From: Oscillospiraceae bacterium
Lineage (GTDB): Bacteria > Bacillota > Clostridia > Oscillospirales > Ruminococcaceae
NCBI GenBank assembly: GCA_009776305.1
Contig: WRLY01000003.1
Span: 72,068 to 136,067 of the forward strand
Reading direction: 5' to 3'
DNA: 64,000 bases
Part shown: in pieces, positions 1-64,000 of the stretch
How the letters are laid out: each line of letters opens with the position of its first letter
Position numbering within the stretch: position 1 is the stretch's first letter
The notes under the pieces: model-generated
Database searches by the model: none
What the model was told of the DNA's origin: nothing
Seen by the model: only the letters and a program-made list of their open reading frames with translations
Made by a program: the position numbers and the translations under genes

Positions 1-1681
1 TGAACTGCGAAATCAATTCCTGCAACATAGCCGACTGACCGCTCATTTCTTCCGAGGCGGCGGCACTTTCCTCTGCGGTGGCACTGTTTTGTTGTACAAC
101 CTGCGCTACCTGGTCTATGCCTATATTGATTTGTGAAATGCCCATGGACTGCTCTTTAGAAGACTTGGCTATTTCGCTTACAATTTGACTGGATTCGTTG
201 ATTCCTTGGGAAATCTCAGTAAAGCTCACTGCTGTTTCGCTTGCAATGCGAGAACCAAGCTCGGCTTTTTCCATAGAATTCTGAATCATGTCGCCTGTTT
301 CCTTAGCCGCCTCGGCGCTTTTAGCCGCAAGGTTACGAACTTCTTCAGCTACAACGGCGAATCCTTTACCGTGCTGACCTGCTCTTGCCGCCTCTACCGC
401 CGCGTTAAGGGCTAAGATATTGGTCTGGAACGCTATGTCGTCAATTACTTTTATAACTTTGCTTATGTTTTGGCTTGCGGTGTTTATATCTCTTACAGCC
501 TCCATCATTTCGTCCATTTGACGGTTGCCTTTTTCGGCGTTGCCCTTAATGACTTCGGAGAGGGACGCGGCTTTTTCAGCCATTTCGGCGTTGACCTTGG
601 TTTGTCCTGCAATTTCAGAAACAGAACTTGAAAGCTGTTCGATTGACGCCGCCTGCTCTGTCGAGCCTTGTGAAAGCGATTGCGCGCCGTCTGCGATTTG
701 TTTCGCACCCGAGTCTACCTGCGAAGAAGAGCTGTTAATTTCACCGAACATATCGTTCATGTTCTTAACCAGGTTATGTACAGACTGACCCATTACGTCG
801 TTTTCCGACAAAAGTTGAATATCAACCGTAAGGTCGCCCTGTGAAATTCTCGAAAGCACCTCAGAAACGTCGGTTATACGCTTAACAAATGAGCTTGCCC
901 CCCGGATACAGGAGCCGGTTTCGTCTTTGAATTTGGCGTAGTGAGAAATTGTTTCAATATCTGTCTGCGAGAGGGTAATATCGCCTGTATTTCCCGCCTT
1001 TTCGAGGAAAGCGGTAAGCGGCTGCAACGGCTTTGAAATCATGGCGGATATGTAAATAGCAAAGAACAAAGAAATAGCAATTGCCGCACCCAAAACTATA
1101 AGAATTATAGTCAGCATCATAGTGAACAATGCGTCGTTCGCGTAGTTGTTATCAGCCGCAGCTTGTATTTTGGCGTCAAGCAAATAGGCGAATTCTTCAT
1201 TTATTTTCAGGTATGTAGGACCAATAGCGGCGATGTCGGCTAAAATAGCGTCGGTGTCCCCGGCTTTGGCAAACTCTACCACCCTTGTCACATGGTTGAA
1301 ATAATCTTTTGTAAGCAAGTCATAAGCTTCACTGAATATAGCCTGTGCCTCCGGGGCAATGATTGTCGGTCTGTAAGCGTCAAGTTCTTCAATCACCGTA
1401 GCTTTATAACCCTCGGTTTCGTTATACAGTTCGGTTACTCTGTCATAGTCTTCATTCATTGAAGCAATCAGAAATTCCCTAACGTCAACCCTAATCTTCT
1501 GAATGTCCTCAAGGGCATACGCCATGTTTGATAAGGGTATTGTTTGCATATAGTACATTTGACTGCCGGCGTTATTGATTTGCAACATACCAAAGATACC
1601 GACACCGCCAACGCCTATTGATAAGGCGATGACAATTAAGAAGCTGATTATAAGCTTCAGGGATATTCGCATATTTCGCAT
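1..1681 (-). CDS. Methyl-accepting chemotaxis protein (3' end runs off the window)
   Basis: Absent from the ORF track because it is truncated. Hand translation from ATG 1681 (RBS GAGG) gives an N-terminal TM segment and, in frame, the MCP signature [40 protein letters not shown]. Confidence 0.93.
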
Positions 1682-2083
1682 TACTCTACCTCACTGTTTA
1701 AAATTTTTATTTTTTTCAAGCCGCGTAGCTTGAAACAGGAACAAAACTATAAGAACCGCAGCCGTTACCCGCTCCTTGTGTCGCGGACGGCTGAGCCAAC
1801 CTTGAAACGAAACGGGAGATATGCTCGACCGCTTGTTTATGAAGTTATACTCGCCGCCATAAGAGGTGGGAAACATAATTGTTCGTTATAAAATTTTTAG
1901 CGGGAATTTGCATATTTTTTCACAATTTGTAAAAATACATATAAAAATGTACAAAACCCTCATTAATTATATCAAACATTAACAAAAGTTCGCAACTACA
2001 TTGATGTAGTGATTTGGTGTGAATTTTTTGGGAAATTTTCAAATGAATGTAGTATATTTTTTGGTTTTTTAAGCGAATTTAGC

Positions 2084-2112
2084 TTGACGATGTGGGAGGA
2101 TTATGGTATAAT
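2084..2112 (+). promoter_or_regulatory. sigmaA-type promoter of the MalT-like gene
   Basis: TTGACG-17-TATAAT with extended TG. Confidence 0.7.
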
Positions 2113-2268
2113 AGGGATAATGACGGGGGGAATGTCCCCCGAGTACCTGATTTTTAAAGGGGTACTACTCCATAGTCCCGAATACTTTATTTGAATTAAA
2201 ATTATTTGCTTGTTAAAATTTTACCCGCCGCGGGCGGGGACAACAAAAAAGAGAATGGAAATTACATT

Positions 2269-4986
2269 ATGGAAAACATTATCGACCCGCCGATAGCTCT
2301 ACCGGAATTTTGCGCCCCACGCAGGGAATTCTTAAGGCGGCTTGACCTCGCCGCGGGAGGAACGTCCTCTGCGGGAGGAACGTCCTCTGCGGGAGGAATA
2401 TCCTCTTCTAAAAGGCAATTGGTATACATACAAGCGCCCGCCGGCTACGGCAAGACTGTTTCAACCCTGCTATGGCTTAAAAAATCGGGAATTAACGCGG
2501 CGTGGCGCACTTTCGACAAGTACGACGACAGCCCCGCCTTGTTTTACATGCTCTTTTGCCTTTCCCTGCTGTCGGTTATGCCCCACGATGAAAAAATTTC
2601 TAAAATCGCCGTTTCTCCCGCCTTTCGGGAATCCCCTGTGGAATATACAATTGAAATTCTGACCAAGGCTAATTTTGACAGGGCTGTTCATAATAAGAGG
2701 GTTATTTTCGTTGCCGACGACTTCCATACTATTAAAAACGCCGAAATCTTAAATTCCCTGCCTTATGTCTTAAAACGTCTGCCCCCTGATGTTTCGGTGT
2801 TTTTTTTGAGTCGCGGAATTTTGCCCGCCTCTTTCGGCGTTTTGCAAAACGCCGGTAAAATTTCAGAGTTAGATTCGGTTTCCCTGTCGCTTACGCGGGG
2901 GGAAATTCGGGAATATCTTAAAATCTGCGGAATTTCAGCTACCGAGCGTGATATTGAAGCCCTTGGCGATTATTCCGAGGGGTGGATTGCATTGTTAAAC
3001 GCAATAATCGCGGGAGGAGCGTCCTCTGCGGGAGGAGCGTCCTCTGTGGGAGGAGCGTCCTCTGTGGGAGGAGCGTCCTCTGTGGGAGGAATATCGTTAT
3101 ATAGCGTTCCCGCGAAATTAGCGCCCTTGCTCAAAGCCTTTTTCGAAAAAAATATATGGAACAATTTAAATAATGAGCAACGTTTGTTTTTAATCAAATC
3201 CGCCGTTCCCGAGAAATTCACTGCCGAGTTATGCGGCGCATTAACCGACCTACCGCTCCAAACCGAAAACTGCAAAGAATATATAAATGATTTAATCTGT
3301 CAAAGCGCAAATATTTCGGTAGTGGGCGCCCAATTGCCTCATATTGAAGAATATAGGTTTCACGGACTTTTCCGCGATTTTTTACTTGAAAGGTCAGAAA
3401 ACGCTGAAAATCTGCCGGAGTTAAGCAAGCCCGATTTAAACAAAAAGGCTTCGCTATATTATTTAAGTAAAAACGATAATTTAAACGCGTGGCGTTACGC
3501 CCTCAAAAGCGGTGATTTTGACGTTTTCGCCGAAACATTAAGTAAAATGGTTAAGGACAAGAATTTCACGATTGAGGAATACATAGAGCTTTCAGAGGTT
3601 TTTATTGCCGTCGAAATGCCCGAGCCTATTTTCGAGAGACTGCCGTTTCTTTATGTAACCAAGGTTTTCTACCATTACCTTATGGGCAATTCCGCTAAGT
3701 TTGAGCATTTTATGGATAAATTGCAGAGTTCGCTACCCTATTTGTCAAGCCGTTTCCCGAGTATGATTGAAAACGCGCTAATCTGCTGTTCTGTTGATTA
3801 CAGAATCAATTTTTCGGATTTCCCGAAATTTATCGCCTCGCTATCCGAATCAATCAGCGCCGATAACCTTCAAATAGGAATCGTGTCGTTTCATCTGCCT
3901 TTTCTGCATAGAAGCTCACGGGATTTCTGCGATTTCACCGACGCCAATTTAAACGCTATTTTATCCGACGAGGCTTTTAAAGGACGGCAAAATAAAAATT
4001 ATAACTGCTTTTACATGGGGGTGGGCGCGGGCTTACTGATTGAGCGGAATATGGTAAGTCAAGCCTCCGAAGTTTTTTTAAATGCGCGGGGGGCGTTAAA
4101 CGACCGAGTTGACACCGAAATAGCCTACGCTTTATTTTTAGGTCAGGCGGAAACCTCACTCATAAAAGGTAAAAAAGACCTCTATGATTTTCACCTGAGC
4201 GAGGCTCGCGAGTATATAGGGAGAAATAACGCGCATTATTTGGAGCGCAACTTTTCCGCCTATGAGGCACGGTACGGCTTATTAAACGGCGATGTAAAAA
4301 CCGCAAAACAGTGGCTTAATAATAATTTTATAAATAACAACGACTTCGACGTGCATTACAAAATTTATCAGAATTTTACCACTGCCCGCGCCCGAATCAT
4401 TACAGGAGAGCTGAGTTTAGCCCTAAGCGCGCTTTACGCGATTGAAAAGACGGCTCGCTCTTTTAAAAGACTGCTCGACACTGCCGAAGCAAACGTGCTT
4501 ATTTCAATTATAGAATGGGCTATGGGAAAAAAGAAATCAGCGCTCGAAAGGCTTCTTTACCAATTAACAATATTACAGCCTTACGGATTTATACGGGTCG
4601 CGGCAAATGAAGGGAAAGCTGTTTTGCCCGTGCTTTCGGCGGTTTTACGAAAGCTTGACAAGGCGGGCAGTCCGACTCCGGAGTCTGAAAAAGACCTCTC
4701 CTTATATTCTTTCGTCAAGTCGGTTTATTTTGCCGCTTATGAGCAATCAAAGCATTTTAAAGGCGTTTCGGGCGGGTTAAAACCCGAACGAGTTAGCTTG
4801 TCTAAGCGCCAGACCTTAATCCTTGAGCTTTTGTCAAAAGGATATAAAAACGCCGAAATCGTAAAGATTGCCGGCGTAAGTATAAACACTGTAAGATACC
4901 ATACAAAAATTGCCTACAGGAAACTTGAGGTCAACAACGCTCCCGACGCGATTGTAAGAGCAAAGGAACTTGGGATATTATCATGA
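2269..4986 (+). CDS. MalT-like (STAND ATPase + C-terminal LuxR HTH) transcriptional regulator
   Basis: Walker A APAGYGKT, Walker B ADDFH, YRFHGLF motif, C-terminal LuxR HTH (LSKRQTLILELLSKGYKNAEI...SINTVRYH). Start is probably ATG 2269 rather than TTG 2206. Confidence 0.88.
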   Translation: MENIIDPPIALPEFCAPRREFLRRLDLAAGGTSSAGGTSSAGGISSSKRQLVYIQAPAGYGKTVSTLLWLKKSGINAAWRTFDKYDDSPALFYMLFCLSLLSVMPHDEKISKIAVSPAFRESPVEYTIEILTKANFDRAVHNKRVIFVADDFHTIKNAEILNSLPYVLKRLPPDVSVFFLSRGILPASFGVLQNAGKISELDSVSLSLTRGEIREYLKICGISATERDIEALGDYSEGWIALLNAIIAGGASSAGGASSVGGASSVGGASSVGGISLYSVPAKLAPLLKAFFEKNIWNNLNNEQRLFLIKSAVPEKFTAELCGALTDLPLQTENCKEYINDLICQSANISVVGAQLPHIEEYRFHGLFRDFLLERSENAENLPELSKPDLNKKASLYYLSKNDNLNAWRYALKSGDFDVFAETLSKMVKDKNFTIEEYIELSEVFIAVEMPEPIFERLPFLYVTKVFYHYLMGNSAKFEHFMDKLQSSLPYLSSRFPSMIENALICCSVDYRINFSDFPKFIASLSESISADNLQIGIVSFHLPFLHRSSRDFCDFTDANLNAILSDEAFKGRQNKNYNCFYMGVGAGLLIERNMVSQASEVFLNARGALNDRVDTEIAYALFLGQAETSLIKGKKDLYDFHLSEAREYIGRNNAHYLERNFSAYEARYGLLNGDVKTAKQWLNNNFINNNDFDVHYKIYQNFTTARARIITGELSLALSALYAIEKTARSFKRLLDTAEANVLISIIEWAMGKKKSALERLLYQLTILQPYGFIRVAANEGKAVLPVLSAVLRKLDKAGSPTPESEKDLSLYSFVKSVYFAAYEQSKHFKGVSGGLKPERVSLSKRQTLILELLSKGYKNAEIVKIAGVSINTVRYHTKIAYRKLEVNNAPDAIVRAKELGILS
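2353..2406 (+). repeat. In-frame 18-bp tandem repeat, 3 units
   Basis: GCGGGAGGAACGTCCTCT x2 plus GCGGGAGGAATATCCTCT, encoding AGGTSS/AGGISS. Confidence 0.95.
3010..3095 (+). repeat. In-frame 18-bp tandem repeat, 4 units plus a partial unit
   Basis: G(C/T)GGGAGGAGCGTCCTCT x4, then GTGGGAGGAATATC, encoding AGGASS/VGGASS. Confidence 0.95.
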
Positions 4987-4987
4987 A

Positions 4988-5019
4988 TTTTGTTAATTAT
5001 ATTAATATAATTAACAAAA
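4988..5019. repeat. Perfect 32-bp palindrome
   Basis: TTTTGTTAATTATATT|AATATAATTAACAAAA is self-complementary. Confidence 0.95.
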
Positions 5020-5034
5020 AGGAGATACTAAAAA

Positions 5035-5196
5035 ATGGCAAAAGACAGCCAAATTGACCCCAAGGAAATCCGCAAACAAAAAGCAAACGGAGGTAACACC
5101 TTCGCCGAAAGCGCACTTGACGGAGAGGGCAGAAACGCAAAAAAACAATCCGCAAGCCGCCATAAGGCGGGAGACGATAAAAAAAGGGGCAAATAG
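5035..5196 (+). CDS. Small basic hydrophilic protein, 53 aa (below the ORF-track cutoff)
   Basis: AGGAG RBS, then MAKDSQIDPKEIRKQKANGGNTFAESALDGEGRNAKKQSASRHKAGDDKKRGK*, followed by a long hairpin. Confidence 0.65.
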   Translation: MAKDSQIDPKEIRKQKANGGNTFAESALDGEGRNAKKQSASRHKAGDDKKRGK

Positions 5197-5247
5197 CTCA
5201 CGCGCGATTCGGCGTTATTATAAGGCACTTAAAACAAAAACCTAATG

Positions 5248-5295
5248 TCTTTAAAGGGGATTGCGCTGTCGTAGCAACGCAATCCCCTTTAAAGA
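5248..5295. terminator. Long hairpin between convergent genes, probable terminator
   Basis: TCTTTAAAGGGGATTGCG ... CGCAATCCCCTTTAAAGA, 18-bp stem. Confidence 0.7.
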
Positions 5296-5324
5296 TGTTC
5301 AAAATAATATTGTAAAGAGCTTTA

Positions 5325-5957
5325 CTAAGCCTTCTTTCTGTTGTAATAAGCCAAATACCCCGTCCCGATTCCCCCGACAAGATTCCCTACCGCTACGACC
5401 AAAAGCATTGGGAGCATCACCGGTTCAAACCCGAAGTTGTAGGCGTAAAGGGTAAAAAAGAAAATATCAGCCACAATATGCTCAAACCCGCAGATTACAA
5501 ACACCGCAATGAAAATAACCGAAAGCGCCAGCGCCGCTCCCCTGTTTTCGGACAGGAATTTCACGGTAAGGCAAGCGGCGGCAACTATAAAACCGCAGAT
5601 TACGGCTAAAATAAAAAGACTTAAATAATCATCATTTAGCCGAAACATAACTTTTTCCTCAAGGGATTTCATATTCCTGTCATTTGTGAACCGCGTAATA
5701 CTAAGCATTCCGGCATAGATAATACAACCCACTGCATTACCCAAAAGCGCTGTAATTATATCCGAAACCTTGTATTCTTTAAACGCGTACAGGGCAAATA
5801 TACGTGTAACAAGCATGTTATGAAAAATCGACACCAAAAGGATTCCCGACGCGAAAAATATCGCGCCGGCGACAAGATTATCAATCACTAAAAAAGCCGT
5901 CGCACCTAAAGATATATACATTCCGCACATTAAAGAGCTTATGATTTTTTTTGCCAT
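5325..5957 (-). CDS. Formate/nitrite transporter (FNT) family protein
   Basis: Multiple TM helices with FNT-like motifs LLGNAVG, FVICGFEHIVAD and GNLVGG. Confidence 0.85.
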   Translation of the reverse strand: MAKKIISSLMCGMYISLGATAFLVIDNLVAGAIFFASGILLVSIFHNMLVTRIFALYAFKEYKVSDIITALLGNAVGCIIYAGMLSITRFTNDRNMKSLEEKVMFRLNDDYLSLFILAVICGFIVAAACLTVKFLSENRGAALALSVIFIAVFVICGFEHIVADIFFFTLYAYNFGFEPVMLPMLLVVAVGNLVGGIGTGYLAYYNRKKA

Positions 5958-5980
5958 TTTTATTTTTACTCCTGTTGTTT

Positions 5981-7180
5981 TTACTCTTCCGGAACAGACA
6001 TGGTTTGTTTAAAGTCTATATCAAGCTCAAAACCCGTTTCTTCCTCATTGTATCGGTTTCTGATTCTGTTTACTACCACTTCCGCTGTTTCCTCAAACTC
6101 GGTCGGAAGCATAAGCACATATTGCGTTAAACTGTAACGAGCAAATATATCGCTCTTTCTCAGTGAATTGGCTATACATTCGTGAAGCCGTTTCATAACA
6201 TCAATGATGACCTTGGGTTCAACCGACGTTTCTCTGTATTCATTAACGGTAATAAGGCAGATTTGCGTTTTTTGCTTGGTACGTTCGGCGTCCCGCATTT
6301 TAAGTCTGTAAATACTCTTGAAAAATTCAAATTCACAGAAAAACGCGCCGTTGCCTACTTCATTAATATCCTCTTTAAGTTTTTTCTTTATGACTTCAAG
6401 GTCATTTTCAAAATCGGTCTCTCTGTCTAACGTTTCCTTATATAATTCCCGAAGCTCAGGCAACGGGTTTACCCCCAACTGGTTATACAGCAAATCCATG
6501 ATATACTTATAATGCCGCTTTGCCGCGTCGCGGTTACCAGACGCTATGAGCGCCTTGATTAAAAGCATGTGTATTTTCTGGTCTGAACCGTCTATAAGCA
6601 AGGCTTTCTGACAGATATTTATAAGCTCGGTATACTGTTTATATTTATACAGCGCGTCTATCAGCCTGTGTACGATGCGTATATAAATTGAGTGATAATA
6701 GACCCTCATGGGAATTACCCATTTTTCCTCGGCGGAGTTCTTCAGAAAATCGCCCCCGTAAAGGTCGAACGCTTTTTTAGCGTAAAACACCTGCTCCTTT
6801 TCCGAAAGGTCGTCGCGCAAGGATTTTTTAAAGCTTTCCTCAAACAGCGACGCGTCTACGATATATTCAAGAGAGCCATTAAAGGCGTAAGTGCCCGCAA
6901 AGCTCACCACAAGTTCAACACCCGAATCTAAGCCGAGGGCGTCAAGAGCGCCGCGGATTCTGTGAAGCTGCGTTTTAAGCGCGCCCGAAGGATTATTAAC
7001 TTCCTTTTCGTCCCAAAGAATTTCAATCAGCTCGCCTTGGGTAACCCCCCTGTCCATAAAAGCTGTCAGGTACTTTAAAAGTAACCACATCTTTTTTGAG
7101 CGTTTATCCTTTTCGGATATTATATTGTCTCCGTGAGCTATTGAATACTCCCCTAATGTCGTGATAATCACCGGCTGCAT
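5981..7180 (-). CDS. SARP/BTAD-family transcriptional activator with a degenerate GGDEF-like C-terminus
   Basis: N-terminal wHTH (LIEILW...LKTQLHRIR), BTAD (LYGGDFL...W...), C-terminal LRKSDIFARYSLTQY. Start is ATG 7180 after RBS GGAAGGTG. Confidence 0.8.
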   Translation of the reverse strand: MQPVIITTLGEYSIAHGDNIISEKDKRSKKMWLLLKYLTAFMDRGVTQGELIEILWDEKEVNNPSGALKTQLHRIRGALDALGLDSGVELVVSFAGTYAFNGSLEYIVDASLFEESFKKSLRDDLSEKEQVFYAKKAFDLYGGDFLKNSAEEKWVIPMRVYYHSIYIRIVHRLIDALYKYKQYTELINICQKALLIDGSDQKIHMLLIKALIASGNRDAAKRHYKYIMDLLYNQLGVNPLPELRELYKETLDRETDFENDLEVIKKKLKEDINEVGNGAFFCEFEFFKSIYRLKMRDAERTKQKTQICLITVNEYRETSVEPKVIIDVMKRLHECIANSLRKSDIFARYSLTQYVLMLPTEFEETAEVVVNRIRNRYNEEETGFELDIDFKQTMSVPEE

Positions 7181-7220
7181 TTTAATTTTACACCTTCCTC
7201 GAAAATATATAATGTTCTGA

Positions 7221-8216
7221 TTATTCAGATTCTGCTGAAAACTCCCAAAAATCCGGGAAATCCGAGAACTCCTGAATTTCCGACTGTTCTCTGTCAAGCT
7301 CGATTGATTGTATAACCTTAGCTTTATCCCTCCCGCGGGTAATGGTATAAATCATGGTTTTAACCGGCTCGCTCTCATATTCAATACCCGCTATGGACAT
7401 TGGCGTGGGGGCTGTATATTCCACAATCAACCTGTAGGTTTCACCGTTATTTGAAATTTCAGTCACCCTTGGCAGAAAGGTGAAATAAGCGGGATTTTCA
7501 GGCACGGTATATGATTTTGACTCGACTACATATTCAAACTCGATAATTATATTATCAATGGTACGGTGGCTTATTTCAAACCCCGAACCGAAAATGCTCC
7601 GCGCCACTGTTTCCACATCGGTTTCGGGTATGCTCATCATGCCCATTGAGCGCTCGTAATTAGACGTGTCGCCCGATATTATTATTTGCCAAATTGCCGA
7701 CGCTATTACAGTTGCCGGCTGTAAATTATCCGTATCAGTGAATTCCGGCGGGTCATTCAAAACAACGGGATATATAAAACGCTCGAATTCTTCCCTGAGC
7801 GCAGTCTGATGGGTGACGTCATAGACAAACTCCCTCACTGTTCCCACCACCGACAGCGCGCCTATTATGGCAAGCCAAAACACCAGCAAACCGAAAATAA
7901 GGAAAAAGCGATACCTTGCCGGCTTTTTTTCTCTGTGCTGATATTCCCTCGGCTGTTCCCGGTCGAACATCTCGTCAATTTCGCCGGCGTCCTCCTCAAG
8001 GGCGTGACTCAAATTCCCTACAAGCGAGTTTATAACTTTCAGCTCTTTCGGCTCCTGAATTTCCAAACTCTCCTGATTTCCCTCATGCTCGTAGTCTTCC
8101 GAATTTTCGGAAACTTCCCGCTTTTCCGTATTCTCCTTATTCTCTTGATTTTCAGAGTTCTCAGAGGTTTCGGATTTTTTCGGATTCTTGTCTTTTCCTT
8201 TTTTTAGTTTTAACAT
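7221..8216 (-). CDS. Conserved hypothetical single-TM membrane protein with acidic N-terminal region
   Basis: 331-aa ORF with an E/N/S-rich N-terminus and one hydrophobic segment (FFLIFGLLVFWLAIIGAL). Confidence 0.7.
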   Translation of the reverse strand: MLKLKKGKDKNPKKSETSENSENQENKENTEKREVSENSEDYEHEGNQESLEIQEPKELKVINSLVGNLSHALEEDAGEIDEMFDREQPREYQHREKKPARYRFFLIFGLLVFWLAIIGALSVVGTVREFVYDVTHQTALREEFERFIYPVVLNDPPEFTDTDNLQPATVIASAIWQIIISGDTSNYERSMGMMSIPETDVETVARSIFGSGFEISHRTIDNIIIEFEYVVESKSYTVPENPAYFTFLPRVTEISNNGETYRLIVEYTAPTPMSIAGIEYESEPVKTMIYTITRGRDKAKVIQSIELDREQSEIQEFSDFPDFWEFSAESE

Positions 8217-8241
8217 TTCTTATCCTTAAAAAATAGTGTTT

Positions 8242-9486
8242 TTATGTCCTTATCTGCCCATTGCCGTAGATTAGGTATTTATACGAAGTAAGCTCCCTTA
8301 ATCCCAGCGGTCCTCTCGCGTGAAGCTTTTGATTGGATATTCCTATTTCAGCGCCAAGTCCGAATACGTTGCCGTCCGAGAATCGCGTGGAAGCATTGAC
8401 ATAAACCGCCGCCGCGTCAACCTCCTGCTGGAATTTGCGGGCATTTTCATAATTTTGCGTAAGAATACATTCGCTGTGGCGCGTACCGTATTTGTTTATA
8501 TGTTCAATGGCTTCCTCAACACTACCTACAATTTTTACAGCTACACAAAGGTCGTTGTACTCTTTGTAAAAATCCTCTTCGGTCGCCTCCCGCTCTACGG
8601 GGATAATTTTCGCGGTCTCTTTGTCGCCGAAAATACGAACTTTGCCTTCCCAAATCTCTGCGAGCTTTTTCAAAGATATTTCCGCGGTGTTTTTATGCAC
8701 TAACAGGGTTTCAATTGAATTGCAGACTGACGGACGCTGGGTTTTAGAATTGTCGGCGACTTTAATAGCCATTTGAACGTCCGCACATTCATCAATAAAA
8801 AGGTGACAGTTGCCCGCGCCCGTCTGTATAACGGGAACTGTAGAGTTCTTAATAACCGAATCAATCAGCCCTGCGCCGCCCCTCGGAATAAGCACGTCAA
8901 TATATTCATTGAGTTTCATCATTTCAGTTGCAGCCGCTCTGCTGGTATCTTCCACAAGCATTATGCAATCGGGGGATATACCGATTTCCATAAGCGCGCC
9001 TCTCAAAAGCCCGGTAATACATTTATTTGAATTAATAGCATCGGTACCCCCGCGTAAAATGCAGACGTTTCCCGACTTCAGACAAAGCGCCGCCGCGTCA
9101 GCCGTAACATTGGGGCGCGACTCATAAATAACCCCGACTACTCCGAGAGGTACTCGTCTTTTTACAATATTGAAACCGTAACTCGACTCGCCGCCTCCTA
9201 TAATTTCACCTACAGGGTCGGCAAGACCGGCGACCTCCGTAATGCTTGCGGCGATACTGTCAATACGCTCGCTTGTAAGTGTCAGACGTTCCGCAAAAGC
9301 ACCGGACAAGCCGATTTTTTCAGCGTTTTCAAGGTCTTTTTTGTTTTCCGCAAGAATCAGTTCCTTATTAGCTTTCAGCGACTTTGCCATAGCATTAAGC
9401 GCGGCGTTTTTCCGCTCAGTTGAAAGGCTTCTAATCGCCGATTCGGTAATTTTGGCTCGCTTGCCTAAATCTTCAATATAGCTCAT
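8242..9486 (-). CDS. proA: Gamma-glutamyl phosphate reductase
   Basis: PLGVVGVIYESRPNVT, GAGNCH, catalytic VCNSIETLL, VNASTRFSDG, KLHARGP. Confidence 0.97.
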   Translation of the reverse strand: MSYIEDLGKRAKITESAIRSLSTERKNAALNAMAKSLKANKELILAENKKDLENAEKIGLSGAFAERLTLTSERIDSIAASITEVAGLADPVGEIIGGGESSYGFNIVKRRVPLGVVGVIYESRPNVTADAAALCLKSGNVCILRGGTDAINSNKCITGLLRGALMEIGISPDCIMLVEDTSRAAATEMMKLNEYIDVLIPRGGAGLIDSVIKNSTVPVIQTGAGNCHLFIDECADVQMAIKVADNSKTQRPSVCNSIETLLVHKNTAEISLKKLAEIWEGKVRIFGDKETAKIIPVEREATEEDFYKEYNDLCVAVKIVGSVEEAIEHINKYGTRHSECILTQNYENARKFQQEVDAAAVYVNASTRFSDGNVFGLGAEIGISNQKLHARGPLGLRELTSYKYLIYGNGQIRT

Positions 9487-9588
9487 TTAAGTTCTCCTTT
9501 AAACATATTTTTAAAACATATTTTTATTTTATTCACATATTCGTTTGCTTGCACAAAATTATGACGAAATTATAAATTGTTTTCTGCC

Positions 9589-10365
9589 TCATATAAAAAT
9601 CGTACAAACCGCGTTGTTCTCAAATAAATCATATAAAATTTCAAGCCTTTCGCCGTTTAAAATAACGGCGGGAATATTTTCCTCTTTGGCTATAACCGCC
9701 GCCTCGAGCTTGGCAAGCATACCCCCGCTCGAAAGCTCTGAGCCTTTCCCCTTGGCAGCATAAATCATCTCGTCGGTTATTTTCTCGACGATGGGAATAA
9801 GCTTTGCGCCGGGCTCAGATGGATTTTTATCGTATAAGCCATCCACATCGGTGAAAATGATTAGTAAATCGGCTTCAATAAGCTTTGCCACCATTGCGGA
9901 AAGGGTATCATTTTCGTCAAAATCAAGGTTTTCAAGAGAAATAGTGTCATTGGCGTTAATAATGGGAATAACATTCATTTCAAGCAGTCGCTCAAAGGTG
10001 TTTTTAGCGTTTTCTCTGCGCTCTTTGTTGGAAATAACGTCCCGTGTCATTAAAATCTGAGCTACTGTACGATTATATTTTGAAAATTCCTTGTCGTATA
10101 TATTCATAAGCTCGCTCTGACCCACAGCCGCGCAGGCTTGCTTTGTGGGCGTGTCTGCAGGGCGCACCGAAAGATTCAGTCTACCCATGCCCACTCCGAT
10201 TGCACCACTGGTGACGAGAATGACCTCACGCCCTGAATTGCGTATGTCAGAAATGACCTTCACAAGCTTTTCCATACGGCGTATATTGAGGTTTCCGGTT
10301 TTATAGGCGATATTAGACGTCCCAACCTTAATCACCACGCGTTTTTTGCCGCTTAAATCAATCAT
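9589..10365 (-). CDS. proB: Glutamate 5-kinase (no PUA domain)
   Basis: RVVIKVGTS, VTSGAIG, KQACAAVGQ, DENDTLSA, GGMLAKLEAA. Confidence 0.97.
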   Translation of the reverse strand: MIDLSGKKRVVIKVGTSNIAYKTGNLNIRRMEKLVKVISDIRNSGREVILVTSGAIGVGMGRLNLSVRPADTPTKQACAAVGQSELMNIYDKEFSKYNRTVAQILMTRDVISNKERRENAKNTFERLLEMNVIPIINANDTISLENLDFDENDTLSAMVAKLIEADLLIIFTDVDGLYDKNPSEPGAKLIPIVEKITDEMIYAAKGKGSELSSGGMLAKLEAAVIAKEENIPAVILNGERLEILYDLFENNAVCTIFI

Positions 10366-10506
10366 TTACGCTAATTTGCCCTTTCCGCCTTTTTTAATTA
10401 AATTCATTATACCATAAATTTTCAAAGACTGCAATAGGTAGTATGTTTTAATCAGCAAGAAGCACAATTTATTGAGGTTTTATTCCTTATTTTTTATTGC
10501 AATTGA

Positions 10507-10776
10507 TTACTTTTCGGGAAAATCGGAGGGGTCGGGGGCGTCTTCTCCTGCTTTTTCATGCTCATGCTCGTGTTTATGACCATGCCCGTGTCCATGACCG
10601 TGCGGACCGAATTCCTCCTTGAAAAAGCATATTTCTCGCAAAATCTCCATTGAAAACATAGATTTACTGAGTTCTGAAAAAAACACGTTCCAGAAAATGA
10701 AGTCTTTTTTTGACAGCGTGCAGTATAAATAATTGGTCAGCGCCGCTATAAGCGCGTTCATTTGACACGGATTCAT
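10507..10776 (-). CDS. Small hypothetical protein with His-rich tail
   Basis: RBS AGGGGG, then MNPCQMNALIAALTNYLY...GPHGHGHGHGHKHEHEHE. Confidence 0.65.
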   Translation of the reverse strand: MNPCQMNALIAALTNYLYCTLSKKDFIFWNVFFSELSKSMFSMEILREICFFKEEFGPHGHGHGHGHKHEHEHEKAGEDAPDPSDFPEK

Positions 10777-10901
10777 AAAAATCCCCCTTTGAAAACCCTT
10801 TTTAAAGTTTATGCGGGGGGATTTTTGAATAGGCATTTTAACGTGCATAGGGCGGAGTCGCCTCCGCCCTATTAAAGCCTTTTAAACTTGATTTAAAAGC
10901 C

Positions 10902-11132
10902 TTACTCTGTTTTTTCTTCGATGAATTTAACAATGTCACCAACTGTTTTAATGTTTTCCACCTGGTCATCGGGAATTTCCGTGTCGAACTCCTCCTCAAA
11001 ACTCATGACGAGGTCAACGATGTCGAGCGAATCCGCGCCTAAGTCGTCCTGAATATTCGCGGTCAGCGTAACCTTTTCTTCGTCAACATCAAGTTGCTCA
11101 ACAATAATAGCCCTGACTTTTTCAAAAACCAT
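10902..11132 (-). CDS. acpP: Acyl carrier protein
   Basis: [14 protein letters not shown] phosphopantetheine motif; start ATG 11132 after GGAGG. Confidence 0.97.
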
Positions 11133-11290
11133 TTTTAAGCCCTCCGTAACTGTTGTTTTTATTATTATAAAGCATATTGCCAAAATAATCAATAGGGTTT
11201 AGCATAAAAATTTTTATTTTTTAAAATTTTTTTGTTATATTTTATTAAATCAATGCTTTTAGGCACTCCGAACAAGCCGTTTAGGTTCAT

Positions 11291-12094
11291 TTATTCAGTA
11301 AACATTCCTATTTTTCTGAATTTTTGATACCTGTTTTTCAGCAAAGTTTCAGCGTCTGTCCGACAAAGCCTTTTGATTGCGTCGAAAAGATATTCCGAAA
11401 TATTATCCGCCGTGAGTTGGCAGTCGTTATGAGCGCCACCCGCAGGTTCGGATATAATTTTCTCACATACTCCAAAATTCAGCAAATCCTCCGAGGTAAT
11501 TTTCATAAGCTCGGCGGCTTCTTTCTCGCGGGAAGGGTCTTTCCACAGGATTGAAGCAAAACCGCGAGGCGAAATTACCGAATAAAGCGCGTTCTCCAGC
11601 ATGGCTAATTCATCGCATACCGCAAGCGCCAAAGCACCGCCACTTCCGCCCTCGCCTAAAACAATAGATATTACAGGGGTTTTCAGCGTCATGAATTCCA
11701 TAAGGTTTCTGGCTATGGCTTCTCCCTGACCTCTTTCCTCCGCCTCAATTCCGCAAAAAGCTCCGGGGGTATCCACAAGACATATTACGGGACGGTTGAA
11801 CTTCTCGGCTTGTTTTGCTAACCGAAGAGCCTTCCTGTAGCCTTCAGGGTGAGGCATGGCAAAGTTAGTCCGCTTATTTTCCTCTACGTCCCGCCCTTTT
11901 ACCTGCGCCAGAATAGTCACCGGCATGGAATAAAAGGTAGCGATTCCGCCTAAAATCGCCGCATCGTCACCGTAATGACGGTCGCCGTGCATTTCTATAA
12001 AGCCGTCGAAAATAAGAGGGATATAATCGTTGACTGTCGGGCGGTTTTTTACTCTGATAAGTGCTAACCGCTCCGTAGCGCTGATTCTGCTCAT
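11291..12094 (-). CDS. accA: Acetyl-CoA carboxylase carboxyltransferase alpha
   Basis: MHGDR, PHPEGYRKALRL, DTPGAF, GEGGSGGALAL. Confidence 0.97.
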   Translation of the reverse strand: MSRISATERLALIRVKNRPTVNDYIPLIFDGFIEMHGDRHYGDDAAILGGIATFYSMPVTILAQVKGRDVEENKRTNFAMPHPEGYRKALRLAKQAEKFNRPVICLVDTPGAFCGIEAEERGQGEAIARNLMEFMTLKTPVISIVLGEGGSGGALALAVCDELAMLENALYSVISPRGFASILWKDPSREKEAAELMKITSEDLLNFGVCEKIISEPAGGAHNDCQLTADNISEYLFDAIKRLCRTDAETLLKNRYQKFRKIGMFTE

Positions 12095-13014
12095 TTATTC
12101 ACTCTCCCCTCTTCAATTTTTTCATAATTGTGCATTCTCATAATCCTCGCCAAGTAAGAACGCATTCTTCTTCGCTCGCATATAAGGTCTACAAAGCCGT
12201 TTTCTAACAGGAATTCAGCCGACTGGAATTCGTCTGGAAGCTTTTGCTTTATGGTATCCTGAATTACCCGCCGTCCGGCAAAGCCTATAAGCACCTTAGG
12301 CTCGGCTATAATCACGTCCCCAAGCGACGCGAACGAGGCGGTCACACCGCCCGTTGTGGGGTCGGTCAAAACGGTGATATAAAGCTGTCCCGCGTCGGAA
12401 AATTTTGCAATAGCGCCGCTTGTCTTAGCCATCTGCATGAGCGAAATTATTCCCTCCTGCATACGCGCACCGCCCGAAGCGGTAAATAAAATTACCGGCA
12501 TTTTATTCTTAGTAGCGTACTCAAAGGCGCGGGTTATTTTTTCCCCAACCACACTCCCCATGCTCGCCATCATGAAGTTGCTGTCCATTATACCTATGAC
12601 GGCTTTGTAACCCCGAATGGTACACTCACCCGTAATTACTGCGTCGCGCATATCGCACGCCTTGCGAAGTTTTTGAAGCTTGTCGGCATATTCGGGATAA
12701 TCAATAGGGTTTTGGGATTCCATATTAGCGTCAAACTCGGAAAAACTATTCCGGTCGGCGGTTAGATTAAGCCGCTCCCTCCAGGTCAGACGGGCGTGGT
12801 AATTGCAGTTGGCGCAGACCTTTCTGTTCTTCTCAAAGTCTTCTTTGTAGGACGTGGTAAGACAGCGCGGGCATTTGAAAAACAAGTCTTCGGGAATTTT
12901 CACGCCTTTTTCCGATTCCGCCTTATTATAAGCCGCAGAGCGCAGGGCAGGGGCAACTTCCGCCTCGTCGTCGAAACGGTCTTTTACCTTTTTCAATAAA
13001 TCTTCAAGTCCCAT
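12091..13014 (-). CDS. accD: Acetyl-CoA carboxylase carboxyltransferase beta
   Basis: CPRC/CANC zinc finger, SMGSVVGEKI, SGGARMQEG, PTTGGVTASF. Confidence 0.97.
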   Translation of the reverse strand: MGLEDLLKKVKDRFDDEAEVAPALRSAAYNKAESEKGVKIPEDLFFKCPRCLTTSYKEDFEKNRKVCANCNYHARLTWRERLNLTADRNSFSEFDANMESQNPIDYPEYADKLQKLRKACDMRDAVITGECTIRGYKAVIGIMDSNFMMASMGSVVGEKITRAFEYATKNKMPVILFTASGGARMQEGIISLMQMAKTSGAIAKFSDAGQLYITVLTDPTTGGVTASFASLGDVIIAEPKVLIGFAGRRVIQDTIKQKLPDEFQSAEFLLENGFVDLICERRRMRSYLARIMRMHNYEKIEEGRVNK

Positions 13015-13061
13015 TGATTTCTCCTTCTGTTATGTTTTTGCAGAGTACTGAGAACAGCGCT

Positions 13062-13525
13062 CTAATATATTTCATTAATCCTAACCCTCATTCGCGCACC
13101 GCCGAACGAACTCATGGCATGAGCAACCAACTCAAAAACAGTGTTTGGGTTGTCAAGCATGTACTGCTTTAAATCTTCATCAGCCTATCTGTGCTCGGTA
13201 AAATACTCGTCAACTTATATTTATCGGCATAAACGCTGTACAGGATTTGAAACTTATAATCTTTATAGCCGTTAAAATACACTAAAAGCCCATCCGAATC
13301 ATCTATTTCACCATAATAAGCTTTAGGCAGAAAAATAGCAAAGGTTTGATTTTCGGCTACCGAAAAATCCTCTATCAATGGCGTACTCTCCGTGGCAACG
13401 GTTGTGGTCGCGGACGTCGCAACAGTAGGAGTTGCCGTAGTTTGAATCGGAGCGGTTACGGTCGTTTCCATAAGGGTTATGGTTTCAGGCTGATTTTCGG
13501 CATGCCTATTCTTTCCTTCTCCCAA
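13062..13525 (-). pseudogene. Decayed remnant of a Thr-rich (surface-protein-like) gene between accC and accD
   Basis: The 118-aa ORF has a T/A/P-rich linker but no signal peptide. A shifted frame continues DEDLKQYMLDNPNTVFELVAHAMSSFGGARMRVRINEIY*. Confidence 0.5.
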
Positions 13526-14858
13526 TGAAACCTATATCATAGTTCCCGCTTACAATCTCCTCGTCTTTCAGAAGTTCAAGCTGAAAATCAATATTAGACA
13601 CGATTCCCTCAATCTGGAATTCAGACAGAGCCACCCGCATTTTCTGAATTGCCTCAGCTCTATCCTTGCCGCGTACAATAACCTTAGCTATCATACTGTC
13701 GTAATAAGGCGGGATTTCATACCCCTGAAAAACCGCCGTGTCAATTCTAACACCGAAACCGCCGGGTAAATGCACCATTTCGATTTTGCCGGGAGACGGA
13801 CGGAAGTTGTTCTTCGGGTCTTCCGCGTTTATGCGGCACTCTATGGCGTGACCGTTTAAAACCACGTCCTCCTGTTTAATCTCCAAAGGCTGACCCGAGG
13901 CTACTCTGATTTGCGCCTTGATTAAATCCACGTCGGTTACCATTTCGGTGACGGGATGCTCAACCTGTATGCGGGTATTCATTTCCATGAAGTAAAAGCC
14001 GCCGTGCTTATCCACTAAAAATTCAACCGTTCCCGCGTTGGTATAACCACAGGCTTTGGCGGCTTTAACCGCCGCCTGTCCTATTTTAGCGCGCAATTCA
14101 GGCGTCATTACAGGACAAGGGCTTTCTTCAATAAGCTTTTGATTACGCCGCTGGCAGGAGCAGTCGCGCTCGCCTAAGTATATGACGTTGCCGTGTTCGT
14201 CGGCTAAAAGCTGAATTTCGACATGGCGCGGGTTCTCAATGAACTTTTCAATATATACGTCGTCGTCGCTGAAAAAGGCTTTGGCTTCAGCTTTGGCGGC
14301 TGTAATTTGCGATTCAAGCTCGCTCTCCTCATTAACAGGGCGTATACCTCTGCCTCCGCCGCCTGCGGACGCTTTGATTAAAACTGGATAGCCCATTTTC
14401 TTAGCGATTTTTTTAGCCTCCTCTAAGGAATCAATCGCGCCCTCAGAGCCGGGTATAACCGGAACTCCCGCTTTTCTCATGGTTTCTTTGGCGTTGGCTT
14501 TGTCGCCCATTGCTTCAATAGCATCGGCGGGCGGACCAATCCACTTGATTTTACATTTCTCAGCAAGCCGCACAAAAGCTGCGTTTTCCGATAAGAACCC
14601 GTAGCCCGGATGAATAGCCTCCGCCCCCGTAACATCACAGGCGGCAATAAGCGCCTTTTCGTTAAGGTAGCTGTCCTTAGAGCGCGGCGGTCCGAGGCAG
14701 AGAGATTCGTCCGCTATGAGGGTATGAAGCGCGTTTCTGTCAGCCGTACTGTAAACAGCAACAGTTTTTATGCCGAGTTCACGACAGGCGCGGATTACGC
14801 GCACGGCGATTTCGCCGCGGTTAGCGATAAGTATTTTTTTGAACATATTTCCCACCAT
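13506..14858 (-). CDS. accC: Biotin carboxylase
   Basis: ANRGEIA, HPGYGFLSEN, KASAGGGGRG, EMNTRIQVEHPVTE; all motifs intact. Confidence 0.97.
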   Translation of the reverse strand: MVGNMFKKILIANRGEIAVRVIRACRELGIKTVAVYSTADRNALHTLIADESLCLGPPRSKDSYLNEKALIAACDVTGAEAIHPGYGFLSENAAFVRLAEKCKIKWIGPPADAIEAMGDKANAKETMRKAGVPVIPGSEGAIDSLEEAKKIAKKMGYPVLIKASAGGGGRGIRPVNEESELESQITAAKAEAKAFFSDDDVYIEKFIENPRHVEIQLLADEHGNVIYLGERDCSCQRRNQKLIEESPCPVMTPELRAKIGQAAVKAAKACGYTNAGTVEFLVDKHGGFYFMEMNTRIQVEHPVTEMVTDVDLIKAQIRVASGQPLEIKQEDVVLNGHAIECRINAEDPKNNFRPSPGKIEMVHLPGGFGVRIDTAVFQGYEIPPYYDSMIAKVIVRGKDRAEAIQKMRVALSEFQIEGIVSNIDFQLELLKDEEIVSGNYDIGFIGRRKE

Positions 14859-15219
14859 TCCTTTTCCGGCATAAGCGAGCCGTAAAAATATTTTTTCGCT
14901 TAATTAGGAGCCGTTATTTTCAAACTTTGCGCTCCCTCAAAATATATTAAATGTTCTTATTCAAGCGGTAGAATAAACAAGTGTTCGTCACCGACATATT
15001 TCCTGTTACCGAGCAATACTTTATCGTTCCCTAAAAAGCCGCTCTGTTTCATTTGCAGCTCATGGGATTATCCATGAAAATTTATTTATACGAATTTTTT
15101 ACCGACATAACAACAGTTTGCTTGCCTTGACGGTATGCTATTTATAGTAAGACGTCAGGGATAATATAAATAAGTTTAAAACCGCTAAAATTTGGGACAA
15201 CTCCATGCAACGCTCCTAA

Positions 15220-15645
15220 TTACTTTATCGCGAAAGAAATCTCCGCGCTGACCGCCTTTTCCCCGTTCACGGTCGCAAGCCCTTTGCCGATTCCCACGGG
15301 ACCTTTGATTTTAATAATCTCGACTTCAAGCCTAAGCTCGTCGCCGGGTAATACCTGCTTACGGAATTTGGCTTCCTTTACCCCGCCGAAAAAGCCGATT
15401 TTGCCTTTATTTTCGGGCATGGCAAGCATAGCGCAAGCTCCCGCCTGTGCTAACATTTCAAGCATAAGTACGCCCGGCACAACGGGATAATCGGGGAAAT
15501 GCCCCTTAAACCAGAAGTCGTCCGCTTTAATATGTTTTATTGCCACTACCCTTTTGCCTACTTCAAACTCAACAATTTCGTCAATCAGCAAAAACGGGTC
15601 GCGGTGAGGAATAATTTCTTTTATTTGCTCTTGATTTAATGTCAT
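15220..15645 (-). CDS. fabZ: 3-hydroxyacyl-ACP dehydratase
   Basis: IPHRDPFLLID, FKGHFP, PGVLMLEMLAQ; start ATG 15645 after GAAAGGA. Confidence 0.96.
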   Translation of the reverse strand: MTLNQEQIKEIIPHRDPFLLIDEIVEFEVGKRVVAIKHIKADDFWFKGHFPDYPVVPGVLMLEMLAQAGACAMLAMPENKGKIGFFGGVKEAKFRKQVLPGDELRLEVEIIKIKGPVGIGKGLATVNGEKAVSAEISFAIK

Positions 15646-15694
15646 AATTTTCCTTTCGCAATTGTTAATAACCGAAGATTTCGGTTGCGCGCTA

Positions 15695-16144
15695 CTAATC
15701 AATTCTTATAAGCTTTTGGTCGAATTCCACAGCGTCGCCATCCTTCAAGCAAATCTCCCCGACTGTTCCGCTGAATTCACTGGTGATTTCGTTCATCAGC
15801 TTCATGCTTTCTACAATGCAGACCACCTGTCCCTTTTCAACCTTATCGCCAACCTTTACAAAAGCGGGCTTATCAGGCGATGAGGCGGCGTAAAACGTGC
15901 CTATAATAGGCGATTTTACAAAGTTACCGCCTACAGACGCGGTTTGAACGGGAGCACTTGCTACCGCAACTGCGGGAGCAACAGTAGGAATAACCGCCGC
16001 CGGAACAGTCGGTACAGCGCCGTAAACAGCCGGCTCGGGTATTCCGATTTCAATTTCGGTCACGCCTTCTTTTACACGAATAAACGAAAGGCTGTTTGCC
16101 CTTACTATGTTCGCAAGTTCGCTTGTTACTTTTACTATATCCAT
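15695..16144 (-). CDS. accB: Biotin carboxyl carrier protein
   Basis: Ala/Pro/Val linker, SPIIGTFY, ESMKLMNEI biotinylation motif. Confidence 0.96.
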   Translation of the reverse strand: MDIVKVTSELANIVRANSLSFIRVKEGVTEIEIGIPEPAVYGAVPTVPAAVIPTVAPAVAVASAPVQTASVGGNFVKSPIIGTFYAASSPDKPAFVKVGDKVEKGQVVCIVESMKLMNEITSEFSGTVGEICLKDGDAVEFDQKLIRID

Positions 16145-16167
16145 TTTCTTCTCCTTAAAATTTATTG

Positions 16168-17400
16168 TTATTTTAAACTTTTAAAACACAAAGAAACGTT
16201 GTGCCCGCCGAAACCAAGAGAATTCGATAACGCCGCATTAATTGGGGCGTCTATGCCGCCGTTTACAACATAATCAAGGTCACAGTCCGGGTCGGGAATT
16301 TTATAACCCACCGTTTGATGGATAAAATTATTTTTCATCTGTAAAACTGTGGCTATTGCTTCAACTACACCCGCCGCGCCGAGCAGATGCCCGTTGAGGG
16401 ATTTGGTTGAATTTACCTTTAATTTGTAAGCGTGTTCACCAAATGCCGTTTTGATTGCCAATGTTTCGGTGCGGTCATTAACGGGGGTGGAAGTTCCATG
16501 CGCGTTAATATAATCGACTTCTTCAGGTTTAAGCCCCGCTTCAGTGAATGCAAACTCCATCGCTTTAGCGCCGCCACTGCCATCGGGGTTAGGGCTGGTT
16601 TCGTGAAAGGCATCGCAGGTTGAGCCATAACCGGCAAGCTCGGCATAAATCTTTGCCCCTCTCGCCTTTGCGTACTCGTATTCTTCGAGAATAAGCGCAC
16701 CCGCGCCTTCGCCTAATACAAAACCGCTTCTTTCTTTGTCAAAGGGTACTGAAGCCCTGTCAACATCGCCGGAATTGGTAGTTGCAGTCATATTGTCAAA
16801 GCCCGAATGGGCGAAACCTGTGTCAGAAGCCTCCGCACCGCCCGCTATAGCCACGTCAAGATAACCGTGTTTGATTGCCCTAAATGCTTCCCCCAGCGCG
16901 TGAGCTGAACTGGCGCAAGCCGAAATGGGACAGTAATTAGAGCCTTTAAAGCCTGTCTTAATGGCGACTACTCCCGGAGCCATATTACCTATCATCATGG
17001 GAATCGTAAAAACGCTTACCCTTTTATGCCCTTTATTGTGATAAACAAGCACCTGCTCCTCGGTAGTTTCAATCCCGCCGATTCCCGAACCCATAATAAC
17101 CCCGCATTTATAAGGGTCAAGGTCTTTAAAGTCGCTTCCCGCATCCTCAAGGGCTTTTTTCGCTGCATAAACAGCGTACTGGGTAAGCTTATCGGTACGC
17201 CGAAGCTCTTTTTTTTCGAAGTACTCTTCGGGAGTAAAATCTTTAAGCCGCGCTACCACGTTTTTCTCTTCCGACTGACCTGGAAACCATTCTTCCAGCG
17301 TAAACCCGTGTTTACCCGCTTTCAGATTATCCCAAAAGGTATTAACGTCGTTTCCGACGGGACTTAATACCCCAAGTCCTGTTATTACAACTCTTCTCAA
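16168..17400 (-). CDS. fabF: Beta-ketoacyl-ACP synthase II
   Basis: RRVVITGLG, SACASS, INAHGTST, GHLLGAAG, SNSLGFGGHN. Confidence 0.97.
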   Translation of the reverse strand: MRRVVITGLGVLSPVGNDVNTFWDNLKAGKHGFTLEEWFPGQSEEKNVVARLKDFTPEEYFEKKELRRTDKLTQYAVYAAKKALEDAGSDFKDLDPYKCGVIMGSGIGGIETTEEQVLVYHNKGHKRVSVFTIPMMIGNMAPGVVAIKTGFKGSNYCPISACASSAHALGEAFRAIKHGYLDVAIAGGAEASDTGFAHSGFDNMTATTNSGDVDRASVPFDKERSGFVLGEGAGALILEEYEYAKARGAKIYAELAGYGSTCDAFHETSPNPDGSGGAKAMEFAFTEAGLKPEEVDYINAHGTSTPVNDRTETLAIKTAFGEHAYKLKVNSTKSLNGHLLGAAGVVEAIATVLQMKNNFIHQTVGYKIPDPDCDLDYVVNGGIDAPINAALSNSLGFGGHNVSLCFKSLK

Positions 17401-17449
17401 TGCTGTTTTTACCTCCTTATTATGTGAGCGTTAATTAACCGTTTAATTT

Positions 17450-18184
17450 TTACATAGACAATCCGCCGCTTATTTCAATAACCTGTCCTGTTATGTAAGA
17501 GCTGTCCTTGCCCGCCAAAAACGATACCACGCCCGAAATTTCATCAACCGTTCCGTAACGTTTCATAGCGACCATTCCCAGAATCGCCTGTTTTTGAGCG
17601 TCGGTCAGCGCGTCGGTCATAGGGGTTTCTATAAAACCGGGAGCAATGGCGTTTACGTTTATGCCCCGCGCCCCGAATTCCTTAGCCGCGCTTTTGGTCA
17701 TGCCTATGACGGCGGCTTTGGAGGCGCTGTAGTTGAACTGCCCCGCGTTGCCGTGCAATCCCGCCACCGAAGAAACATTTATTACCCTGCCGCTCTTCTG
17801 TTTCATCATAACAGCGCAACAGTGTTTCATCATATTATAGACGCTCTTTTGGTTTACCGCAATTACAAGGTCATAATTTTCCTCGCTCATGCGCGCAAGC
17901 AAGCCGTCGCGGGTAATACCAGCGTTATTGACCAATACGTCTATAGTACCGAAACGCTCTTTTATTTTTTTGACGGTTTCCTCACAGGAGTTATGGTTTG
18001 AAACATCGGCGGCAAAGCACTCGGCTTCCACCCCGAACCCCCTGCATTTTTCAGCGGTCTCGGCAAGCGCCTCCATATTCAAATCATTCAGTGCGACATT
18101 GAAACCGTCGGACGCTAACCTTACGGCTATCATAGCGCCTATTCCCCTGCCCGCGCCGGTTATTACTGCGGTTTTGCTCATCAT
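17450..18184 (-). CDS. fabG: 3-oxoacyl-ACP reductase
   Basis: TGAGRGIG, NNAGITRD, YSASK; position within the fab cluster. Confidence 0.95.
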   Translation of the reverse strand: MMSKTAVITGAGRGIGAMIAVRLASDGFNVALNDLNMEALAETAEKCRGFGVEAECFAADVSNHNSCEETVKKIKERFGTIDVLVNNAGITRDGLLARMSEENYDLVIAVNQKSVYNMMKHCCAVMMKQKSGRVINVSSVAGLHGNAGQFNYSASKAAVIGMTKSAAKEFGARGINVNAIAPGFIETPMTDALTDAQKQAILGMVAMKRYGTVDEISGVVSFLAGKDSSYITGQVIEISGGLSM

Positions 18185-18573
18185 GTATTCTCCTTTTGCA
18201 TAATTTTTTTATATCCGTAAAGCGCCGCCATGTTAGCAAGCGCAATAATTATCCCGAAAGCCGCGAAAACGAATACCCTTAAATATAAAAAGGATGGAGC
18301 GTTACTAAGCAACAGAACTGTAAAGACAAGCTGTAAATATGCCCCTATAAGCAAAAAACGCAGGAAATAAAACTTCTTTATTATATTTAATATCGAGAGA
18401 ACCGCGATTTCGGCAAATACCACTAAAAATATCGTTGAAACTTCCCTGTAAATTAAAACCGGGCTTTCTCCTCTTATGTTAATAAATAACAATGTCGCCC
18501 AAATAATTTGCGGTAAAAAAGAAAAATCAATTATGAGAGAATAAACTAATTTTTTATTTTCTGATTCTTTCAA
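18181..18573 (-). CDS. Hypothetical 4-TM membrane protein inserted in the fab operon
   Basis: AT-rich 130-aa hydrophobic ORF between fabK and fabG, overlapping the fabG start. Confidence 0.6.
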   Translation of the reverse strand: MKESENKKLVYSLIIDFSFLPQIIWATLLFINIRGESPVLIYREVSTIFLVVFAEIAVLSILNIIKKFYFLRFLLIGAYLQLVFTVLLLSNAPSFLYLRVFVFAAFGIIIALANMAALYGYKKIMQKENT

Positions 18574-18578
18574 AAGAA

Positions 18579-19502
18579 CTACCTCTTTAATAATTTTTCT
18601 GCTTTACCGAACATCTCCTTTATTATTTCCTCAGCAGGCAGGATTTTAGCAATCATTCCCGCAATTGAGCCGCACATAAAACTACCTTCCTCGGTGTTTC
18701 CGTCAACAGCTGCTTTTCTGAGTGCGCCGACTGTCATGGTCTCGAATTCTTCAGACGTTATGCCGTCTTTCTCAACCTGAACCAGCCCGCGCGAAAATTT
18801 GGTTTTCACGCTTCGGCAAGGGTGTCCGGTAAAACGACCCGTTACAATTGTGTCCGTATCTTTCGCCTTTAAAACAAGTTCCTTGTAATTTTCATGAATT
18901 TGACATTCTTCGGCGGCTAAAAACCGCGTTCCGACCTGAACGCCCTCCGCTCCGAGCATAAAACTCGCCGCTATTCCTCTGCCATCGGCGATACCGCCCG
19001 CCGCGATTACGGGAATACTTACAGCGTCAACGATTTGCGGCAAAAGGCACATTGTAGTATTATCGCCGATATGACCTCCTGCCTCCATACCCTCGGCTAT
19101 TACAGCGTCTACGCCCGCCCGCTCCATACGCTTTGCAAGCGCCACTCCGGGTACTACCGGAATAATTTTTATTCCGGCGGCTTTCCATTTTTCGGCGAAT
19201 TTCCCGGGATTTCCCGCACCGGTGGTAACAAAAGCCACTTTTTCCTCAATGACGACTTCCGACAAATCGTCGGCGTTAGGCGACATAAGCATTATATTAA
19301 CCCCGAAAGGCTTATCAGTAAGCTCTCTCGCTTTTTTTATTTCCTCGCGAATGACTTCAGGCGGCGCATTTCCGCCCGCTATTATGCCTGCTCCGCCCGC
19401 GTTTGAAACTGCGGCGGCTAATTTATGCTCGGCTATCCACGCCATTCCACCTTGCAAAATCGGGTATTTAATGTTTAACAATTCAGTTATTTTTGTTTTC
19501 AT
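18579..19502 (-). CDS. fabK: Enoyl-ACP reductase II
   Basis: YPILQGGMAWIA, EGMEAGGHIG, AAGGIADGRG, GVQVGTRF; start ATG 19502 after GGAGG. Confidence 0.95.
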   Translation of the reverse strand: MKTKITELLNIKYPILQGGMAWIAEHKLAAAVSNAGGAGIIAGGNAPPEVIREEIKKARELTDKPFGVNIMLMSPNADDLSEVVIEEKVAFVTTGAGNPGKFAEKWKAAGIKIIPVVPGVALAKRMERAGVDAVIAEGMEAGGHIGDNTTMCLLPQIVDAVSIPVIAAGGIADGRGIAASFMLGAEGVQVGTRFLAAEECQIHENYKELVLKAKDTDTIVTGRFTGHPCRSVKTKFSRGLVQVEKDGITSEEFETMTVGALRKAAVDGNTEEGSFMCGSIAGMIAKILPAEEIIKEMFGKAEKLLKR

Positions 19503-19555
19503 TTTTTGCCCTCCGTAAATTATTATAGCTTTTAAATTAATTTTTTTAATTTTTG

Positions 19556-20563
19556 TCACAGTTCCATTACAACCGAGCCGTAGGTCAGACCCGCGCCGAA
19601 TCCCACAAGACAGAGCTTCATACCTGCTTTAAGTTTACCCGACCTGTTGAGGTCGTCAAGACAGACCGGCATACAGGCGCTGGAGGTGTTTCCGTGGGTT
19701 TCAATATTAGTATGGACTTTTTCCGAGGATATTCCGAGGGTTTTTACAGCGGTTTGAATAATCCTGACATTCGCCTGATGCGGAATCAAAAGGTCGATTT
19801 CATCTAAAGAAAAACCCGACTTCTCACATGCCGCCTTTGCCGCTTCGGGCATAGCATCCACAGCGAATTTATAAACATCGGTTCCGCTCATCTGCACTCT
19901 TTTGCCGTAATCGGGGAGGGTATGCTCTGAATCTATAAACGGCGAGTTTAAATCGTATTCGGTTTTTGAGTACAAAACAGGATTTTCTACACCGACGCCT
20001 TTAGCTTTCATACAGGCGGCAAAAGTTTTGTCCGCACGTTCAAGAATAACCGCGCCCGCCTCATCACCGAAAAGTACACAGGAAGTCCTATCTTCAAAAT
20101 CAAGCTGATTGGTGAGACATTCACTGGCTATAAGCATAACCCTGTCGTATCCGCCGTATAACAAGTTTCTCGCTAAATCAAGCCCCATAACAAAACCGGT
20201 ACAGGCGGCGTTTATGTCAAGGCAGGCGGCGTTTACAGCGCCGATTTCGTGCTGCACTATGCAGGCAGTTGTGGGAAAGAAAAAGTCCGGCGTACAGGTG
20301 GAAACCAGGATATAATCAATCTCAGCGGCGCAGAGCTTGGCGTTTTCAAGGGCGCGTTTTGCCGCTTCAACCGCCATAATATGATTGGGGCGACCCTCGT
20401 TGTAATGCCTGCTTTTGATTCCGGTGCGGGTATATATCCATTCATCGCTGGTATCTAAAAATTTAGTCAAGTCATCGTTGGTAATTTTTAAAGGCGGAGA
20501 GTAACTCCCCGTTCCTAAAATCTTAACGCCGCGATTGTTTTCCAAAATATTTTCTGAATTCAT
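19556..20563 (-). CDS. fabH: Beta-ketoacyl-ACP synthase III
   Basis: Catalytic triad motifs AACTGF, PHQAN and GNTSSA; GFGAGLT. Confidence 0.96.
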   Translation of the reverse strand: MNSENILENNRGVKILGTGSYSPPLKITNDDLTKFLDTSDEWIYTRTGIKSRHYNEGRPNHIMAVEAAKRALENAKLCAAEIDYILVSTCTPDFFFPTTACIVQHEIGAVNAACLDINAACTGFVMGLDLARNLLYGGYDRVMLIASECLTNQLDFEDRTSCVLFGDEAGAVILERADKTFAACMKAKGVGVENPVLYSKTEYDLNSPFIDSEHTLPDYGKRVQMSGTDVYKFAVDAMPEAAKAACEKSGFSLDEIDLLIPHQANVRIIQTAVKTLGISSEKVHTNIETHGNTSSACMPVCLDDLNRSGKLKAGMKLCLVGFGAGLTYGSVVMEL

Positions 20564-20797
20564 TTATTTCTCCTTGATTTTACCAAAAGAATCGTTTATA
20601 ATTAAATTTAAACCGCCGCGTAATTCTCGAATCTCGCCTTTTTCCATTTTTTTCTAAATTTAAGTGTTATTATTATTTTAACTGTATTATTTAAGTTTGT
20701 CAATATAATTTTTAAAAATAACTATATAAAAAATAACTAAACTTTGGTAAAAATTAACTAAAATAACTGAAAACTGTCTGAAAAGGAGGCAATTATC

Positions 20798-21748
20798 ATG
20801 AAAAAAAACGCATTTTTATTTTCGGGGCAGGGCTCTCAATATGCCGGAATGGGAAAGGAGCTTGCCGAAAACTACCCCGCCGTAGGGAACATTTTCACGC
20901 TCGGCAGTGAAATCTTAGGTTTTGATTTGCTTAAAAAAATTGAAAACAACGAGCTTGACAGCACATTAACCGTTCAGCCGGCGGTTTTCGCCGTGTCGGT
21001 TTCGGCGTTGTTATGTTTTAGAGAACATGCAAGACAAGCAGGTAACTTTGCTTCCGACGGGTCGGCGTCTGTAGCAGGACATTCTCTCGGGGAATACGCC
21101 GCGCTGTTCGCTTGCGGCTCGGTTTCGCTTGAAGACGGGTTTAAACTGCTAAAAATAAGAAGCGAGGTAATGCACAAAGCGGCACAGAACGCTAAAGGCG
21201 GAATGGCGGCAGTTTTAGGTTGCGGCGCTAATTTGGTGGAAGAGGTTTGTCGTGAAATCTCGGAAAAAGGCGATTACATAACGGCAGTCAATTACAATTC
21301 ACCCGTTCAGACTGTTGTAGCCGGCGTTGAAACCGCGCTTGAAAAAGCTGAAAAACTTATGTTAGAGCGGGGGGCACGCAGATTTACCAAATTAAACGTG
21401 GCGGCGGCGTTCCATTCGGATTTGATGAAAGGCGCGGCAGAAGAATTTAAAGAGAAAATCACCGAAATAAGTTTTAAAGCGCCGGAAATCCCCTTTTATT
21501 CCAATGTTACGGGAAAAAAGCTTGAGGATTTCTCGGATATGCCGGCATACTTAGCAAAACATATATGCTCCCCCGTGAGGTTCACCGACCAGCTTTTTGC
21601 TATGCAGGCTGACGGCTTTGACGCGTTTTTAGAGCTCGGACCGGGAAAAGTCTTGTCGGGACTTGTTAAAAAGACCCTTCCTGACGCAACGGTCGGCAAC
21701 GTTGAGGACGTAAAATCATTAGAATCGGCAAAGGAAGCTCTTTTATGA
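20798..21748 (+). CDS. fabD: Malonyl-CoA:ACP transacylase
   Basis: FSGQGSQ, GHSLGEY, AAFHS, ELGPGKVL. Confidence 0.97.
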   Translation: MKKNAFLFSGQGSQYAGMGKELAENYPAVGNIFTLGSEILGFDLLKKIENNELDSTLTVQPAVFAVSVSALLCFREHARQAGNFASDGSASVAGHSLGEYAALFACGSVSLEDGFKLLKIRSEVMHKAAQNAKGGMAAVLGCGANLVEEVCREISEKGDYITAVNYNSPVQTVVAGVETALEKAEKLMLERGARRFTKLNVAAAFHSDLMKGAAEEFKEKITEISFKAPEIPFYSNVTGKKLEDFSDMPAYLAKHICSPVRFTDQLFAMQADGFDAFLELGPGKVLSGLVKKTLPDATVGNVEDVKSLESAKEALL

Positions 21749-22527
21749 AAAAAACAAAAGACTATGGTTTAATCGGCTATCCGCTCGGACATTCGCTGTC
21801 GCCGTTTATTCACGAAGAAATATTTAAAAAAAACGGGCTGCGCCATCATTACTCTTTATATGAGATTCCGCCGGAGGAACTTGAGAGCAAGCAGCATCTG
21901 CTGTCCTCCCTTGACGGCTTTAACGTTACAATCCCGTTAAAGGAGCTGATTATCCCTCTTTGCGAAAAACTTGATAAAAGCGCCGAATTCGGCGCGGTCA
22001 ACTGCGTAAAGGATAAGACCGGCTACAATACCGATATTTTTGGATTTGAAAAATCAATAAAAGCTTTAGGAGCTAACTTAAAATCCCGTGTTTGCCTGCT
22101 CGGCTACGGCGGAGCAGGCAAAATGGTCGCACACGCTGTCCAAAAAGCTGGCGGAAGACTTACAATCGCGGAAAAGGACTCCAAAAAGCTGAAAACCTGC
22201 CAAGCTAAGGCGAATTTGGTTAAGACAGGCGACCTAAAGGGCGACTTTGACCTTTTGATTAACTCCACGCCTGTGGGAATGTATCCGAAAATCAAGGCTG
22301 CGCCTATTGATTTTAAGCATGTAAAAGCGAATTTTGTGCTTGATTTAGTTTACAACCCCGTAGAAACAAAGCTTTTGACGCTTGCAAAGGAAAAGGGTGC
22401 TAAGACCATGAACGGTTTAGTCATGTTAGTGTGGCAGGCAATCCGTTCCCATGATATTTGGTACGGCGGCAAGCTGACGGATAAACAGGCGGAAGAAATT
22501 ATAGCGGCTCTGCAAGTGAAAGCTTAA
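21745..22527 (+). CDS. aroE: Shikimate dehydrogenase
   Basis: GYPLGHSLSP, NVTIPLK, GYNTD, DLVYNP, GLVMLVWQA. Confidence 0.93.
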   Translation: MKKTKDYGLIGYPLGHSLSPFIHEEIFKKNGLRHHYSLYEIPPEELESKQHLLSSLDGFNVTIPLKELIIPLCEKLDKSAEFGAVNCVKDKTGYNTDIFGFEKSIKALGANLKSRVCLLGYGGAGKMVAHAVQKAGGRLTIAEKDSKKLKTCQAKANLVKTGDLKGDFDLLINSTPVGMYPKIKAAPIDFKHVKANFVLDLVYNPVETKLLTLAKEKGAKTMNGLVMLVWQAIRSHDIWYGGKLTDKQAEEIIAALQVKA

Positions 22528-22587
22528 AAATCATTGCACCCGAAACGCTCGGTTAAAAATAATCAAAACAGGGACAGTAATAAATAA

Positions 22588-23097
22588 ATGAAACCTATTT
22601 ATCTTTGCGGCTTTATGGGTTGCGGCAAGTCATATACCGGACGCAAATCCGCCCGTGAAACCGGAATTCGTCACATTGACCTTGACGACTTTTTAGTCGG
22701 TCGGGAGAAAATGGAAATTTCCGAAATTTTCAAAAAATATGGCGAGAAACATTTCAGAAACCTTGAATTTGAGGCGCTCTGTGAAATAAGCTCCGAAGTT
22801 TCCGAATTTCACCCCGCTATAATTTCACTCGGCGGCGGGGCTTTGACAAATCCCGAAACCGCCGCTTTCGCTAAAAAAAATGCAGTGGTTATATTTATTG
22901 ACACGCCGTTTGATACTTGTTACGAGCGGGTGAAAAATGATGTTTCGCGCCCTAACGCCGCAGGAAAAAGCAAAGAGGAGCTTTTCGCGCTTTATAAAAG
23001 CCGCGAAGAGCATTACAAAAAAGCCGCCGATTACATTAAAACCGGCGGCGACAAAGAAATAGTTAGTTTAATCAAACAATTATCCGGAGGTGAATAA
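22588..23097 (+). CDS. aroK: Shikimate kinase
   Basis: GFMGCGKS, DLDD, GEKHFR, SLGGG. Confidence 0.93.
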   Translation: MKPIYLCGFMGCGKSYTGRKSARETGIRHIDLDDFLVGREKMEISEIFKKYGEKHFRNLEFEALCEISSEVSEFHPAIISLGGGALTNPETAAFAKKNAVVIFIDTPFDTCYERVKNDVSRPNAAGKSKEELFALYKSREEHYKKAADYIKTGGDKEIVSLIKQLSGGE

Positions 23098-23099
23098 TT

Positions 23100-24302
23100 A
23101 TGATTATATACAATGCGAAAATCAAAACTATGGTGGCGGGCGTAGATGTGGAAAACGGCTACGTTGAATTTCAAGATGGGAAAATCACTGCCCTTGGTAT
23201 AAAACCCGCTTCCGCCTCGATTATTTCAAAAAGCGACATTAACGCTAAAGGAATGACCCTCTGTCCCGGTTTTATTGACGCACATTGTCATTTGGGGGCT
23301 TTCGAGAACGGATTGGGCTTTGAGGGTACCGACGCTAATGAAATCACCGACCCTTCTACCCCGCATTTAAGGGCGATTGACATGATTAATCCACGGGACT
23401 TTTCTTTTACCGAAGCGGCAAGGGCGGGAGTAACCTGCGTTGTTACGGGCGTGGGCAGCGCAAACCCTGTGGGCGGCGAGTTGCTTGCTTTGAAAACCGT
23501 TAAGGTTTCGGATAAGTTGAGCGATTCAAGGGTTGACAACCTTGTAATAAAATCACCCCTTGCCATAAAAATGTCTCTCGGGGAAAACCCGAAAGCCTGT
23601 TATCACGAACGGGACGAAACCCCTACTACCCGAATGGCAACCGCCGCCGTCATCAGGGAGCAGCTTTATAAAGCTAAACGCTACATGGAGCTTATAGACA
23701 AATATGAGGAATCTAAAAATAATCCCGACAGTGAAACGGGAGATTTGCCGGAATATGATATTAAAAACGAGGCTTTGCTTCCGCTTTTGCGGGGCGAAAT
23801 AAAGGCGCATATCCACTGCCACCGCGCCGATGACATTTTTACCGCTATAAGATTAGCCAAGGAATTCGGTTTCGGGTACGTTTTGGTTCACGCGACCGAG
23901 GGCGGAATCATCGCCGAGGAATTAAAAAAAGAAAACGCAGCTTGTATCACCGGACCTATTATATGTGAACGTAGCAAGCCCGAGCTTGTAAATTTACGAC
24001 TTGATAACGCCGCAAGACTTAATGCGGCTGGGGTTAATGTCGCGATTTGCACCGACCACCCTGTTACGCCCATACAATATTTACCGCTTTCGGCGGGACT
24101 GGCAATTAAGGGCGGTCTTACGGAAGATGAGGCGTTAAGGGCTATTACCATAAACGCGGCAAAAATTTGCGGAATAGATAACCGTGTAGGAAGCATTGAA
24201 GTCGGCAAAGACGCAGATTTTGTACTGTTCGACGGAAAGTTTTATGATTTTTTGAAAGACCCCGCAATGGTTATAATTGACGGTAATATTGTGTTTAAGT
24301 AG
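23100..24302 (+). CDS. Amidohydrolase family protein
   Basis: PGFIDAHCH, KMSLGENPK, HCHRADDI, TDHP, GSIEVGKDAD. Confidence 0.92.
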   Translation: MIIYNAKIKTMVAGVDVENGYVEFQDGKITALGIKPASASIISKSDINAKGMTLCPGFIDAHCHLGAFENGLGFEGTDANEITDPSTPHLRAIDMINPRDFSFTEAARAGVTCVVTGVGSANPVGGELLALKTVKVSDKLSDSRVDNLVIKSPLAIKMSLGENPKACYHERDETPTTRMATAAVIREQLYKAKRYMELIDKYEESKNNPDSETGDLPEYDIKNEALLPLLRGEIKAHIHCHRADDIFTAIRLAKEFGFGYVLVHATEGGIIAEELKKENAACITGPIICERSKPELVNLRLDNAARLNAAGVNVAICTDHPVTPIQYLPLSAGLAIKGGLTEDEALRAITINAAKICGIDNRVGSIEVGKDADFVLFDGKFYDFLKDPAMVIIDGNIVFK

Positions 24303-24450
24303 AAATACAACCTGGGGGAATCATCGAGATAATTTCAGTAAATACGGGCGGAGTAATGCCGCCCGTTCTGTTTTTTTATATAATCTTATAAACAAAGTTT
24401 TAATATGTCGGCGAAATTAATGCCCACCCACATTTATTTTTTTAATTTTT

Positions 24451-24480
24451 TGCAACCTCTTTAAATGCCGCGTAGTGTTA
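24451..24480 (+). promoter_or_regulatory. Putative ECF-sigma promoter (autoregulatory)
   Basis: TGCAACCT-N11-GCGT-A-GTGTTA upstream of an ECF sigma; the same motif occurs at 43700-43729. Confidence 0.6.
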
Positions 24481-24595
24481 ATAATATAAAGTATTTTAAA
24501 CGACAATACCGCTTTTAAGCGGTAAATATTGCCGCCGGCGTACTCAAAGCACTGCTAAGTATAAGGTTCTGCCGGTAAGAAAGGAAAAGAACATA

Positions 24596-25135
24596 ATGGA
24601 ATTGTCCTTGTGCACGAAGGATAGTCTTGAAGAAGTTTTGCGCGCCTATTCCGATATGGTATACCGGTTAGCTTTTTCACGCGCACGAAACTCGTTTGAC
24701 GCAAACGACATAATGCAAGACGTTTTCCTTAAATACATACGGGCGGATAAAACCTATAACGATGAGGAACACAGGAAAGCCTGGCTTATCAAAACTACTG
24801 TAAATACCTCTAAAACGCTTGCGTTATCAGCCTGGAATCGCCGCCGCTCATCCGAGGAATTTAACGATGAGGGGCTTGGCGTAAACTGCTCCGCCGAAGA
24901 CGGCAATCTTAAAAATATAGAAAACAAAAGCGTGGTTCTTTCGGCGGTCATGGATTTGCCGAAGAAATACCGCACGGTCATTCATTTGTTCTACTACGAG
25001 GATATGTCTTTATCCGACCTGTCCGAGGCTACGGGACTGTCGCTTAATACCCTCAAGTCTCAGCTTCACAGAGCGCGGAACTTATTGAAAGAGAAATTTG
25101 TCAAGTTAGGAGTTGATTTTAGTGACATTTCGTGA
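24596..25135 (+). CDS. ECF RNA polymerase sigma factor
   Basis: Region 2 (DIMQDVFLK, AWLIKTTVN) and region 4 (LPKKYRTVIHLFYYEDMS...TLKSQLHRAR). Confidence 0.93.
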   Translation: MELSLCTKDSLEEVLRAYSDMVYRLAFSRARNSFDANDIMQDVFLKYIRADKTYNDEEHRKAWLIKTTVNTSKTLALSAWNRRRSSEEFNDEGLGVNCSAEDGNLKNIENKSVVLSAVMDLPKKYRTVIHLFYYEDMSLSDLSEATGLSLNTLKSQLHRARNLLKEKFVKLGVDFSDIS

Positions 25136-26315
25136 ATCATATAAAAAAGCTGTTGAACAAGTTCGCCCCGATGAAAGCTTAATTGAAAAAACCCTTGAAA
25201 AAATGAATACAGAGGTTTATAACCCTGAGTCGTTTATAAAAAGAATCCCCGTAACCCGCTTTGCTATGGCGGCGGCGGGCGTCTGTATTGTTATAGCGGC
25301 GGCGATTATAATTCCGACGGTTTTGCGCGATTCTGAATTAATTGAATTTGACGCAAGTCGTGAATACTCTACGCTTGACTTTATCGTCGGTAATGCCGAT
25401 AATTCGGCGGAGCTTGAAAACGATTTTTTTGAGGAAGATTTCTCTGTTGGAGAAAGCTATTCCGATGATATTGTAACATTTGACGACTTTACAGACGACA
25501 TCGCACCCGACGCCGAATCTCCCATATCGGCGTCAGGCATCGCTCCGCCGACGGCTTTGGAGCGGAGCGAAACGGCGGAATTTAATGAAGAAGCAGACTT
25601 CGACATGGCGGCAAGCAATGACGAAAATTACGGCGATGCTGGTGCTGATGACTGGAGCGGTTTTTTGAGCTTTAGCAGCTACAAGGACTGGCCCGACGCG
25701 GCACTTTGGGATAATATAACTGTGGAAACGCCGGTAAGGCAAACCGTCCATCTGCCGGAGAATGAAATTCCCCCACAAAGAGGCGACGACGAGCCGTGGA
25801 ATCCTCTCGAACCCACCGTTACTACACCGTCGGTAAATCTGCCCGAAATCGCGGGGTATGATATTGCTGTTGCGGAAGAATCTTTTGATGACGGTGACAG
25901 CGTTGACATCTATGCTCCCCATACACCGCAACGGGAATATACAAACTTTTCCGAGTTTGCCGAAGTATACTTAAATCAGGAGCATCGCTTATACGGAGCG
26001 CAATTCGATACCGCCGATGACATTATGGTTACAAGAAGTTGGGTAGGTTTCAAAGAAGCGGACACACGACCGTTGTTCTCCCTGTTGGCAAAATATACTT
26101 ACAGAGAAGTAAGTGTGCGTGAATCTACAACAGGCTTATATGCTGTCGGTGTTATCAGTTTATCAATAAGTACAAACGAGCATTATTTAGAGCTTTATTT
26201 TACGCCGTCAAGCGAATTGGTTATATTGGTTACGAGCGCAGGGGAAAATATTACGATGAAACTTGATAACGGCGATTATGAAAAGCTTTTGGCTTATTTA
26301 ATGTCAATTGAATAA
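25113..26315 (+). CDS. Putative anti-sigma factor (single TM, acidic extracellular region)
   Basis: Overlaps the ECF sigma stop; short cytoplasmic N-terminus, TM FAMAAAGVCIVIAAAIII, acidic linker. Confidence 0.75.
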   Translation: MILVTFRESYKKAVEQVRPDESLIEKTLEKMNTEVYNPESFIKRIPVTRFAMAAAGVCIVIAAAIIIPTVLRDSELIEFDASREYSTLDFIVGNADNSAELENDFFEEDFSVGESYSDDIVTFDDFTDDIAPDAESPISASGIAPPTALERSETAEFNEEADFDMAASNDENYGDAGADDWSGFLSFSSYKDWPDAALWDNITVETPVRQTVHLPENEIPPQRGDDEPWNPLEPTVTTPSVNLPEIAGYDIAVAEESFDDGDSVDIYAPHTPQREYTNFSEFAEVYLNQEHRLYGAQFDTADDIMVTRSWVGFKEADTRPLFSLLAKYTYREVSVRESTTGLYAVGVISLSISTNEHYLELYFTPSSELVILVTSAGENITMKLDNGDYEKLLAYLMSIE

Positions 26316-26351
26316 TAAAAACAGGCAAATTGCCCGTTTTTATTCACTTAT

Positions 26352-26816
26352 CTATTCATTTTTATATTTTTCCATATAAACAAAAGTCAGATTATCGCTT
26401 ACTTTCTCTTCCTTAAACCCGACATACCCCACCCGCTCATAAAGACTGATAGCTTCCGAATTTTTTGTCCCCGTATAAAGCTCGTATCTTTCAGACGGAT
26501 ATTCATTTTCAGCCGCCAAAAGCAACGCCTTACCTACCCCCTGTTTTTGAAATTCGGGATTTACGATTAATTTTTCGATATGAGAGATGCCATCTACGGT
26601 ATAAACCGAAACCGAGCCGATTATTTTACCGTTTAGGTTTACAGCTTTTAAAATCGTTTTCTTTTGATACTCGACTAATTTTTCATCATAAGTCTGTACT
26701 AAAGGGGGAATTGAAAAGTCGTTTATGCGTTTCGCCTCGCTTTTAAAGGCTAAATATTGAAGCTCTAAAATTTCTTTTAAATCTGATTTTTCGGCTTTGG
26801 TAATTATCATACTCAT
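26352..26816 (-). CDS. GNAT acetyltransferase
   Basis: IVNPEFQKQGVGKALL (motif A) and N..AISLYERVGY (motif B). Confidence 0.9.
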   Translation of the reverse strand: MSMIITKAEKSDLKEILELQYLAFKSEAKRINDFSIPPLVQTYDEKLVEYQKKTILKAVNLNGKIIGSVSVYTVDGISHIEKLIVNPEFQKQGVGKALLLAAENEYPSERYELYTGTKNSEAISLYERVGYVGFKEEKVSDNLTFVYMEKYKNE

Positions 26817-27613
26817 ACGGCTATCACCTTTCCCTCGCTCACAACAGGCGCAATTTCCAGGGTGTAATCCCGCCCGTTTACCGCGCCGTGACCGAAAAGC
26901 CTGCGCTCGGCTTTCTCATACGCAAGGGCGGGGGTATTGTTTTCACGGCTTAAATGCCCTAAAATAAACCTTACAGCGCCAAAGTCCACAAGCTCGGTCA
27001 AAAATTCCGCGCAGTCAATATTAGATAAGTGTCCGGTTTCCGAGGATATGCGCCTCTTTATGTAATAGGGGTAACGCGGATTGCTTTGAAGCAGTTCGGG
27101 CTGATAATTGGATTCCAAAAACACAAAATCCGCACCCCGCATGTTTTCACGAATCTCAGGTGTGACCTTGCCCGAATCGGTGCAATATGCTATTTTGCAA
27201 TCGTTCTTTTCAAGTGTGAAACCTACGCTTTCCGAGGCGTCGTGAGAGGTTCTGAAAGCTTTTATTCTGTAATCAACCGGAACATTTTGGATTTCAGAAT
27301 CCGCCGATATTTCATACAAGTTTGTGTTGCTGAAAACCTGATTGTTTTGGCTCAGATAATTAAGCGTACCTTTTGTGGCGTAAATCGGTATATCAGTATG
27401 CTTGGTTATCTGAAACAAGCCCTTAACGTGGTCGATATGCTCATGGGTAATCAGCACAGCTTTAACTGCATCAAGGCTTGTCCCGCAAAGAGCCAAAGAT
27501 TCACGCAACCTTTTAAAACTGCAACCCACATCTATCAGAACCCCGGCGTTTCGTGAACCTACAAAAACCGCGTTCCCGCCGCTGGAGCTGCAAAGGGGAA
27601 TAAATAGTGACAT
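26813..27613 (-). CDS. MBL-fold metallo-hydrolase, YycJ/WalJ-like
   Basis: SSSGGN, THEHIDH, SHDA, TDSG, LESNY, GHLSN, HLSRENN. Confidence 0.9.
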   Translation of the reverse strand: MSLFIPLCSSSGGNAVFVGSRNAGVLIDVGCSFKRLRESLALCGTSLDAVKAVLITHEHIDHVKGLFQITKHTDIPIYATKGTLNYLSQNNQVFSNTNLYEISADSEIQNVPVDYRIKAFRTSHDASESVGFTLEKNDCKIAYCTDSGKVTPEIRENMRGADFVFLESNYQPELLQSNPRYPYYIKRRISSETGHLSNIDCAEFLTELVDFGAVRFILGHLSRENNTPALAYEKAERRLFGHGAVNGRDYTLEIAPVVSEGKVIAV

Positions 27614-27623
27614 AAATTATTTC

Positions 27624-27884
27624 CTACATGAATTCATAATGTTTTCTTACGGCTTTGGAAACTTTCCAGACACACTTCATGCCTTCGGGCAGAACCACGT
27701 AATCCCCCGCACCGAAAGACGTACTGCCGCCGTCGTAGTCAACCGTTACCTGACCCTCTGTCAGATAACAATGCTCCTCACTGTCATAATACCAGTCAAA
27801 GGTTGACTCCTCACAGCCCCAAGTGGGCAATGTTGACATTCTTTGAATATCTTCGGGGGTGGCTTTTCTTACTTTGATTTCCAT
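27624..27884 (-). CDS. Cupin-domain protein (DUF861-like)
   Basis: TWGCEESTFDWYY, EHCYLTEG, GAGDYVVLPEG, W.V...VRKHY. Confidence 0.88.
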   Translation of the reverse strand: MEIKVRKATPEDIQRMSTLPTWGCEESTFDWYYDSEEHCYLTEGQVTVDYDGGSTSFGAGDYVVLPEGMKCVWKVSKAVRKHYEFM

Positions 27885-27958
27885 AACATATCCTCCTTGT
27901 TTTGTTGACTTGTATATTTAATGCTTATTAGGCGAAACTGTGTTTCGCAAACGCACTT

Positions 27959-29362
27959 TTAAGTCAACATTTCCTTTTCCAACATATTCAAATTTTTAAT
28001 TTCCTTAACTATAAATACCGCCGCCAGTAAAAACGCCGCGCCGTCCGAAATAGGTCCGGCATAAACCACACCGTCGATTCCGAAAATAAGCGGTAAAATC
28101 AACAAAAGCGGTAAAAGGAAAATTACCTGCCTTGTCAGCGACAGCAAAATCCCGACCTTGGCTTTACCGATAGAGGTGAAATACCCGGAAGTTACGGGCT
28201 GTATGCCGTTTATGCAAATCAGCATCATAAACACTCGCAAATACCGCGCCGAAAAGGCAAAGTATTCGGGGCTTCCCTCGCCGAAAATTGCCATTACCTG
28301 ATTCGGGAATAGCTGAAACACAAAGAAAATCAAGGTTGAAAAAATCGTCGCGACGACCATCGCGGTTATATAGGTCTGCTTGACGCGGGCGTATTTTTTC
28401 GCGCCGTAGTTAAAGCCGAAAATCGGTTGACACCCCTGCGACATTCCTATTACAAAGGCTAAAAATATTATATTTATCTTGCTTATCGCGCCGACACAGG
28501 CAAGCGGAATTTCACTGCCATAGACCGAGTTCGCGCCGTAATATCTGAGTGTATTGTTCATAACTATCTGCACCAGCGCCATTGAAATCTGGTTAATGCA
28601 GGCGGCGGCGCCGAGCGCCGTGATTCTCGACATATAAGACGGCAACGGCTTAAAGCAGTTTTTGTTAAACTTTATGCTTTTGAATTTGAATATAACATAA
28701 TAAAGCGCCATCAAAGCTGAAACTATTTGCCCGATAACCGTAGCGATAGCCGCGCCCGCCATGCCCATATCGAGTACATATATAAATATAGGGTCAAGTA
28801 TTATATTTAAAATCGCGCCGCTTGCAATGGCAATCATGGAAATAGTCGGCGAGCCGTCCGAGCGTATAAGCTGACACGCCCCCGATAAAAAAATCTGAAA
28901 AGGCAAGCCAATACAAATTATCTTCATATACGCCTCGGTATAGGCGTATATTTCATCTGTTACGCCGAAAAGCACAAGCAACTGATGACTGAATAAGAGT
29001 GACAGCGTCACCACGGCTATACCGACAGCCGTCATCAGCAAAATCCCGTTACCCGCAACCTTGGCGGCGGCTTCGCGGTTGCCCGAGCCGAGCCGCAGGT
29101 TGAAATTCGCCGCCGTACCCACGCCTATCAGCACCGACAATGCGGTAGAAATCGTCAGCAATGGGAATACAATGTTAGTCGCGGCGATACCAAGGACGCC
29201 AATCCCCTCATACCCGGGAATACCGCGCCCTATGAAAACCTGGTCAACTATATTATATATAGCGGCGACCAAAAACGACGCTATCGCAGGTCCTGAGTAT
29301 TTCATCATAAGTTTGCTGATTTTCTCATAACCGAGCGGGTTCTCTGTTTTTAAAGTCTGCAT
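27959..29362 (-). CDS. MATE family efflux transporter (MepA-like)
   Basis: YNIVDQVFIG, NIILDPIFI, GAAIATVIGQ, GFNYGAK; about 12 TM. Confidence 0.93.
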   Translation of the reverse strand: MQTLKTENPLGYEKISKLMMKYSGPAIASFLVAAIYNIVDQVFIGRGIPGYEGIGVLGIAATNIVFPLLTISTALSVLIGVGTAANFNLRLGSGNREAAAKVAGNGILLMTAVGIAVVTLSLLFSHQLLVLFGVTDEIYAYTEAYMKIICIGLPFQIFLSGACQLIRSDGSPTISMIAIASGAILNIILDPIFIYVLDMGMAGAAIATVIGQIVSALMALYYVIFKFKSIKFNKNCFKPLPSYMSRITALGAAACINQISMALVQIVMNNTLRYYGANSVYGSEIPLACVGAISKINIIFLAFVIGMSQGCQPIFGFNYGAKKYARVKQTYITAMVVATIFSTLIFFVFQLFPNQVMAIFGEGSPEYFAFSARYLRVFMMLICINGIQPVTSGYFTSIGKAKVGILLSLTRQVIFLLPLLLILPLIFGIDGVVYAGPISDGAAFLLAAVFIVKEIKNLNMLEKEMLT

Positions 29363-29448
29363 GTTGATTCTTCCTTTTCTGTTTTTTATTTTTCATTGAT
29401 TTTTTAATTTTGCCGATATTTTCGTTTCTTCTATGACTTTTATGGCTT

Positions 29449-30735
29449 TCATAGCTTTACTGAAATTTCGCCGCCGGCGGCTCGCCGGTTAATGTGCTCT
29501 AATATAATTTTTAAGAAATGACCGATGTGGTTCAAGTGCTCTCTTGCCTCGCGGGTTTTCTTTTGAAAGAGCATAAATCTTTCGGCGCTTTTTATAAAAT
29601 AATGAAAATAAACGGGCTTTAAAATAAGCTTCTCTGCCAAAAGCCGCATTGCCGTTTCCATAATTTCGCCGTTTCCCTCTTTAGTCTGCCTGATTAGATT
29701 TAAAGTAGCCGCGATTACGTCTTTCTCAAAGGTCAGCAACCCTTGTAAATCCTCGCGGAACTCACTGCTCTTTGCCGAAAGCTCAAAAAAAACCAAAGCC
29801 GATTCGGCAATCGCTTCAGCCGCTTGTTTTACGTCACGGCTGTCCGTCATAAGAGAAACCAGCCCCAGCGCCGTTTTCTCCCGCTTGTGAGCGTGTTTTT
29901 CCCCGCTCAAAAAATAAATTACAAATTCGTTGATTACTTTTGATATGTAGGCGTTTTGAGCAATTCCTCCTGTTGCCCCCGATTTTAATCTAAGCGCGTC
30001 GGGGCAATGAAAATAAGGCAGAGGTGCGCCATAAGGATTTTCTTCTGTTTTATCCCCGCGTCTGCCGGAATAAAAAGTCGGTTTTTTCAGATAGAAACCG
30101 AGGCAATTCACAAAGTCGCGGCGTTCGGCTATTGAAATTATTTTCGGTCGATTTTTTTCTATTATATCACAATATTTCTCAAAAAACAAGAGGGAAAATC
30201 CCTGCCCGTCAACCGAAACACAGCAATCGACCGACGCTCCCCCCGCTACGGCGCAATATTGCGCTTTATTTCCGCCTTTTGAGTGCCCCGCTACGCAAAG
30301 CTCCTTTATATTGGGAAAGCTGTTTCTTACCTCTTTTACAAAATCCAACGCCGCCTTTTGCGACGGCGTTTCCGCCACGAACATGCCCTCGGCGTTGTCT
30401 GCCCACTCGCCGTCCCCGCTTGTGCCGCGAAAAATCACATAGGCTGAATCAGGTGAATTTTCACACGTGAAACAAAACGCACGATGCCCCGTTTTCTCAT
30501 CGTTTATCTGCTTTATTATGAAAAGCGCTCCAAGAGCAAAATCGGCAATAATGCTTTCAGCGACGCCCTCCCATTCGCTCCGCGTCATCATGCAAGGAAG
30601 TACCGTTTCCCGTTCAAATCCTTCTTTAAGCATATAATTCATTATGTAGGCTAAATTATTATTGTTATGCTCGCTTATTAAAACGTCTAAATAAACTATG
30701 TTGCAAAGTCGCTCGATTTGGAAAACGTTAAGCAT
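29449..30735 (-). CDS. DUF2974/Mbeg1-like alpha/beta hydrolase
   Basis: FRGT..GEW.DN, GHSKGGNKAQY, VDGQGF. Confidence 0.85.
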   Translation of the reverse strand: MLNVFQIERLCNIVYLDVLISEHNNNNLAYIMNYMLKEGFERETVLPCMMTRSEWEGVAESIIADFALGALFIIKQINDEKTGHRAFCFTCENSPDSAYVIFRGTSGDGEWADNAEGMFVAETPSQKAALDFVKEVRNSFPNIKELCVAGHSKGGNKAQYCAVAGGASVDCCVSVDGQGFSLLFFEKYCDIIEKNRPKIISIAERRDFVNCLGFYLKKPTFYSGRRGDKTEENPYGAPLPYFHCPDALRLKSGATGGIAQNAYISKVINEFVIYFLSGEKHAHKREKTALGLVSLMTDSRDVKQAAEAIAESALVFFELSAKSSEFREDLQGLLTFEKDVIAATLNLIRQTKEGNGEIMETAMRLLAEKLILKPVYFHYFIKSAERFMLFQKKTREAREHLNHIGHFLKIILEHINRRAAGGEISVKL

Positions 30736-30839
30736 TTGATTTCGCCTTCTTTCTATTATTTATACAGGTCAGACGCCATTTTACATAGGTTGTACAAAAC
30801 CACTTGCAAAGAACTTTATAAAACCTTATAATTAAACTA

Positions 30840-31135
30840 AACTTACAAGGAAAAAGCGCAGGAATACTTTATTTTAGCCGCCACGTATTAATTTTCGAGT
30901 AGCTCAATAATAAAATAAACGAGCCTGCTTTAAAACAGCCGACTCGTTTATTTTATTCGGGTAATCTGCTTTTTGCCAATTAATGCAGACGGGTTCTTTG
31001 CCTGCCAACAATTAAGAACATATATCCAACTACCGCCAAACTCCAATATTTCGGTTTCTTAAACACATGCTCTAAGAATTTTTATCCGACCTTGTTAAAT
31101 CTATAAAAAATCTCCTGCCGAAAAGCAGGAGATTT
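30840..31135 (+). ncRNA. Candidate structured ncRNA (unassigned)
   Basis: Promoter TTGCAA-17-TATAAT (30804-30832) with no plus-strand ORF downstream; several nested hairpins; terminator-like hairpin at 31108-31135. Confidence 0.35.
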
Positions 31136-31163
31136 AATTAGCAGATTTAATTATTTGTATTAC

Positions 31164-32153
31164 TTACGTTTCCGTTTTGCTTGAAAACTCACTAAGCAAC
31201 CGCTCATATTCCTGATTAATTGTCTGCATCGCCTGTGTATCTCCGCTGTCGGTGTCTGGATGATAATTCTTGCTGAGGTTTTTATACCTGCTCTTTAATT
31301 TCTCTACCGTGTCGCACCCCGCGAACAGCGAAAAGCCGACGCCGTCAGTTTTACCCTTTTGACCTATTAACAGTTGATTTAACTTATTTTGAATTTCATT
31401 CTGGCAGGATTCAATCAAATCAATATTTTTTCTTATGGATTTTATATTTACCTTATGCTCTACCGCACTGTCTATTTCACTTATTACTTCAATATATGTT
31501 TCTATTTTTTCATTAGCTTGGTCATATTTTTCTACAATGCTTTCAAAAAAAGGTATAAGCGTTTGCTTTCCGTTGCTATTTTCACATAGATTTTTCGCGA
31601 CCTCAAGAACGTTGCAGAATTTTTCGGTTACAAAGCTGTGCCGTTCCATTAATTCATCATACTGCTTAAAATAATCAGTTCCCCTCGGAATATCTAAAGT
31701 GTTATTATTGCCCCCCATTCCTGCGCCTGCGCCGCTTTCATCATAATAAGAATCAGCGATTTTAAACCTGTTTTTCTTTTTATTAAAAAATTCATAAGAG
31801 CCTATGTGCATACCTATGCATATAAGTCCGAGGGATCCTCTTATTGTCCAATACCAGATTTGGTCGTCGCCGATTTGCTGAAGAATCCATTCTTCAATAA
31901 TAGCCCATATTACCATCTGGTAGAAAAGACCCGCCAAAATATGTAAAATCAAACCGAGAAATTTTACACGATACAACCATTGCAATAAAATCGCGACTCC
32001 AAGTCCTATCATAATGCGAAACGCCGTATGTATAGGAAAAATGTAATCCATAAAAACTACCGCGAACAAAACTGCAAAAATCGCGTCCCAAATCACCATA
32101 TTACAGCAACCGTATTTGGTTTTTTCTTTTATTGTTATTTCATACTCGCTCAT
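31164..32153 (-). CDS. Membrane protein with C-terminal DnaJ (J) domain
   Basis: About 4 N-terminal TM helices, a coiled-coil region, then LKSRYKNLSKNYHPD...MQTINQEYERL. Confidence 0.8.
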   Translation of the reverse strand: MSEYEITIKEKTKYGCCNMVIWDAIFAVLFAVVFMDYIFPIHTAFRIMIGLGVAILLQWLYRVKFLGLILHILAGLFYQMVIWAIIEEWILQQIGDDQIWYWTIRGSLGLICIGMHIGSYEFFNKKKNRFKIADSYYDESGAGAGMGGNNNTLDIPRGTDYFKQYDELMERHSFVTEKFCNVLEVAKNLCENSNGKQTLIPFFESIVEKYDQANEKIETYIEVISEIDSAVEHKVNIKSIRKNIDLIESCQNEIQNKLNQLLIGQKGKTDGVGFSLFAGCDTVEKLKSRYKNLSKNYHPDTDSGDTQAMQTINQEYERLLSEFSSKTET

Positions 32154-32387
32154 TTTTTCTTCCGTTACCTTTTAAAATTCATCGCCATAACACGAAAATC
32201 CCCTCTGCCTTATACAGTAGCAGAGGTATTGTCTGCAACACACAAAACCAAACCTGAACAGACGAAAACCGCCCCGCCATTCTGAACTTTCATTATAACA
32301 ATACCATATACGCCACTGTTTTGTCAAGCGTGAAATACAGTTTAATAGTACTTCGGAAGAGGATACCGAATAGCGGAATGGCTCGGG

Positions 32388-32452
32388 TATAAAAGAAAAC
32401 ATAAAGGCTGTTTACAAAACCTGATGTAAACAGCCCTTATGTTTTCTTTTAT
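32388..32452 (-). terminator. Long hairpin downstream of the ECF/anti-sigma operon
   Basis: ATAAAAGAAAACATAAAGGCTGTTTACA ... TGTAAACAGCCCTTATGTTTTCTTTTAT. Confidence 0.7.
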
Positions 32453-32498
32453 GCTTTTTATCTGACAGGTTCTAAGTTTCTAAAATTATAACAAAATT

Positions 32499-33515
32499 TT
32501 AATTAATCGGGATTTCAATACCCTGATAAATAACCGTTTCTATATTTTCTAAATCAAGCGTGTTCTGATACTTAGTTTTCATTATCACGTAAGAATCAGC
32601 GTACATACCGCCTTGCATAATATCTCCCATGTTAATCATTTCACCGTCCTTTGTTTTAATGTAAATTGAATTTTGCTCAAAAGTAAAAACATTATCCTCG
32701 AGACCGGTAAAATAAAAACAGACAGCGAAAGGATTTACAATTAATTTTTCTAAAACGCTTCCACTTTCAAGCATGATTTCCGGATATAAGACGATAAGAT
32801 TATCATTTACAGTTTTGCCGATAATGAATTTAATTTCGGCTTGACCATTTATGGTGTCATAATCGTATTCATCATCTTCGTTTAAATATCCTATTGCCGT
32901 AATGCCGTTTATAAAAACAGTATATTGTTCACCCGCCGATATTCCCTCTGTGTTGGTACTAAATTCAAGTATTGTTATTATATTTTCATCTACAACATAT
33001 ACGTTCCTTAAAAGTGAATTCCATACTGCTTCTCCATTCATGAGTGCCTCACTACCGCCGAGGGGTTCATCATAAAATATTGCTCCCGACATATCCATAG
33101 CAACGCCATAGCCCGCATAATTATTACCAAAGAGCGATTCCTCGGATAAAACGTCAATAGCGAGGAAAATAGACTCGCTGTCAGCGTAGAGCGCGGATAT
33201 TTCAAAGTCTACGCCCTCAAAGGTATTTGTTACAACCTCATAGTTAATCTCACCCTGCATATTTTCAAGCAGGTTTTGATTATTGCCGAACAGATTATTT
33301 ATAAGCTCTGAATAATTCCAGCCGCTGACCGCACCTGCTGTAATCGTCAGCGCTATCAACGCCCCAGCCGTTACCGCGGCAAATCTTAATACTTTTCTTT
33401 TCATTGTTATTGCCTTTCCTTTCTCGTTTTTATTAGATTTTGGGGTTTCAAGCGTATTTAAAACCCGCTTGTGAAACTCCTCCGGAACTTCCGGAAAAAC
33501 GTTATGCCAGTTCAT
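32499..33515 (-). CDS. Anti-sigma factor (DUF4179-like)
   Basis: Typical N-terminus (FPEVPEEFHKRVLNTL), single TM, overlaps the ECF sigma stop. Confidence 0.8.
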   Translation of the reverse strand: MNWHNVFPEVPEEFHKRVLNTLETPKSNKNEKGKAITMKRKVLRFAAVTAGALIALTITAGAVSGWNYSELINNLFGNNQNLLENMQGEINYEVVTNTFEGVDFEISALYADSESIFLAIDVLSEESLFGNNYAGYGVAMDMSGAIFYDEPLGGSEALMNGEAVWNSLLRNVYVVDENIITILEFSTNTEGISAGEQYTVFINGITAIGYLNEDDEYDYDTINGQAEIKFIIGKTVNDNLIVLYPEIMLESGSVLEKLIVNPFAVCFYFTGLEDNVFTFEQNSIYIKTKDGEMINMGDIMQGGMYADSYVIMKTKYQNTLDLENIETVIYQGIEIPIN

Positions 33516-34008
33516 TATGAAAATCCTCCTTTTCCTGAAGTAAAATCCTAAGTTCCGCCCGCGCCTTTGAAAGGCGGCTTTTTACCGTACCTTCAGGGAT
33601 TTTAAGCATAACGGCGATTTCCGACGTTTTAAAACCCTCGATATAGTGCAAAACCACTGTCAGGCGGAGCTTTTCTTTCAGCTTCATCAATGCCGAATAA
33701 AGCTCGATGTTTTGCGTATGAACCTGTGTTTGCCGCGATTGCTCATTTTTCATGTATTCCTCATAAGGGGTCGGGAGCACCCGCCTGCCGGAGCGGTAAA
33801 TACGGTAGCACTCGTTAATAAGGATTCGGCAAAGCCATGTTTTGAAAAACTTTTCTTCTTTCAGCCCGTCGATATTACCGAAAGCTTTTATTATAGCTTC
33901 CTGAACCGCATCGGCACAGTCGAAGTCATTTTTTAATATAGTCTTTGAAATATGGTATAAGGTCGGCTCGGCTTCAAGAACTAACCGTTCAAACTGATTA
34001 TTATCCAT
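33502..34008 (-). CDS. ECF RNA polymerase sigma factor
   Basis: DAVQEAIIKAF, FFKTWLCRILINEC, EGTVKSRLSKAR; start ATG 34008 after GGAGG. Confidence 0.93.
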   Translation of the reverse strand: MDNNQFERLVLEAEPTLYHISKTILKNDFDCADAVQEAIIKAFGNIDGLKEEKFFKTWLCRILINECYRIYRSGRRVLPTPYEEYMKNEQSRQTQVHTQNIELYSALMKLKEKLRLTVVLHYIEGFKTSEIAVMLKIPEGTVKSRLSKARAELRILLQEKEDFHNELA

Positions 34009-34061
34009 AACGCCTCCTTGCAAAACAAATTTTCCGCGCAGAATTTTTTGTTTCATAATGA

Positions 34062-34090
34062 TTAGAGCCGTTGAGGCTTTAATCGGTTCA
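34062..34090 (-). promoter_or_regulatory. Putative autoregulatory ECF promoter
   Basis: TGAACC-N17-CTCTAA upstream of the ECF gene. Confidence 0.5.
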
Positions 34091-34235
34091 TTTATTTTAC
34101 CATAATTGCCGCTTTATTTCAATTGCGTTTAAAATTCAAAAAATTTATCAAAAATTTAATTTTTTTATTGCATTTTTTTGTATATTTTGATATAATGTGA
34201 TTATGTAATTCTTACATAATTCGAGGTAATAAGAA

Positions 34236-35204
34236 ATGAAGAAAACATTAGGGTTTATTTTGGCGGCGGTTTTGGTATTTGCGGTTTTGGCAATATCCGC
34301 AATCGCGTTCGACTCCAACGACTACGGCAGCGACTGGGACAGCGGCGGCAGCGATTGGGGAAGTAGCAGTGACAATGACCGCGACAGCGGTTGGGGGATT
34401 GGAAGCGTCAGCAGCAGTAGCGGAGGCGGCGGAGACGGCACGGGCGGCGGCGGTGTTATAACGGTAGCAGTCGTCATTATTGTGTTGGCTTTTGCCGTGC
34501 TTAAAGCCGTTGCCGACAAAAAGAAAAAAGACGGTGCGGGCGGTTCTCAAACAGGCGGCGTTCGCCCCTCCTCTCATCAAGGGCTTAATATAACCCTGCC
34601 CGACAGGACGGCGCAGATTGAGGGGATTATAAAACAGCGCGACCCCAATTTCTCTGCCAACGACTTTATTTCTTTCGCGAAAAATGTTTATATAGACATA
34701 CAAAACGCGTGGTGCAAGCGGGATATGTCGCCGGTACGTCCTGTTTTGCACGACAATCTTTACAACTCTACGGTAAAACAATTGCAGTCTAAAATAGAGC
34801 AAGGGGTTAAATATCACTATGAAAGTATTGTTGTAAACACTGCCTATCCTACAAGCTACGCTAAGGACGCGCAATTTGAATACCTGACGATTTACCTGAA
34901 TTCTCGTATGATTGACTGGCAGGAAGATGAAAAAACAGGCAAAGTCATACGCGGTGATAAACATACCCGCTGGGATTTACGTTACAAGATGAAGTTTATG
35001 CGTTCGGCGGTAGTCACAACTAAGGAAGAAGTCGCGGCGGCAAAGGGTCATAACTGCCCCAACTGCGGCGCTCCGCTTGAGATTTCCTCATCGGGTAAGT
35101 GTGCGTATTGTAATTCCGTTGTGACGACGGGGCAGTACAGTTGGGTGCTTTCCGATTTCGGTACAATCAGGAATGATACGGTGGATGAGGGCGTGAGGGA
35201 TTAA
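34236..35204 (+). CDS. Tim44-like domain protein with C-terminal zinc ribbon
   Basis: Signal peptide, S/G/D-rich linker, TM, DPNFS..FISFAK..IQNAW, CPNCGAPL...CAYC, WVL. Confidence 0.85.
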   Translation: MKKTLGFILAAVLVFAVLAISAIAFDSNDYGSDWDSGGSDWGSSSDNDRDSGWGIGSVSSSSGGGGDGTGGGGVITVAVVIIVLAFAVLKAVADKKKKDGAGGSQTGGVRPSSHQGLNITLPDRTAQIEGIIKQRDPNFSANDFISFAKNVYIDIQNAWCKRDMSPVRPVLHDNLYNSTVKQLQSKIEQGVKYHYESIVVNTAYPTSYAKDAQFEYLTIYLNSRMIDWQEDEKTGKVIRGDKHTRWDLRYKMKFMRSAVVTTKEEVAAAKGHNCPNCGAPLEISSSGKCAYCNSVVTTGQYSWVLSDFGTIRNDTVDEGVRD

Positions 35205-35244
35205 ATTATGGCAGATAATTTATATTTCAATGGGAGGGCTTAAT

Positions 35245-35706
35245 ATGCCGAGAGTGTCAAACATGGAGGTTTTACAAAAAAATGAACAGCCTACTTTGTC
35301 AATTCGTACCAGAACGCAAGTTGAAAAACTACCTATGCTAATTGGTGAAAGTTATGCGAAGATGGGGGCTTAGCTCAAAGAGCTTAATGAGTATTTAGCA
35401 GACATTCCTTATGTAGCCTACCATAATATGGATATGCAAAACCTTGATATTGAAATAGGTTTTCCAGTATCTAAAGTATTGCCGGGAAAAGAAGAAATTG
35501 AGTCTGGTGCTATTCCGGCAGGGAAAATCATATTTTGTATGTTTCGTGGTGCTTACAGCGAAATAGAGCCGACCTATAATGAAATGTCTAAGTGGATTGA
35601 AGATAATGGGTTTAAGCCGATAGGTACGGCGTATGAACATTACTACAATGGACCTGAATTTCCAGAGAGTGAAATGCTGACAATGATTGTCATGCCGATA
35701 TTATAA
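35245..35706 (+). pseudogene. GyrI-like small-molecule-binding protein with an in-frame TAG
   Basis: RBS GGGAGGG and ATG 35245 give MPRVSNMEVLQKNEQPTLSIRTRT...SYAKMGA, then TAG at 35371-35373, then LKELNEYLADIPYVAYHNMDMQ... in the same frame. Confidence 0.8.
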
Positions 35707-35755
35707 GCATTTTCTTTATTAAAAAATAAATCTAAAACCGAAAGGAATCACTACT

Positions 35756-37075
35756 ATGGGACTGATTAAAGCTGCGGGAAGCGCGATTGGCAGTACTTTC
35801 GCCGATTCTTGGAAAGAGGCGATTCACTGCGAGCAGATGGACAATACCGTAATTTTGCGAAACGGTGCGCAAATGAGCGCCGGCAAAGGCAGTAATACAA
35901 AGGGCAGCGCAAATGTCATAAGCAACGGCTCCGCCATTATGGTGGGGGAAAATCTATGTATGCTGACCATTGACAACGGCAAAATTACCAATATCGTTAC
36001 CGAGCCGGGGCGGTACATACTTGATAATTCTTCTGCGCCGTCGATTTTCGCGGGGCAAATCAAGGATTCCGTCAAAGATTTATTGCAACGTTTCACTTTC
36101 GGCGGCGTTCCGTCAGTGGAGCAAAAGGTAATTTATATCAATTTACAGCAGTTGCCCGGAATAAAATTCGGAACGGGTACGCCCATGCCTTATCCCGACC
36201 CGCGTTATAATACCACCATTGACCTGCGGTTTCACGGAACATTTGAAATACAGGTTCCGGACGCTGAAATGGCGGTTAAGTTCTATCAGCAGGTTGCCGT
36301 CAAAGGCTCGGGCGCGGGCGATATGACGGTAGCGCAGATTTTCAGCTCTGAGCAGTATAAAAATGAATTCATGCAGTCTATGAAAATCGCGCTCAATATG
36401 CTTTCAACACAGGGGATAAGCTACGGGCAGATTTCAATGCACTTAAACGACCTTACAAACAACGTTCAGCAAGCCACGCGGGAAAACTGGCAGGCGCGGG
36501 GCTTTATGGTTACCCGAATCGGTATGGGTCCTGTTACGCTTTCGGAAGAAAGTAAGGAATTGCTCAAAGACCGCCTGAAAGCCGACACCATGCTCGGAGG
36601 CGATGTTCAAAAGGCAATGATGGTAGGTAGCGTAGCGCGGGGAATCGAAGCCGCGGGAAGTAACGAAGCAGGCGCAATGATGGGCTTTATGGGCATGAAT
36701 ATGGCTATGAACGCGGGCGGTAATATCTTGGGTGGCATGGGTGAAACGCCGCCGCAACAGCCCTCGCAGTGGAATCAAAATGCCGCCCCGCCCTCTAACG
36801 TTTCGCCTATTGCCGGAGGCGCGCAAACACCGCCGTCCGCCGCAGACGGTTGGAAGTGCCAATGCGGCGCGACTAACAACGGTGCGTTCTGTTCCGATTG
36901 CGGAAGCAAGAAACCCGAAGTCCCCGAAAACTGGGCTTGCCCCTGCGGCACACAGAATACGGGCAGATTTTGCTCTAATTGCGGCAGTCAAAAGCCGGAC
37001 AGTCCATGGAAGTGTTCCTGCGGATTTGAGAATACCGGGAGATTTTGTTCTAATTGCGGTAATCAAAAGCAGTAA
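35756..37075 (+). CDS. SPFH-domain protein with three C-terminal zinc ribbons
   Basis: NVISNGS.I.V, EPGRY, RFTFGG, IKFGT, N.AGAMMGFMGMNM, three WxCxCG...FCSxCG units. Confidence 0.88.
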   Translation: MGLIKAAGSAIGSTFADSWKEAIHCEQMDNTVILRNGAQMSAGKGSNTKGSANVISNGSAIMVGENLCMLTIDNGKITNIVTEPGRYILDNSSAPSIFAGQIKDSVKDLLQRFTFGGVPSVEQKVIYINLQQLPGIKFGTGTPMPYPDPRYNTTIDLRFHGTFEIQVPDAEMAVKFYQQVAVKGSGAGDMTVAQIFSSEQYKNEFMQSMKIALNMLSTQGISYGQISMHLNDLTNNVQQATRENWQARGFMVTRIGMGPVTLSEESKELLKDRLKADTMLGGDVQKAMMVGSVARGIEAAGSNEAGAMMGFMGMNMAMNAGGNILGGMGETPPQQPSQWNQNAAPPSNVSPIAGGAQTPPSAADGWKCQCGATNNGAFCSDCGSKKPEVPENWACPCGTQNTGRFCSNCGSQKPDSPWKCSCGFENTGRFCSNCGNQKQ

Positions 37076-37080
37076 AATAA

Positions 37081-37109
37081 TAACAGCGCGGGAAATGCCC
37101 GCGCTGTTA
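37081..37109 (+). terminator. Intrinsic terminator
   Basis: TAACAGCGCGGG-AAATG-CCCGCGCTGTTA followed by a T-rich tract. Confidence 0.8.
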
Positions 37110-37404
37110 ATTTATTAATGCCAATCTTCCCAAACACTTGAACTCCAACCATTCATAAAATTAATTTTATGGTAAATCATCCTTTAAAATACATTCGGTA
37201 ATCTTAAAGGATTTAAAAATATTGAAAGTATAATTCCAAAAACAACTATGTAATAGAATAAGAACAAATATTTTCTTCTTTTTTATTTTTTTTCATAATA
37301 TATACCTCTTGCTTTGTAGTCATGCTCTGACAATAACATGTTTTCTGTTATCGTTTTTCCCTTTGGCAAGCGGCTTTTATATGTAAAAGTATTTTTATTA
37401 ACGC

Positions 37405-38262
37405 CTAAACACTAACTTCCTTTTTCCCGAAATACTGAATCTTATTCAACGAACGCGGGGGAGTTAAATTTGAGCCGAGTGGCTTTGCTTTGTGGCTGTA
37501 GAAACCGTGAAAATCCGAACCGCCGGTGGTTATAAGATTATGCTTTTCGGATAAATCCAAAAGACTTCTCTCATCGCTTTTACTTACGCTTTGATGCCAG
37601 ATTTCAACGCCGTCTATATCGCCGTTTTGCGCTAATTCCTCAAGCAGGTCAAAGTTATCATATACTTTCGGATGTGCTAAAACCGCCACACCGCCCGCCG
37701 AGTGAATCAGTTGTAGCACAAATTTCACTTCAGGATATTCTTCGATTTCGCGTTTTACTTCCTCAGCGCAAAGTCCGTCCTCTGTATGAAAAATCTCATT
37801 GTAAAGCTGACCGTACAGCTTAGTGGTATGACCATAATCCATGAGGGCGTGCATGATATGACATTTATAAATTGACTTACTCCCTGAAGAATGTTTTGCT
37901 ATATGTTCAAGGGGAATGGAATATTTTTCCGCTACCTTGTTCGCCATGATTTTTCCGCGCGTTTTCCTCATTTCAGTAGTTCGCATGCATAAGCCTTCAA
38001 GGCGGTCAGGCTTCTTCGGATTATAGCAGATAATATGAGCCTTGGCTTTCCTCTTTCCGTCAAAGGCGGAAAATTCAACGGCGGGAATCACCTTTACTCC
38101 GTAACGCTGTCCCAACACACTCGAACGTGAAAGTGAAGAGAGACAGTCGTGGTCGGTTATGGCAATGCAGTCGAGGGACTGACGCTTTGCCTGAACTATA
38201 ATCTCCTCTATTCCGAGAGAACCGTCAGACAGTGTGGTGTGACAGTGCAGGTCAGCTTTCAT
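37405..38262 (-). CDS. PHP-domain phosphoesterase
   Basis: DLHCHTTLSDG, ITDHD, VLAHP, TGGSDFHG. Confidence 0.93.
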   Translation of the reverse strand: MKADLHCHTTLSDGSLGIEEIIVQAKRQSLDCIAITDHDCLSSLSRSSVLGQRYGVKVIPAVEFSAFDGKRKAKAHIICYNPKKPDRLEGLCMRTTEMRKTRGKIMANKVAEKYSIPLEHIAKHSSGSKSIYKCHIMHALMDYGHTTKLYGQLYNEIFHTEDGLCAEEVKREIEEYPEVKFVLQLIHSAGGVAVLAHPKVYDNFDLLEELAQNGDIDGVEIWHQSVSKSDERSLLDLSEKHNLITTGGSDFHGFYSHKAKPLGSNLTPPRSLNKIQYFGKKEVSV

Positions 38263-38314
38263 AAAATGTTCCTTCCTAATTGGCGGGCGAACACGGTTCG
38301 CTCCTGTTGCGGGA

Positions 38315-39172
38315 CTATCTTATAACTTTGCCTTTTGGCTTTGGCTTGGATTTAATTGGCGTTTCACGTCCGCCTAAGTCCTCGAAAAGCGGCTTTTGGT
38401 CTTCTTCTTCTTTTTTGTGCCGGTTATCCGAATGAACCGAATAATCTGGAATTTCGGGGTTTTTTTCTCCCCTTGATTCATAAAACGGTGTTATTATATA
38501 TTTTTGTATAACAGGATAGGAATTGAAAACCGATATGAAACTTATCCACGCGAACGGAACAAAGGGTAGTAAAAAGAGCGAAAAAGCGCCAAGGATAAAT
38601 ATAAGGAAAATCAGGGAAAGCGATACTAAAAGGGTGATTATATTGCGCTTTATGCCGAGAACCGTTAAAAAGAGCGAATTTTTGATAATCTGACCTAAAC
38701 TAAGCGTCAGCGCCGCTATTTGCGGGTATATGTAAAAGTGCATCATAAAAATGAACACGCCTGCCGCTATAAATACAGCCGACATTACCATATTACTCAC
38801 ATCGGGCTGAACGGCTGTCAGGAAAATATAGTAATTATATGAAAGAATGAACACGGCAATGAAAAACAAGTCGAAAAGCCCGATTATAAGCCCTTGTTTA
38901 AAATTCTTCTTAAATGCGTTCCAAAATTCCTCAAATATAAATATAGGCTGTTCCAGCGTGAATTTTCGCATTACCTGCGTCATGGCAACCGTAGCAGGAC
39001 CTATGGTTACGAGCGGTAGACAAAAGAAGACGTAAAGCATATTTACATAAAAGAATTTCCAGAATTTACGGGCAAAAAGTTCACAAAATTTAAAAAACGG
39101 CTTTTTTTCAGGCTCGCTTTTTGAAACGCCCTTGCCTGACTTGTTAAAATATGAGTGACCGAAAAAAGGCAA
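38315..39172 (-). CDS. YesL/DUF624 family membrane protein
   Basis: CLPLVTIGPA, FWNAFKKNFKQ, IIKNSL. Confidence 0.85.
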   Translation of the reverse strand: MPFFGHSYFNKSGKGVSKSEPEKKPFFKFCELFARKFWKFFYVNMLYVFFCLPLVTIGPATVAMTQVMRKFTLEQPIFIFEEFWNAFKKNFKQGLIIGLFDLFFIAVFILSYNYYIFLTAVQPDVSNMVMSAVFIAAGVFIFMMHFYIYPQIAALTLSLGQIIKNSLFLTVLGIKRNIITLLVSLSLIFLIFILGAFSLFLLPFVPFAWISFISVFNSYPVIQKYIITPFYESRGEKNPEIPDYSVHSDNRHKKEEEDQKPLFEDLGGRETPIKSKPKPKGKVIR

Positions 39173-39302
39173 AAAATCAGCTCCCGTAATTTTAATATAT
39201 TTATAAGATAAAGCACATTAAATATAATTATACTATATTATAAGCTTGTTTGCAAGTAAAATATTTTGTTTTTAAGGTGAAATTATGGTAATATTATATG
39301 AA

Positions 39303-40349
39303 TTACCCCTTAAAAATCAAATACCACAGATAAATTCCATAACAAAAGAGCAGTTTTGCCGCTCCGGATTTTGTAAGGGCTTTGTTTTTAAACATAACCA
39401 TTAATAAAAATACCGAGGAGAGTATCATAACAATGCAGTCAAATATAAATTCCGAGGTGAATTCAAGGGGAACGGAGGAAATCATTCCCGATATTCCGAG
39501 TACAAACACGATATTGAATATATTACTGCCGAGAATATTGCCAATCGCAAGGTCGGCTTTTCCCTTTTTTGCGGCAGCGACGCTCGTAATCAGCTCAGGC
39601 AACGAAGTGCCTACCGCCATAAGTGTAAGTCCTATTATACGGTCTGAAATCCCTATGGCGTGCGCTACATTTTCAGCGCCGTAAATAGCCGCATCGCTTC
39701 CCAAAACTATTGCCGCAAGCCCTAAAACAATTAACAACGTAATTTTAAAAACCGAATCCTTTGGAATCGACGCCGTAGCTTCGCCCGGGGCTGAAACCGG
39801 ACCGGGAGAAATTAAGGCGATTTTTGAATCAGAGGAGATTTTAATAGTATAAACGATATATCCTATAAAAATTAAAAATAAGAACAGCAAAATTAAACTG
39901 TCGAATTTACTGATTCCGCCGCCAATGACTCCGAGTACGGTCAGGACGACAGAGGTTAATATAACGAAAGGAATTTCAAACCTCATAGTATTTTTCTGCG
40001 CGGGAAGGCGCATAAAAAAGCCCGTCATGCCGAGAACAATAAGAATATTGAAAATATTGCTACCAACAACATTCCCGATTGCCATTCCGGCGTTGTTCCG
40101 AACGGCGGCGGTGACAGAAACCGCCGCTTCGGGCGCACTGGTTCCGAAAGCCACAATGGTGAGCCCTATTACAATGAGCGGGATTTTTAGCCTTTCTGCC
40201 GCCTTTACTGCGCCGTCCACAAAAATATCGGCGCCTTTTATTAAAAGATAGAACCCCAAGACCACAAAAACTGCCGAAGCGGCAAGAAATAAAAACCCCT
40301 CGGCTTGTTCCCCGAAAACTTTGTCCACAACATAAGCGGTGATGTCCAT
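39303..40349 (-). CDS. Calcium/sodium antiporter (YrbG-like)
   Basis: Two alpha repeats, GTSAPE...GNVVGSNIFN and GTSLPE...GNILGSNIFN. Confidence 0.93.
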   Translation of the reverse strand: MDITAYVVDKVFGEQAEGFLFLAASAVFVVLGFYLLIKGADIFVDGAVKAAERLKIPLIVIGLTIVAFGTSAPEAAVSVTAAVRNNAGMAIGNVVGSNIFNILIVLGMTGFFMRLPAQKNTMRFEIPFVILTSVVLTVLGVIGGGISKFDSLILLFLFLIFIGYIVYTIKISSDSKIALISPGPVSAPGEATASIPKDSVFKITLLIVLGLAAIVLGSDAAIYGAENVAHAIGISDRIIGLTLMAVGTSLPELITSVAAAKKGKADLAIGNILGSNIFNIVFVLGISGMISSVPLEFTSEFIFDCIVMILSSVFLLMVMFKNKALTKSGAAKLLFCYGIYLWYLIFKG

Positions 40350-40393
40350 TGCTTTTAATTGCTCCTTTATTTTTACTTCAATTGTTACGATTT

Positions 40394-40610
40394 AAAACGC
40401 TAAAGCGTTTGGGTGGGTGATTTCATTATAACATAAAGCGGCTGTAAAATCGAAGATTTTACTCCGGCGCAACCGCGCCGAGTTTTGCGTGTACGCAAAA
40501 CAGCCGTTTCCGTTGAAATAAAATCACTGTTTCGGCTTGCCGAAACCGACCGCTTTGCGGTCACAAAACGCTAAAGCGTTTGGGTGGGTGATTTTATTAT
40601 AACATAAAGC
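40394..40610 (-). mobile_element. 171-bp multi-hairpin element, copy A, plus a partial head-to-tail second unit
   Basis: 8 differences in 171 bp from the reverse complement of 47996-48166; 46-bp direct repeat at 40394-40439 and 40565-40610; begins right after the -10 box of TTGCAT-17-TATAAT. Confidence 0.8.
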
Positions 40611-40638
40611 CGAAAATTATGCAAATTTGTGCCGAATT

Positions 40639-40720
40639 ATTACAAAACGATTACAATTCAGAAACAAAATGATTACAGTTTTCCGAAAAGCATTGACTTT
40701 TAAAGCGGGTGTATTATAAT
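40639..40720 (+). promoter_or_regulatory. Tandem WalR-like boxes and a sigmaA promoter
   Basis: ATTACA-N5-ATTACA (40639-40655), GAAACA-N5-ATTACA (40661-40677), then TTGACT-16-TATAAT (40693-40720). Confidence 0.5.
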
Positions 40721-41087
40721 TAAATAAAGTATTACAAAAAACATAATTTATTATAAATCATTCAATCAGGTAGCATGAAAAGAAACTTTTATAGGCGGGA
40801 AAAGGTTAGGCGTTGTGCAAAACATGCCTGACCTTTTCTTATTTTGCAATCTTTTTGAAAGAAGGTTTTAAGAACCGAAATTCAATAATTAAGAATCTCA
40901 AATGCAAAATTGACCTCTTATTCCCTTTTTATGACATTTCACTCCAAAATGATTGAAAGATAAAATTTATTGTGCTATAATTACCTTTATTTAAATTCGA
41001 CATGTTTTGCTTTTTTAAAAAACAATTTAAGTGCAGGGGAAATATATTCCATGTCCCGTTGATGCCGGGAAGGAGTGGCATATTAAG

Positions 41088-41465
41088 ATGAACGAAGAAT
41101 TTGTCCGAAATCGCATCACGGAATTAAGGTTGCGTAAGGGCGTTTCTGAATATAAAATGAGCTATGATTTAGGGCGAAGCCGCGGGTATATGTATAATAT
41201 TTCTTCCGGAAAGTCACAACCTCCACTGAAAGAATTATTTTTGATAATTGATTATTTCGGCATAACACCGGCTGAATTTTTCGACGGTCAAAATCGTTAT
41301 CCCGATTTGACCAAAAAAATTGTCAGCATAATTAATGAACTGAATGATGAAGATTTTGAGGTCTTGATGAGTGTAATTGGAAGAATTGGCTTATTGAGGG
41401 GGATAGTTAATGATTTATCTCGAAATTGCGAATGTAATCAGGATATGCAAAAAGCTGACTCTTGA
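41088..41465 (+). CDS. XRE-family HTH regulator
   Basis: RNRITELRLRKGVSEYKMSYDLGRSRGYMYNISSGKSQP; start ATG 41088. Confidence 0.9.
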   Translation: MNEEFVRNRITELRLRKGVSEYKMSYDLGRSRGYMYNISSGKSQPPLKELFLIIDYFGITPAEFFDGQNRYPDLTKKIVSIINELNDEDFEVLMSVIGRIGLLRGIVNDLSRNCECNQDMQKADS

Positions 41466-41531
41466 TAAAAATTATAGCCCATTTCAAAAATAATGCTATT
41501 TTTTCAATGATTTATAATTATTGTCCCCAAA

Positions 41532-41583
41532 AACATAATAAAAATGACGCGATTTTAATAAACTGCGTCATTTTTATTATGTT
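41532..41583. terminator. Bidirectional terminator
   Basis: AACATAATAAAAATGACGC ... GCGTCATTTTTATTATGTT between convergent genes. Confidence 0.8.
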
Positions 41584-41590
41584 CTGAAAC

Positions 41591-43645
41591 TTAAAATACC
41601 AATGTCTGCATTATCTCAATATCCTTTACCCCTAACTTTGCAGAAACAATTTTATCGTTCGCAACCGCGTAAAGAAAATCGCCGATGTAAAGCCCGCGTT
41701 GAAAATGCCCGTTGTGAATATTGTAATCGTAGCTCAGGTTGTTGTAATCCGTCCTGATTTCACCCATCAGCGTGAAACCGTCACGCTCGTCATACGAGAA
41801 TACAACGTATGCAAAACCGCCTCCCCATGAGTAATCCGCATAACCGCTATAATCACTGTATTCATAATTATACGGAAAAGCGATTATGTTTTTATCCGGC
41901 GAAACAAGAATAGCTTTATGGTCGCGCTCCGCTATGCTGTAAAACCACGAGTAGCGGTTTTGATTCGGGTTTTCCATATCAATTATATAAACATGCCGCT
42001 CGGAAAGGTCTTCATTGTCGGAAACATCAAACATGGACACTTTAAGACCCGTTCTTCTGCCTGTCTCTTCGCAAGCCTCAACACCTACGCCGAGAAGTGA
42101 GTTATCACTCCATTTGTGCAAATAACGTGAAAAACCCGGAATTTTGAGTTCACTAAGCATTATGGGATTCTCGGGGTCGCTCATGTCGAACGCGAACAGA
42201 GGGTCGGTCAAAAGAAATGTAACTACATAGGCAATTTCTTTTTCAAAGCGCACTGATTGAACCATTTCATCTCCACCTATTCCGCTGATTTCGGAAAGTA
42301 TGTTTAAATTCTTGTCAAGCGCATAAAGCGAGCCGCCCTGTGAGTCCCAACGCCGATTGTTGCCGTTTCCCCACACCTGAGTAACAACGCGGAATATGCC
42401 GTCATATTCGTCCATGTAGAACTGGGTTTCTATACTGCCCCTGACTTTACCTGTTGCGGCGTGTTTAATCTGCCCTTTGTCAACCCCGAACTTATTTATT
42501 ACTGTAAAATTTTCGGAAAAACCATTTATTGTTTGGTTTGCCCATGATGTAATATAAATATTTTCAAAAGAGGAGTATATTATGTTTGAACCGCCCAAAT
42601 TTGCCTCAGCCGATACAAGCATATCGGTTTTGTTTACATTAAGCCCTGATATTACCGTATATTGAATATTATCGAGCCTTTCCGGCAGGACAATACAATC
42701 AGCCCCCAAATAAGCTCTTCTGCCGTTGAGCGTGTAAGCCGGTATATAAACATCGTAATCCTCAACGGCAAAATCCACGCTCAAAAGCGGCGAATAGTCG
42801 GTTATCAGATAAATAATGTTTTCTATCATACGCGAGGAGGAATATCTGCCGTCCTGCGTATATGATGAAACCGGTTGCTTGAAATTGCCATTGGTATCAT
42901 AAATCTCAACAACGGTTTCATATTTCCACCGGTATCCCCAATGGTGATAATCCCGGTTAGCGTCCGAAATATTAGCTTTGTCATTGACCCGCTTGTTCCA
43001 AATAACAATTAATTTTTTATTATAGAGTAGCAATTCAACGGGGGTGGCGTCTTCTTTTTTAAGGGTTGCAAGCTTAGACATTTTTCCGTTATCGGTTTTT
43101 ACCACGCTTACGTTATTAAGGTGAAGCGAGGCGAAATATATATTTTTGCCGTCGGTCTTGACTATATCGCCCTCTTGTATGCCCTCAATCTGATTGTTTG
43201 TATCCGAAAAAGTTTTAGAATTCTCCGCAGAGTTCGCACCTGTTGCAAAATCGGCTTCAGGAGATTCAGCGGCGACGGCTCGTGGGGCGTTAGTTTCGGA
43301 AACGGCAAAGTCGCCGAATACTTCAAATTCATAATTATAATCTCTGTAATATAAATAATCCTGCTCTGCCCTTTCTTTTATTAATTCATATATTTTACTG
43401 TAATCGCTGTTGAGCGGTTTGGAGTCTTCGGTTTTAACCGCTTTACCGCCGTTATTACCTAAGAACTTGAACCTTTCAAATAAGTTTTGCGTCTTTTGGG
43501 TGCTTAGTAACGAGTTTGTTTCGTCATAATGGCTTTTATGCGAAAGTTCGCCGCTGTTTTCAATGTAACCCCAACCGGAATCACATGACGCAGAAAAAAG
43601 TATGAGTATAGCTAAAGATAGTGTAAAAATTACGCGCTTTTTCAT
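41591..43645 (-). CDS. Lipoprotein with beta-propeller domain
   Basis: Lipobox FSASC, TNNQIEGIQEGDIVKTDG, QFYMDEY, YVVTF..TDPLF, ELKIPGFSRYLH. Confidence 0.9.
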   Translation of the reverse strand: MKKRVIFTLSLAILILFSASCDSGWGYIENSGELSHKSHYDETNSLLSTQKTQNLFERFKFLGNNGGKAVKTEDSKPLNSDYSKIYELIKERAEQDYLYYRDYNYEFEVFGDFAVSETNAPRAVAAESPEADFATGANSAENSKTFSDTNNQIEGIQEGDIVKTDGKNIYFASLHLNNVSVVKTDNGKMSKLATLKKEDATPVELLLYNKKLIVIWNKRVNDKANISDANRDYHHWGYRWKYETVVEIYDTNGNFKQPVSSYTQDGRYSSSRMIENIIYLITDYSPLLSVDFAVEDYDVYIPAYTLNGRRAYLGADCIVLPERLDNIQYTVISGLNVNKTDMLVSAEANLGGSNIIYSSFENIYITSWANQTINGFSENFTVINKFGVDKGQIKHAATGKVRGSIETQFYMDEYDGIFRVVTQVWGNGNNRRWDSQGGSLYALDKNLNILSEISGIGGDEMVQSVRFEKEIAYVVTFLLTDPLFAFDMSDPENPIMLSELKIPGFSRYLHKWSDNSLLGVGVEACEETGRRTGLKVSMFDVSDNEDLSERHVYIIDMENPNQNRYSWFYSIAERDHKAILVSPDKNIIAFPYNYEYSDYSGYADYSWGGGFAYVVFSYDERDGFTLMGEIRTDYNNLSYDYNIHNGHFQRGLYIGDFLYAVANDKIVSAKLGVKDIEIMQTLVF

Positions 43646-43699
43646 TGTCGGATACCTCCTTAAACTCATATAAACAAGTGAAATTTACCTTTATATCTA

Positions 43700-43729
43700 T
43701 AACACAACGCAAACCTATAAAAGGTTGCA
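43700..43729 (-). promoter_or_regulatory. Putative ECF-sigma promoter
   Basis: TGCAACCT-N11-GCGT-T-GTGTTA; matches 24451-24480 at 21/30 positions with identical spacing. Confidence 0.6.
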
Positions 43730-43870
43730 CTTTAGAATTGAAATATTTAATATAAATACCCTGCCGTGTTGCGAAAACCGAGCAACATAATTAAAAACCC
43801 GCCCTACCTTAATAGTAGAGCAGATTTTCCGTTATTACACTCGTTTTATCAAAGACAAACCGTAAACATA

Positions 43871-43905
43871 AATATCCTCACAACTTTTTGGGTTGTGAGG
43901 ATATT
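43871..43905 (-). terminator. Hairpin downstream of the tRNA
   Basis: AATATCCTCACAAC ... GTTGTGAGGATATT, 14-bp stem. Confidence 0.75.
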
Positions 43906-43925
43906 GCCTGCGGCGGCTCGCCGCC

Positions 43926-43998
43926 TGACCCACCCGCGACTCGAACGCGGGACACCCTGCTTAAAAGGCAGGTGCTCTGCCGGCTGAGCTAGTGGGTC
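43926..43998 (-). tRNA. tRNA-Lys (anticodon UUU), CCA not encoded
   Basis: Cloverleaf GACCCACTAGCTCAGCCGGCAGAGCACCTGCCTTTTAAGCAGGGTGTCCCGCGTTCGAGTCGCGGGTGGGTCA. Confidence 0.97.
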
Positions 43999-44039
43999 AT
44001 AAAAATTCAATGCTTTTTTGTTATAGCCATAACAAAGTA

Positions 44040-44068
44040 ATTATATCAGATGTCGCAACGATTGTCAA
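44040..44068 (-). promoter_or_regulatory. Consensus sigmaA promoter of tRNA-Lys
   Basis: TTGACA-17-TATAAT with extended TG. Confidence 0.9.
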
Positions 44069-44209
44069 CCGCTTTTTGCAAAAAAAATCAAAAATCGCCT
44101 GAATGTCCGAACAATGTCTGTTTTAAACAAAACACTTGACTTTTGGCGTAATATTTAGTACAATTTAAATAATAGAATGCAATATTTCGGAAACCCGCTT
44201 GGAGAGCTT

Positions 44210-45430
44210 ATGCTAAAATTTTACACAGCGTTCACAAGGGAAATTGACCATCCCGAAGCGGCAGTACAGGAAATTGTCCGTCAGCTTGAACCTGCCCGAA
44301 ACGCCCTTAAAAATACTGTCGGGATTGTCCATTTTTGCCTTGACTTCGCCACAAACGAGACCTGGAAATTGCTTATTGCAGCCCTGCCATTTGAACTTGT
44401 GGGCTGTTTATCCGCCTGTATATCAATAAACGGCGAATATAGCGACTGCGCGGTATCGGTCACGATGATTACAAGCGATGATGTTTGCTTTTCCGTCAGG
44501 GCGATTGACAACATACATACTAAAACCGCCGAAGAAACTACGGGCGAGTTTTTGAAGCTGTTTAATGAATTCTCCCACGGGAAAAAAGAAAAACCCGCGA
44601 TGGTTTTGCAGTTTATGTCGTCTTTGCCGAATTTTTCGAGCAACGATTTATACGACGCCATCAGAACAGTTGACGACCCGTGCCTGATTTTCGGAATGTG
44701 CGCGTTAAACATAGGCGGCAAACCCGGCACGAATTTAGTACTGGCAGACGGCAAAATTTCTTCCTCCATGTGCGCTATGGTTGCTTTTTACGGCGACATA
44801 AATATAAAATACCACATAGATATGTCTATTATATTTGACGAAACCTACGGGGAAGAAGCTAAAATCACCGAAGCGGAAGGCGCTGTTTTGAAAAGCGTAA
44901 ACGATATGCCCGCTTTGGAGTATTTTAAGCAAAAAGGTCTGATTTCCTCCGGCAATGAGGAAACCGGAACAGGAATAGCGGCAGTTCCGGCGATTATGAC
45001 CTACAAAAACGGCACAAAAGTCGCCTGTTCTTTCCTTGGAGTGGTCGAAGGTACTCAGCATCTTTTCGCGGCGAGGTCTTTGGAAGACGGTGCGAAAATA
45101 GTCTTTTCTTACCTTGACGGTGAAAAGACCCTCCGCCGCGCCGAAGTTTTAATGAGGGAAATATGCGAAGACGGGCAGGTTGACTACGCTATGATTTTCA
45201 GTAATGTGGCGAGGGCGTGGTCTTGCTCCAATATTATGGCAGAGTCACAGAAAATTGCCGGTTTCGCGAAAACCTACAAGCTACTTAAGGGCACGCCCCT
45301 GAGATACAGTTTAGCTTATGCAGGCGGCGAGCTTGGTCCCGTGCGTGATGTGGAAGGTAATTTTATAAACATGCCGCATAATTATTCGATTATCGCCTGT
45401 TCTTTTAAAAGTTCTTTAATTTCCGAATAA
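44210..45430 (+). CDS. FIST-domain sensory protein
   Basis: FTREID, LPFELVGC, ITEAEGAVLKSVNDMPALEYF, FSNVAR, AYAGGELGP...HNYSIIAC. Confidence 0.82.
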   Translation: MLKFYTAFTREIDHPEAAVQEIVRQLEPARNALKNTVGIVHFCLDFATNETWKLLIAALPFELVGCLSACISINGEYSDCAVSVTMITSDDVCFSVRAIDNIHTKTAEETTGEFLKLFNEFSHGKKEKPAMVLQFMSSLPNFSSNDLYDAIRTVDDPCLIFGMCALNIGGKPGTNLVLADGKISSSMCAMVAFYGDINIKYHIDMSIIFDETYGEEAKITEAEGAVLKSVNDMPALEYFKQKGLISSGNEETGTGIAAVPAIMTYKNGTKVACSFLGVVEGTQHLFAARSLEDGAKIVFSYLDGEKTLRRAEVLMREICEDGQVDYAMIFSNVARAWSCSNIMAESQKIAGFAKTYKLLKGTPLRYSLAYAGGELGPVRDVEGNFINMPHNYSIIACSFKSSLISE

Positions 45431-45520
45431 GTCTGAGAATCTGTATTCAATACCTAAAATATGGGCGTTTAGCGGTATTGAATACAAGTTCTAATCCTAA
45501 TTTTAAGGAGTCTCCGCCCA

Positions 45521-47932
45521 ATGGAACAAACCGAGTTAAAGAATACGCTTGCGGAGGAAACAGCCGCTCTTAAAGAAGAAAACCGCAAGTTAAAGTCCGA
45601 ACTGCGTACCATGACACGGGAGCTTAATCAGCGCAAGCGGTCTATTTCCGTAATGGAAAGCAACTTCAACGTCAAGATGAATATGTTCCGCTCTCTTGCC
45701 GCCGAGAACGAAAAACGCCGCAGTTTCTTGAAACACATGATGAAAAACAGCGAGGATTTTCTGATTTTATTAGACAATCAGCGCAATATAGCCTATTGCT
45801 CGGATATGTTCCTGCGAAAAATTAATGTGGAATATTTCAGTGAGGTTGAGGGGAAAAACATATTCAGGGTGTATGAAACTTTCGCGAAAGGCGATTTTCT
45901 CGAAACCATAAAATTCGGATTTATCGAGGCTGTCGAAAGAAATTCCACCTGCCGCCAGGACGTCGTAGCCGACATCTGCGACAACGGTGAATACAGAGCC
46001 TACCGCATTACAAATACCCCCATGATAGACGATGGATTAAGCGGATTTATCATCAACTGGACTGATACCACCGACATCATGACCGCCAGAAATGAAGCCG
46101 AAAAAGCCAATAAAGGCAAAAGTAACTTCCTTGCCATTATGTCTCATGAAATCCGCACACCCTTGAATGCCATTATCGGCATAGCGCAAATAGGACTTCA
46201 AAGAGGCGACCTGCCCAAAAGACACGCCGAGGCTCTTGACAGAATCTACAGCTCGGGTAACAGCCTTTTGGGTATTGTCAACGATATTCTTGATTTGTCT
46301 AAAATTGAAACCGGAAAATTAGAGCTTAATCCCTCCGAGTACGATATACCCAGTCTTATTAACGACGCGGTTCAGGTCAATATCGTAAGAATCGGCGTGA
46401 AAGACATTAATTTTATGGTTGAAGCCGACAAAAACCTGCCGGCAAAACTTTACGGCGATGAATTGCGCTTGAAGCAAATTTTGAACAACCTGCTTTCCAA
46501 CGCGATTAAATACACCGACAGCGGCTTTGTTAAGCTTTCGGTAACCCATACCGTATTTGAACCGGAAGTCCATAGTGGATATAAAAGAGATATAATTGAT
46601 TTTGATGACGACAATGAAAACGATGTGGTTCTACGGTTCAGCGTAAGTGATTCGGGTTACGGTTTAAAACAGGAAGACAAAGAAAAGCTGTTTTCAGATT
46701 ACCTGCGCTTTGTTTCCATGGCAAACCGTTCCACTGAAGGAGTAGGTCTCGGCTTGTCTATAACCAAAAATCTTGTGGAAATGATGGACGGCAAAATTGA
46801 AGTAAAAAGCGAATACGGCGAAGGCAGTACTTTTACGGTTGAAGTGACGCAAAAAAGCGTACCCTGCCCTGCGATAGGTTCGGAAACCTCGGAACAGCTC
46901 AAAAATTTCACTTTCGGTCTCGGCATCAGTAATCTGCGGAAAAACCCCGAAATTACCCGTAACATAATGCCCTACGGCAGGGTTCTTGTAGTTGACGACG
47001 CTGAGACTAATTTATATGTCGCGAGAGGCTTATTAGCACCTTATAAACTTACAGTGAGAACAGCGGTGAGCGGTTTTTCGGCAATCGACCTGATAAAATC
47101 GGGCAGGAAATACGATATAATTTTCATGGACCACATGATGCCGCAAATGGACGGTATTGAAACAACAAAAAAGCTCCGCTCTCTCGGATACAGAGGAACT
47201 ATAATCGCGCTGACCGCAAACGCGCTTGCGGGCAACGCCGAACTATTCGCTAAAAACGGGTTTGATGATTTTGTGCCTAAGCCAATTGATACCCAACACC
47301 TTAATACTGTTTTGGATAAATATATTAAGGACAAATATCCTGAAGAAGCTAAAAAATACGCCGACCAAACGCAAACCGACCCGCAAAACAATATACTTCA
47401 AATAAGCCCCAAATTGCTTGAAGTCTTCCGTGTTGACGCACAAAACGCCGTAACCACTCTCAGGCAATCCATAAAGAACAACGACTTAAAAATATTCACA
47501 ACCACCGTCCATGCAATGAAGTCTGCATTAGCCAATATAGGAGAGGAAGAACTGTCCGAAGTTGCGCTCGGGCTTGAAAAAGCGGGACTTAGCGATGACA
47601 GAAGCTTTATTTCAAAAAACGCAGAAAATTTTATTGAAATGTTAGAAAGCTTTGCAGACGCTTTAACCCAAACCGATTCCGAAACCGATGACAATGACGG
47701 CGGCGAGGAGCTTTTCGGAAGTGCCGAATACTTAAACGAGCAACTGAAAATTATAGCCGCCGCCTGCGGAGATTACGACGACTCTACGGCTTACACCGCA
47801 CTCAATCTGCTGAAAGAAAAGCACTGGAAGAAAAAAATCGCCGACGGACTGGAAGAAATCCGCAATATGCTGTTTTTACACAGCGATTTTGAGGAAGCGG
47901 AAAAAAGAGCTAAAGAAATAATGGATAGTTGA
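45521..47932 (+). CDS. Hybrid histidine kinase (PAS-HisKA-HATPase-REC-Hpt-like)
   Basis: MSHEIRTPLN, NLLSNAIKYT, GVGLGL, VVDD/FMDHMMP/KP receiver, VHAMKSA; no TM segment. Confidence 0.95.
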   Translation: MEQTELKNTLAEETAALKEENRKLKSELRTMTRELNQRKRSISVMESNFNVKMNMFRSLAAENEKRRSFLKHMMKNSEDFLILLDNQRNIAYCSDMFLRKINVEYFSEVEGKNIFRVYETFAKGDFLETIKFGFIEAVERNSTCRQDVVADICDNGEYRAYRITNTPMIDDGLSGFIINWTDTTDIMTARNEAEKANKGKSNFLAIMSHEIRTPLNAIIGIAQIGLQRGDLPKRHAEALDRIYSSGNSLLGIVNDILDLSKIETGKLELNPSEYDIPSLINDAVQVNIVRIGVKDINFMVEADKNLPAKLYGDELRLKQILNNLLSNAIKYTDSGFVKLSVTHTVFEPEVHSGYKRDIIDFDDDNENDVVLRFSVSDSGYGLKQEDKEKLFSDYLRFVSMANRSTEGVGLGLSITKNLVEMMDGKIEVKSEYGEGSTFTVEVTQKSVPCPAIGSETSEQLKNFTFGLGISNLRKNPEITRNIMPYGRVLVVDDAETNLYVARGLLAPYKLTVRTAVSGFSAIDLIKSGRKYDIIFMDHMMPQMDGIETTKKLRSLGYRGTIIALTANALAGNAELFAKNGFDDFVPKPIDTQHLNTVLDKYIKDKYPEEAKKYADQTQTDPQNNILQISPKLLEVFRVDAQNAVTTLRQSIKNNDLKIFTTTVHAMKSALANIGEEELSEVALGLEKAGLSDDRSFISKNAENFIEMLESFADALTQTDSETDDNDGGEELFGSAEYLNEQLKIIAAACGDYDDSTAYTALNLLKEKHWKKKIADGLEEIRNMLFLHSDFEEAEKRAKEIMDS

Positions 47933-47982
47933 TGATGAATTGAGAAAACGGCAGAATTCAAACCCGTTGACGAAACAGCGGG

Positions 47983-48166
47983 TTTATGTTATAATAAAAT
48001 CACCCACCCAAACGCTTTAGCGTTTGACGACCGCAAAGCGGTCGGTTTCGGTAAGCCGAAACGGTGATTTTATTTCAACGGAAACGGCTGTTTTGCGTAC
48101 ACGCAAAACCCGACGCGGTTGCGCCGGAGTAAAATCTTTGATTTTACAGCCGCTTTATGTTATAAT
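47983..48166 (+). mobile_element. 171-bp multi-hairpin element, copy B, flanked by the 13-bp direct repeat TTTATGTTATAAT
   Basis: Direct repeats at 47983-47995 and 48154-48166; upstream promoter TTGACG-17-TATAAT; element-encoded TTGATT-17-TATAAT at its end. Confidence 0.8.
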
Positions 48167-48208
48167 AATAAAGACATAAAATTTAAAACAAAAAAGGAGA
48201 ATAATAAC

Positions 48209-49534
48209 ATGGCTGAAATAAGAGCTTTCAGAGGTCTGCGTTACGACGAAAAGGCAGGAGACATCGGCAGTCTTTGCTGTCCGCCCTACGACATCATCTC
48301 AAAAGAGGAGCGGTTGCGCTACCTTGAAAAAAATCCTTATAACATAATAAGACTTGAACTGCCGGAAGCCCTTTCCGATAGCCCTAATCTTGACGTTTAT
48401 GCCACTGCGGGGCAATTTTTACGCGACTGGTTAGGCAGAGGCATACTTAAAAACGAACCTAACGAATGTATTTATATCTATGAAATGGAATTTGAGGTAT
48501 ACGGGCAAAAGAAAAGCGTCACCGGCTTTATTTCGCTTATTAAGTTAGAGGAATTCTCTAAAGGAATAGTACTCCCCCATGAAGAAACCCTCTCTAAAGC
48601 CAAAACCGACCGTTTCAACCTTATGAAAGCCACCAACTGCAATTTCAGTCAAATTTACTCGCTTTATAACGACCAAAGCGGGGAAATTGCCGTGCTTTTG
48701 AACGAGGCAAAAAAAGAAAGTCCAACCTCAAGTTTCACTGACGGCGACGGCGTTACCCATAAGCTTTGGGTTATAGATACGGCAAGCCCCGCTTCATTCA
48801 TTGGAAAGCTCACAGCTCTGATGGCTCCGAAAAAGGTCTATATTGCCGACGGTCATCACCGCTACGAAACCGCACTGAATTACAGAAACTCACACTCCGC
48901 ACAGAGCGTAGGCTCCAATGAGAGAGGAACGGCAGACTATGTGCCGATGATGTTGGTAAACATGGAAAACGATGGCTTGGTCGTATTCCCGACACACAGA
49001 ATCGTTCGCGATTTAGGCGGATATGAACAAAATGAAATTCTGAACAAATGTGAGGAATTTTTTGAAATCACGCCGAATCTCAACCGCGAAAATGCCCAAA
49101 ACACTCTCAACCAAGCCTATGCAAAAGGCGAAAAGGCTTTCGCGTTGTATTCAGGCGGTAATAATTTCGTTTGTTTAAAATTAAAATGCGGGGACGGGGG
49201 AGCTGCCTCGATTATGAATGAATTTATGCCGGGTGCAAGCGAGGCATTACGGGGCTTGGACGTAAGTGTCCTGCATACGTTAGTGCTTGAACGAATTTTC
49301 GGCATTGACAAAGAGAATATGGCAAACCAGGTCAACCTGACTTACACCAGAAACACTGATGAAGCTATTTCCGCAGTAGACGATAAACGCGCCAACTGCT
49401 GTTTCCTGCTCAACCCCACCCGAGTTGATGAAATAAGCGGCGTGGCGGCGGCTGGAGAGAAGATGCCACAAAAGTCAACTTATTTCTACCCCAAGTTGAC
49501 TACAGGGCTTGTAATGAATCAGATTGTAAAATAA
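48209..49534 (+). CDS. DUF1015 domain protein
   Basis: CPPYDII, VLPHEETL, YIADGHHRYETA, PTHR, KMPQKSTYFYPKL. Start is ATG 48209 after AGGAG; the upstream extension in the ORF track is repeat element. Confidence 0.92.
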   Translation: MAEIRAFRGLRYDEKAGDIGSLCCPPYDIISKEERLRYLEKNPYNIIRLELPEALSDSPNLDVYATAGQFLRDWLGRGILKNEPNECIYIYEMEFEVYGQKKSVTGFISLIKLEEFSKGIVLPHEETLSKAKTDRFNLMKATNCNFSQIYSLYNDQSGEIAVLLNEAKKESPTSSFTDGDGVTHKLWVIDTASPASFIGKLTALMAPKKVYIADGHHRYETALNYRNSHSAQSVGSNERGTADYVPMMLVNMENDGLVVFPTHRIVRDLGGYEQNEILNKCEEFFEITPNLNRENAQNTLNQAYAKGEKAFALYSGGNNFVCLKLKCGDGGAASIMNEFMPGASEALRGLDVSVLHTLVLERIFGIDKENMANQVNLTYTRNTDEAISAVDDKRANCCFLLNPTRVDEISGVAAAGEKMPQKSTYFYPKLTTGLVMNQIVK

Positions 49535-49550
49535 AAAAAGTGCGCGCATA

Positions 49551-49590
49551 AAAAAAGCGTTAGATTTTGTTCAAATCTAACGCTTTTTTT
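49551..49590. terminator. Bidirectional terminator
   Basis: AAAAAAGCGTTAGATTT ... AAATCTAACGCTTTTTT. Confidence 0.85.
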
Positions 49591-49593
49591 ATT

Positions 49594-51216
49594 TTAAAAA
49601 TACTTCGCATTTCTATAACATATTGCTCTTGAGAAAGGATTAAAAACCAACCCTTCGATTCTTTTGCCGTAGAAAAACTGCTCGGTTTGATAACTGACGG
49701 GGACAAAGACCGCATGGCTTAACAGCATATCCTCAGCCTGCCTGTAAAGTGCCGCGCTTTCCTCCATGTCCGTGGAATGTCTTGCCTGCACCAGAATATC
49801 GTTATATTCGGAAGCGGGATAAGGAATACTTGCAATACTGCCCCCGAAAAGGCTTAAATAAGCGTCGGGACTGTTGTAATCGCCCGTAAGCTTTACCATG
49901 GCAATGTCAAAATCGCCGTTATTGAGTGCTTTGGCGAATTCATCTTCCGGAAGCGCTTTTATAGTACAGAAAAAGCCGAGCGTTGCCTGCCAGTCCTGCG
50001 ATATGCGGCTCAAGATTTCAAACGCAGTGCCGATGGAAATTTCACGATTTTCAGGTATAATGACCGAGAGACCTGTCAGGTTTTCGTAACCCTCGGCTTT
50101 TGCACCCTTTTCATAAGCCTCCCGAGCTTTAACAGGCTCATAATTCAAGGACTTAGCCTCTCCCACCGCTATGCGGTAAGGGGTGTTACCATGGTTAATC
50201 AGCGGCGGCACTACGTCAAAAGCCGAACGCCAACCGTTTCTGTCAACGTTTATATGCTCTCTGTCAAATCCGGTCGCTAACGCAAACCTTAAATCAGGGT
50301 TTTGAAAGACTCCGCTTGTGTTAAAGGTAATTCCCCAAACGGAATTTTCAAAGCTGTCATAAGGATAACTCCTCGACATAAGTGCTACCGCCGACTCCCC
50401 TTCGGCTATAATCGAGTGAACGTTGCCACTTAAAAAATGTACCAGCGGGTCGGTTTCACCGATAAAGAAATTTAAACCCAACGGGTAAATTCTATCAGCT
50501 TGGCTGTTTTTACTGTTACGCCGCATTATTATAATGTTATTGTTGGCGCTGTAAGGGTCGTAGCTCCATCTTGATATGTAAAACGCGCCGTTTGACGGTA
50601 TTTGAGCCTCATTCAAACCGTAACGCCCTGCTGTTTTTTCAAAAAGCTCCTCGTTGCAGGGCATGGCGGGTGATGTTGTAAGTAAATAGGGGAAAAGCGG
50701 ATAGGGGTATTCTAACGTGAAAATAAGCTCATGGTCATTTACGGCTTCAACCCCTATTGCATCAAGGTAAGGTATTTCACCTTTATGCACCTTCTCGGAA
50801 TTTTTTATGCTGTAAAAAAGACGGGCGTTTTCAGATTTTACAGCAGGGTTAAACATCCGCCTGAAAGCAAAGACAAAATCCCGCGCCGTACAGGCAACGG
50901 AAAAATCCCCGTCGTAATACCAGTATATATCGTCCCTCAGAAAAAAAGTATAGGTCAGCCCGTCGTCGGAAATAAAATACTCCGTGGCGATATTGGCGAT
51001 TATACTGCCGCCGCTGTCAACCTGAAGAAGCCCGTCATACAGGTTTGAAATAAGCAAAGCGGCGGTTTGACCCGTCGCGGTTTGCGGGTCTAATGTGCGC
51101 GGGTTTAACGGAATATCATATTTAAAAATAAAATCGCTCCCGTCTTTTTCATCGCATCCCGTCATAAAAAAACATAAAGTCACGGCAATAATTAAAGCGA
51201 TTATTCTCCTGCTCAA
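49594..51216 (-). CDS. OppA-like peptide ABC substrate-binding lipoprotein
   Basis: Lipobox MTGC, PRTLDPQ, NLYDGL, SDDGLTYTFFLR, TARDFVFAFRR. Confidence 0.9.
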   Translation of the reverse strand: MSRRIIALIIAVTLCFFMTGCDEKDGSDFIFKYDIPLNPRTLDPQTATGQTAALLISNLYDGLLQVDSGGSIIANIATEYFISDDGLTYTFFLRDDIYWYYDGDFSVACTARDFVFAFRRMFNPAVKSENARLFYSIKNSEKVHKGEIPYLDAIGVEAVNDHELIFTLEYPYPLFPYLLTTSPAMPCNEELFEKTAGRYGLNEAQIPSNGAFYISRWSYDPYSANNNIIIMRRNSKNSQADRIYPLGLNFFIGETDPLVHFLSGNVHSIIAEGESAVALMSRSYPYDSFENSVWGITFNTSGVFQNPDLRFALATGFDREHINVDRNGWRSAFDVVPPLINHGNTPYRIAVGEAKSLNYEPVKAREAYEKGAKAEGYENLTGLSVIIPENREISIGTAFEILSRISQDWQATLGFFCTIKALPEDEFAKALNNGDFDIAMVKLTGDYNSPDAYLSLFGGSIASIPYPASEYNDILVQARHSTDMEESAALYRQAEDMLLSHAVFVPVSYQTEQFFYGKRIEGLVFNPFSRAICYRNAKYF

Positions 51217-51232
51217 TTAAAACAACCTTTCC

Positions 51233-51724
51233 TTAGTCGGCTAAAACTACAATTTCGCCCGAAATAATGCTTTGCTTGCAATCAATTACTCGTTGGTTTT
51301 CACTGCCTTTGAATTTTAACTTATAGCTTGCCTGCTCCCCGATAAACTTGCCGTCAACCAGCACATCGATTCTTTCTAAAAGTTTTTTTACAAAAGGCTC
51401 CCGACTGTTCAGCAAATCTTCAAAATCATACCCTGTGAAACAATATATATTGTATTTTTTCAACTTTTCGGCGAGTTCGACAAAAGCTTCCGGCTGGCAA
51501 AAAGGTTCTCCCCCGGTGAAAGTAATGCCGTCAGTGAGAGGATATTTGTTTACTGACATAACTATTTTTTCAGTGTCGTAGTATTTTCCGCCGTCAAAGT
51601 CGTGGGTATGCGGATTATGACAGTCCTTACATTTATGGGGGCAACCTTGTGCAAAAATCGCAAAACGGTAGCCCGGACCGTCAACTATGGATTCGGGAAC
51701 TATGCCCGCTAACTTTACTTGCAT
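51233..51724 (-). CDS. nrdG: Anaerobic ribonucleotide reductase activating protein
   Basis: [19 protein letters not shown] radical-SAM motif, [16 protein letters not shown]. Confidence 0.93.
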
Positions 51725-51929
51725 TAATGCTGTACTTCCTCATCATATTCTTCAATAACAAATTCGCCTCTGTATTTTATTCTACATTAAATTTATAAAT
51801 ATTTCAATATCTTTTAATAATTTTCCCGATTTTATAACAAACTATATTATTTTAATATAATATACTGCCCTATGCCAATTCGCTATAAAACATTTTTTCT
51901 ATTGCGTCTCTTTTTTTCAAAATATTGCG

Positions 51930-52748
51930 TCACTTCATAACTTTCCGAAATTTGCCTATGAGCGTAAATAAAATAAAAACGAGCAGATTTACTGCCACTA
52001 CGCAAGCACCCGGAGGAAGCGAATAATAAAAAGTTATAATAAGCCCCGCCGTGAAACATATAACCGAGGTTATGGCGGAGCAAATTACGGTAGCTTTAAA
52101 CCCGCCGAATATTCTCATTGCCGAAAGCGGCGGGAAAATAATTAACCCCGAGATAAGTAACGCCCCCATAAACCTCATTCCAATCACAATGATTACCGAA
52201 GTCAGGACGGCAAGCAGGGTGTTATAAAGCGATACGTTTATACCGGAGGCTTTTGCGAAGTTTTCATCAAAAGTAACTAAAAATATTTTATTATAAAAAA
52301 TAATATAAAGGGCAATTATTACGGCAGAGCATATCACACTGACTATAACATCGGATTTGTCAAGGGCAAATATACTCCCGAACATGTAGCGGTTTATATC
52401 ATTGCGGACATTGAAATGGGTCATCAGAATAAGCCCGCCCGCAAGCGCCCCCGATGAAATTACAGCAATCAGCGCATCGCCTTTAATTTTGCCGTTTTTA
52501 CTTACGCGGAGCAGGAAAACCGCGGCGATTCCCACAATGGGAATCGCCGCCCAGGTCGGGAGCGGATTTATTGCCGCCGTAAGCGCGAACGCCCCAAAAC
52601 CAACATGCGCCAATCCGTCGCCTATCATGGAATAACGCTTTAACACAAGGTTCACACCGAGCAAAGACGCACAAAGCGAGGTCAACACACCCGCAATCAA
52701 GGCATACCTCATGAAGTCAAAAGAAAACATTTGCACTAAAAAATACAC
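51930..52748 (-). CDS. Zn/Mn ABC transporter permease (ZnuB-like)
   Basis: LVLKRYSMIGDGLAHVGFG, YMFGSI, TFDENFAKASG. Confidence 0.92.
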   Translation of the reverse strand: MYFLVQMFSFDFMRYALIAGVLTSLCASLLGVNLVLKRYSMIGDGLAHVGFGAFALTAAINPLPTWAAIPIVGIAAVFLLRVSKNGKIKGDALIAVISSGALAGGLILMTHFNVRNDINRYMFGSIFALDKSDVIVSVICSAVIIALYIIFYNKIFLVTFDENFAKASGINVSLYNTLLAVLTSVIIVIGMRFMGALLISGLIIFPPLSAMRIFGGFKATVICSAITSVICFTAGLIITFYYSLPPGACVVAVNLLVFILFTLIGKFRKVMK

Positions 52749-52813
52749 TCCAAGTTATATTATTATTACTCAAATACTGTCTGCGGCAGGCTACCGTATT
52801 ATTTTAGGGCGGT

Positions 52814-53533
52814 TCATATTGCCCCGGTCGGCGCATCGGCGCCGACCATTTCTTTATAAAGGGTCGTTTGTTTATATTCTTCAACCATGCCGAAAAAGCC
52901 GTGGTCTTCCTTATCCGAAATATGCAGGATTTTGTCGGCGTTGGCAACAGCACCCGCTAAGTCATGGGTTACCATAATTACGGTCATGTCTTCGTTTTTA
53001 TGAAGCACGCCTATTAATTCGTACAGCTCCGCTCTTACAACGGGGTCAAGCCCTGTCGCAGGCTCGTCAAGAAGTAACAGTTTTTCCGCCGCGCAAAGTG
53101 CCCGCGCAATTAAAATCCGCTGTTTCTGCCCACCCGAAAGGTCTCTGAAACGGCGTTTTTCAAGCTCTGAAACCCGCAGTTTTTCCAAAGCTACTCTGGT
53201 TTTTTCCCTTTGCTTATCTTTGTAAAAAGGCAAAAAACCCATGCCGTTAAGACAACCTGAAAGCACTACTTCACCCGCAGTTACAGGGAAATCCTCCGAA
53301 ACGGGGGTATGCTGAGGCAAATATCCTATTTCACTGCGCTTGACGTTGGTCAGTTCAAGACCGCCTTTATGTTTCAAAAGTCCTAATATGCCTTTTACAA
53401 GGGTGCTTTTTCCCGAGCCGTTCTCCCCTACTATTGTGAGAAACTCCCCCCGCTTAACGCTGAATGAAAGATTGCAAAGTACGGTGTGATTCTCATAGCA
53501 CATGCACAGGTTTTTACATTTAATCATTTCCAT
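52814..53533 (-). CDS. Zn/Mn ABC transporter ATPase (ZnuC-like)
   Basis: GENGSGKS, GYLPQ, LSGGQKQR, LLDEP, VTHD. Confidence 0.93.
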   Translation of the reverse strand: MEMIKCKNLCMCYENHTVLCNLSFSVKRGEFLTIVGENGSGKSTLVKGILGLLKHKGGLELTNVKRSEIGYLPQHTPVSEDFPVTAGEVVLSGCLNGMGFLPFYKDKQREKTRVALEKLRVSELEKRRFRDLSGGQKQRILIARALCAAEKLLLLDEPATGLDPVVRAELYELIGVLHKNEDMTVIMVTHDLAGAVANADKILHISDKEDHGFFGMVEEYKQTTLYKEMVGADAPTGAI

Positions 53534-53960
53534 AAGCCGCCTCACAACTATTTTCCGCGTCACAATCATGACATCTGCCGTAAAATACGGTTTTTGTATT
53601 GTCTATATTAAAATCATGGTCACTTTTCACATGGGTTTCTATATCGGAAAGATAATCACATTCTATATGAAAAAGCTTGCCGCAGTCACCGCATTTTAAG
53701 TGAAAATGCTCACGGCAGACATCCCGACAGATAAGTTGATAGCAGGCGCCGCCCGGAGCAGAGGTTCTGCTTTCGGCGGTGTATTTCCGCACCATTCCGG
53801 ATTCAAGCAAAAGGTCAAGATAGCGGTAGACAGTTGCCTTGCCGACCAATTCCCCGTCTGCTTTAAGCGCCGAAACTATTTCTTCGGCGGTAAGGTGGCG
53901 GTCTTTTTGTTCTTTTAATAAATTTAAGATTAATTTACGTTGTTTTGTCGAATAACTCAT
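53520..53960 (-). CDS. Fur-family repressor (probably Zur)
   Basis: HLTAEEI, GKATVYRYL, HFHLKCGDCG, YGRCHDC; first gene of a metal ABC operon. Confidence 0.9.
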   Translation of the reverse strand: MSYSTKQRKLILNLLKEQKDRHLTAEEIVSALKADGELVGKATVYRYLDLLLESGMVRKYTAESRTSAPGGACYQLICRDVCREHFHLKCGDCGKLFHIECDYLSDIETHVKSDHDFNIDNTKTVFYGRCHDCDAENSCEAAYGND

Positions 53961-54011
53961 TTTTTCCTCGCAGACGCACATTATACGTCTAATATTTTAG
54001 AAATTTCTGAA

Positions 54012-54058
54012 TTTGATTCTCATTCTCATATTATAATATATTTTTATGTATATGTCAA
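54012..54058 (-). promoter_or_regulatory. sigmaA promoter with a Fur/Zur-like box
   Basis: TTGACA-17-TATAAT (54058-54030), followed at once by TGAGAATGAGAATCA. Confidence 0.75.
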
Positions 54059-54080
54059 TACAGGACAAACTATACCGTAA

Positions 54081-54144
54081 TATTGTCTTTTGCGGCTTGC
54101 ATTATATTGTCTGTAGCGGCTTAACTTATATTGCCCGTGGCGAC
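54081..54144 (+). repeat. Three imperfect direct repeats at a 24-bp period upstream of sigG
   Basis: TATTGTCTTTTGCGGC (54081), TATTGTCTGTAGCGGC (54105), TATTGCCCGTGGCGAC (54129). Confidence 0.7.
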
Positions 54145-54327
54145 ACGCCGCCCAAAAATTTACATAAGAAAAAAGCGAATAAAGAAATCCGCTTTGTCAA
54201 TACTTTTAATATGAAACCGGAGAGTTGCCGGTTCTGAGAGCCTGCTTTTTTAAGTAACGGTTTTTGCGATGCGGCGTGTTCAAATCACCCGCTTATATTT
54301 TTTATAATTTTTAAGGAGTGATTTGAA

Positions 54328-54639
54328 TTGTATTATAACAAGGTTGAAATCAGCGGCGTTAATACTGCCAACTTAAAAGTTTTAAAGGAGGCGGAAAAAC
54401 TCGAACTGCTCCATAAGATAAAAAGCGGCGACATGAAAGCCCGCGAAGACTTAATCAACGGGAATTTACGGTTAGTGTTGAGCGTAATTCAGCGTTTTTC
54501 AGGGCGCGGTGAAAACCCCGACGACCTGTTCCAGGTGGGTTGCATAGGTCTGATAAAATCTATTGACAATTTTGATACGTCGTTGAACGTGAAGTTCAGC
54601 ACTTACGCAGTGCCGATGAATGTCTGTAGTGGAAATTAA
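54328..54639 (+). CDS. sigG: Sporulation sigma factor G, 5' half only (interrupted after YAVPM at 54618)
   Basis: SigG-type N-terminus NKVEISGVNTANLKVL and region 2 GNLRLVLSVIQRF..RGENPDDLFQVGCIGLIKSIDNFD..KFSTYAVPM. It then reads NVCSGN* instead of the expected IIGEIRRYLRD. Confidence 0.92.
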   Translation: MYYNKVEISGVNTANLKVLKEAEKLELLHKIKSGDMKAREDLINGNLRLVLSVIQRFSGRGENPDDLFQVGCIGLIKSIDNFDTSLNVKFSTYAVPMNVCSGN

Positions 54640-54712
54640 TGTTTTTTATTTAAAAACGAAGTGATATGGAATTGTATGCCATTTCAGCAATCACCCCTTA
54701 TTTTATAGTTAT

Positions 54713-54742
54713 ATTATACCTTATTTTTTATGGTTGTGTCAA
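54713..54742 (-). promoter_or_regulatory. sigmaA-type promoter facing the sigG breakpoint
   Basis: TTGACA-18-TATAAT on the minus strand, divergent from the malQ promoter (TTGACA-17-TAAAAT, 54783-54811). Confidence 0.6.
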
Positions 54743-54861
54743 TATATACATATTTCCGATTTACCTAAAAAATCTTTCTGAATTGACATAAAACTAATTT
54801 TATGTTAAAATCTTATATATAAATATTTCCGGCGCTACGGCAGATAAAGGAGAGAGTAAAA

Positions 54862-56379
54862 ATGAGAAAAAGCGGCGTATTATTACCTATTTCAAGTATT
54901 CCGTCAAAGTACGGCATAGGGACCTTCGGAAGAAAAGCGTATGAATTCGTAGATTTTTTAGAAAAGGCGGGGCAAAGCTACTGGCAAATCCTGCCGCTCG
55001 GTCCGACCGGATTCGGCGATTCCCCGTACCAGTCCTTTTCCACATTCGCGGGAAATCCATACTATATTGACCTTGAACTGTTGCTGCTTGAAGGCTTGCT
55101 GACAAATAAACACATCAGCGAATATACCAAAGACTGCGTTTCCGACAATGGGGAAAAAAACGTGGATTATGAAAATTTATATAATACCCGCTTTACGATT
55201 CTTTATGAGGCTTTCAAGACTTTCAGTAAAAACAATCATCATGACGAGCCGCAGTACCGTGAATTTTGCGATAAAAATAAATATTGGCTTGACGATTACG
55301 CGCTTTTCATGGCTGTAAAGGAAAACGCTTTTGACGGCAAGGGTTTCTGCGACTGGGACAAGGACATTAAATTGCGCGAGGAAAGCGCGATTGCCGCTTA
55401 TACCAAAGAATATAAAGAGAAAATATCCTTTTATAAATTTCAGCAGTATTATTTTATGAAACAATGGTTGCCGCTTAAAGAATACGCCAATGAAAAAGGG
55501 ATTCAAATTATAGGCGATATTCCCATATACGTGGCGTATGACAGCGCCGATACTTGGGCAGAGCCGAATCTGTTTCTTTTTGACCAAACGCTTACCCCTA
55601 CTGTAGTAGCGGGTTGCCCCCCGCAACCTCACGAGACGTCCGGCGGTCAAATCTGGGGCAATCCGCTTTATAACTGGGAAGAACATAAAAACACAGGTTA
55701 TGCCTGGTGGAAACGCCGTATGGAACATTCTTACGAGCTGTATAATATAGTACGCATTGACCACTTTTTGAGCTTTGACCAATATTACACAATTCCTTAC
55801 GGCTCTGAAACGGCTGAATTCGGAACTTTAGAACAGGGTCCGGGGTATGATTTATTTGAAAAAATTATGTTTTCCGATAATCAGAATGACAAAAAAGTCT
55901 CGGCAAAGGTAATCGCAGAGGATTTGGGTACTGTAACCGAATCGGCGAAACAGCTTATAGAGCGGACGGGATTCCCCGGCATGAAGATTATGCAGTACGC
56001 CTTTAACTGCGGGTTTGAAAGCGACCATCTCCCGCATAATCATATTAAAAATTGCGTTGTTTATACCGGTACTCACGACAATGACACGGTTGTCGGCTGG
56101 TGGAACAGCTTGAACCAGTGGGATAAAAACTTCGCCGAAAAGTACATGAACATAAAAAGCGGGCAAGACATAAACTGGTCTCTGCTTAAAGCCGCTTTGG
56201 CAAGCGTTGCTGATACCGTAATTATACCTATGCAGGATTATTTGGGGTTGGATTCAGACGCGAGGTTGAATTCCCCGTCTACTATGGGCAAAAACTGGGT
56301 GTGGCGTATGGCGGAAAAAGATATAAACGATGAATTGGCGGAGAAAATATACGAGATTACAAAAGTATTCTGGCGGTAA
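54862..56379 (+). CDS. malQ: 4-alpha-glucanotransferase (GH77)
   Basis: WQILPLGP, DSPYQSFSTFAGNP, IIGDIPIYVA, RIDHF, IAEDLG, YTGTHDNDT. Confidence 0.93.
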   Translation: MRKSGVLLPISSIPSKYGIGTFGRKAYEFVDFLEKAGQSYWQILPLGPTGFGDSPYQSFSTFAGNPYYIDLELLLLEGLLTNKHISEYTKDCVSDNGEKNVDYENLYNTRFTILYEAFKTFSKNNHHDEPQYREFCDKNKYWLDDYALFMAVKENAFDGKGFCDWDKDIKLREESAIAAYTKEYKEKISFYKFQQYYFMKQWLPLKEYANEKGIQIIGDIPIYVAYDSADTWAEPNLFLFDQTLTPTVVAGCPPQPHETSGGQIWGNPLYNWEEHKNTGYAWWKRRMEHSYELYNIVRIDHFLSFDQYYTIPYGSETAEFGTLEQGPGYDLFEKIMFSDNQNDKKVSAKVIAEDLGTVTESAKQLIERTGFPGMKIMQYAFNCGFESDHLPHNHIKNCVVYTGTHDNDTVVGWWNSLNQWDKNFAEKYMNIKSGQDINWSLLKAALASVADTVIIPMQDYLGLDSDARLNSPSTMGKNWVWRMAEKDINDELAEKIYEITKVFWR

Positions 56380-56430
56380 ACGGGAAAATAAGAACCTGTA
56401 CATAATTTATTGAAAGAATGGTACTTAAAA

Positions 56431-57627
56431 ATGACTAAAAAAGCACCTTTATTGTTAAGCGCGGCGTTGCTTATGGCAACCTCTGCCGTGGGTCCCGGTT
56501 TTTTAACCCAGACGGCGAATTTTACGGGAGAGTTTCAGGGTAGTTTCGGATTTGTTATTTTAGCGGCAGCTTTACTGGCGGCAATTGTTCAGCTAAACAT
56601 TTGGCGGGTTTTATGTGTATCGGGTCTGCGCGGGCAGGACGTAGCCAATCGCTTATTGCCGGGACTCGGTTATTTTGTAAGTTTCCTTGTGGTACTTGGG
56701 GGCATTGTCTTTAACATAGGAAATGTGGGAGGCGGCGCACTTGGGTTTAACGCCTTGCTCGGTATACCCGAAATGGCAGGTTACTTTTTGACGGGTGGTT
56801 TGGCGATTGCCGTCTTTTTGATGAAAGACGCGTTAAAAGCTATGGACAGACTGGTTAAGGTGTTAGCCGCACTCATGCTCCTGCTTATTTTAGTGGTAAT
56901 TTTTATTGTGCAGCCTCCGGTTGGAATGGCGCTTAAAGAAAGCATTATGCCCTCTGAGCCTTTTGTCAACCTTTTCTTCCCCATTATCACAATCCTCGGC
57001 GGCACTGTCGGCGGCTACATAACCTTTGCAGGCGCTCATAGAATGATTGACGCCAAAGTAACAAAGGAAGAAAATCTGCCTCAGGTAAAGAAAACCGCTT
57101 TAATGGGCGTGGGTATTGCCACGTTGGTGCGTATACTTTTGTTTTTATCGGTATTGGGCGTGGTTGTGGGCGGTCATGTTCTTGACGCATCAAACCCCGC
57201 CGCCGACGCTTTCAAAATTGCTTTAGGAGAAATCGGTTATCGCTTTTTCGGATTAGTACTTTTTTGCGCAGCAATTACTTCAGTTGTGGGGGCGGCTTAT
57301 ACTTCGGTGTCCTTTCTTAAAACTTTCCACAGCTCAATTGAAAAGAATGAAAAATGGGTGATTACGACTTTTATCGCATTTTCTACCATTATTATGGCGG
57401 TACTCGGAAGACCCGCGGTTTTGCTTGTTGTTGCGGGAGCATTTAACGGTTTAATTCTTCCCGTTACGCTGGGGGTCTGCCTTGTGGCTTCAAGGAATAA
57501 GCGGATTATGGGAGAAAGCTATAAGCACCCCTTATGGCTGTCGCTGTCGGGAATTGTCGTTTTAGTTTTGACCGCCTATTTGGGAATTCAGGCTTTGGAA
57601 GGCATTTTAAATTTGTTTAGGGTTTAA
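56431..57627 (+). CDS. YcsG-like NRAMP-family transporter
   Basis: LMATSAVGPGFLTQT, GGTVGGYITFAGAHR, AAITSVVGAAYTSVSF; adjacent to the pxp genes. Confidence 0.88.
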   Translation: MTKKAPLLLSAALLMATSAVGPGFLTQTANFTGEFQGSFGFVILAAALLAAIVQLNIWRVLCVSGLRGQDVANRLLPGLGYFVSFLVVLGGIVFNIGNVGGGALGFNALLGIPEMAGYFLTGGLAIAVFLMKDALKAMDRLVKVLAALMLLLILVVIFIVQPPVGMALKESIMPSEPFVNLFFPIITILGGTVGGYITFAGAHRMIDAKVTKEENLPQVKKTALMGVGIATLVRILLFLSVLGVVVGGHVLDASNPAADAFKIALGEIGYRFFGLVLFCAAITSVVGAAYTSVSFLKTFHSSIEKNEKWVITTFIAFSTIIMAVLGRPAVLLVVAGAFNGLILPVTLGVCLVASRNKRIMGESYKHPLWLSLSGIVVLVLTAYLGIQALEGILNLFRV

Positions 57628-57629
57628 AG

Positions 57630-58385
57630 GTGGCTGATTTGAATAATTCAAGTAACGCGGCGCAAAAAGCAAAAATTTCAGCGGTGGGGGATTCTTCTGT
57701 ACTTATAGAATTTGAAAACGAAATTTCCCCGGAAATTAACGCCAAAATAACAAGCTTGGTTCGACTTATAAAAGAACAGCAAATCAAGGGTATTACGGAT
57801 ATGATTCCTTCCTTTCGCGCCTTGCTGGTCAACTATGAGCCGAGAGTGATTTCCTACAGCCGAATCCGCAGGCGGCTTTCGGAGCTTGCGCGGTTTGAAG
57901 CACGGACAACGGAAAGCTCCGCTAAGATTTTTGAGATACCTGTTTGCTACGCCGGCGAATACGCTCCCGATATAGACCATATTGCCAAGCGGGCAGGTTT
58001 GAGCGTTAAAGAGGTAATTAAAATCCATTCGGGGCGGGATTATTTGATTTATATGCTTGGGTTTATGCCCGGTTTTCCGTACCTTGGCGGGTTAGACGAG
58101 CGTATTCACACCCCCCGCCTTGAAACGCCACGCGTGCAAATCCGTGCGGGTAGTGTAGGAATCGGAGGAACCCAGACAGGGATTTATCCTTTGGATTCCC
58201 CCGGAGGGTGGCAGTTGCTCGGAATGACCCCTGTAAAAACCTATGACCCGATGCGGGAACAGCCCATACTTTTTGAAGCGGGAGATTATATAAGGTTTGT
58301 ACCTATAGATAAATCACAGTTCAATGAAATTAAAGCGCAGACAGAAGAAGGAACTTATAAATGCAATGTTCACTTATGTTCCTAA
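57630..58385 (+). CDS. pxpB: 5-oxoprolinase subunit B (KipI-like)
   Basis: GDSSVLIEF, IPVCY, MLGFMPGFPYLGG, GSVGIGG.QTGIYP..SPGGWQ. Confidence 0.93.
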   Translation: MADLNNSSNAAQKAKISAVGDSSVLIEFENEISPEINAKITSLVRLIKEQQIKGITDMIPSFRALLVNYEPRVISYSRIRRRLSELARFEARTTESSAKIFEIPVCYAGEYAPDIDHIAKRAGLSVKEVIKIHSGRDYLIYMLGFMPGFPYLGGLDERIHTPRLETPRVQIRAGSVGIGGTQTGIYPLDSPGGWQLLGMTPVKTYDPMREQPILFEAGDYIRFVPIDKSQFNEIKAQTEEGTYKCNVHLCS

Positions 58386-58435
58386 TACTAATCTTAGATT
58401 AGTATTATAAAAAACCGATTTGAGGTGGGTTAAGT

Positions 58436-59467
58436 ATGGGCATTCGCGTATTAAAGCCGGGCTTATTGACTACCATACAGGATTTAGGGCGTACAGGTTA
58501 TCAAAGCCAGGGATTCGGCGTTTCGGGGGTTATGGACACGCGCTCTTTCAGAATTGCCAATCTTCTTTTAGACAACCCCGAAAACGAGGCGGTTATAGAG
58601 TTCACCTTGAGCGGACCTGTTTTGGAATTTACGTCGGAAACTATTATTGCCATTACCGGCGGTGACTTTCAGCCTATGGTGAATAAAAAGCCGATTAAGA
58701 TGTACACGGCTGTTTATATGAATAAAGGTGATATATTGGAATTTGCCGGTTGTAAGACCGGCTGTCGGGGGTATATCGCTTTTTCAAGTTACTTAAATGT
58801 TCCTATGATTATGGGAAGTCGCTCTACTAATATAAAATGTGGCATAGGCGGCTTTAAGGGACGTAAACTACAGGAGCGCGATTCGATTATCTTTCGTCAA
58901 AAACGACGTTATCTGCCTTACTTTTTGTCCCGTACTCTTAATTTGCCTGATTTTCATGAGATTGACAAAAGAGAAATTACTTTGCGGGTTGTTTTAGGAC
59001 CGCAACAACACCATTTTTCAAAACAAGGGGTGGAAACATTTTTGAGCGGCGTTTATACGGTAACAAGCGAGTTTGACCGTATGGGCTGTCGTTTGGAAGG
59101 TCCTTTGATTGAATCGCGAAACAGTAAAACAGGAACGGATATTATTTCCGATGGGATTGCTTTCGGCTCTGTTCAGGTGCCGAGCGGCAAGCCGATTATT
59201 TTATTGGCTGACAGGCAGACCACCGGAGGCTATGCTAAAATTGCCACGGTCGCTTCTGTTGATATACCAAAATTAGCACAGCGAAAACCCGGCAACACAG
59301 TCCGCTTTACCGACGTTACCGTGGAGGAAGCCGCAAAGCTGATTAAAGACGAGATGAATGAACTGGAAGACTTCAGAAAAGAAATTCACAAACCCTGCGC
59401 GGAGGTGCTGGACTCAAGATTGGTGGCAAAAAGGTTGCAAAAATTGTTTGTAAAGGCGGGGGAGTAA
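58436..59467 (+). CDS. pxpC: 5-oxoprolinase subunit C (KipA-like)
   Basis: PGLLTTIQDLGR, GSRST, DRMGCRL, GSVQVP, DRQTTGGYAKI. Confidence 0.93.
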   Translation: MGIRVLKPGLLTTIQDLGRTGYQSQGFGVSGVMDTRSFRIANLLLDNPENEAVIEFTLSGPVLEFTSETIIAITGGDFQPMVNKKPIKMYTAVYMNKGDILEFAGCKTGCRGYIAFSSYLNVPMIMGSRSTNIKCGIGGFKGRKLQERDSIIFRQKRRYLPYFLSRTLNLPDFHEIDKREITLRVVLGPQQHHFSKQGVETFLSGVYTVTSEFDRMGCRLEGPLIESRNSKTGTDIISDGIAFGSVQVPSGKPIILLADRQTTGGYAKIATVASVDIPKLAQRKPGNTVRFTDVTVEEAAKLIKDEMNELEDFRKEIHKPCAEVLDSRLVAKRLQKLFVKAGE

Positions 59468-59471
59468 TTCT

Positions 59472-60677
59472 GTGAGTAATACCATAAGACGAGGACGGCT
59501 TGAACCGCCACTCAATAAAGACAAAGCGCTTACACCCGGCTCAGGGGCGGCGAAATTGCGTCTGCCTGTAAGGCAGTTTAAAAAAGTGTTGGTAGCCAAC
59601 CGCGGCGAAATAGCCGTTAGAATAATCCGAGCTTTGCGGGAGCTTGGTATTCGCAGTGTGGCTGTATATTCCAAGGAAGATAAAAACAGTCTGCACGTCC
59701 AATTGGCAGACCAGAGAATTTGCATCGGAGAAGATTCCCCGAACAGCTATTTTAATAAAGAGCGGATTGTAACATCAGCTTTAATCTTTGAGGCGGACGC
59801 AGTTCACCCGGGTTACGGCTTTCTTTCAGAAAATGCTGACTTTGCACGCTTATGCGCTAAAAACAGCATAACGTTTATAGGTCCGCAAGCCGACATACTT
59901 GAAAACATAAGCAATAAATCCAATACTCATCAAATTAGTGAAAAAAATATTGAAAATATGCGGCACATTGAGGTTCAAATTATCGCGGATAATTACGGAA
60001 ATGTGGTATCTTTTGGGGAACGGGATTGCACTATCCGACTTAGGCACGGACATAATAAGCTTTTGGCTGAATCCCCCTCCCCTGCCGTTAATTCCGCAAT
60101 GAGAAAGGCTTTGGGTGAAGCGGCGGTGATTGCCGCTAAGGAGTTGGGATATGTAAACGCAGGAACAGCAGAATTTGTTTTGGACGCTGAGGGGCAACAT
60201 TATTTCACAAAAATAAAGCCCTGTATTCAGACTGAACACGGGGTAACGGAAATAGCAACAGGTATAGATTTGGTGGCAGAGCAAATTAGGGTTGCTGCCG
60301 GTGAAGTTTTGAGCTTTACCGGAAAGAATGTTAAAATAACGGGACACTCCATAGGATGCCGGATTTACGCCGAGTTGTCGGGAAACAGCGTTGCCAGGCA
60401 CATTCACCTGCCCGCCGGAAACGGTATTCGGGTGGATACGGTTTTATACACAGGCTATTCTGTACCGTCGGATTATGCTGATTATGATAATATGATTGCC
60501 AATGTATTGGTTCACGCCCCCACGCGGGAACGCGCAATTGCTAAAATGCGCTCCGCGTTAGATGAAACAGTTATATTAGGCGTTAAAACCAATTTAGATT
60601 TTCTGTTTCAGATTACGCGTGAGCCTGAATTTTGCGCGGGCAGATTTGATTCAAGTTTTATAAATAACAGTTACTGA
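59472..60677 (+). CDS. Degenerate biotin carboxylase-like protein (B-domain deleted)
   Basis: ANRGEIA and HPGYGFLSEN are retained. About 76 aa including KASAGGGGRG are missing relative to AccC in this window, and EMNTR is replaced by KIKPC. Confidence 0.85.
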   Translation: MSNTIRRGRLEPPLNKDKALTPGSGAAKLRLPVRQFKKVLVANRGEIAVRIIRALRELGIRSVAVYSKEDKNSLHVQLADQRICIGEDSPNSYFNKERIVTSALIFEADAVHPGYGFLSENADFARLCAKNSITFIGPQADILENISNKSNTHQISEKNIENMRHIEVQIIADNYGNVVSFGERDCTIRLRHGHNKLLAESPSPAVNSAMRKALGEAAVIAAKELGYVNAGTAEFVLDAEGQHYFTKIKPCIQTEHGVTEIATGIDLVAEQIRVAAGEVLSFTGKNVKITGHSIGCRIYAELSGNSVARHIHLPAGNGIRVDTVLYTGYSVPSDYADYDNMIANVLVHAPTRERAIAKMRSALDETVILGVKTNLDFLFQITREPEFCAGRFDSSFINNSY

Positions 60678-60728
60678 ATAACTTGCAAAGCGAGTTATTC
60701 AGAATTATAAGTAACAGGAGCAATAAAT

Positions 60729-61496
60729 ATGATATATAAAGTAGACTTAAACAGTGATTTAGGAGAAAGTTTCGGCGCTTATAACATAGGCATGGACGAA
60801 AAAATCATACCGCTTATTTCTTCCGCCAACGTTGCCTGCGGCTACCATGCCTCAGACCCCGTGGTTATGTTGCGAACCATTGAGCGTATAAAAGCGGCGG
60901 GAGCGCAAATAGGCGCACATCCGGGATTTCCCGATTTAATGGGTTTCGGACGGCGCAATATGAGCATTTCGTTAGAAGAGGCAAAGGCATACACCTTATA
61001 CCAAATCGGGGCTTTGGGCGGAATGTGCCGTGCAAGCGGTATAAAATTACAGCATGTCAAAGCCCACGGCGCACTTTACAACATGGCGGCGGCAGATTAT
61101 TCCTTATCTAAGGCTATTTGCGAAGCAATAGCCGCTTTTGACCCTAATGTAATAGTACTGGGCTTATCGGGAAGCGAGACAATCCGTGCGGCTGAGGACT
61201 GCGGTTTGAGGGTCGCACGGGAGGTTTTTGCCGACCGCGGTTATAACGAGGACGGTTCTTTAGTAAACCGTAATAAGGAAGGCGCGTTTATTCATGATGA
61301 AAACGAGGCTGTATCAAGAGTTGTTCGCATGGTAAAAGAGGGGAAAGCTCAGGCGATAACAGGCAAGGATATTTCAATCAGGGCAGATTCGGTTTGCGTA
61401 CACGGGGACGGAGAAAAGGCGTTGCTGTTTGTGGAGAGAATCCGTGGGACGCTTAAAGAGGCGGGAATTGAGGTTTGCGGGTTGGGAGATTTGTAA
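60729..61496 (+). CDS. pxpA: 5-oxoprolinase subunit A (LamB/YcsF)
   Basis: [50 protein letters not shown]. Confidence 0.95.
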
Positions 61497-61507
61497 GTGT
61501 TATAATT

Positions 61508-62893
61508 TCAGACTTTATTTACGAATCCATCAAATTTATAAAAGATTTCAACCTGCTTATCAGTTATTATTATTTTGTTTAAACAATTGCGAATTATATT
61601 TTTGCGCTCCTGTACGGTCATGTATTCCCATGTTTCCTTTAGAGTAGTGAGCGTTTTATTTATATTTTGTATCTGTCCGCTGATTGCACTGCGTTCCTGT
61701 TCCCTTTTTATCTGTTCCTGTATGCCGGTAAGCTGTTTTCGTAACTCACCAATCGTTTCGAGAAGAACCTCATCACTTCCCTCCGAATAAATGCCGTAAA
61801 GGCGTTTTATTTTTTTGGCTGTTTCCCCATACTGACTGTTTAAAATTTCTATAACGCTCTTTGACGACTCCTTTTCGCATTTTATATTTTTTTGTCTTAA
61901 CGAAAAGGCAAATAAATCCTGTATAACCACGCTTTCTATTTCAGCCGCCCACTGCTTTGGGTTGTTGCAGTCGGGGTCTTTAATAAGGTGTGGTTTGTTT
62001 TTATCCTGCGAATAGCATACAAGCTTGCAGTCATATTTTCCCCACTTCTGATAACGCAGTTTTGCGCCGCATTTACCGCAAACCAAAAGCCCCGTCAATA
62101 AGTAATTGCTGTCACTCGGGCGAAACACCGACCTCGAAAGCATATAATCCATAGCCTTTTGATAGGTTTCAAGACTGATAATAGGTTCATGCTTTCCTAT
62201 ATATTCCTCGCCGTTATAGTTTATGAACCCGGCATTGGATTTTCTTGTCAAAATCTGCATCGCTAATTTCTCATATTTTAATCCTACCATTTGAGCTATT
62301 TTGGCACAAGAGTAGCCCTCTAAGTATAAATCGTAAATTTTTCGGACGGTATCGGCATCTTGGTTTGGAATAAGTATCCCCTGCCCTTTATCATAATCAT
62401 ATCCGAAAGGGATTCTGCCACCGCCCATCCACAAGCCCGCCTTGACCCGCTCTTTCATTCCCATACGGGTTCGCTCGCGGATATTCTCCCGCTCAAGCTG
62501 GGCAAAGGCAGAAAGTATGCCGAGCATTAACCGCCCGAGAGGTGTTGAGGTATCCATACTTTCATTCAGCGATAAAAAGTCAACGCCGTGAGGGTTGAAA
62601 ACGTCTTCAATTAAGTACAGGGTATCCTTTTGGCTTCGGGAAAGCCTGTCAAGCTTATAAACCAAAACCCTGTCCACAAGTCCGTTTTTTATATCCTCAA
62701 TCAACCGCCCAAGCTCCGGGCGCTCGATATTGCTCCCTGTGAAACCGCCGTCGATATAATAATCGTAGTCCTTAATGCCTTTGGATACACAATAAGCTGT
62801 CAGCATTTCCTTTTGGGCGTCAATCGAGTAACCTTCCTCGCGCTGTGCGTCGGTTGAAACACGGATATAAATTGCGGATTTTATTTTTTTCAT
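61508..62893 (-). CDS. Large serine recombinase
   Basis: Catalytic IYIRVST, VYKLDRLSR, FAQLERENIRER, GG.IPFGY, zinc ribbon CGKC...C...C, coiled coil. Confidence 0.96.
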   Translation of the reverse strand: MKKIKSAIYIRVSTDAQREEGYSIDAQKEMLTAYCVSKGIKDYDYYIDGGFTGSNIERPELGRLIEDIKNGLVDRVLVYKLDRLSRSQKDTLYLIEDVFNPHGVDFLSLNESMDTSTPLGRLMLGILSAFAQLERENIRERTRMGMKERVKAGLWMGGGRIPFGYDYDKGQGILIPNQDADTVRKIYDLYLEGYSCAKIAQMVGLKYEKLAMQILTRKSNAGFINYNGEEYIGKHEPIISLETYQKAMDYMLSRSVFRPSDSNYLLTGLLVCGKCGAKLRYQKWGKYDCKLVCYSQDKNKPHLIKDPDCNNPKQWAAEIESVVIQDLFAFSLRQKNIKCEKESSKSVIEILNSQYGETAKKIKRLYGIYSEGSDEVLLETIGELRKQLTGIQEQIKREQERSAISGQIQNINKTLTTLKETWEYMTVQERKNIIRNCLNKIIITDKQVEIFYKFDGFVNKV

Positions 62894-62947
62894 AAATCGC
62901 TCCCATGTGAAATAATGCTACAACGGAAAAGAATCGCTTTTTCTATC

Positions 62948-62976
62948 ATTATAGCATATACTTTAATTTATTTCAA
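62948..62976 (-). promoter_or_regulatory. sigmaA-type promoter of the recombinase
   Basis: TTGAAA-17-TATAAT with extended TG. Confidence 0.7.
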
Positions 62977-63130
62977 CATCTTTTGTTTCAATACGTCTTT
63001 TGTCGGGAACCGCTTTTAATCTTTCATTTACCTGTAAAATAGTCTTTTGAATAATTTCGCTTTCAATAATATAATTTTTCATGTTTTCAGAATTTAATTT
63101 TTGATTATTTACATAGCGTATTATTTCCAA
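62963..63130 (-). CDS. 55-aa protein upstream of the recombinase; candidate recombination directionality factor
   Basis: RBS GAGGTG, TTG start, MEIIRYVNNQKLNSENMKNYIIESEIIQKTILQVNERLKAVPDKRRIETKDVEIN*; below the ORF-track cutoff. Function is inferred from position only. Confidence 0.65.
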   Translation of the reverse strand: MEIIRYVNNQKLNSENMKNYIIESEIIQKTILQVNERLKAVPDKRRIETKDVEIN

Positions 63131-63147
63131 AAATTACCACCTCAATT

Positions 63148-63177
63148 TATTATGGGAGGGAGGGAGGGTTTTTAAAC
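63148..63177 (-). promoter_or_regulatory. Putative forespore (sigmaF/sigmaG-type) promoter
   Basis: GTTTA-N18-CATAATA directly upstream of the RBS of the 55-aa ORF. Confidence 0.5.
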
Positions 63178-63320
63178 AAGCGGCTAACTCCTTTTGCCGC
63201 TCATATAAAAATCCGGGAGATATATTATTTTTATTTTTAATTCTTGTCTTGCAAACAACGATAATGTATGGTATACTTTGGGAGTTCCGCTTAAAATCAT
63301 GAGAGCCCCGGAGGTAAAAA

Positions 63321-64000
63321 GTGCCAAACATAATAATTATCGGCGAAAACAGCTACATAGGGAACGCCTTTGAAGCTTTCGCCCGAAAAGAACTTAACCC
63401 CAATATAAAAAAAATCAGCAGTCGTAATGAAGCTTGGAAAAACGAGAATTTTTCCCAAGCCGACTGCGTTTTATTTTGCGCCGGAATAGCCCACAAAAAA
63501 GCGGAAGACGAGCTGCATTTCGCTGTAAACCGCGATTTGGCGGTCGAAACAGCAAAAAAAGCTAAAAAAGAAAAAGTCCCCCACTTTATTTACATCAGCA
63601 GTGCGGCTGTTTTCGGAAATGATGGGGGTACAGTCAACCCGCGAACCCCCCCGAACCCGCGCGGTGCTTATGGCGAAAGCAAGTTTGAAGCTGAAAACGA
63701 GTTGAAAAAATTAAGTGATGTTAATGACAACGGATTCATTTTAACAATTGTACGCCCACCTATGGTTTACGGAGCGGGTTGTAAAGGTAATTTCCCGCGG
63801 CTTGTGAGGTTGTCGGAAATTATGCCCTTATTCCCCGATATTGATAATAAACGCAGTATGATTTATATAGAAAATTTATGCTTTTTCCTGCTTGGTTTGA
63901 TTGAGGACAGGCGGCGAGGCGTATTTTTCCCGCAAAACGCGGAATATCAAAGCACTTCTGCCATTTATCGGCAGATTCGCGAGGTTTTGGGCAAAAAAAG
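63321..64000 (+). CDS. NAD-dependent epimerase/dehydratase (3' end off the window)
   Basis: RBS GGAGG and GTG start; IIGENSYIG, CAGIAH, FIYISSAAVFG, YGESK, RPPMVYG. Confidence 0.9.
   Translation, partial: MPNIIIIGENSYIGNAFEAFARKELNPNIKKISSRNEAWKNENFSQADCVLFCAGIAHKKAEDELHFAVNRDLAVETAKKAKKEKVPHFIYISSAAVFGNDGGTVNPRTPPNPRGAYGESKFEAENELKKLSDVNDNGFILTIVRPPMVYGAGCKGNFPRLVRLSEIMPLFPDIDNKRSMIYIENLCFFLLGLIEDRRRGVFFPQNAEYQSTSAIYRQIREVLGKK

Follow-up and report, generated by a model that had tools for sequence, protein, structure and literature searches.

A 171-bp structured repeat located at -10 boxes in termite-gut Oscillospiraceae is probably a mobile element

The bcr1 repeats, or group A repeats, of Bacillus cereus (Okstad 2004, Klevan 2007, Kristoffersen 2011) are non-coding Firmicutes repeats of about 155 bp. 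As summarised in PMC3184786 and PMC6542083, they have no known transposase, have a fixed AT-rich motif (TTTAT) as a short direct repeat at their flanks, are transcribed, occupy sites that are not conserved between close strains, and have compensatory changes that preserve a cruciform-like fold. These summaries ascribe their mobility to a "site-specific recombination-like mechanism." Other small non-autonomous repeats lie mostly upstream of genes and contain sigma70-like promoter elements that can drive the adjoining gene: these include the promoter-bearing MITEs (Correia/CREE of Neisseria, MITEAba12, BrickBuilt, QMITE1, and SonMITE_1; PMC10969869) and Neisseria REP2 (PMC3184786). REP/BIME/REPIN sequences with RAYT, and IS200/IS605 with PATE, have compensated hairpins, lack inverted ends and target duplications, and occur in clusters or arrays; IS200/IS605 elements insert with a fixed orientation on the 3' side of a short, specific target sequence. 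A further class, the putative mobile promoters (PMPs; Matus-Garcia, Nijveen and van Passel 2012; PMC3575422), consists of highly similar upstream sequences that precede unrelated genes of one genome, and some of them are shared across taxa.

We describe a repeat that has features of each of these systems and that sits at -10 boxes. Two full copies lie in the window, by which we mean the entire 64,000-nt stretch that was analysed. The features of the two loci are:

39303-40349, minus strand: gene downstream of copy A, an antiporter of the Na_Ca_ex family, 348 aa (ORF list; PF01699 is recorded for an identical protein)
40394-40424, minus strand: 31-nt start of another unit (closing-stem arm and hairpin 1), 3' of the second box of copy A
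40425-40595, minus strand: copy A, a full 171-nt unit (82.4 bits against CM R1)
40425-40437, minus strand: element-borne box of copy A, TTTATGTTATAAT
40439-40506, minus strand: domain 2 of copy A, a four-way junction
40520-40595, minus strand: domain 1 of copy A, a four-way junction, followed by a T-run and linker that extend to 40507
40596-40624, minus strand: docking site of copy A, which is the promoter of the Na/Ca-exchanger gene (sequence and promoter scan)
47967-47995, plus strand: docking site of copy B, which is the promoter of the DUF1015 gene (TTGACG-17-TATAAT with TG)
47996-48166, plus strand: copy B, a full 171-nt unit (86.6 bits against CM R1)
47996-48071, plus strand: domain 1 of copy B, a four-way junction, followed by a T-run and linker that extend to 48084
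48085-48152, plus strand: domain 2 of copy B, a four-way junction
48154-48166, plus strand: element-borne box of copy B, TTTATGTTATAAT
48209-49534, plus strand: gene downstream of copy B, a DUF1015 protein, 441 aa (PF06245)

Our analysis confirmed the anatomy given in a preliminary description of this DNA. The two copies differ at eight positions of the unit (31-33, 57, 68, 115, 118, and 144), most of which fall within loops or junctions. Each copy begins immediately 3' of the TATAAT of a promoter-like site, is in the sense orientation relative to the gene, and ends in the second box. For copy A, the docking promoter has the -35 box TTGCAT (40619-40624), a 17-nt spacer, and the -10 box TATAAT (40596-40601; TGTTATAAT at 40596-40604), and the sequence 5' of this docking box is found at no other site. 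The docking promoter of copy B scores 11/12, with TG, in the promoter scan. Copy B also has its own -35 box (TTGATT-17-TATAAT at 48138-48166), where copy A has TCGATT. There is no credible ORF in the unit; stops interrupt all six frames. A repeat search on copy B and its flanks gave no terminal inverted pair: the only inverted pair is subterminal, with TAAAATCA at the start of the unit and TGATTTTA 20 nt before its end, and the sole long direct repeat is the box plus adjoining bases. The 31-nt partial unit behind copy A (98% identity over 43 nt) is what is left of an older copy, or else it marks a head-to-tail junction. Both loci are present base for base in an independent JGI metagenome assembly, so the two copies are not an assembly artefact; one JGI contig breaks within copy A.

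The predicted double cloverleaf also held up. The minimum-energy fold of copy B is -71.9 kcal/mol (z = -7.2 versus 200 shuffles). Domain 1 is a four-way junction of about 76 nt, with a 9-bp A/T-ended closing stem and three hairpins of 6-8 bp, and is followed by a T-run and then a conserved linker (ATTTCAAC). Domain 2 is a second three-hairpin junction, whose closing stem continues into the extended -10 box carried by the element itself.

The repeat forms a dispersed family in a few termite-gut Oscillospiraceae. The source MAG (G000, 1.5 Mb) has 8 copies or remnants, and a sister MAG (G053, which is the same as G041; WRCY01; 2.2 Mb) has at least 34 copies (32 CM hits plus deleted forms), with pairs that reach 97-98% identity. 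One more copy is in G015 and one is on a metagenome contig (L023). By CM search, 3 of the 108 genomes in the genus are carriers, and we found no copy in the other 105, including the closest genome by DUF1015 identity (G021), so the range is patchy and restricted. Domain 1 on the metagenome contig is 95% identical to a copy in G000, while the rest of this contig has no nucleotide similarity to G000, which may be a sign of transfer. Some units form tandem arrays (L036 and L040), and in G053 remnants of units trail arrays (L036, L047, and L034), like the 31-nt piece behind copy A. There is also a second module of 78 bp (10 copies in the loci that we examined), which has the same start and end as the 171-nt unit and is otherwise unrelated to it: only the terminal sequences are common to both modules. 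As for a match to a described family, Rfam 15 scans by E-value (of 39000-49500 in the window and of four related loci) detected no known family at the element; searches of phages, plasmids, and IMG/VR gave no match to it; and we found no description of it in the literature that we searched.

The preliminary description proposed that the element targets extended -10 boxes, and the other copies agree with this. Across four sources, all 38 host-adjacent sites are directly 3' of a -10 hexamer and in the sense orientation. TGn precedes the hexamer at 35 of the 38 occupied sites, compared to 137 of 799 intergenic TATAAT in G000 (p ~8e-24), and it is TGT at 31 of these 35, against a background of 38% (p ~8e-10). 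The preferred docking box is TGTTATAAT. At least 4 of the 6 bases of a -35 hexamer are found at 16-18 nt in 27/38 sites, versus about 20% of all 2709 TATAAT. The -35 and the spacer are unique at each site. The right-hand box, on the other hand, is always of the genome's own type (it starts with TTTAT in G000 and with ATTAT in G053, and the left flanks vary), even if the left box has TGC, TGG, or AAA. The right-hand box is thus part of the element. Selective survival of insertions could account in part for this perfect sense orientation at real promoters.

Comparisons between relatives identified empty sites. The DUF1015 promoter of G053 has an unchanged -35 and spacer and a single box (TTTATGTTATGAT), which is what the preliminary description expected of an empty site. 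DUF1015 orthologues are present in 37 of 60 genus genomes, and all eight of the upstream regions that we examined lack the element. The pyc promoter is filled in G000 and empty in G053 and G048; conversely, four promoters (of ACT-domain, glyA, phoH-like, and motB-like genes) are filled in G053 and empty in G000. Of the nine comparable sites, three are filled in both G000 and G053, with a domain 2 of the type characteristic of each genome, so turnover by re-insertion or by gene conversion between copies is needed to explain them. These doubly filled sites hold the most diverged copies: in G000, 65% identity or only short matched pieces (versus 95-100% elsewhere), and in G053, 86-88% identity (versus 93-94% for the other copies). 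The only other assembly of the source population is identical and so offers no strain-level polymorphism.

The stems of the element covary between subfamilies. In domain 1, 88.9% of cells are paired, versus 33-49% if the partners are slid, and 11 pairs have changed on both sides. The corresponding values for domain 2 are 96.8% and 5 pairs, one of which is the closing-stem pair beside the box. The opposite strand of copy B folds equally well (z = -7.4). Also, G·T and A·C mismatches are equally common in the stems (27 vs. 27 and 14 vs. 12), so the constraint appears to act on DNA and not on RNA. The preliminary description offered a mobile element or a mobile structured RNA; our results support the element, and the absence of strand bias in the mismatches does not favor the RNA. 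The closing stem of domain 1 is followed by TTTTATTT, and a scan flags hairpin 3 with GGTGATTTTA as terminator-like; the closing stem, however, encloses a three-way branch. Some copies that have only domain 1 sit between the sole promoter and the gene, so termination at domain 1 cannot be complete.

How does this element compare to the known systems? It shares with bcr1 its size class as a Firmicutes non-coding repeat without a known transposase, the short AT-rich flanking repeat, the variable sites, and the compensated fold. As summarised in the sources above, however, bcr1 occurs only in another clade, the B. cereus group, has 5-bp flanking repeats that do not form a promoter box, and folds into two stem-loops instead of two four-way junctions; nor is it reported to dock on or to regenerate -10 hexamers. 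(We set bcr1 apart by these descriptions.) The promoter-bearing MITEs are similarly small, non-autonomous, and upstream of genes, but they end in inverted repeats, are flanked by short duplications of the target (TA in the case of Correia), and bring a promoter to generic sites, whereas our element has no inverted ends and replaces an existing -10 box in register. The junctions have the geometry of IS200/IS605 and PATE insertions, as all 38 copies are 3' of the hexamer in a single orientation with stems that abut both ends. In contrast, a REP is one hairpin of ~35 bp and usually lies at the 3' end of a gene; our element targets a promoter element of at least 9 nt; and the Y1 HUH transposase (PF01797) was not found in G000, G053, G015, or G157. 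PMPs are a statistical class at -150 to -50, without anatomy, and most exclude the -10 box by design (PMC3575422), while our element has a defined unit, boundaries, target, and empty sites. Finally, G157 has at least 44 matches to GC-rich cloverleaf repeats of 78-80 nt. These share the four-way-junction plan, and their hairpin 3 (GTTTCGGC-GAAG-CCGAAAC) has the stem of hairpin 3 of domain 1, but they have a GC-rich closing stem with no T-run after it, no second domain, and no terminal promoter box, and they are not beside -10 boxes. Domain 1 is a member of a broader group of cloverleaf repeats that are not at promoters elsewhere.

We propose that the 171-bp unit is a modular, non-autonomous mobile DNA element that docks on -10 boxes. 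We consider this explanation likely, with the movement being read from sequence comparison. The element would integrate in one orientation at the 3' edge of sigmaA-type -10 hexamers, with a preference for TGTTATAAT; equivalently, the crossover would be inside the -10 box. The association with this target is clear from the occupied sites. The host's -35, spacer, and -10 would then fire into the element, and the terminal box, which by its geometry takes the place of the host -10 ahead of the untouched host leader, would be a working promoter. From this anatomy we infer, as did the preliminary description, that the element is transcribed from the host promoter and that expression of the downstream gene is preserved. 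The hairpins may be kept because copying or integration needs folded, probably single-stranded, DNA, as suggested by the covariation between subfamilies without strand bias. The arrays, remnants, and shortened copies that we see may have arisen by repeated docking at the same boxes and by slippage between short direct repeats (GATTTTA and ATAAT).

Our best guesses for the enzyme are an unbinned recombinase that is site-specific or single-strand-specific, or else host functions in recombination and replication, steered by homology between the box and the end of the element. The longer copies encoding a transposase, recombinase, or RT that the preliminary description suggested looking for did not turn up among the BLAST and CM hits (G000 and G053). 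We found no Y1_Tnp (PF01797) in G000, G053/G041, G015, or G157, although control genomes gave matches. G000 and G053 have no IS110, TnpB (PF07282), RVT_1, or DDE_Tnp_1 and no small GIY-YIG gene (only UvrC-sized GIY-YIG matches); each has just three tyrosine-recombinase matches, and there is one rve match, in G053. Because these MAGs are incomplete (71% and 94%, respectively), the absence of a transposase is weak evidence. A more specific possibility, which we doubt, is that a hitherto undescribed recombination system, able to read structure, attaches at the sigmaA -10 box itself, perhaps while the box is melted and single-stranded in the open promoter complex, with the cloverleaves as modules for single-strand recognition.

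The element could instead spread passively, without a dedicated enzyme, by microhomology template switching or short-homology recombination between the numerous, nearly identical -10 boxes of these genomes: a box-element-box donor would be copied into another box, with the hairpins stalling replication and promoting the switch. The same box of 9-13 nt bounds the element on both sides, the deletion derivatives all break at short direct repeats, and no transposase was found. For copy B, 21 of 23 positions are identical between the host spacer plus box and the end of the element, and this likeness is already present in the empty G053 site. More generally, the match to the element's end reaches further upstream at occupied boxes than at unoccupied TGTTATAAT (p ~0.01-0.04 in G053, where the samples are small); in G000, the match is 7/8 for copy A and 6/8 for copy B, and only 2 of 81 unoccupied boxes reach 6/8. 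Nevertheless, we think that passive spread is unlikely. An identity of 9-15 nt is below the usual need of RecA-type recombination, and at least 34 copies in a 2.2-Mb genome, with pairs at 97-98%, would be a high rate for illegitimate events. Also, the covariation of stems between subfamilies suggests a selected step that reads structure, and an unrelated second module with only the same termini is expected if a protein recognizes the ends.

Both remaining explanations account for the location differently. If the repeat were a functional 5' leader or small-RNA family that is kept by the host (such as a 5' stabiliser, or a second promoter combined with an attenuator or terminator), then its spread would reflect selection for a shared regulatory input. 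Every copy is in a 5' untranslated region in the sense orientation; the most conserved parts are hairpin 3, the 3' arm of the closing stem, and TTTTATTTC, which are flagged as terminator-like; and three sites are filled in both species. Domain 1 must be transcribed in the domain-1-only copies, because they are between the single promoter and the ribosome-binding site. But the sister species has empty promoters at orthologous genes, the genes that follow the copies have no functional relation to each other (antiporter, DUF1015, pyruvate carboxylase, glyA, trigger-factor-like, flagellar, and dCMP deaminase), and deletions erode the older copies. The family is absent from 105 of 108 genus genomes and has no Rfam match, and the equal mismatches and similar folding of both strands give no sign of selection on a sense RNA. 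We therefore view a host-kept leader as improbable. Least plausible of all is an ordinary MITE, moved by a DDE-type transposase that duplicates TATAAT or TTATAAT at AT-rich palindromic sites, with the link to promoters due to survivorship. Direct repeats of the box do flank the element, and TTATAA is palindromic, as are many DDE targets. However, the element has no terminal inverted repeats, and TGTTATAAT remains the right box at sites with TGCTATAAT, TGGTATAAT, or AAATATAAT on the left. This constancy excludes a target duplication of 7-9 bp, so at most the hexamer is duplicated. Furthermore, none of the 38 sites is at the ~660 intergenic TATAAT without TGn, and none is antisense. We found no DDE_Tnp_1 in G000 and G053 (and only the one rve match, in G053), and the BLAST and CM hits in these genomes include no related autonomous IS with the same ends.

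Our verdict is that the element belongs among the structured intergenic repeats such as bcr1, REP, and the promoter-bearing MITEs, with docking on -10 boxes as a new trait. Known promoter-carrying repeats bring a promoter anywhere, while this element appears to choose the -10 of strong promoters and to restore an equivalent box, which would limit the harm of inserting inside a promoter. In practice, such repeats break MAG assemblies at promoters and can mislead the prediction of promoters or sRNAs. If we are correct, the -10 box would be a new class of target for bacterial mobile DNA, and the element would be an anatomically defined case of the "mobile promoter" phenomenon, which has so far been only statistical. 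If the -10 box is indeed the attachment site of a recombination system, then this would be the first mobile element to target and then restore a core promoter element, and it would convert a host promoter into a cassette of promoter, structured insert, and promoter. Mobility of this kind would suggest that Oscillospiraceae have a further integration activity, one that recognizes four-way junctions in DNA. It would also imply regulatory rewiring, as the terminator-like structure and a -35-independent promoter would separate the host's -35/operator region from the gene.

The preliminary description had claimed a 171-nt unit in two copies that differ at eight positions, each starting directly after the TATAAT of a well-formed promoter and each ending in a second -10 box. 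All of this holds:

40394-40424: 31 nt of the unit's start again, behind the second box of copy A
40425-40595 (-): copy A, behind TTGCAT-17-TATAAT; a Na_Ca_ex antiporter gene is downstream
47996-48166 (+): copy B, behind TTGACG-17-TATAAT; a DUF1015 gene is downstream

Both copies are terminated by TTTATGTTATAAT, and a promoter scan found TG at -15/-14 in both host promoters. The unit contains no open frames, and a repeat search found no terminal inverted repeats in it, which agrees with the original account. An independent metagenome assembly of this population from JGI contains both loci without a single difference, and one of its contigs ends exactly inside copy A (L122:1-176, from JGI 3300002469). 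The sequence is therefore real, and so repetitive that assemblies break within it; the repeat thus fragments them at promoters. (Elsewhere in the window, Rfam identifies a tRNA gene at 43926-43998 (-), scoring 64 bits. The Staphylococcus sRNA model sau-5971 is matched weakly at 41535-41617 (-), just downstream of a 692-aa ORF; this match scores 33 bits against a gathering threshold of 90 and is probably only a terminator-like hairpin.)

The window comes from a 1.54-Mb MAG in seven contigs (G000, 71% complete), which has three near-identical full units: copies A and B, and a third on contig C5, upstream of a pyruvate-carboxylase-like gene. Five more copies in G000 are diverged or internally deleted. 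When one genome per species was scanned with an exact pattern (hairpin 3 plus the T-run), only two other MAGs matched, both of them termite-gut Oscillospiraceae; the linker, used as an exact pattern on one genome per species, gave no matches. Pal332_bin19 (G015) has one copy, with only the first of the unit's two four-way junctions (domain 1). Lab288P3bin172 (WRCY01; the sister MAG G053, 94% complete) has many: 32 matches were found by BLAST and likewise 32 by a domain 1 covariance model, and with two internally deleted forms we read 34 placements. One more copy is on an unrelated metagenome contig (L023). Across 108 genomes of the genus, the covariance model was confident only in G000, G053, and G015, and it found no element in G021, the nearest genome by DUF1015 identity (73%). 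Rfam E-value scans gave no match at the element, and there were no matches in phage and plasmid collections (by BLAST) or in IMG/VR (by pattern scan).

Our site set was the 38 junctions of host DNA with an element or with the first element of an array. At all 38, the element starts immediately behind a -10 hexamer and is oriented toward the downstream gene. With the caveat that the background is from G000 and most of the sites are from G053, the effect sizes are large: TGn precedes the hexamer at 35 of the 38 sites, versus 137 of 799 intergenic TATAAT in G000 (binomial p ~8e-24); this is TGT at 31 of those 35 sites, versus 38% in the background (p ~8e-10); and at least four of the six positions of TTGACA are matched at 16-18 nt at 27 of the 38 sites, versus about 20% of all 2709 TATAAT in the genome. 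The -35 hexamers and the spacers are different at every site, so they are host-derived. The right-hand box is always of the genome's own element type (...GCCG(C/A)TTTATGTTATAAT in G000 and ...GATTGAAATTATGTTATAAT in G053), also at sites with TGCTATAAT, TGGTATAAT, or AAATATAAT as the left box. The second box therefore belongs to the element and did not arise as a 7-9-bp target duplication. The junction is at or inside the TATAAT hexamer.

Orthologous promoters without the element were found in both directions. In G053, the DUF1015 promoter is CCGTTGACGAATCAGCGGTTTTATGTTATGAT, which is followed directly by the leader and the ribosome-binding site; in G000, the same -35 and spacer are followed by the 171-nt unit and then by a comparable leader. 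The DUF1015 site is also empty in G021 and G015, and the pyruvate-carboxylase orthologues of G053 and of G048 (another relative) have no element. Conversely, four promoters are filled in G053 and empty in G000 (those of an ACT-domain gene, glyA, a phoH-like gene, and a motB-like gene), and the host leader of glyA can be aligned between the two genomes from the base after the (second) box. Exact-protein look-ups for strain-level empty alleles yielded only one identical assembly of the same population. These empty promoters and the uniform docking on -10 boxes support, by sequence comparison, the overall reading of the preliminary description, which proposed a mobile element that targets promoters.

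Three sites are filled in both G000 and G053 (at the MFTET... gene, the MRVLSQ... gene, and dCMP deaminase), and they hold the most diverged copies of each genome. In G000, these copies have 65% identity or only short matched pieces, compared with 95-100% identity for the other copies; in G053, they have 86-88% identity, compared with 93-94% at sites that are filled only in G053. At each shared site, the second junction (domain 2) is of the type of its own genome. We read the shared sites as old insertions whose content has been renewed: new units docked on the same box, and deletion followed. This reading is supported by remnants of the unit's start behind second boxes, at copy A and at L034, L036, and L047 in G053, and by tandem arrays, some of which include a second family (module C):

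L036 (G053): array, host promoter-unit-box-unit-box-remnant
L040 (G053): array, box-module C-box-unit-box-module C-box
L040:1189-1440 (-) (G053): module C
L043:1376-1700 (G053): module C
L026:1409-1500 (G053): module C

Module C is 78 bp long, starts with AACCYCACCC (AACCYCACCCGTT), contains nested hairpins, and ends with GGTTATGTTATAAT. The G053 loci that we read contain at least 10 copies, each between two -10 boxes and often arrayed together with the main unit. Contig C1 of G000 has two more small families of near-identical promoter-plus-leader sequences before short genes (TTGACATTTTTCCACATTTATGCTATAAT... and TTGACA...TTTATGTTATAAT AAATATAGAAAAAGGCGA...), which may be paralogous leaders or other reused promoters:

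~272407, 272766, 345046 (-), 533479 (-): promoter-leader families, G000 C1
398202, 470483 (-), 470816 (-): also promoter-leader families, G000 C1

The paired four-way junctions that had been predicted are the minimum-energy fold of copy B (-71.9 kcal/mol, z = -7.2). In domain 1 (31 copies), standard pairs fill 88.9% of the pair cells, versus 33-49% if the partners are slid by 1-3 columns, and 11 pairs have changes on both sides. Compensatory changes in these stems set the two G053 subfamilies apart: AAAATCAC/GTGATTTT versus AAAAATGC/GCATTTTT in the closing stem, and CCAAACG/CGTTTGG versus GCAAGCG/CGCTTGC in hairpin 1. There are at least four compensated versions of hairpin 2. For domain 2 of G053 (24 copies), pairing extends to 96.8% of cells, and both sides have changed in five pairs, including A-T to G-C in the closing stem, directly upstream of the box. 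Domain 2 of G000 has a different sequence on the same plan, and the hairpin CGGCGCG...GCGCCG is common to both.

These stems could belong to an RNA or to folded DNA, and a mobile structured RNA had been put forward. However, the complementary strand of copy B is equally foldable (z = -7.4), so fold energy does not separate the strands. An RNA made from the sense strand should tolerate G·T mismatches and not A·C mismatches, yet the stems contain 27 of each in domain 1, and 14 G·T versus 12 A·C in domain 2. Given the equal folding of both strands and the unbiased mismatches, we dropped the mobile RNA, and a functional sense-strand RNA in general, as the main reading. The covariation is mostly between subfamilies and is absent among recent copies. 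From these patterns, we infer that the role of the hairpins is in propagation, where they would act as folded DNA, and not in an RNA function at individual loci. Conservation is highest across hairpin 3, the closing stem's 3' arm, and TTTTATTTCAAC, and a scan flagged the hairpin 3 region as terminator-like. Copies with only domain 1 sit between a gene and its sole promoter, so any termination at domain 1 must be partial.

We rejected three other identities for the element. Against domain 1 as a tRNA-like gene, no tRNA model matches at the element. A bridge-RNA (IS110-type) element would not fit, as there is no IS110 gene and the fold lacks large internal loops. An integron attC site was rejected because the core is unlike GTTRRRY, the core of attC.

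At the level of the family (150 genera, one genome each), the covariance model had weak matches in one GC-rich genome, G157, which is from another genus and is 100% complete. In this genome, a 79-nt cloverleaf that consists of GGGCGCAGCCC, three hairpins, and GGGCTGCGCCC is matched at least 44 times, and the stem of its third hairpin is the same as that of hairpin 3 of domain 1. The copies in G157 do not adjoin -10 boxes or promoters:

L125-L136 (G157): cloverleaf loci, for example L125:1501-1586

Domain 1 thus represents one branch within a larger group of cloverleaf repeats; what sets the clade of G000 and G053 apart is docking on promoters, the second domain, and the terminal box. We found no Y1 transposase in G157. 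It does have a small GIY-YIG frame (131 aa, C36:29254-29469) about 1 kb from a tyrosine recombinase (C36:30310-30876).

In the final arrangement, the host box is followed by the element, the element's own box, and the host leader. Three routes would each lead to it: IS200/IS605-like insertion of a single strand 3' of a specific sequence, conservative site-specific recombination that joins the box of an element circle to the host box, or copying guided by homology. A whole-genome Pfam search of G000 and G053 found no Y1_Tnp, IS110, TnpB, RVT_1, or DDE_Tnp_1, one rve match (in G053), and GIY-YIG matches only in proteins the size of UvrC, with no small ones. MAGs often lose multi-copy or extrachromosomal DNA, so the absence of an enzyme is weak evidence. 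Each genome has about three matches to tyrosine recombinases, which are not diagnostic; there are very few recombinases in either besides Xer-like ones. The element's terminal box, (T/A)TTATGTTATAAT, appears to resemble the arm of dif to which XerD binds (TTATGTTAAAT in E. coli):

40425-40437: terminal box of copy A
48154-48166: terminal box of copy B
L024:1611-1630: example of a junction in G053

Guidance by homology is hinted at by the host spacer and box of copy B, which match the element end at 21 of 23 positions, a likeness that pre-exists at the empty DUF1015 site of G053. More generally, occupied boxes resemble the element end further upstream than unoccupied TGTTATAAT boxes do. In G053, this comparison gives p ~0.01-0.04 from small samples; in G000, copy A agrees at 7 of 8 positions and copy B at 6 of 8, and just 2 of 81 unoccupied boxes reach 6 of 8. 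This upstream likeness hints at homology guidance.

The copy on L023 (L023:4440-4580; metagenome contig Ga0099364_10000236) is a deletion derivative in which domain 1 is joined to the end of domain 2 at a GATTTTA repeat. Its domain 1 is 95% identical to a copy in G000, and the remainder of the contig has no nucleotide similarity to G000. This single 5.6-kb piece suggests that the element may be transferred horizontally between co-resident bacteria.

Among the closest described elements is bcr1 of the Bacillus cereus group, a transcribed repeat with compensated stems that lacks a transposase and is flanked by a fixed AT-rich repeat (PMC3184786, PMC6542083). Also close are MITEs with promoters (for example, Correia), which bring these to their landing sites (PMC10969869), and "putative mobile promoters," which are a statistical class (PMC3575422). 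REP/REPIN and IS200/IS605 derivatives resemble the unit too, but the Y1 transposase that defines them did not turn up in our searches here. In the literature that we searched, docking on a -10 hexamer with its restoration is not reported for any of these. We place the element with the structured, non-autonomous intergenic repeats, and its target, the -10 box, is apparently undescribed.

Follow-up and report, generated by a model that had tools for sequence, protein, structure and literature searches.

A sigG gene split in frame by a large-serine-recombinase element in a termite-gut member of the Ruminococcaceae, and the possibility that its excision is linked to sporulation

The best-known counterpart of the locus described here is skin, the element in sigK, whose recombinase is SpoIVCA in B. 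subtilis and CD1231, with the directionality factor CD1234, in C. difficile; skin elements vary widely in size and cargo, and only the recombinase is common to them (bioRxiv 10.1101/2022.02.25.481979; PMC5025042). Comparable interruptions are SPbeta in spsM (SprA/SprB), gin in gerE, vfbin in spoVFB and vrin in spoVR, in which a constitutive serine recombinase is paired with a small directionality factor expressed from a sporulation promoter, rejoining is precise, the interrupted genes all belong to the mother cell and excision is mother-cell specific; phage genes are wholly absent from gin (PMC4191935, PMC5499854, PMC5595907). SPbeta stays integrated in the spore genome (PMC4191935). Reversible ‘active lysogeny’ is represented by a Listeria prophage in comK and by SpyCIM1 in mutL of S. 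pyogenes (reviewed in PMC13492144). The sporulation entries of a 2026 review are sigK and spsM only, and the literature that we searched does not describe an element intervening in sigG.

Here we describe such an element in a genome from the termite gut (G000, the genome under study). To our knowledge, every described sporulation-gene rearrangement (sigK, spsM, gerE, spoVFB, spoVR) affects a mother-cell gene and is accounted for by the fact that the mother cell leaves no descendants, and SigG is forespore-specific in every organism studied. Because the described elements all lie in mother-cell genes, an element in sigG is unusual. The features of the locus are listed below in coordinates of the window, i.e. 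the whole stretch of 64,000 nucleotides analysed; positions in the 18-kb locus L008 (G000:C3:125500-143500) are converted to window positions by adding 53432.

54176..54206, plus strand: forespore-type sigG promoter, GAATA-N16-CAATACT, top score in the 18-kb locus (18.6 bits)
54328..54618, plus strand: sigG 5′ half, codons 1-97; the open reading frame extends into the element arm, with a stop at 54639
54613..54635, no strand: attL, core CCGATGA, crossover CC at 54613-54614, then the element-side arm ATGTCTGTAGTGGAAA
54862..61496, plus strand: cargo block 1, comprising malQ, an NRAMP-like transporter, pxpB, pxpC, a biotin-carboxylase-like gene and pxpA (NCBIfam, Pfam)
61508..62893, minus strand: large serine recombinase (LSR), 461 aa (PF00239, PF07508, PF13408; PHROG 95)
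62947..62958, minus strand: putative housekeeping-type promoter with an extended -10 (TGcTATAAT), just upstream of the LSR, from a reading of the sequence only
62963..63130, minus strand: 55-aa partner ORF, ribosome-binding site GAGGTGG
63147..63178, minus strand: weak forespore-type promoter-like site, TGTTTA-N17-CATAAT, 9.1 bits in G000, upstream of the 55-aa ORF
63321..64000, plus strand: start of cargo block 2 (ORFs, Pfam), which continues past the window
L008 15239-15841, minus strand: 201-aa helical end gene, preceding attR
L008 15885-15886 (CC): attR, between the 201-aa end gene and the sigG 3′ half
L008 15887-16370 (G000:C3:141381-141863, about window 69314-69796), plus strand: sigG 3′ half, on the same strand as the 5′ half

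The initial annotation had described the 5′ half of sigG as intact up to STYAVPM, with no 3′ half in the window, and both statements hold. The 5′ half has a ribosome-binding site (AAGGAG) and a TTG start, matches the NCBIfam SigG equivalogs over positions 1-99 (E 8e-47, well above SigF), and after STYAVPM runs into six foreign codons and a stop. The 3′ half, which the annotation had suggested might exist as an orphan elsewhere, was found intact 14.7 kb downstream, 5.3 kb past the window end, starting at the same codon and in the same orientation. On the SigG model (NF006071 / TIGR02850) the 5′ half covers positions 1-97 (155 bits) and the 3′ half positions 92-253 (246 bits); the TIGR02850 cut-off of 457 bits is reached by none of the intact sigG genes among 61 relatives. 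The insertion point is a CC dinucleotide within the codons for Pro96-Met97, and joining the halves in frame at this CC in silico yields a SigG of 256 aa, which over its full length shares 92% identity with the intact G028 orthologue. Gene order in relatives, spoIIGA-sigE-sigG, supports the identification of the split gene as sigG.

The element between the halves measures 14,704 bp and is bounded by 20-nt inverted repeats around the CC crossover, the attL arm being 85% complementary over 20 nt to the opposite-end arm, 14,660 nt away. In G031, the two junctions have CC alone in common, and in free relatives attP is palindromic at 17-19 of 20 positions around GG or CC; where the central dinucleotide is opposite relative to the gene, the element is inserted in the opposite orientation. 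These sites are thus short imperfect palindromes with a central 2-bp crossover that sets polarity, as expected of large-serine-recombinase att sites. Both att sites of the G000 element are intact. Recombination of attL with attR would be predicted to release the element as a circle and restore sigG exactly, so that, as in skin, the frame of a sporulation gene is interrupted and precise excision (in silico) restores it, here in sigG and not in a gene of the terminal mother cell. Of the two rearrangements envisaged in the initial annotation, inversion or excision with reintegration, the geometry fits excision and not inversion, since the 3′ half has the same orientation as the 5′ half.

The DNA following the break is metabolic, as had been proposed. 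Cargo block 1 lies between attL and the recombinase stop codon, and no repeats flanking it were found; G069 has a 1.2-kb insert at this position, and in G031, G015 and most relatives the recombinase directly adjoins the att site. A second malQ, 48% identical, is located on contig C4. Past the window, cargo block 2 contains an epimerase, a CapD-like gene, a Wzy/O-antigen-ligase-like protein and a sugar transferase. Beyond cargo, the element retains only the recombinase, the 55-aa partner and the 201-aa helical protein, which has no Pfam match and for which Foldseek against the PDB was empty; its assignment as a SauUSI-like or helix-turn-helix protein was rejected as too weak (best VIA-align Z 5.4, to a 52-residue piece of SauUSI). 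Pfam detected no phage or ICE genes in the cargo, only metabolic and polysaccharide families, PHROG searches gave a clear match for the recombinase alone, and virion, lysis and replication genes, as expected of a functional temperate prophage, were not found among the cargo ORFs; the element has neither replication nor transfer genes. The earlier claim that phage and ICE genes are missing therefore stands for the G000 copy, but not as a statement of origin, as the family is phage-derived (see below).

The recombinase is intact, as first read: it carries a resolvase catalytic domain (PF00239, E 1e-42), matches the PHROG 95 integrases (E 7e-117), has the catalytic serine S12 in YIRVST invariant across five aligned orthologues, and in its C-terminal half combines recombinase (PF07508) and zinc-ribbon (PF13408) domains whose four ribbon cysteines are invariant. 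The extended -10 between the small ORF and the LSR is conserved in G000, G031 and G015. Small ORFs of one family (motif M-x-I-x-R-Y-I-N-G-x-K) lie immediately upstream of the LSR in 91 of 160 loci. The 55-aa member in G000 had no match in Pfam, NCBIfam or PHROG, a word-indexed protein search returned only itself, and neither a profile search of PDB sequences nor Foldseek gave anything significant; we regard it as a candidate directionality factor. A sigG-like promoter of at least 12 bits occurs at -46 to -55 of the small ORF in 14 of 59 lineages, versus 0.9% of control upstream regions, and the weak G000 site, at -48, matches the position of the promoter in these other lineages. In G037, the LSR and small ORF are chromosomal, away from any att arm, and look domesticated.

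The initial annotation tied this recombinase to the break by proximity only; the link is now backed by the anatomy of the att sites and by dozens of orthologous LSR–sigG junctions. LSR orthologues (52-83% identity) lie at the sigG break in G031, G015, G037 and G051, and the same junction with an orthologous recombinase is present in G008 as well. Of the 80 closest public loci, about 50 have orthologous LSRs adjoining sigG halves at the same codon. Among the relatives are phages that occur both in free form, where a palindromic attP adjoins lysis genes, and inserted in sigG; the split-sigG element family is phage-derived. Recombinase and host phylogenies disagree within the genus, the former being ((G000,G031),G015) and the latter ((G031,G015),G000); this indicates that the elements move between species and speaks against sporulation-linked excision; vertical inheritance within the genus was accordingly dropped. 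Degenerate elements that have no transfer or virion genes persist, with conserved gene order, across several species. G003, with an intact sigG and an orthologous recombinase, was considered as a possible excised state but tells nothing either way, as its recombinase locus is rearranged and has no att arm, and its small ORF is disrupted.

Both halves of sigG are under strong purifying selection: their dN/dS is 0.005-0.04 (0.01-0.04 for the 5′ half against G015 and G031), and neither the halves nor the sigG promoter have decayed despite saturated synonymous divergence. G031, G015 and G008 conserve the promoter motif; the matrix used for scoring had been trained on 36 promoters of sigG genes. 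One clade from herbivore guts has conserved gene order on either side of the site; in it, pN of the 5′ half is 0.10 versus a pS of 0.73, and the 5′ half co-varies with the recombinase. The sporulation genes gpr, spoVAD and one SASP gene are retained in G000. This genome is 71% complete; no spoIVA turned up in it, and it yields a weak match to Spo0A. Split-sigG relatives keep spoIVA, and three relatives that lack sigG also lack spoIVA. Termites transfer gut microbes to their nest-mates directly, and spores may therefore be of little importance in the termite gut. This habitat, the state of spoIVA and Spo0A, and the 9.1-bit score of the G000 small-ORF promoter are observations that run counter to sporulation-linked excision.

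Two other, independent assemblies (JGI 3300002469 and ENA ERZ27257348) contain a recombinase and an end gene identical to those of G000, amid the same neighbours. All three assemblies show the integrated form, with no rejoined sigG and no circle (attP) junction, and the exact 33-nt attP and 36-nt attB patterns of the element are absent from the JGI metagenome contigs; this, too, counts against sporulation-linked excision. One public run (a termite gut metagenome of 2017, Logan contigs, share of words 0.11) yielded 21 short contigs on the 18-kb locus, with a depth of about 3 that is too thin, none crossing attL or attR and the joints absent.

Our preferred reading, held tentatively, is that the element is a degenerate, phage-derived one, inserted in sigG by its large serine recombinase, and that its excision is tied to sporulation in the forespore line. 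The support for sporulation-linked excision is indirect, coming from selection on the halves, the retained sporulation genes and the forespore-type promoters of the small ORF elsewhere. A quite possible competitor is that the element is the relic of a temperate phage family for which the conserved sigG is a safe landing site: sigG would be knocked out, and carriers would be non-sporulating or at most sporulate as rare spontaneous excisants, a population on/off switch without developmental control. The existence of real phages among the relatives, both free and in sigG, would fit this, as would the horizontal movement seen in the mismatch of recombinase and host trees, the integrated form alone in three assemblies, the weak promoter site, missing spoIVA and weak Spo0A match of G000, and the orphan, rearranged recombinase locus beside an intact sigG in G003. 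It is at odds, however, with halves and a promoter that remain undecayed when synonymous divergence is saturated, and with selection on the 5′ half in a clade whose gene order is conserved on both flanks. Moreover, carriers keep spoIVA, gpr, spoVAD and SASP genes, whereas truly asporogenous relatives have lost sigG and spoIVA together, and if sporulation played no part it would be difficult to account for the forespore-type promoters that many lineages have on the recombination module.

Excision might instead be linked to sporulation but occur outside the forespore or before it forms (for example in the predivisional cell, or in the two compartments alike), or might not be followed by reintegration, with cured spores and an element surviving in vegetative lineages or by re-infection. 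We consider this improbable. A housekeeping-type recombinase promoter, the lack of replication or transfer genes and movement between species are all compatible with it, yet the recognisable small-ORF promoters resemble that of sigG itself, and the persistence of non-transmissible, degenerate elements across several species is hard to square with their loss at every sporulation. It is far less credible that the split is an artefact or a dead gene, i.e. a misassembly, a pseudogene beside a working copy, or halves used as separate polypeptides. In its favour, the genome is just 71% complete; no second sigG was found in it, however, nor in the 97%-complete split-sigG relative G031, so that an intact gene elsewhere, which the initial annotation had named as a possible refutation along with a misassembled join, did not come to light. 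Misassembly is excluded because two other independent assemblies agree and the same junction is also present in other species. Also against an artefact or dead gene, the break falls within region 2.4 and a ribosome-binding site is missing from the 3′ half.

Under the preferred reading of excision in the forespore line, sigma-F, which also fires the sigG promoter, would switch on the small partner protein, and this in turn would direct the constitutively made recombinase towards excision, rebuilding sigG so that SigG is produced. The circle may then stay in the non-dividing spore, to be reintegrated at outgrowth by the recombinase alone; alternatively, only some chromosome copies may undergo excision. 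An element that has no replication genes, and whose relatives persist through speciation, implies one or the other. The chemistry and geometry of excision can be read, as predictions, from the DNA itself; when and in which compartment excision would happen, what the 55-aa protein does and whether reintegration follows are more conjectural, and that the episome is kept and reintegrated we infer solely from the persistence of non-transmissible elements across species. The fullest form of this scheme, a programmed, reversible germ-line rearrangement (sigma-F to small factor to excision, a circle in the spore, reinsertion at outgrowth) in which the split is inherited indefinitely and the recombinase has in some lineages become a chromosomal host gene, seems to us unlikely.

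The mother-cell rule is broken by the splitting of sigG, a forespore gene, which is both widespread and conserved. Either a gene in the inherited chromosome is rebuilt in many gut Clostridia and the change then reversed, or a large phage family governs the sporulation of its hosts, and both outcomes bear on the transmission of gut bacteria via spores. The question of rearrangement is directly testable in Oscillospiraceae bacterium LBM23126, a cultured carrier whose genome is complete (CP176394.1) and whose element measures 6.8 kb (locus L086). Should the partner prove to set direction, the recombinase, att sites and small partner would form a compact new serine-integrase set.

Among the closest described systems, Dulem virus 39 (PP511791.1) and IMG/VR phage contigs (e.g. 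UViG_3300045988_137872) carry a recombinase of the same clade as that of the sigG element (40-56% identity), with the small ORF upstream and an attP similar at its centre to the sigG site, and some lineages of this type are both free and integrated in sigG. These phages are complete genomes of 30-60 kb, whereas the G000 element has no virion, lysis or replication genes and instead carries host-type metabolic and polysaccharide genes. Like skin, it is a defective prophage-like element with an LSR that splits a sporulation sigma-factor gene in frame, such that excision restores the gene; its recombinase, however, belongs to another clade, is accompanied by a conserved 40-60-aa partner particular to it and uses a different att site. 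Skin also differs in the cell concerned: the mother cell, where sigK acts, does not pass on its genome, so that excision of skin need not be undone, whereas sigG acts in the forespore, whose genome is inherited; the mother-cell logic of SPbeta, gin, vfbin and vrin cannot supply SigG to the forespore. The active-lysogeny elements in comK and mutL share with the sigG element a position in a gene needed by a heritable cell, and they excise without lysis, persist as episomes and reintegrate, a reversibility that is presumed for the sigG element; none of them involves sporulation or a compartment-specific sigma factor.

The initial annotation had found a sigG 5′ half that breaks off within the window, and suggested that an orphan 3′ half might lie elsewhere in the genome. 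This 5′ half (window 54328-54639, forward strand, with a TTG start and the ribosome-binding site AAGGAG upstream) aligns with model positions 1-99 of the NCBIfam SigG equivalogs (E 8e-47, with SigF far lower) and ends in ...KFSTYAVPM, followed by NVCSGN and a stop codon. A TIGR02850 search of the whole assembly of this genome, G000 (1.54 Mb, 7 contigs, 71% complete; the window is C3:72068-136067), recovered the 3′ half on the same contig and the same strand (C3:141381-141863; positions 92-253, 246 bits), 5.3 kb past the window end. The search of this 71%-complete genome returned no further sigG, an intact copy elsewhere having been one way in which the proposal could fail, and the remaining sigma matches were all weaker (a partial SigF-like sequence over positions 36-253, a 368-aa RpoD-sized frame and two more). 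Nor is the break a misassembly, as had been allowed for: an identical recombinase and an identical 201-aa protein with the same neighbours occur in two further assemblies (a 79-kb contig, JGI 3300002469, and a 121-kb contig, ENA ERZ27257348), in both of which a 160-aa sigG 3′ fragment adjoins the 201-aa gene. On the evidence of these two assemblies, the split arrangement is real.

We read the break in locus L008 (C3:125500-143500; window coordinate equals L008 coordinate plus 53432). The left junction (attL) reads GCAGTGCCGATGA / ATGTCTGTAGTGGAAA and the right junction (attR) TTTCTACTACAGACGCTCATTCCGATGA / TATTAGGTGAAG; the core CCGATGA is common to both, and the element-side arms form inverted repeats of 20 nt, 85% complementary and spaced 14,660 nt apart. 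In a relative, G031, the two junctions share only CC, which is therefore the crossover dinucleotide, and CC sits midway in the reconstructed attP (circle junction). From crossover to crossover, the element in G000 is 14,704 bp long and is ordered as follows.

attL
malQ, NRAMP-like transporter, pxpB, pxpC, biotin-carboxylase-like gene and pxpA, all forward strand
61508-62893, reverse strand, large serine recombinase of 461 aa
62963-63130, reverse strand, 55-aa ORF
epimerase, CapD-like protein, Wzy-like protein and sugar transferase, all forward strand
201-aa ORF, reverse strand, start codon about 45 nt from the crossover
attR

When the halves are joined in silico at the core, a 256-aa open frame results (STYAVPM-ILGEVKRYLRD), which matches the intact SigG of the relative G028 along its whole length at 92% identity. 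Recombination of attL with attR at CC would yield an intact sigG and a 14.7-kb circle, and the chemistry and geometry of this reaction are plain. Among the cargo ORFs there is no match to a phage, conjugation or replication family, in agreement with the initial reading of the region as free of phage and ICE genes. The first cargo block (malQ to pxpA) is unusually placed in that it separates the stop codon of the recombinase from the att arm; another genome, G069, has a 1.2-kb insert at the corresponding place.

The recombinase had been tied to the break by proximity only, a link that comparison with relatives now backs. The identical codon is the split point of sigG in five of 61 relatives, three of the same genus (G015, G031, G008) and two of other families (G037, G051); four of these five carry recombinase orthologues (52-83% identity), the end of which lies 76-200 bp from the break in G031 and G015. 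A scan with an alignment of five orthologues against one genome per species returned more than 400 relatives. Of the 80 that are closest (at least 51% identity), about 50 have the start of a sigG half no more than ~100 bp from the stop codon of the recombinase. In some of these it is the 5′ half, on the opposite strand; in the others it is the 3′ half, on the recombinase strand. Which of the two occurs tracks the central dinucleotide of the site, GG or CC as read relative to the gene. Junctions of this kind tie the recombinase to the sigG break. Single contigs of Defluviitaleaceae, Lachnospiraceae and Acutalibacteraceae MAGs contain complete elements of 2.5-6.8 kb, and one is present in the finished genome of the cultured Oscillospiraceae bacterium LBM23126 (CP176394.1); within the genus of G000, 12 of 108 species carry the orthologue.

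Other loci show further arrangements. In G037 (L025, C10, 15256-16632 and upstream), the recombinase and small ORF have ispDF and carD-like genes as neighbours, lie 2.7 kb past the sigG 3′ end and are not accompanied by an att arm; the 5′ half is on a separate contig beside nth and a trpB-like gene. Here the recombinase looks captured by the chromosome, with the sigG halves apparently far apart. G003 (L207, C57) combines an intact sigG with a recombinase orthologue of 71% identity, which no att arm follows and whose small ORF is disrupted by a small-resolvase fragment; this recombinase is an orphan or has relocated. The complete genome of G017, of the same genus as G000, carries a duplicate sigG 3′-end fragment (L032, C1, 11483-11701; residues 184-256, 78% identical) ~830 bp downstream of an intact sigG, and IMG/VR locus L129 has a similar second fragment. 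At loci L073, L079, L082, L083, L087, L091-L093 and L116, same-clade recombinases with the small ORF adjoin no sigG half, and strong forespore-type promoter matches are present.

Phage contigs with same-clade recombinases occur in IMG/VR in both free and integrated states. In one lineage the recombinase is followed by an attP that is a perfect 20-nt palindrome, then by a homologue of the 201-aa protein, and an arm of this attP is joined to the sigG 5′ half on another contig; a ~50-kb lineage has attP as well as sigG 3′-half junctions. A Logan contig runs recombinase, attP, 201-aa homologue, holin-like gene and Amidase_2 endolysin, while the complete circular genome of Dulem virus 39 encodes a recombinase of 40% identity with the small upstream ORF, and its attP centre, GTGCC/AATGATTATA, resembles the sigG site. 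Given these free and integrated phage relatives, the G000 element is a stripped-down descendant, retaining the attP flanks (small ORF and recombinase on one side, the 201-aa gene on the other) with host-type cargo in between.

The 55-aa ORF is a member of a small family (40-60 aa) encoded immediately before the recombinase gene in 91 of 160 loci, frequently with overlap, and kept both in minimal elements stripped of all else and in G037, where the recombinase is away from any att site. As the one gene other than the recombinase that nearly all elements retain, it is a candidate directionality factor. The 55-aa ORF matches no known family or fold, and its AlphaFold2 model (mean pLDDT 76) shows a beta-hairpin and then two helices. 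The 201-aa protein, with 335 cluster representatives in a full HMMER scan, has a high-confidence predicted fold of small helical modules (pLDDT 90) with weak helix-turn-helix-like matches; because many elements lack its gene, it is not a universal partner.

The promoter of the sigG 5′ half in G000 is GAATA-N16-CAATACT, a motif also found in G031, G015 and G008, and the two-block pattern G(T/A)ATA-N16/17-nAATA(C/A)T fits 40 of 54 sigG upstream regions. With a matrix trained on the pattern-fitting sigG sites, and 1,374 upstream regions as controls, the best match before the small ORF is nearly fixed in position (46-55 nt upstream), reaching at least 12 bits in 14 of 59 lineages versus 0.9% of controls, and at least 14 bits in 10 of 59 versus 0.3%. 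G015 is among these lineages, as is the 50-kb phage lineage with integrations in sigG; at the corresponding position G000 has TGTTTA-N17-CATAAT, a site of only 9.1 bits. A conserved TGnTATAAT precedes the recombinase. Any assignment of these promoters to sigma factors would be by resemblance. Between the sigG promoter and ribosome-binding site, window 54207-54320 holds ~90 extra bases, a GC-rich hairpin among them, that G031 and G015 lack. Further upstream, a Fur/Zur-like regulator and an ABC ATPase-permease pair (zinc-uptake-like; 51930-53981) lie between an nrdG-like gene and sigG; in G031 and G015 these genes are not there and the nrdG-like gene immediately precedes sigG.

Among G000, G015 and G031 the sigG halves have dN/dS of 0.005-0.04, with dS saturated, a sign of strong purifying selection. 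The host tree, ((G031,G015),G000), conflicts with the recombinase tree, ((G000,G031),G015): the flanking genes for an nrdG-like protein (163 aa) and a binding protein (540 aa) show 79% identity when G031 is compared with G015, versus ~55-70% to G000, and recombinase identity is 83% between G000 and G031 against 68% for G015. This conflict indicates that the elements have moved between species. A clearer case is a herbivore-gut clade of 7-9 species: gene order is shared in both directions, among pncB, prs and rluB towards the host and among amidohydrolase, ilvE and 2-oxoacid oxidoreductase genes towards the element, the 5′ halves have pN 0.10 versus pS 0.73, and the closest species pair is the closest for sigG and recombinase alike. 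The segment between the sigG halves in these Clostridia is ordinary chromosome, with no compact island. Left of the recombinase in loci L045-L074, core metabolic genes (ilvE, 2-oxoacid:ferredoxin oxidoreductase subunits) keep a conserved order.

G000 has gpr, spoVAD and a SASP gene, all above curated cut-offs; in this incomplete genome (71%), the search returned no spoIVA and the best Spo0A match is weak. Among the 61 relatives, the split-sigG genomes G008, G015 and G051 have an intact spoIVA, and G013, G021 and G056 lack spoIVA as well as sigG, a joint loss in asporogenous relatives. The mother-cell gene spoIVA is also split in G031 (L204, C24:1-19500, ~370-17587), at about codon 400, by a ~17-kb insert carrying type I restriction-modification genes, an AbiEii toxin, a DUF2726 helicase, a Schlafen/AlbA protein and a separate serine recombinase of 615 aa. 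In G037 spoIVA is divided between two contigs (1-411 and 408-492), and G025 has an additional fragment (399-492) 5 kb from the intact gene.

We tentatively favour sporulation-linked excision of the element in the forespore line, a reading for which we infer the timing, the compartment and the fate of the circle. The main rival, plain insertional inactivation of sigG with sporadic excision at most, is only slightly less probable. Excision elsewhere, or without return, ranks third and is unlikely. Pattern scans of JGI metagenome contigs for the joined forms (attP and the rejoined site, attB) were empty, and public reads over the locus are too thin to show junctions. In full-text literature searching, no sigG-intervening element came to light. 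New here are the complete element in G000, whose flanking sigG halves are directly oriented on a single contig, the crossover at CC, the related phages in free and integrated form, the small partner ORF with its promoter statistics, and the loss of spoIVA along with sigG in asporogenous relatives. In the key papers and a 2026 review, the intervened sporulation genes are all mother-cell genes.
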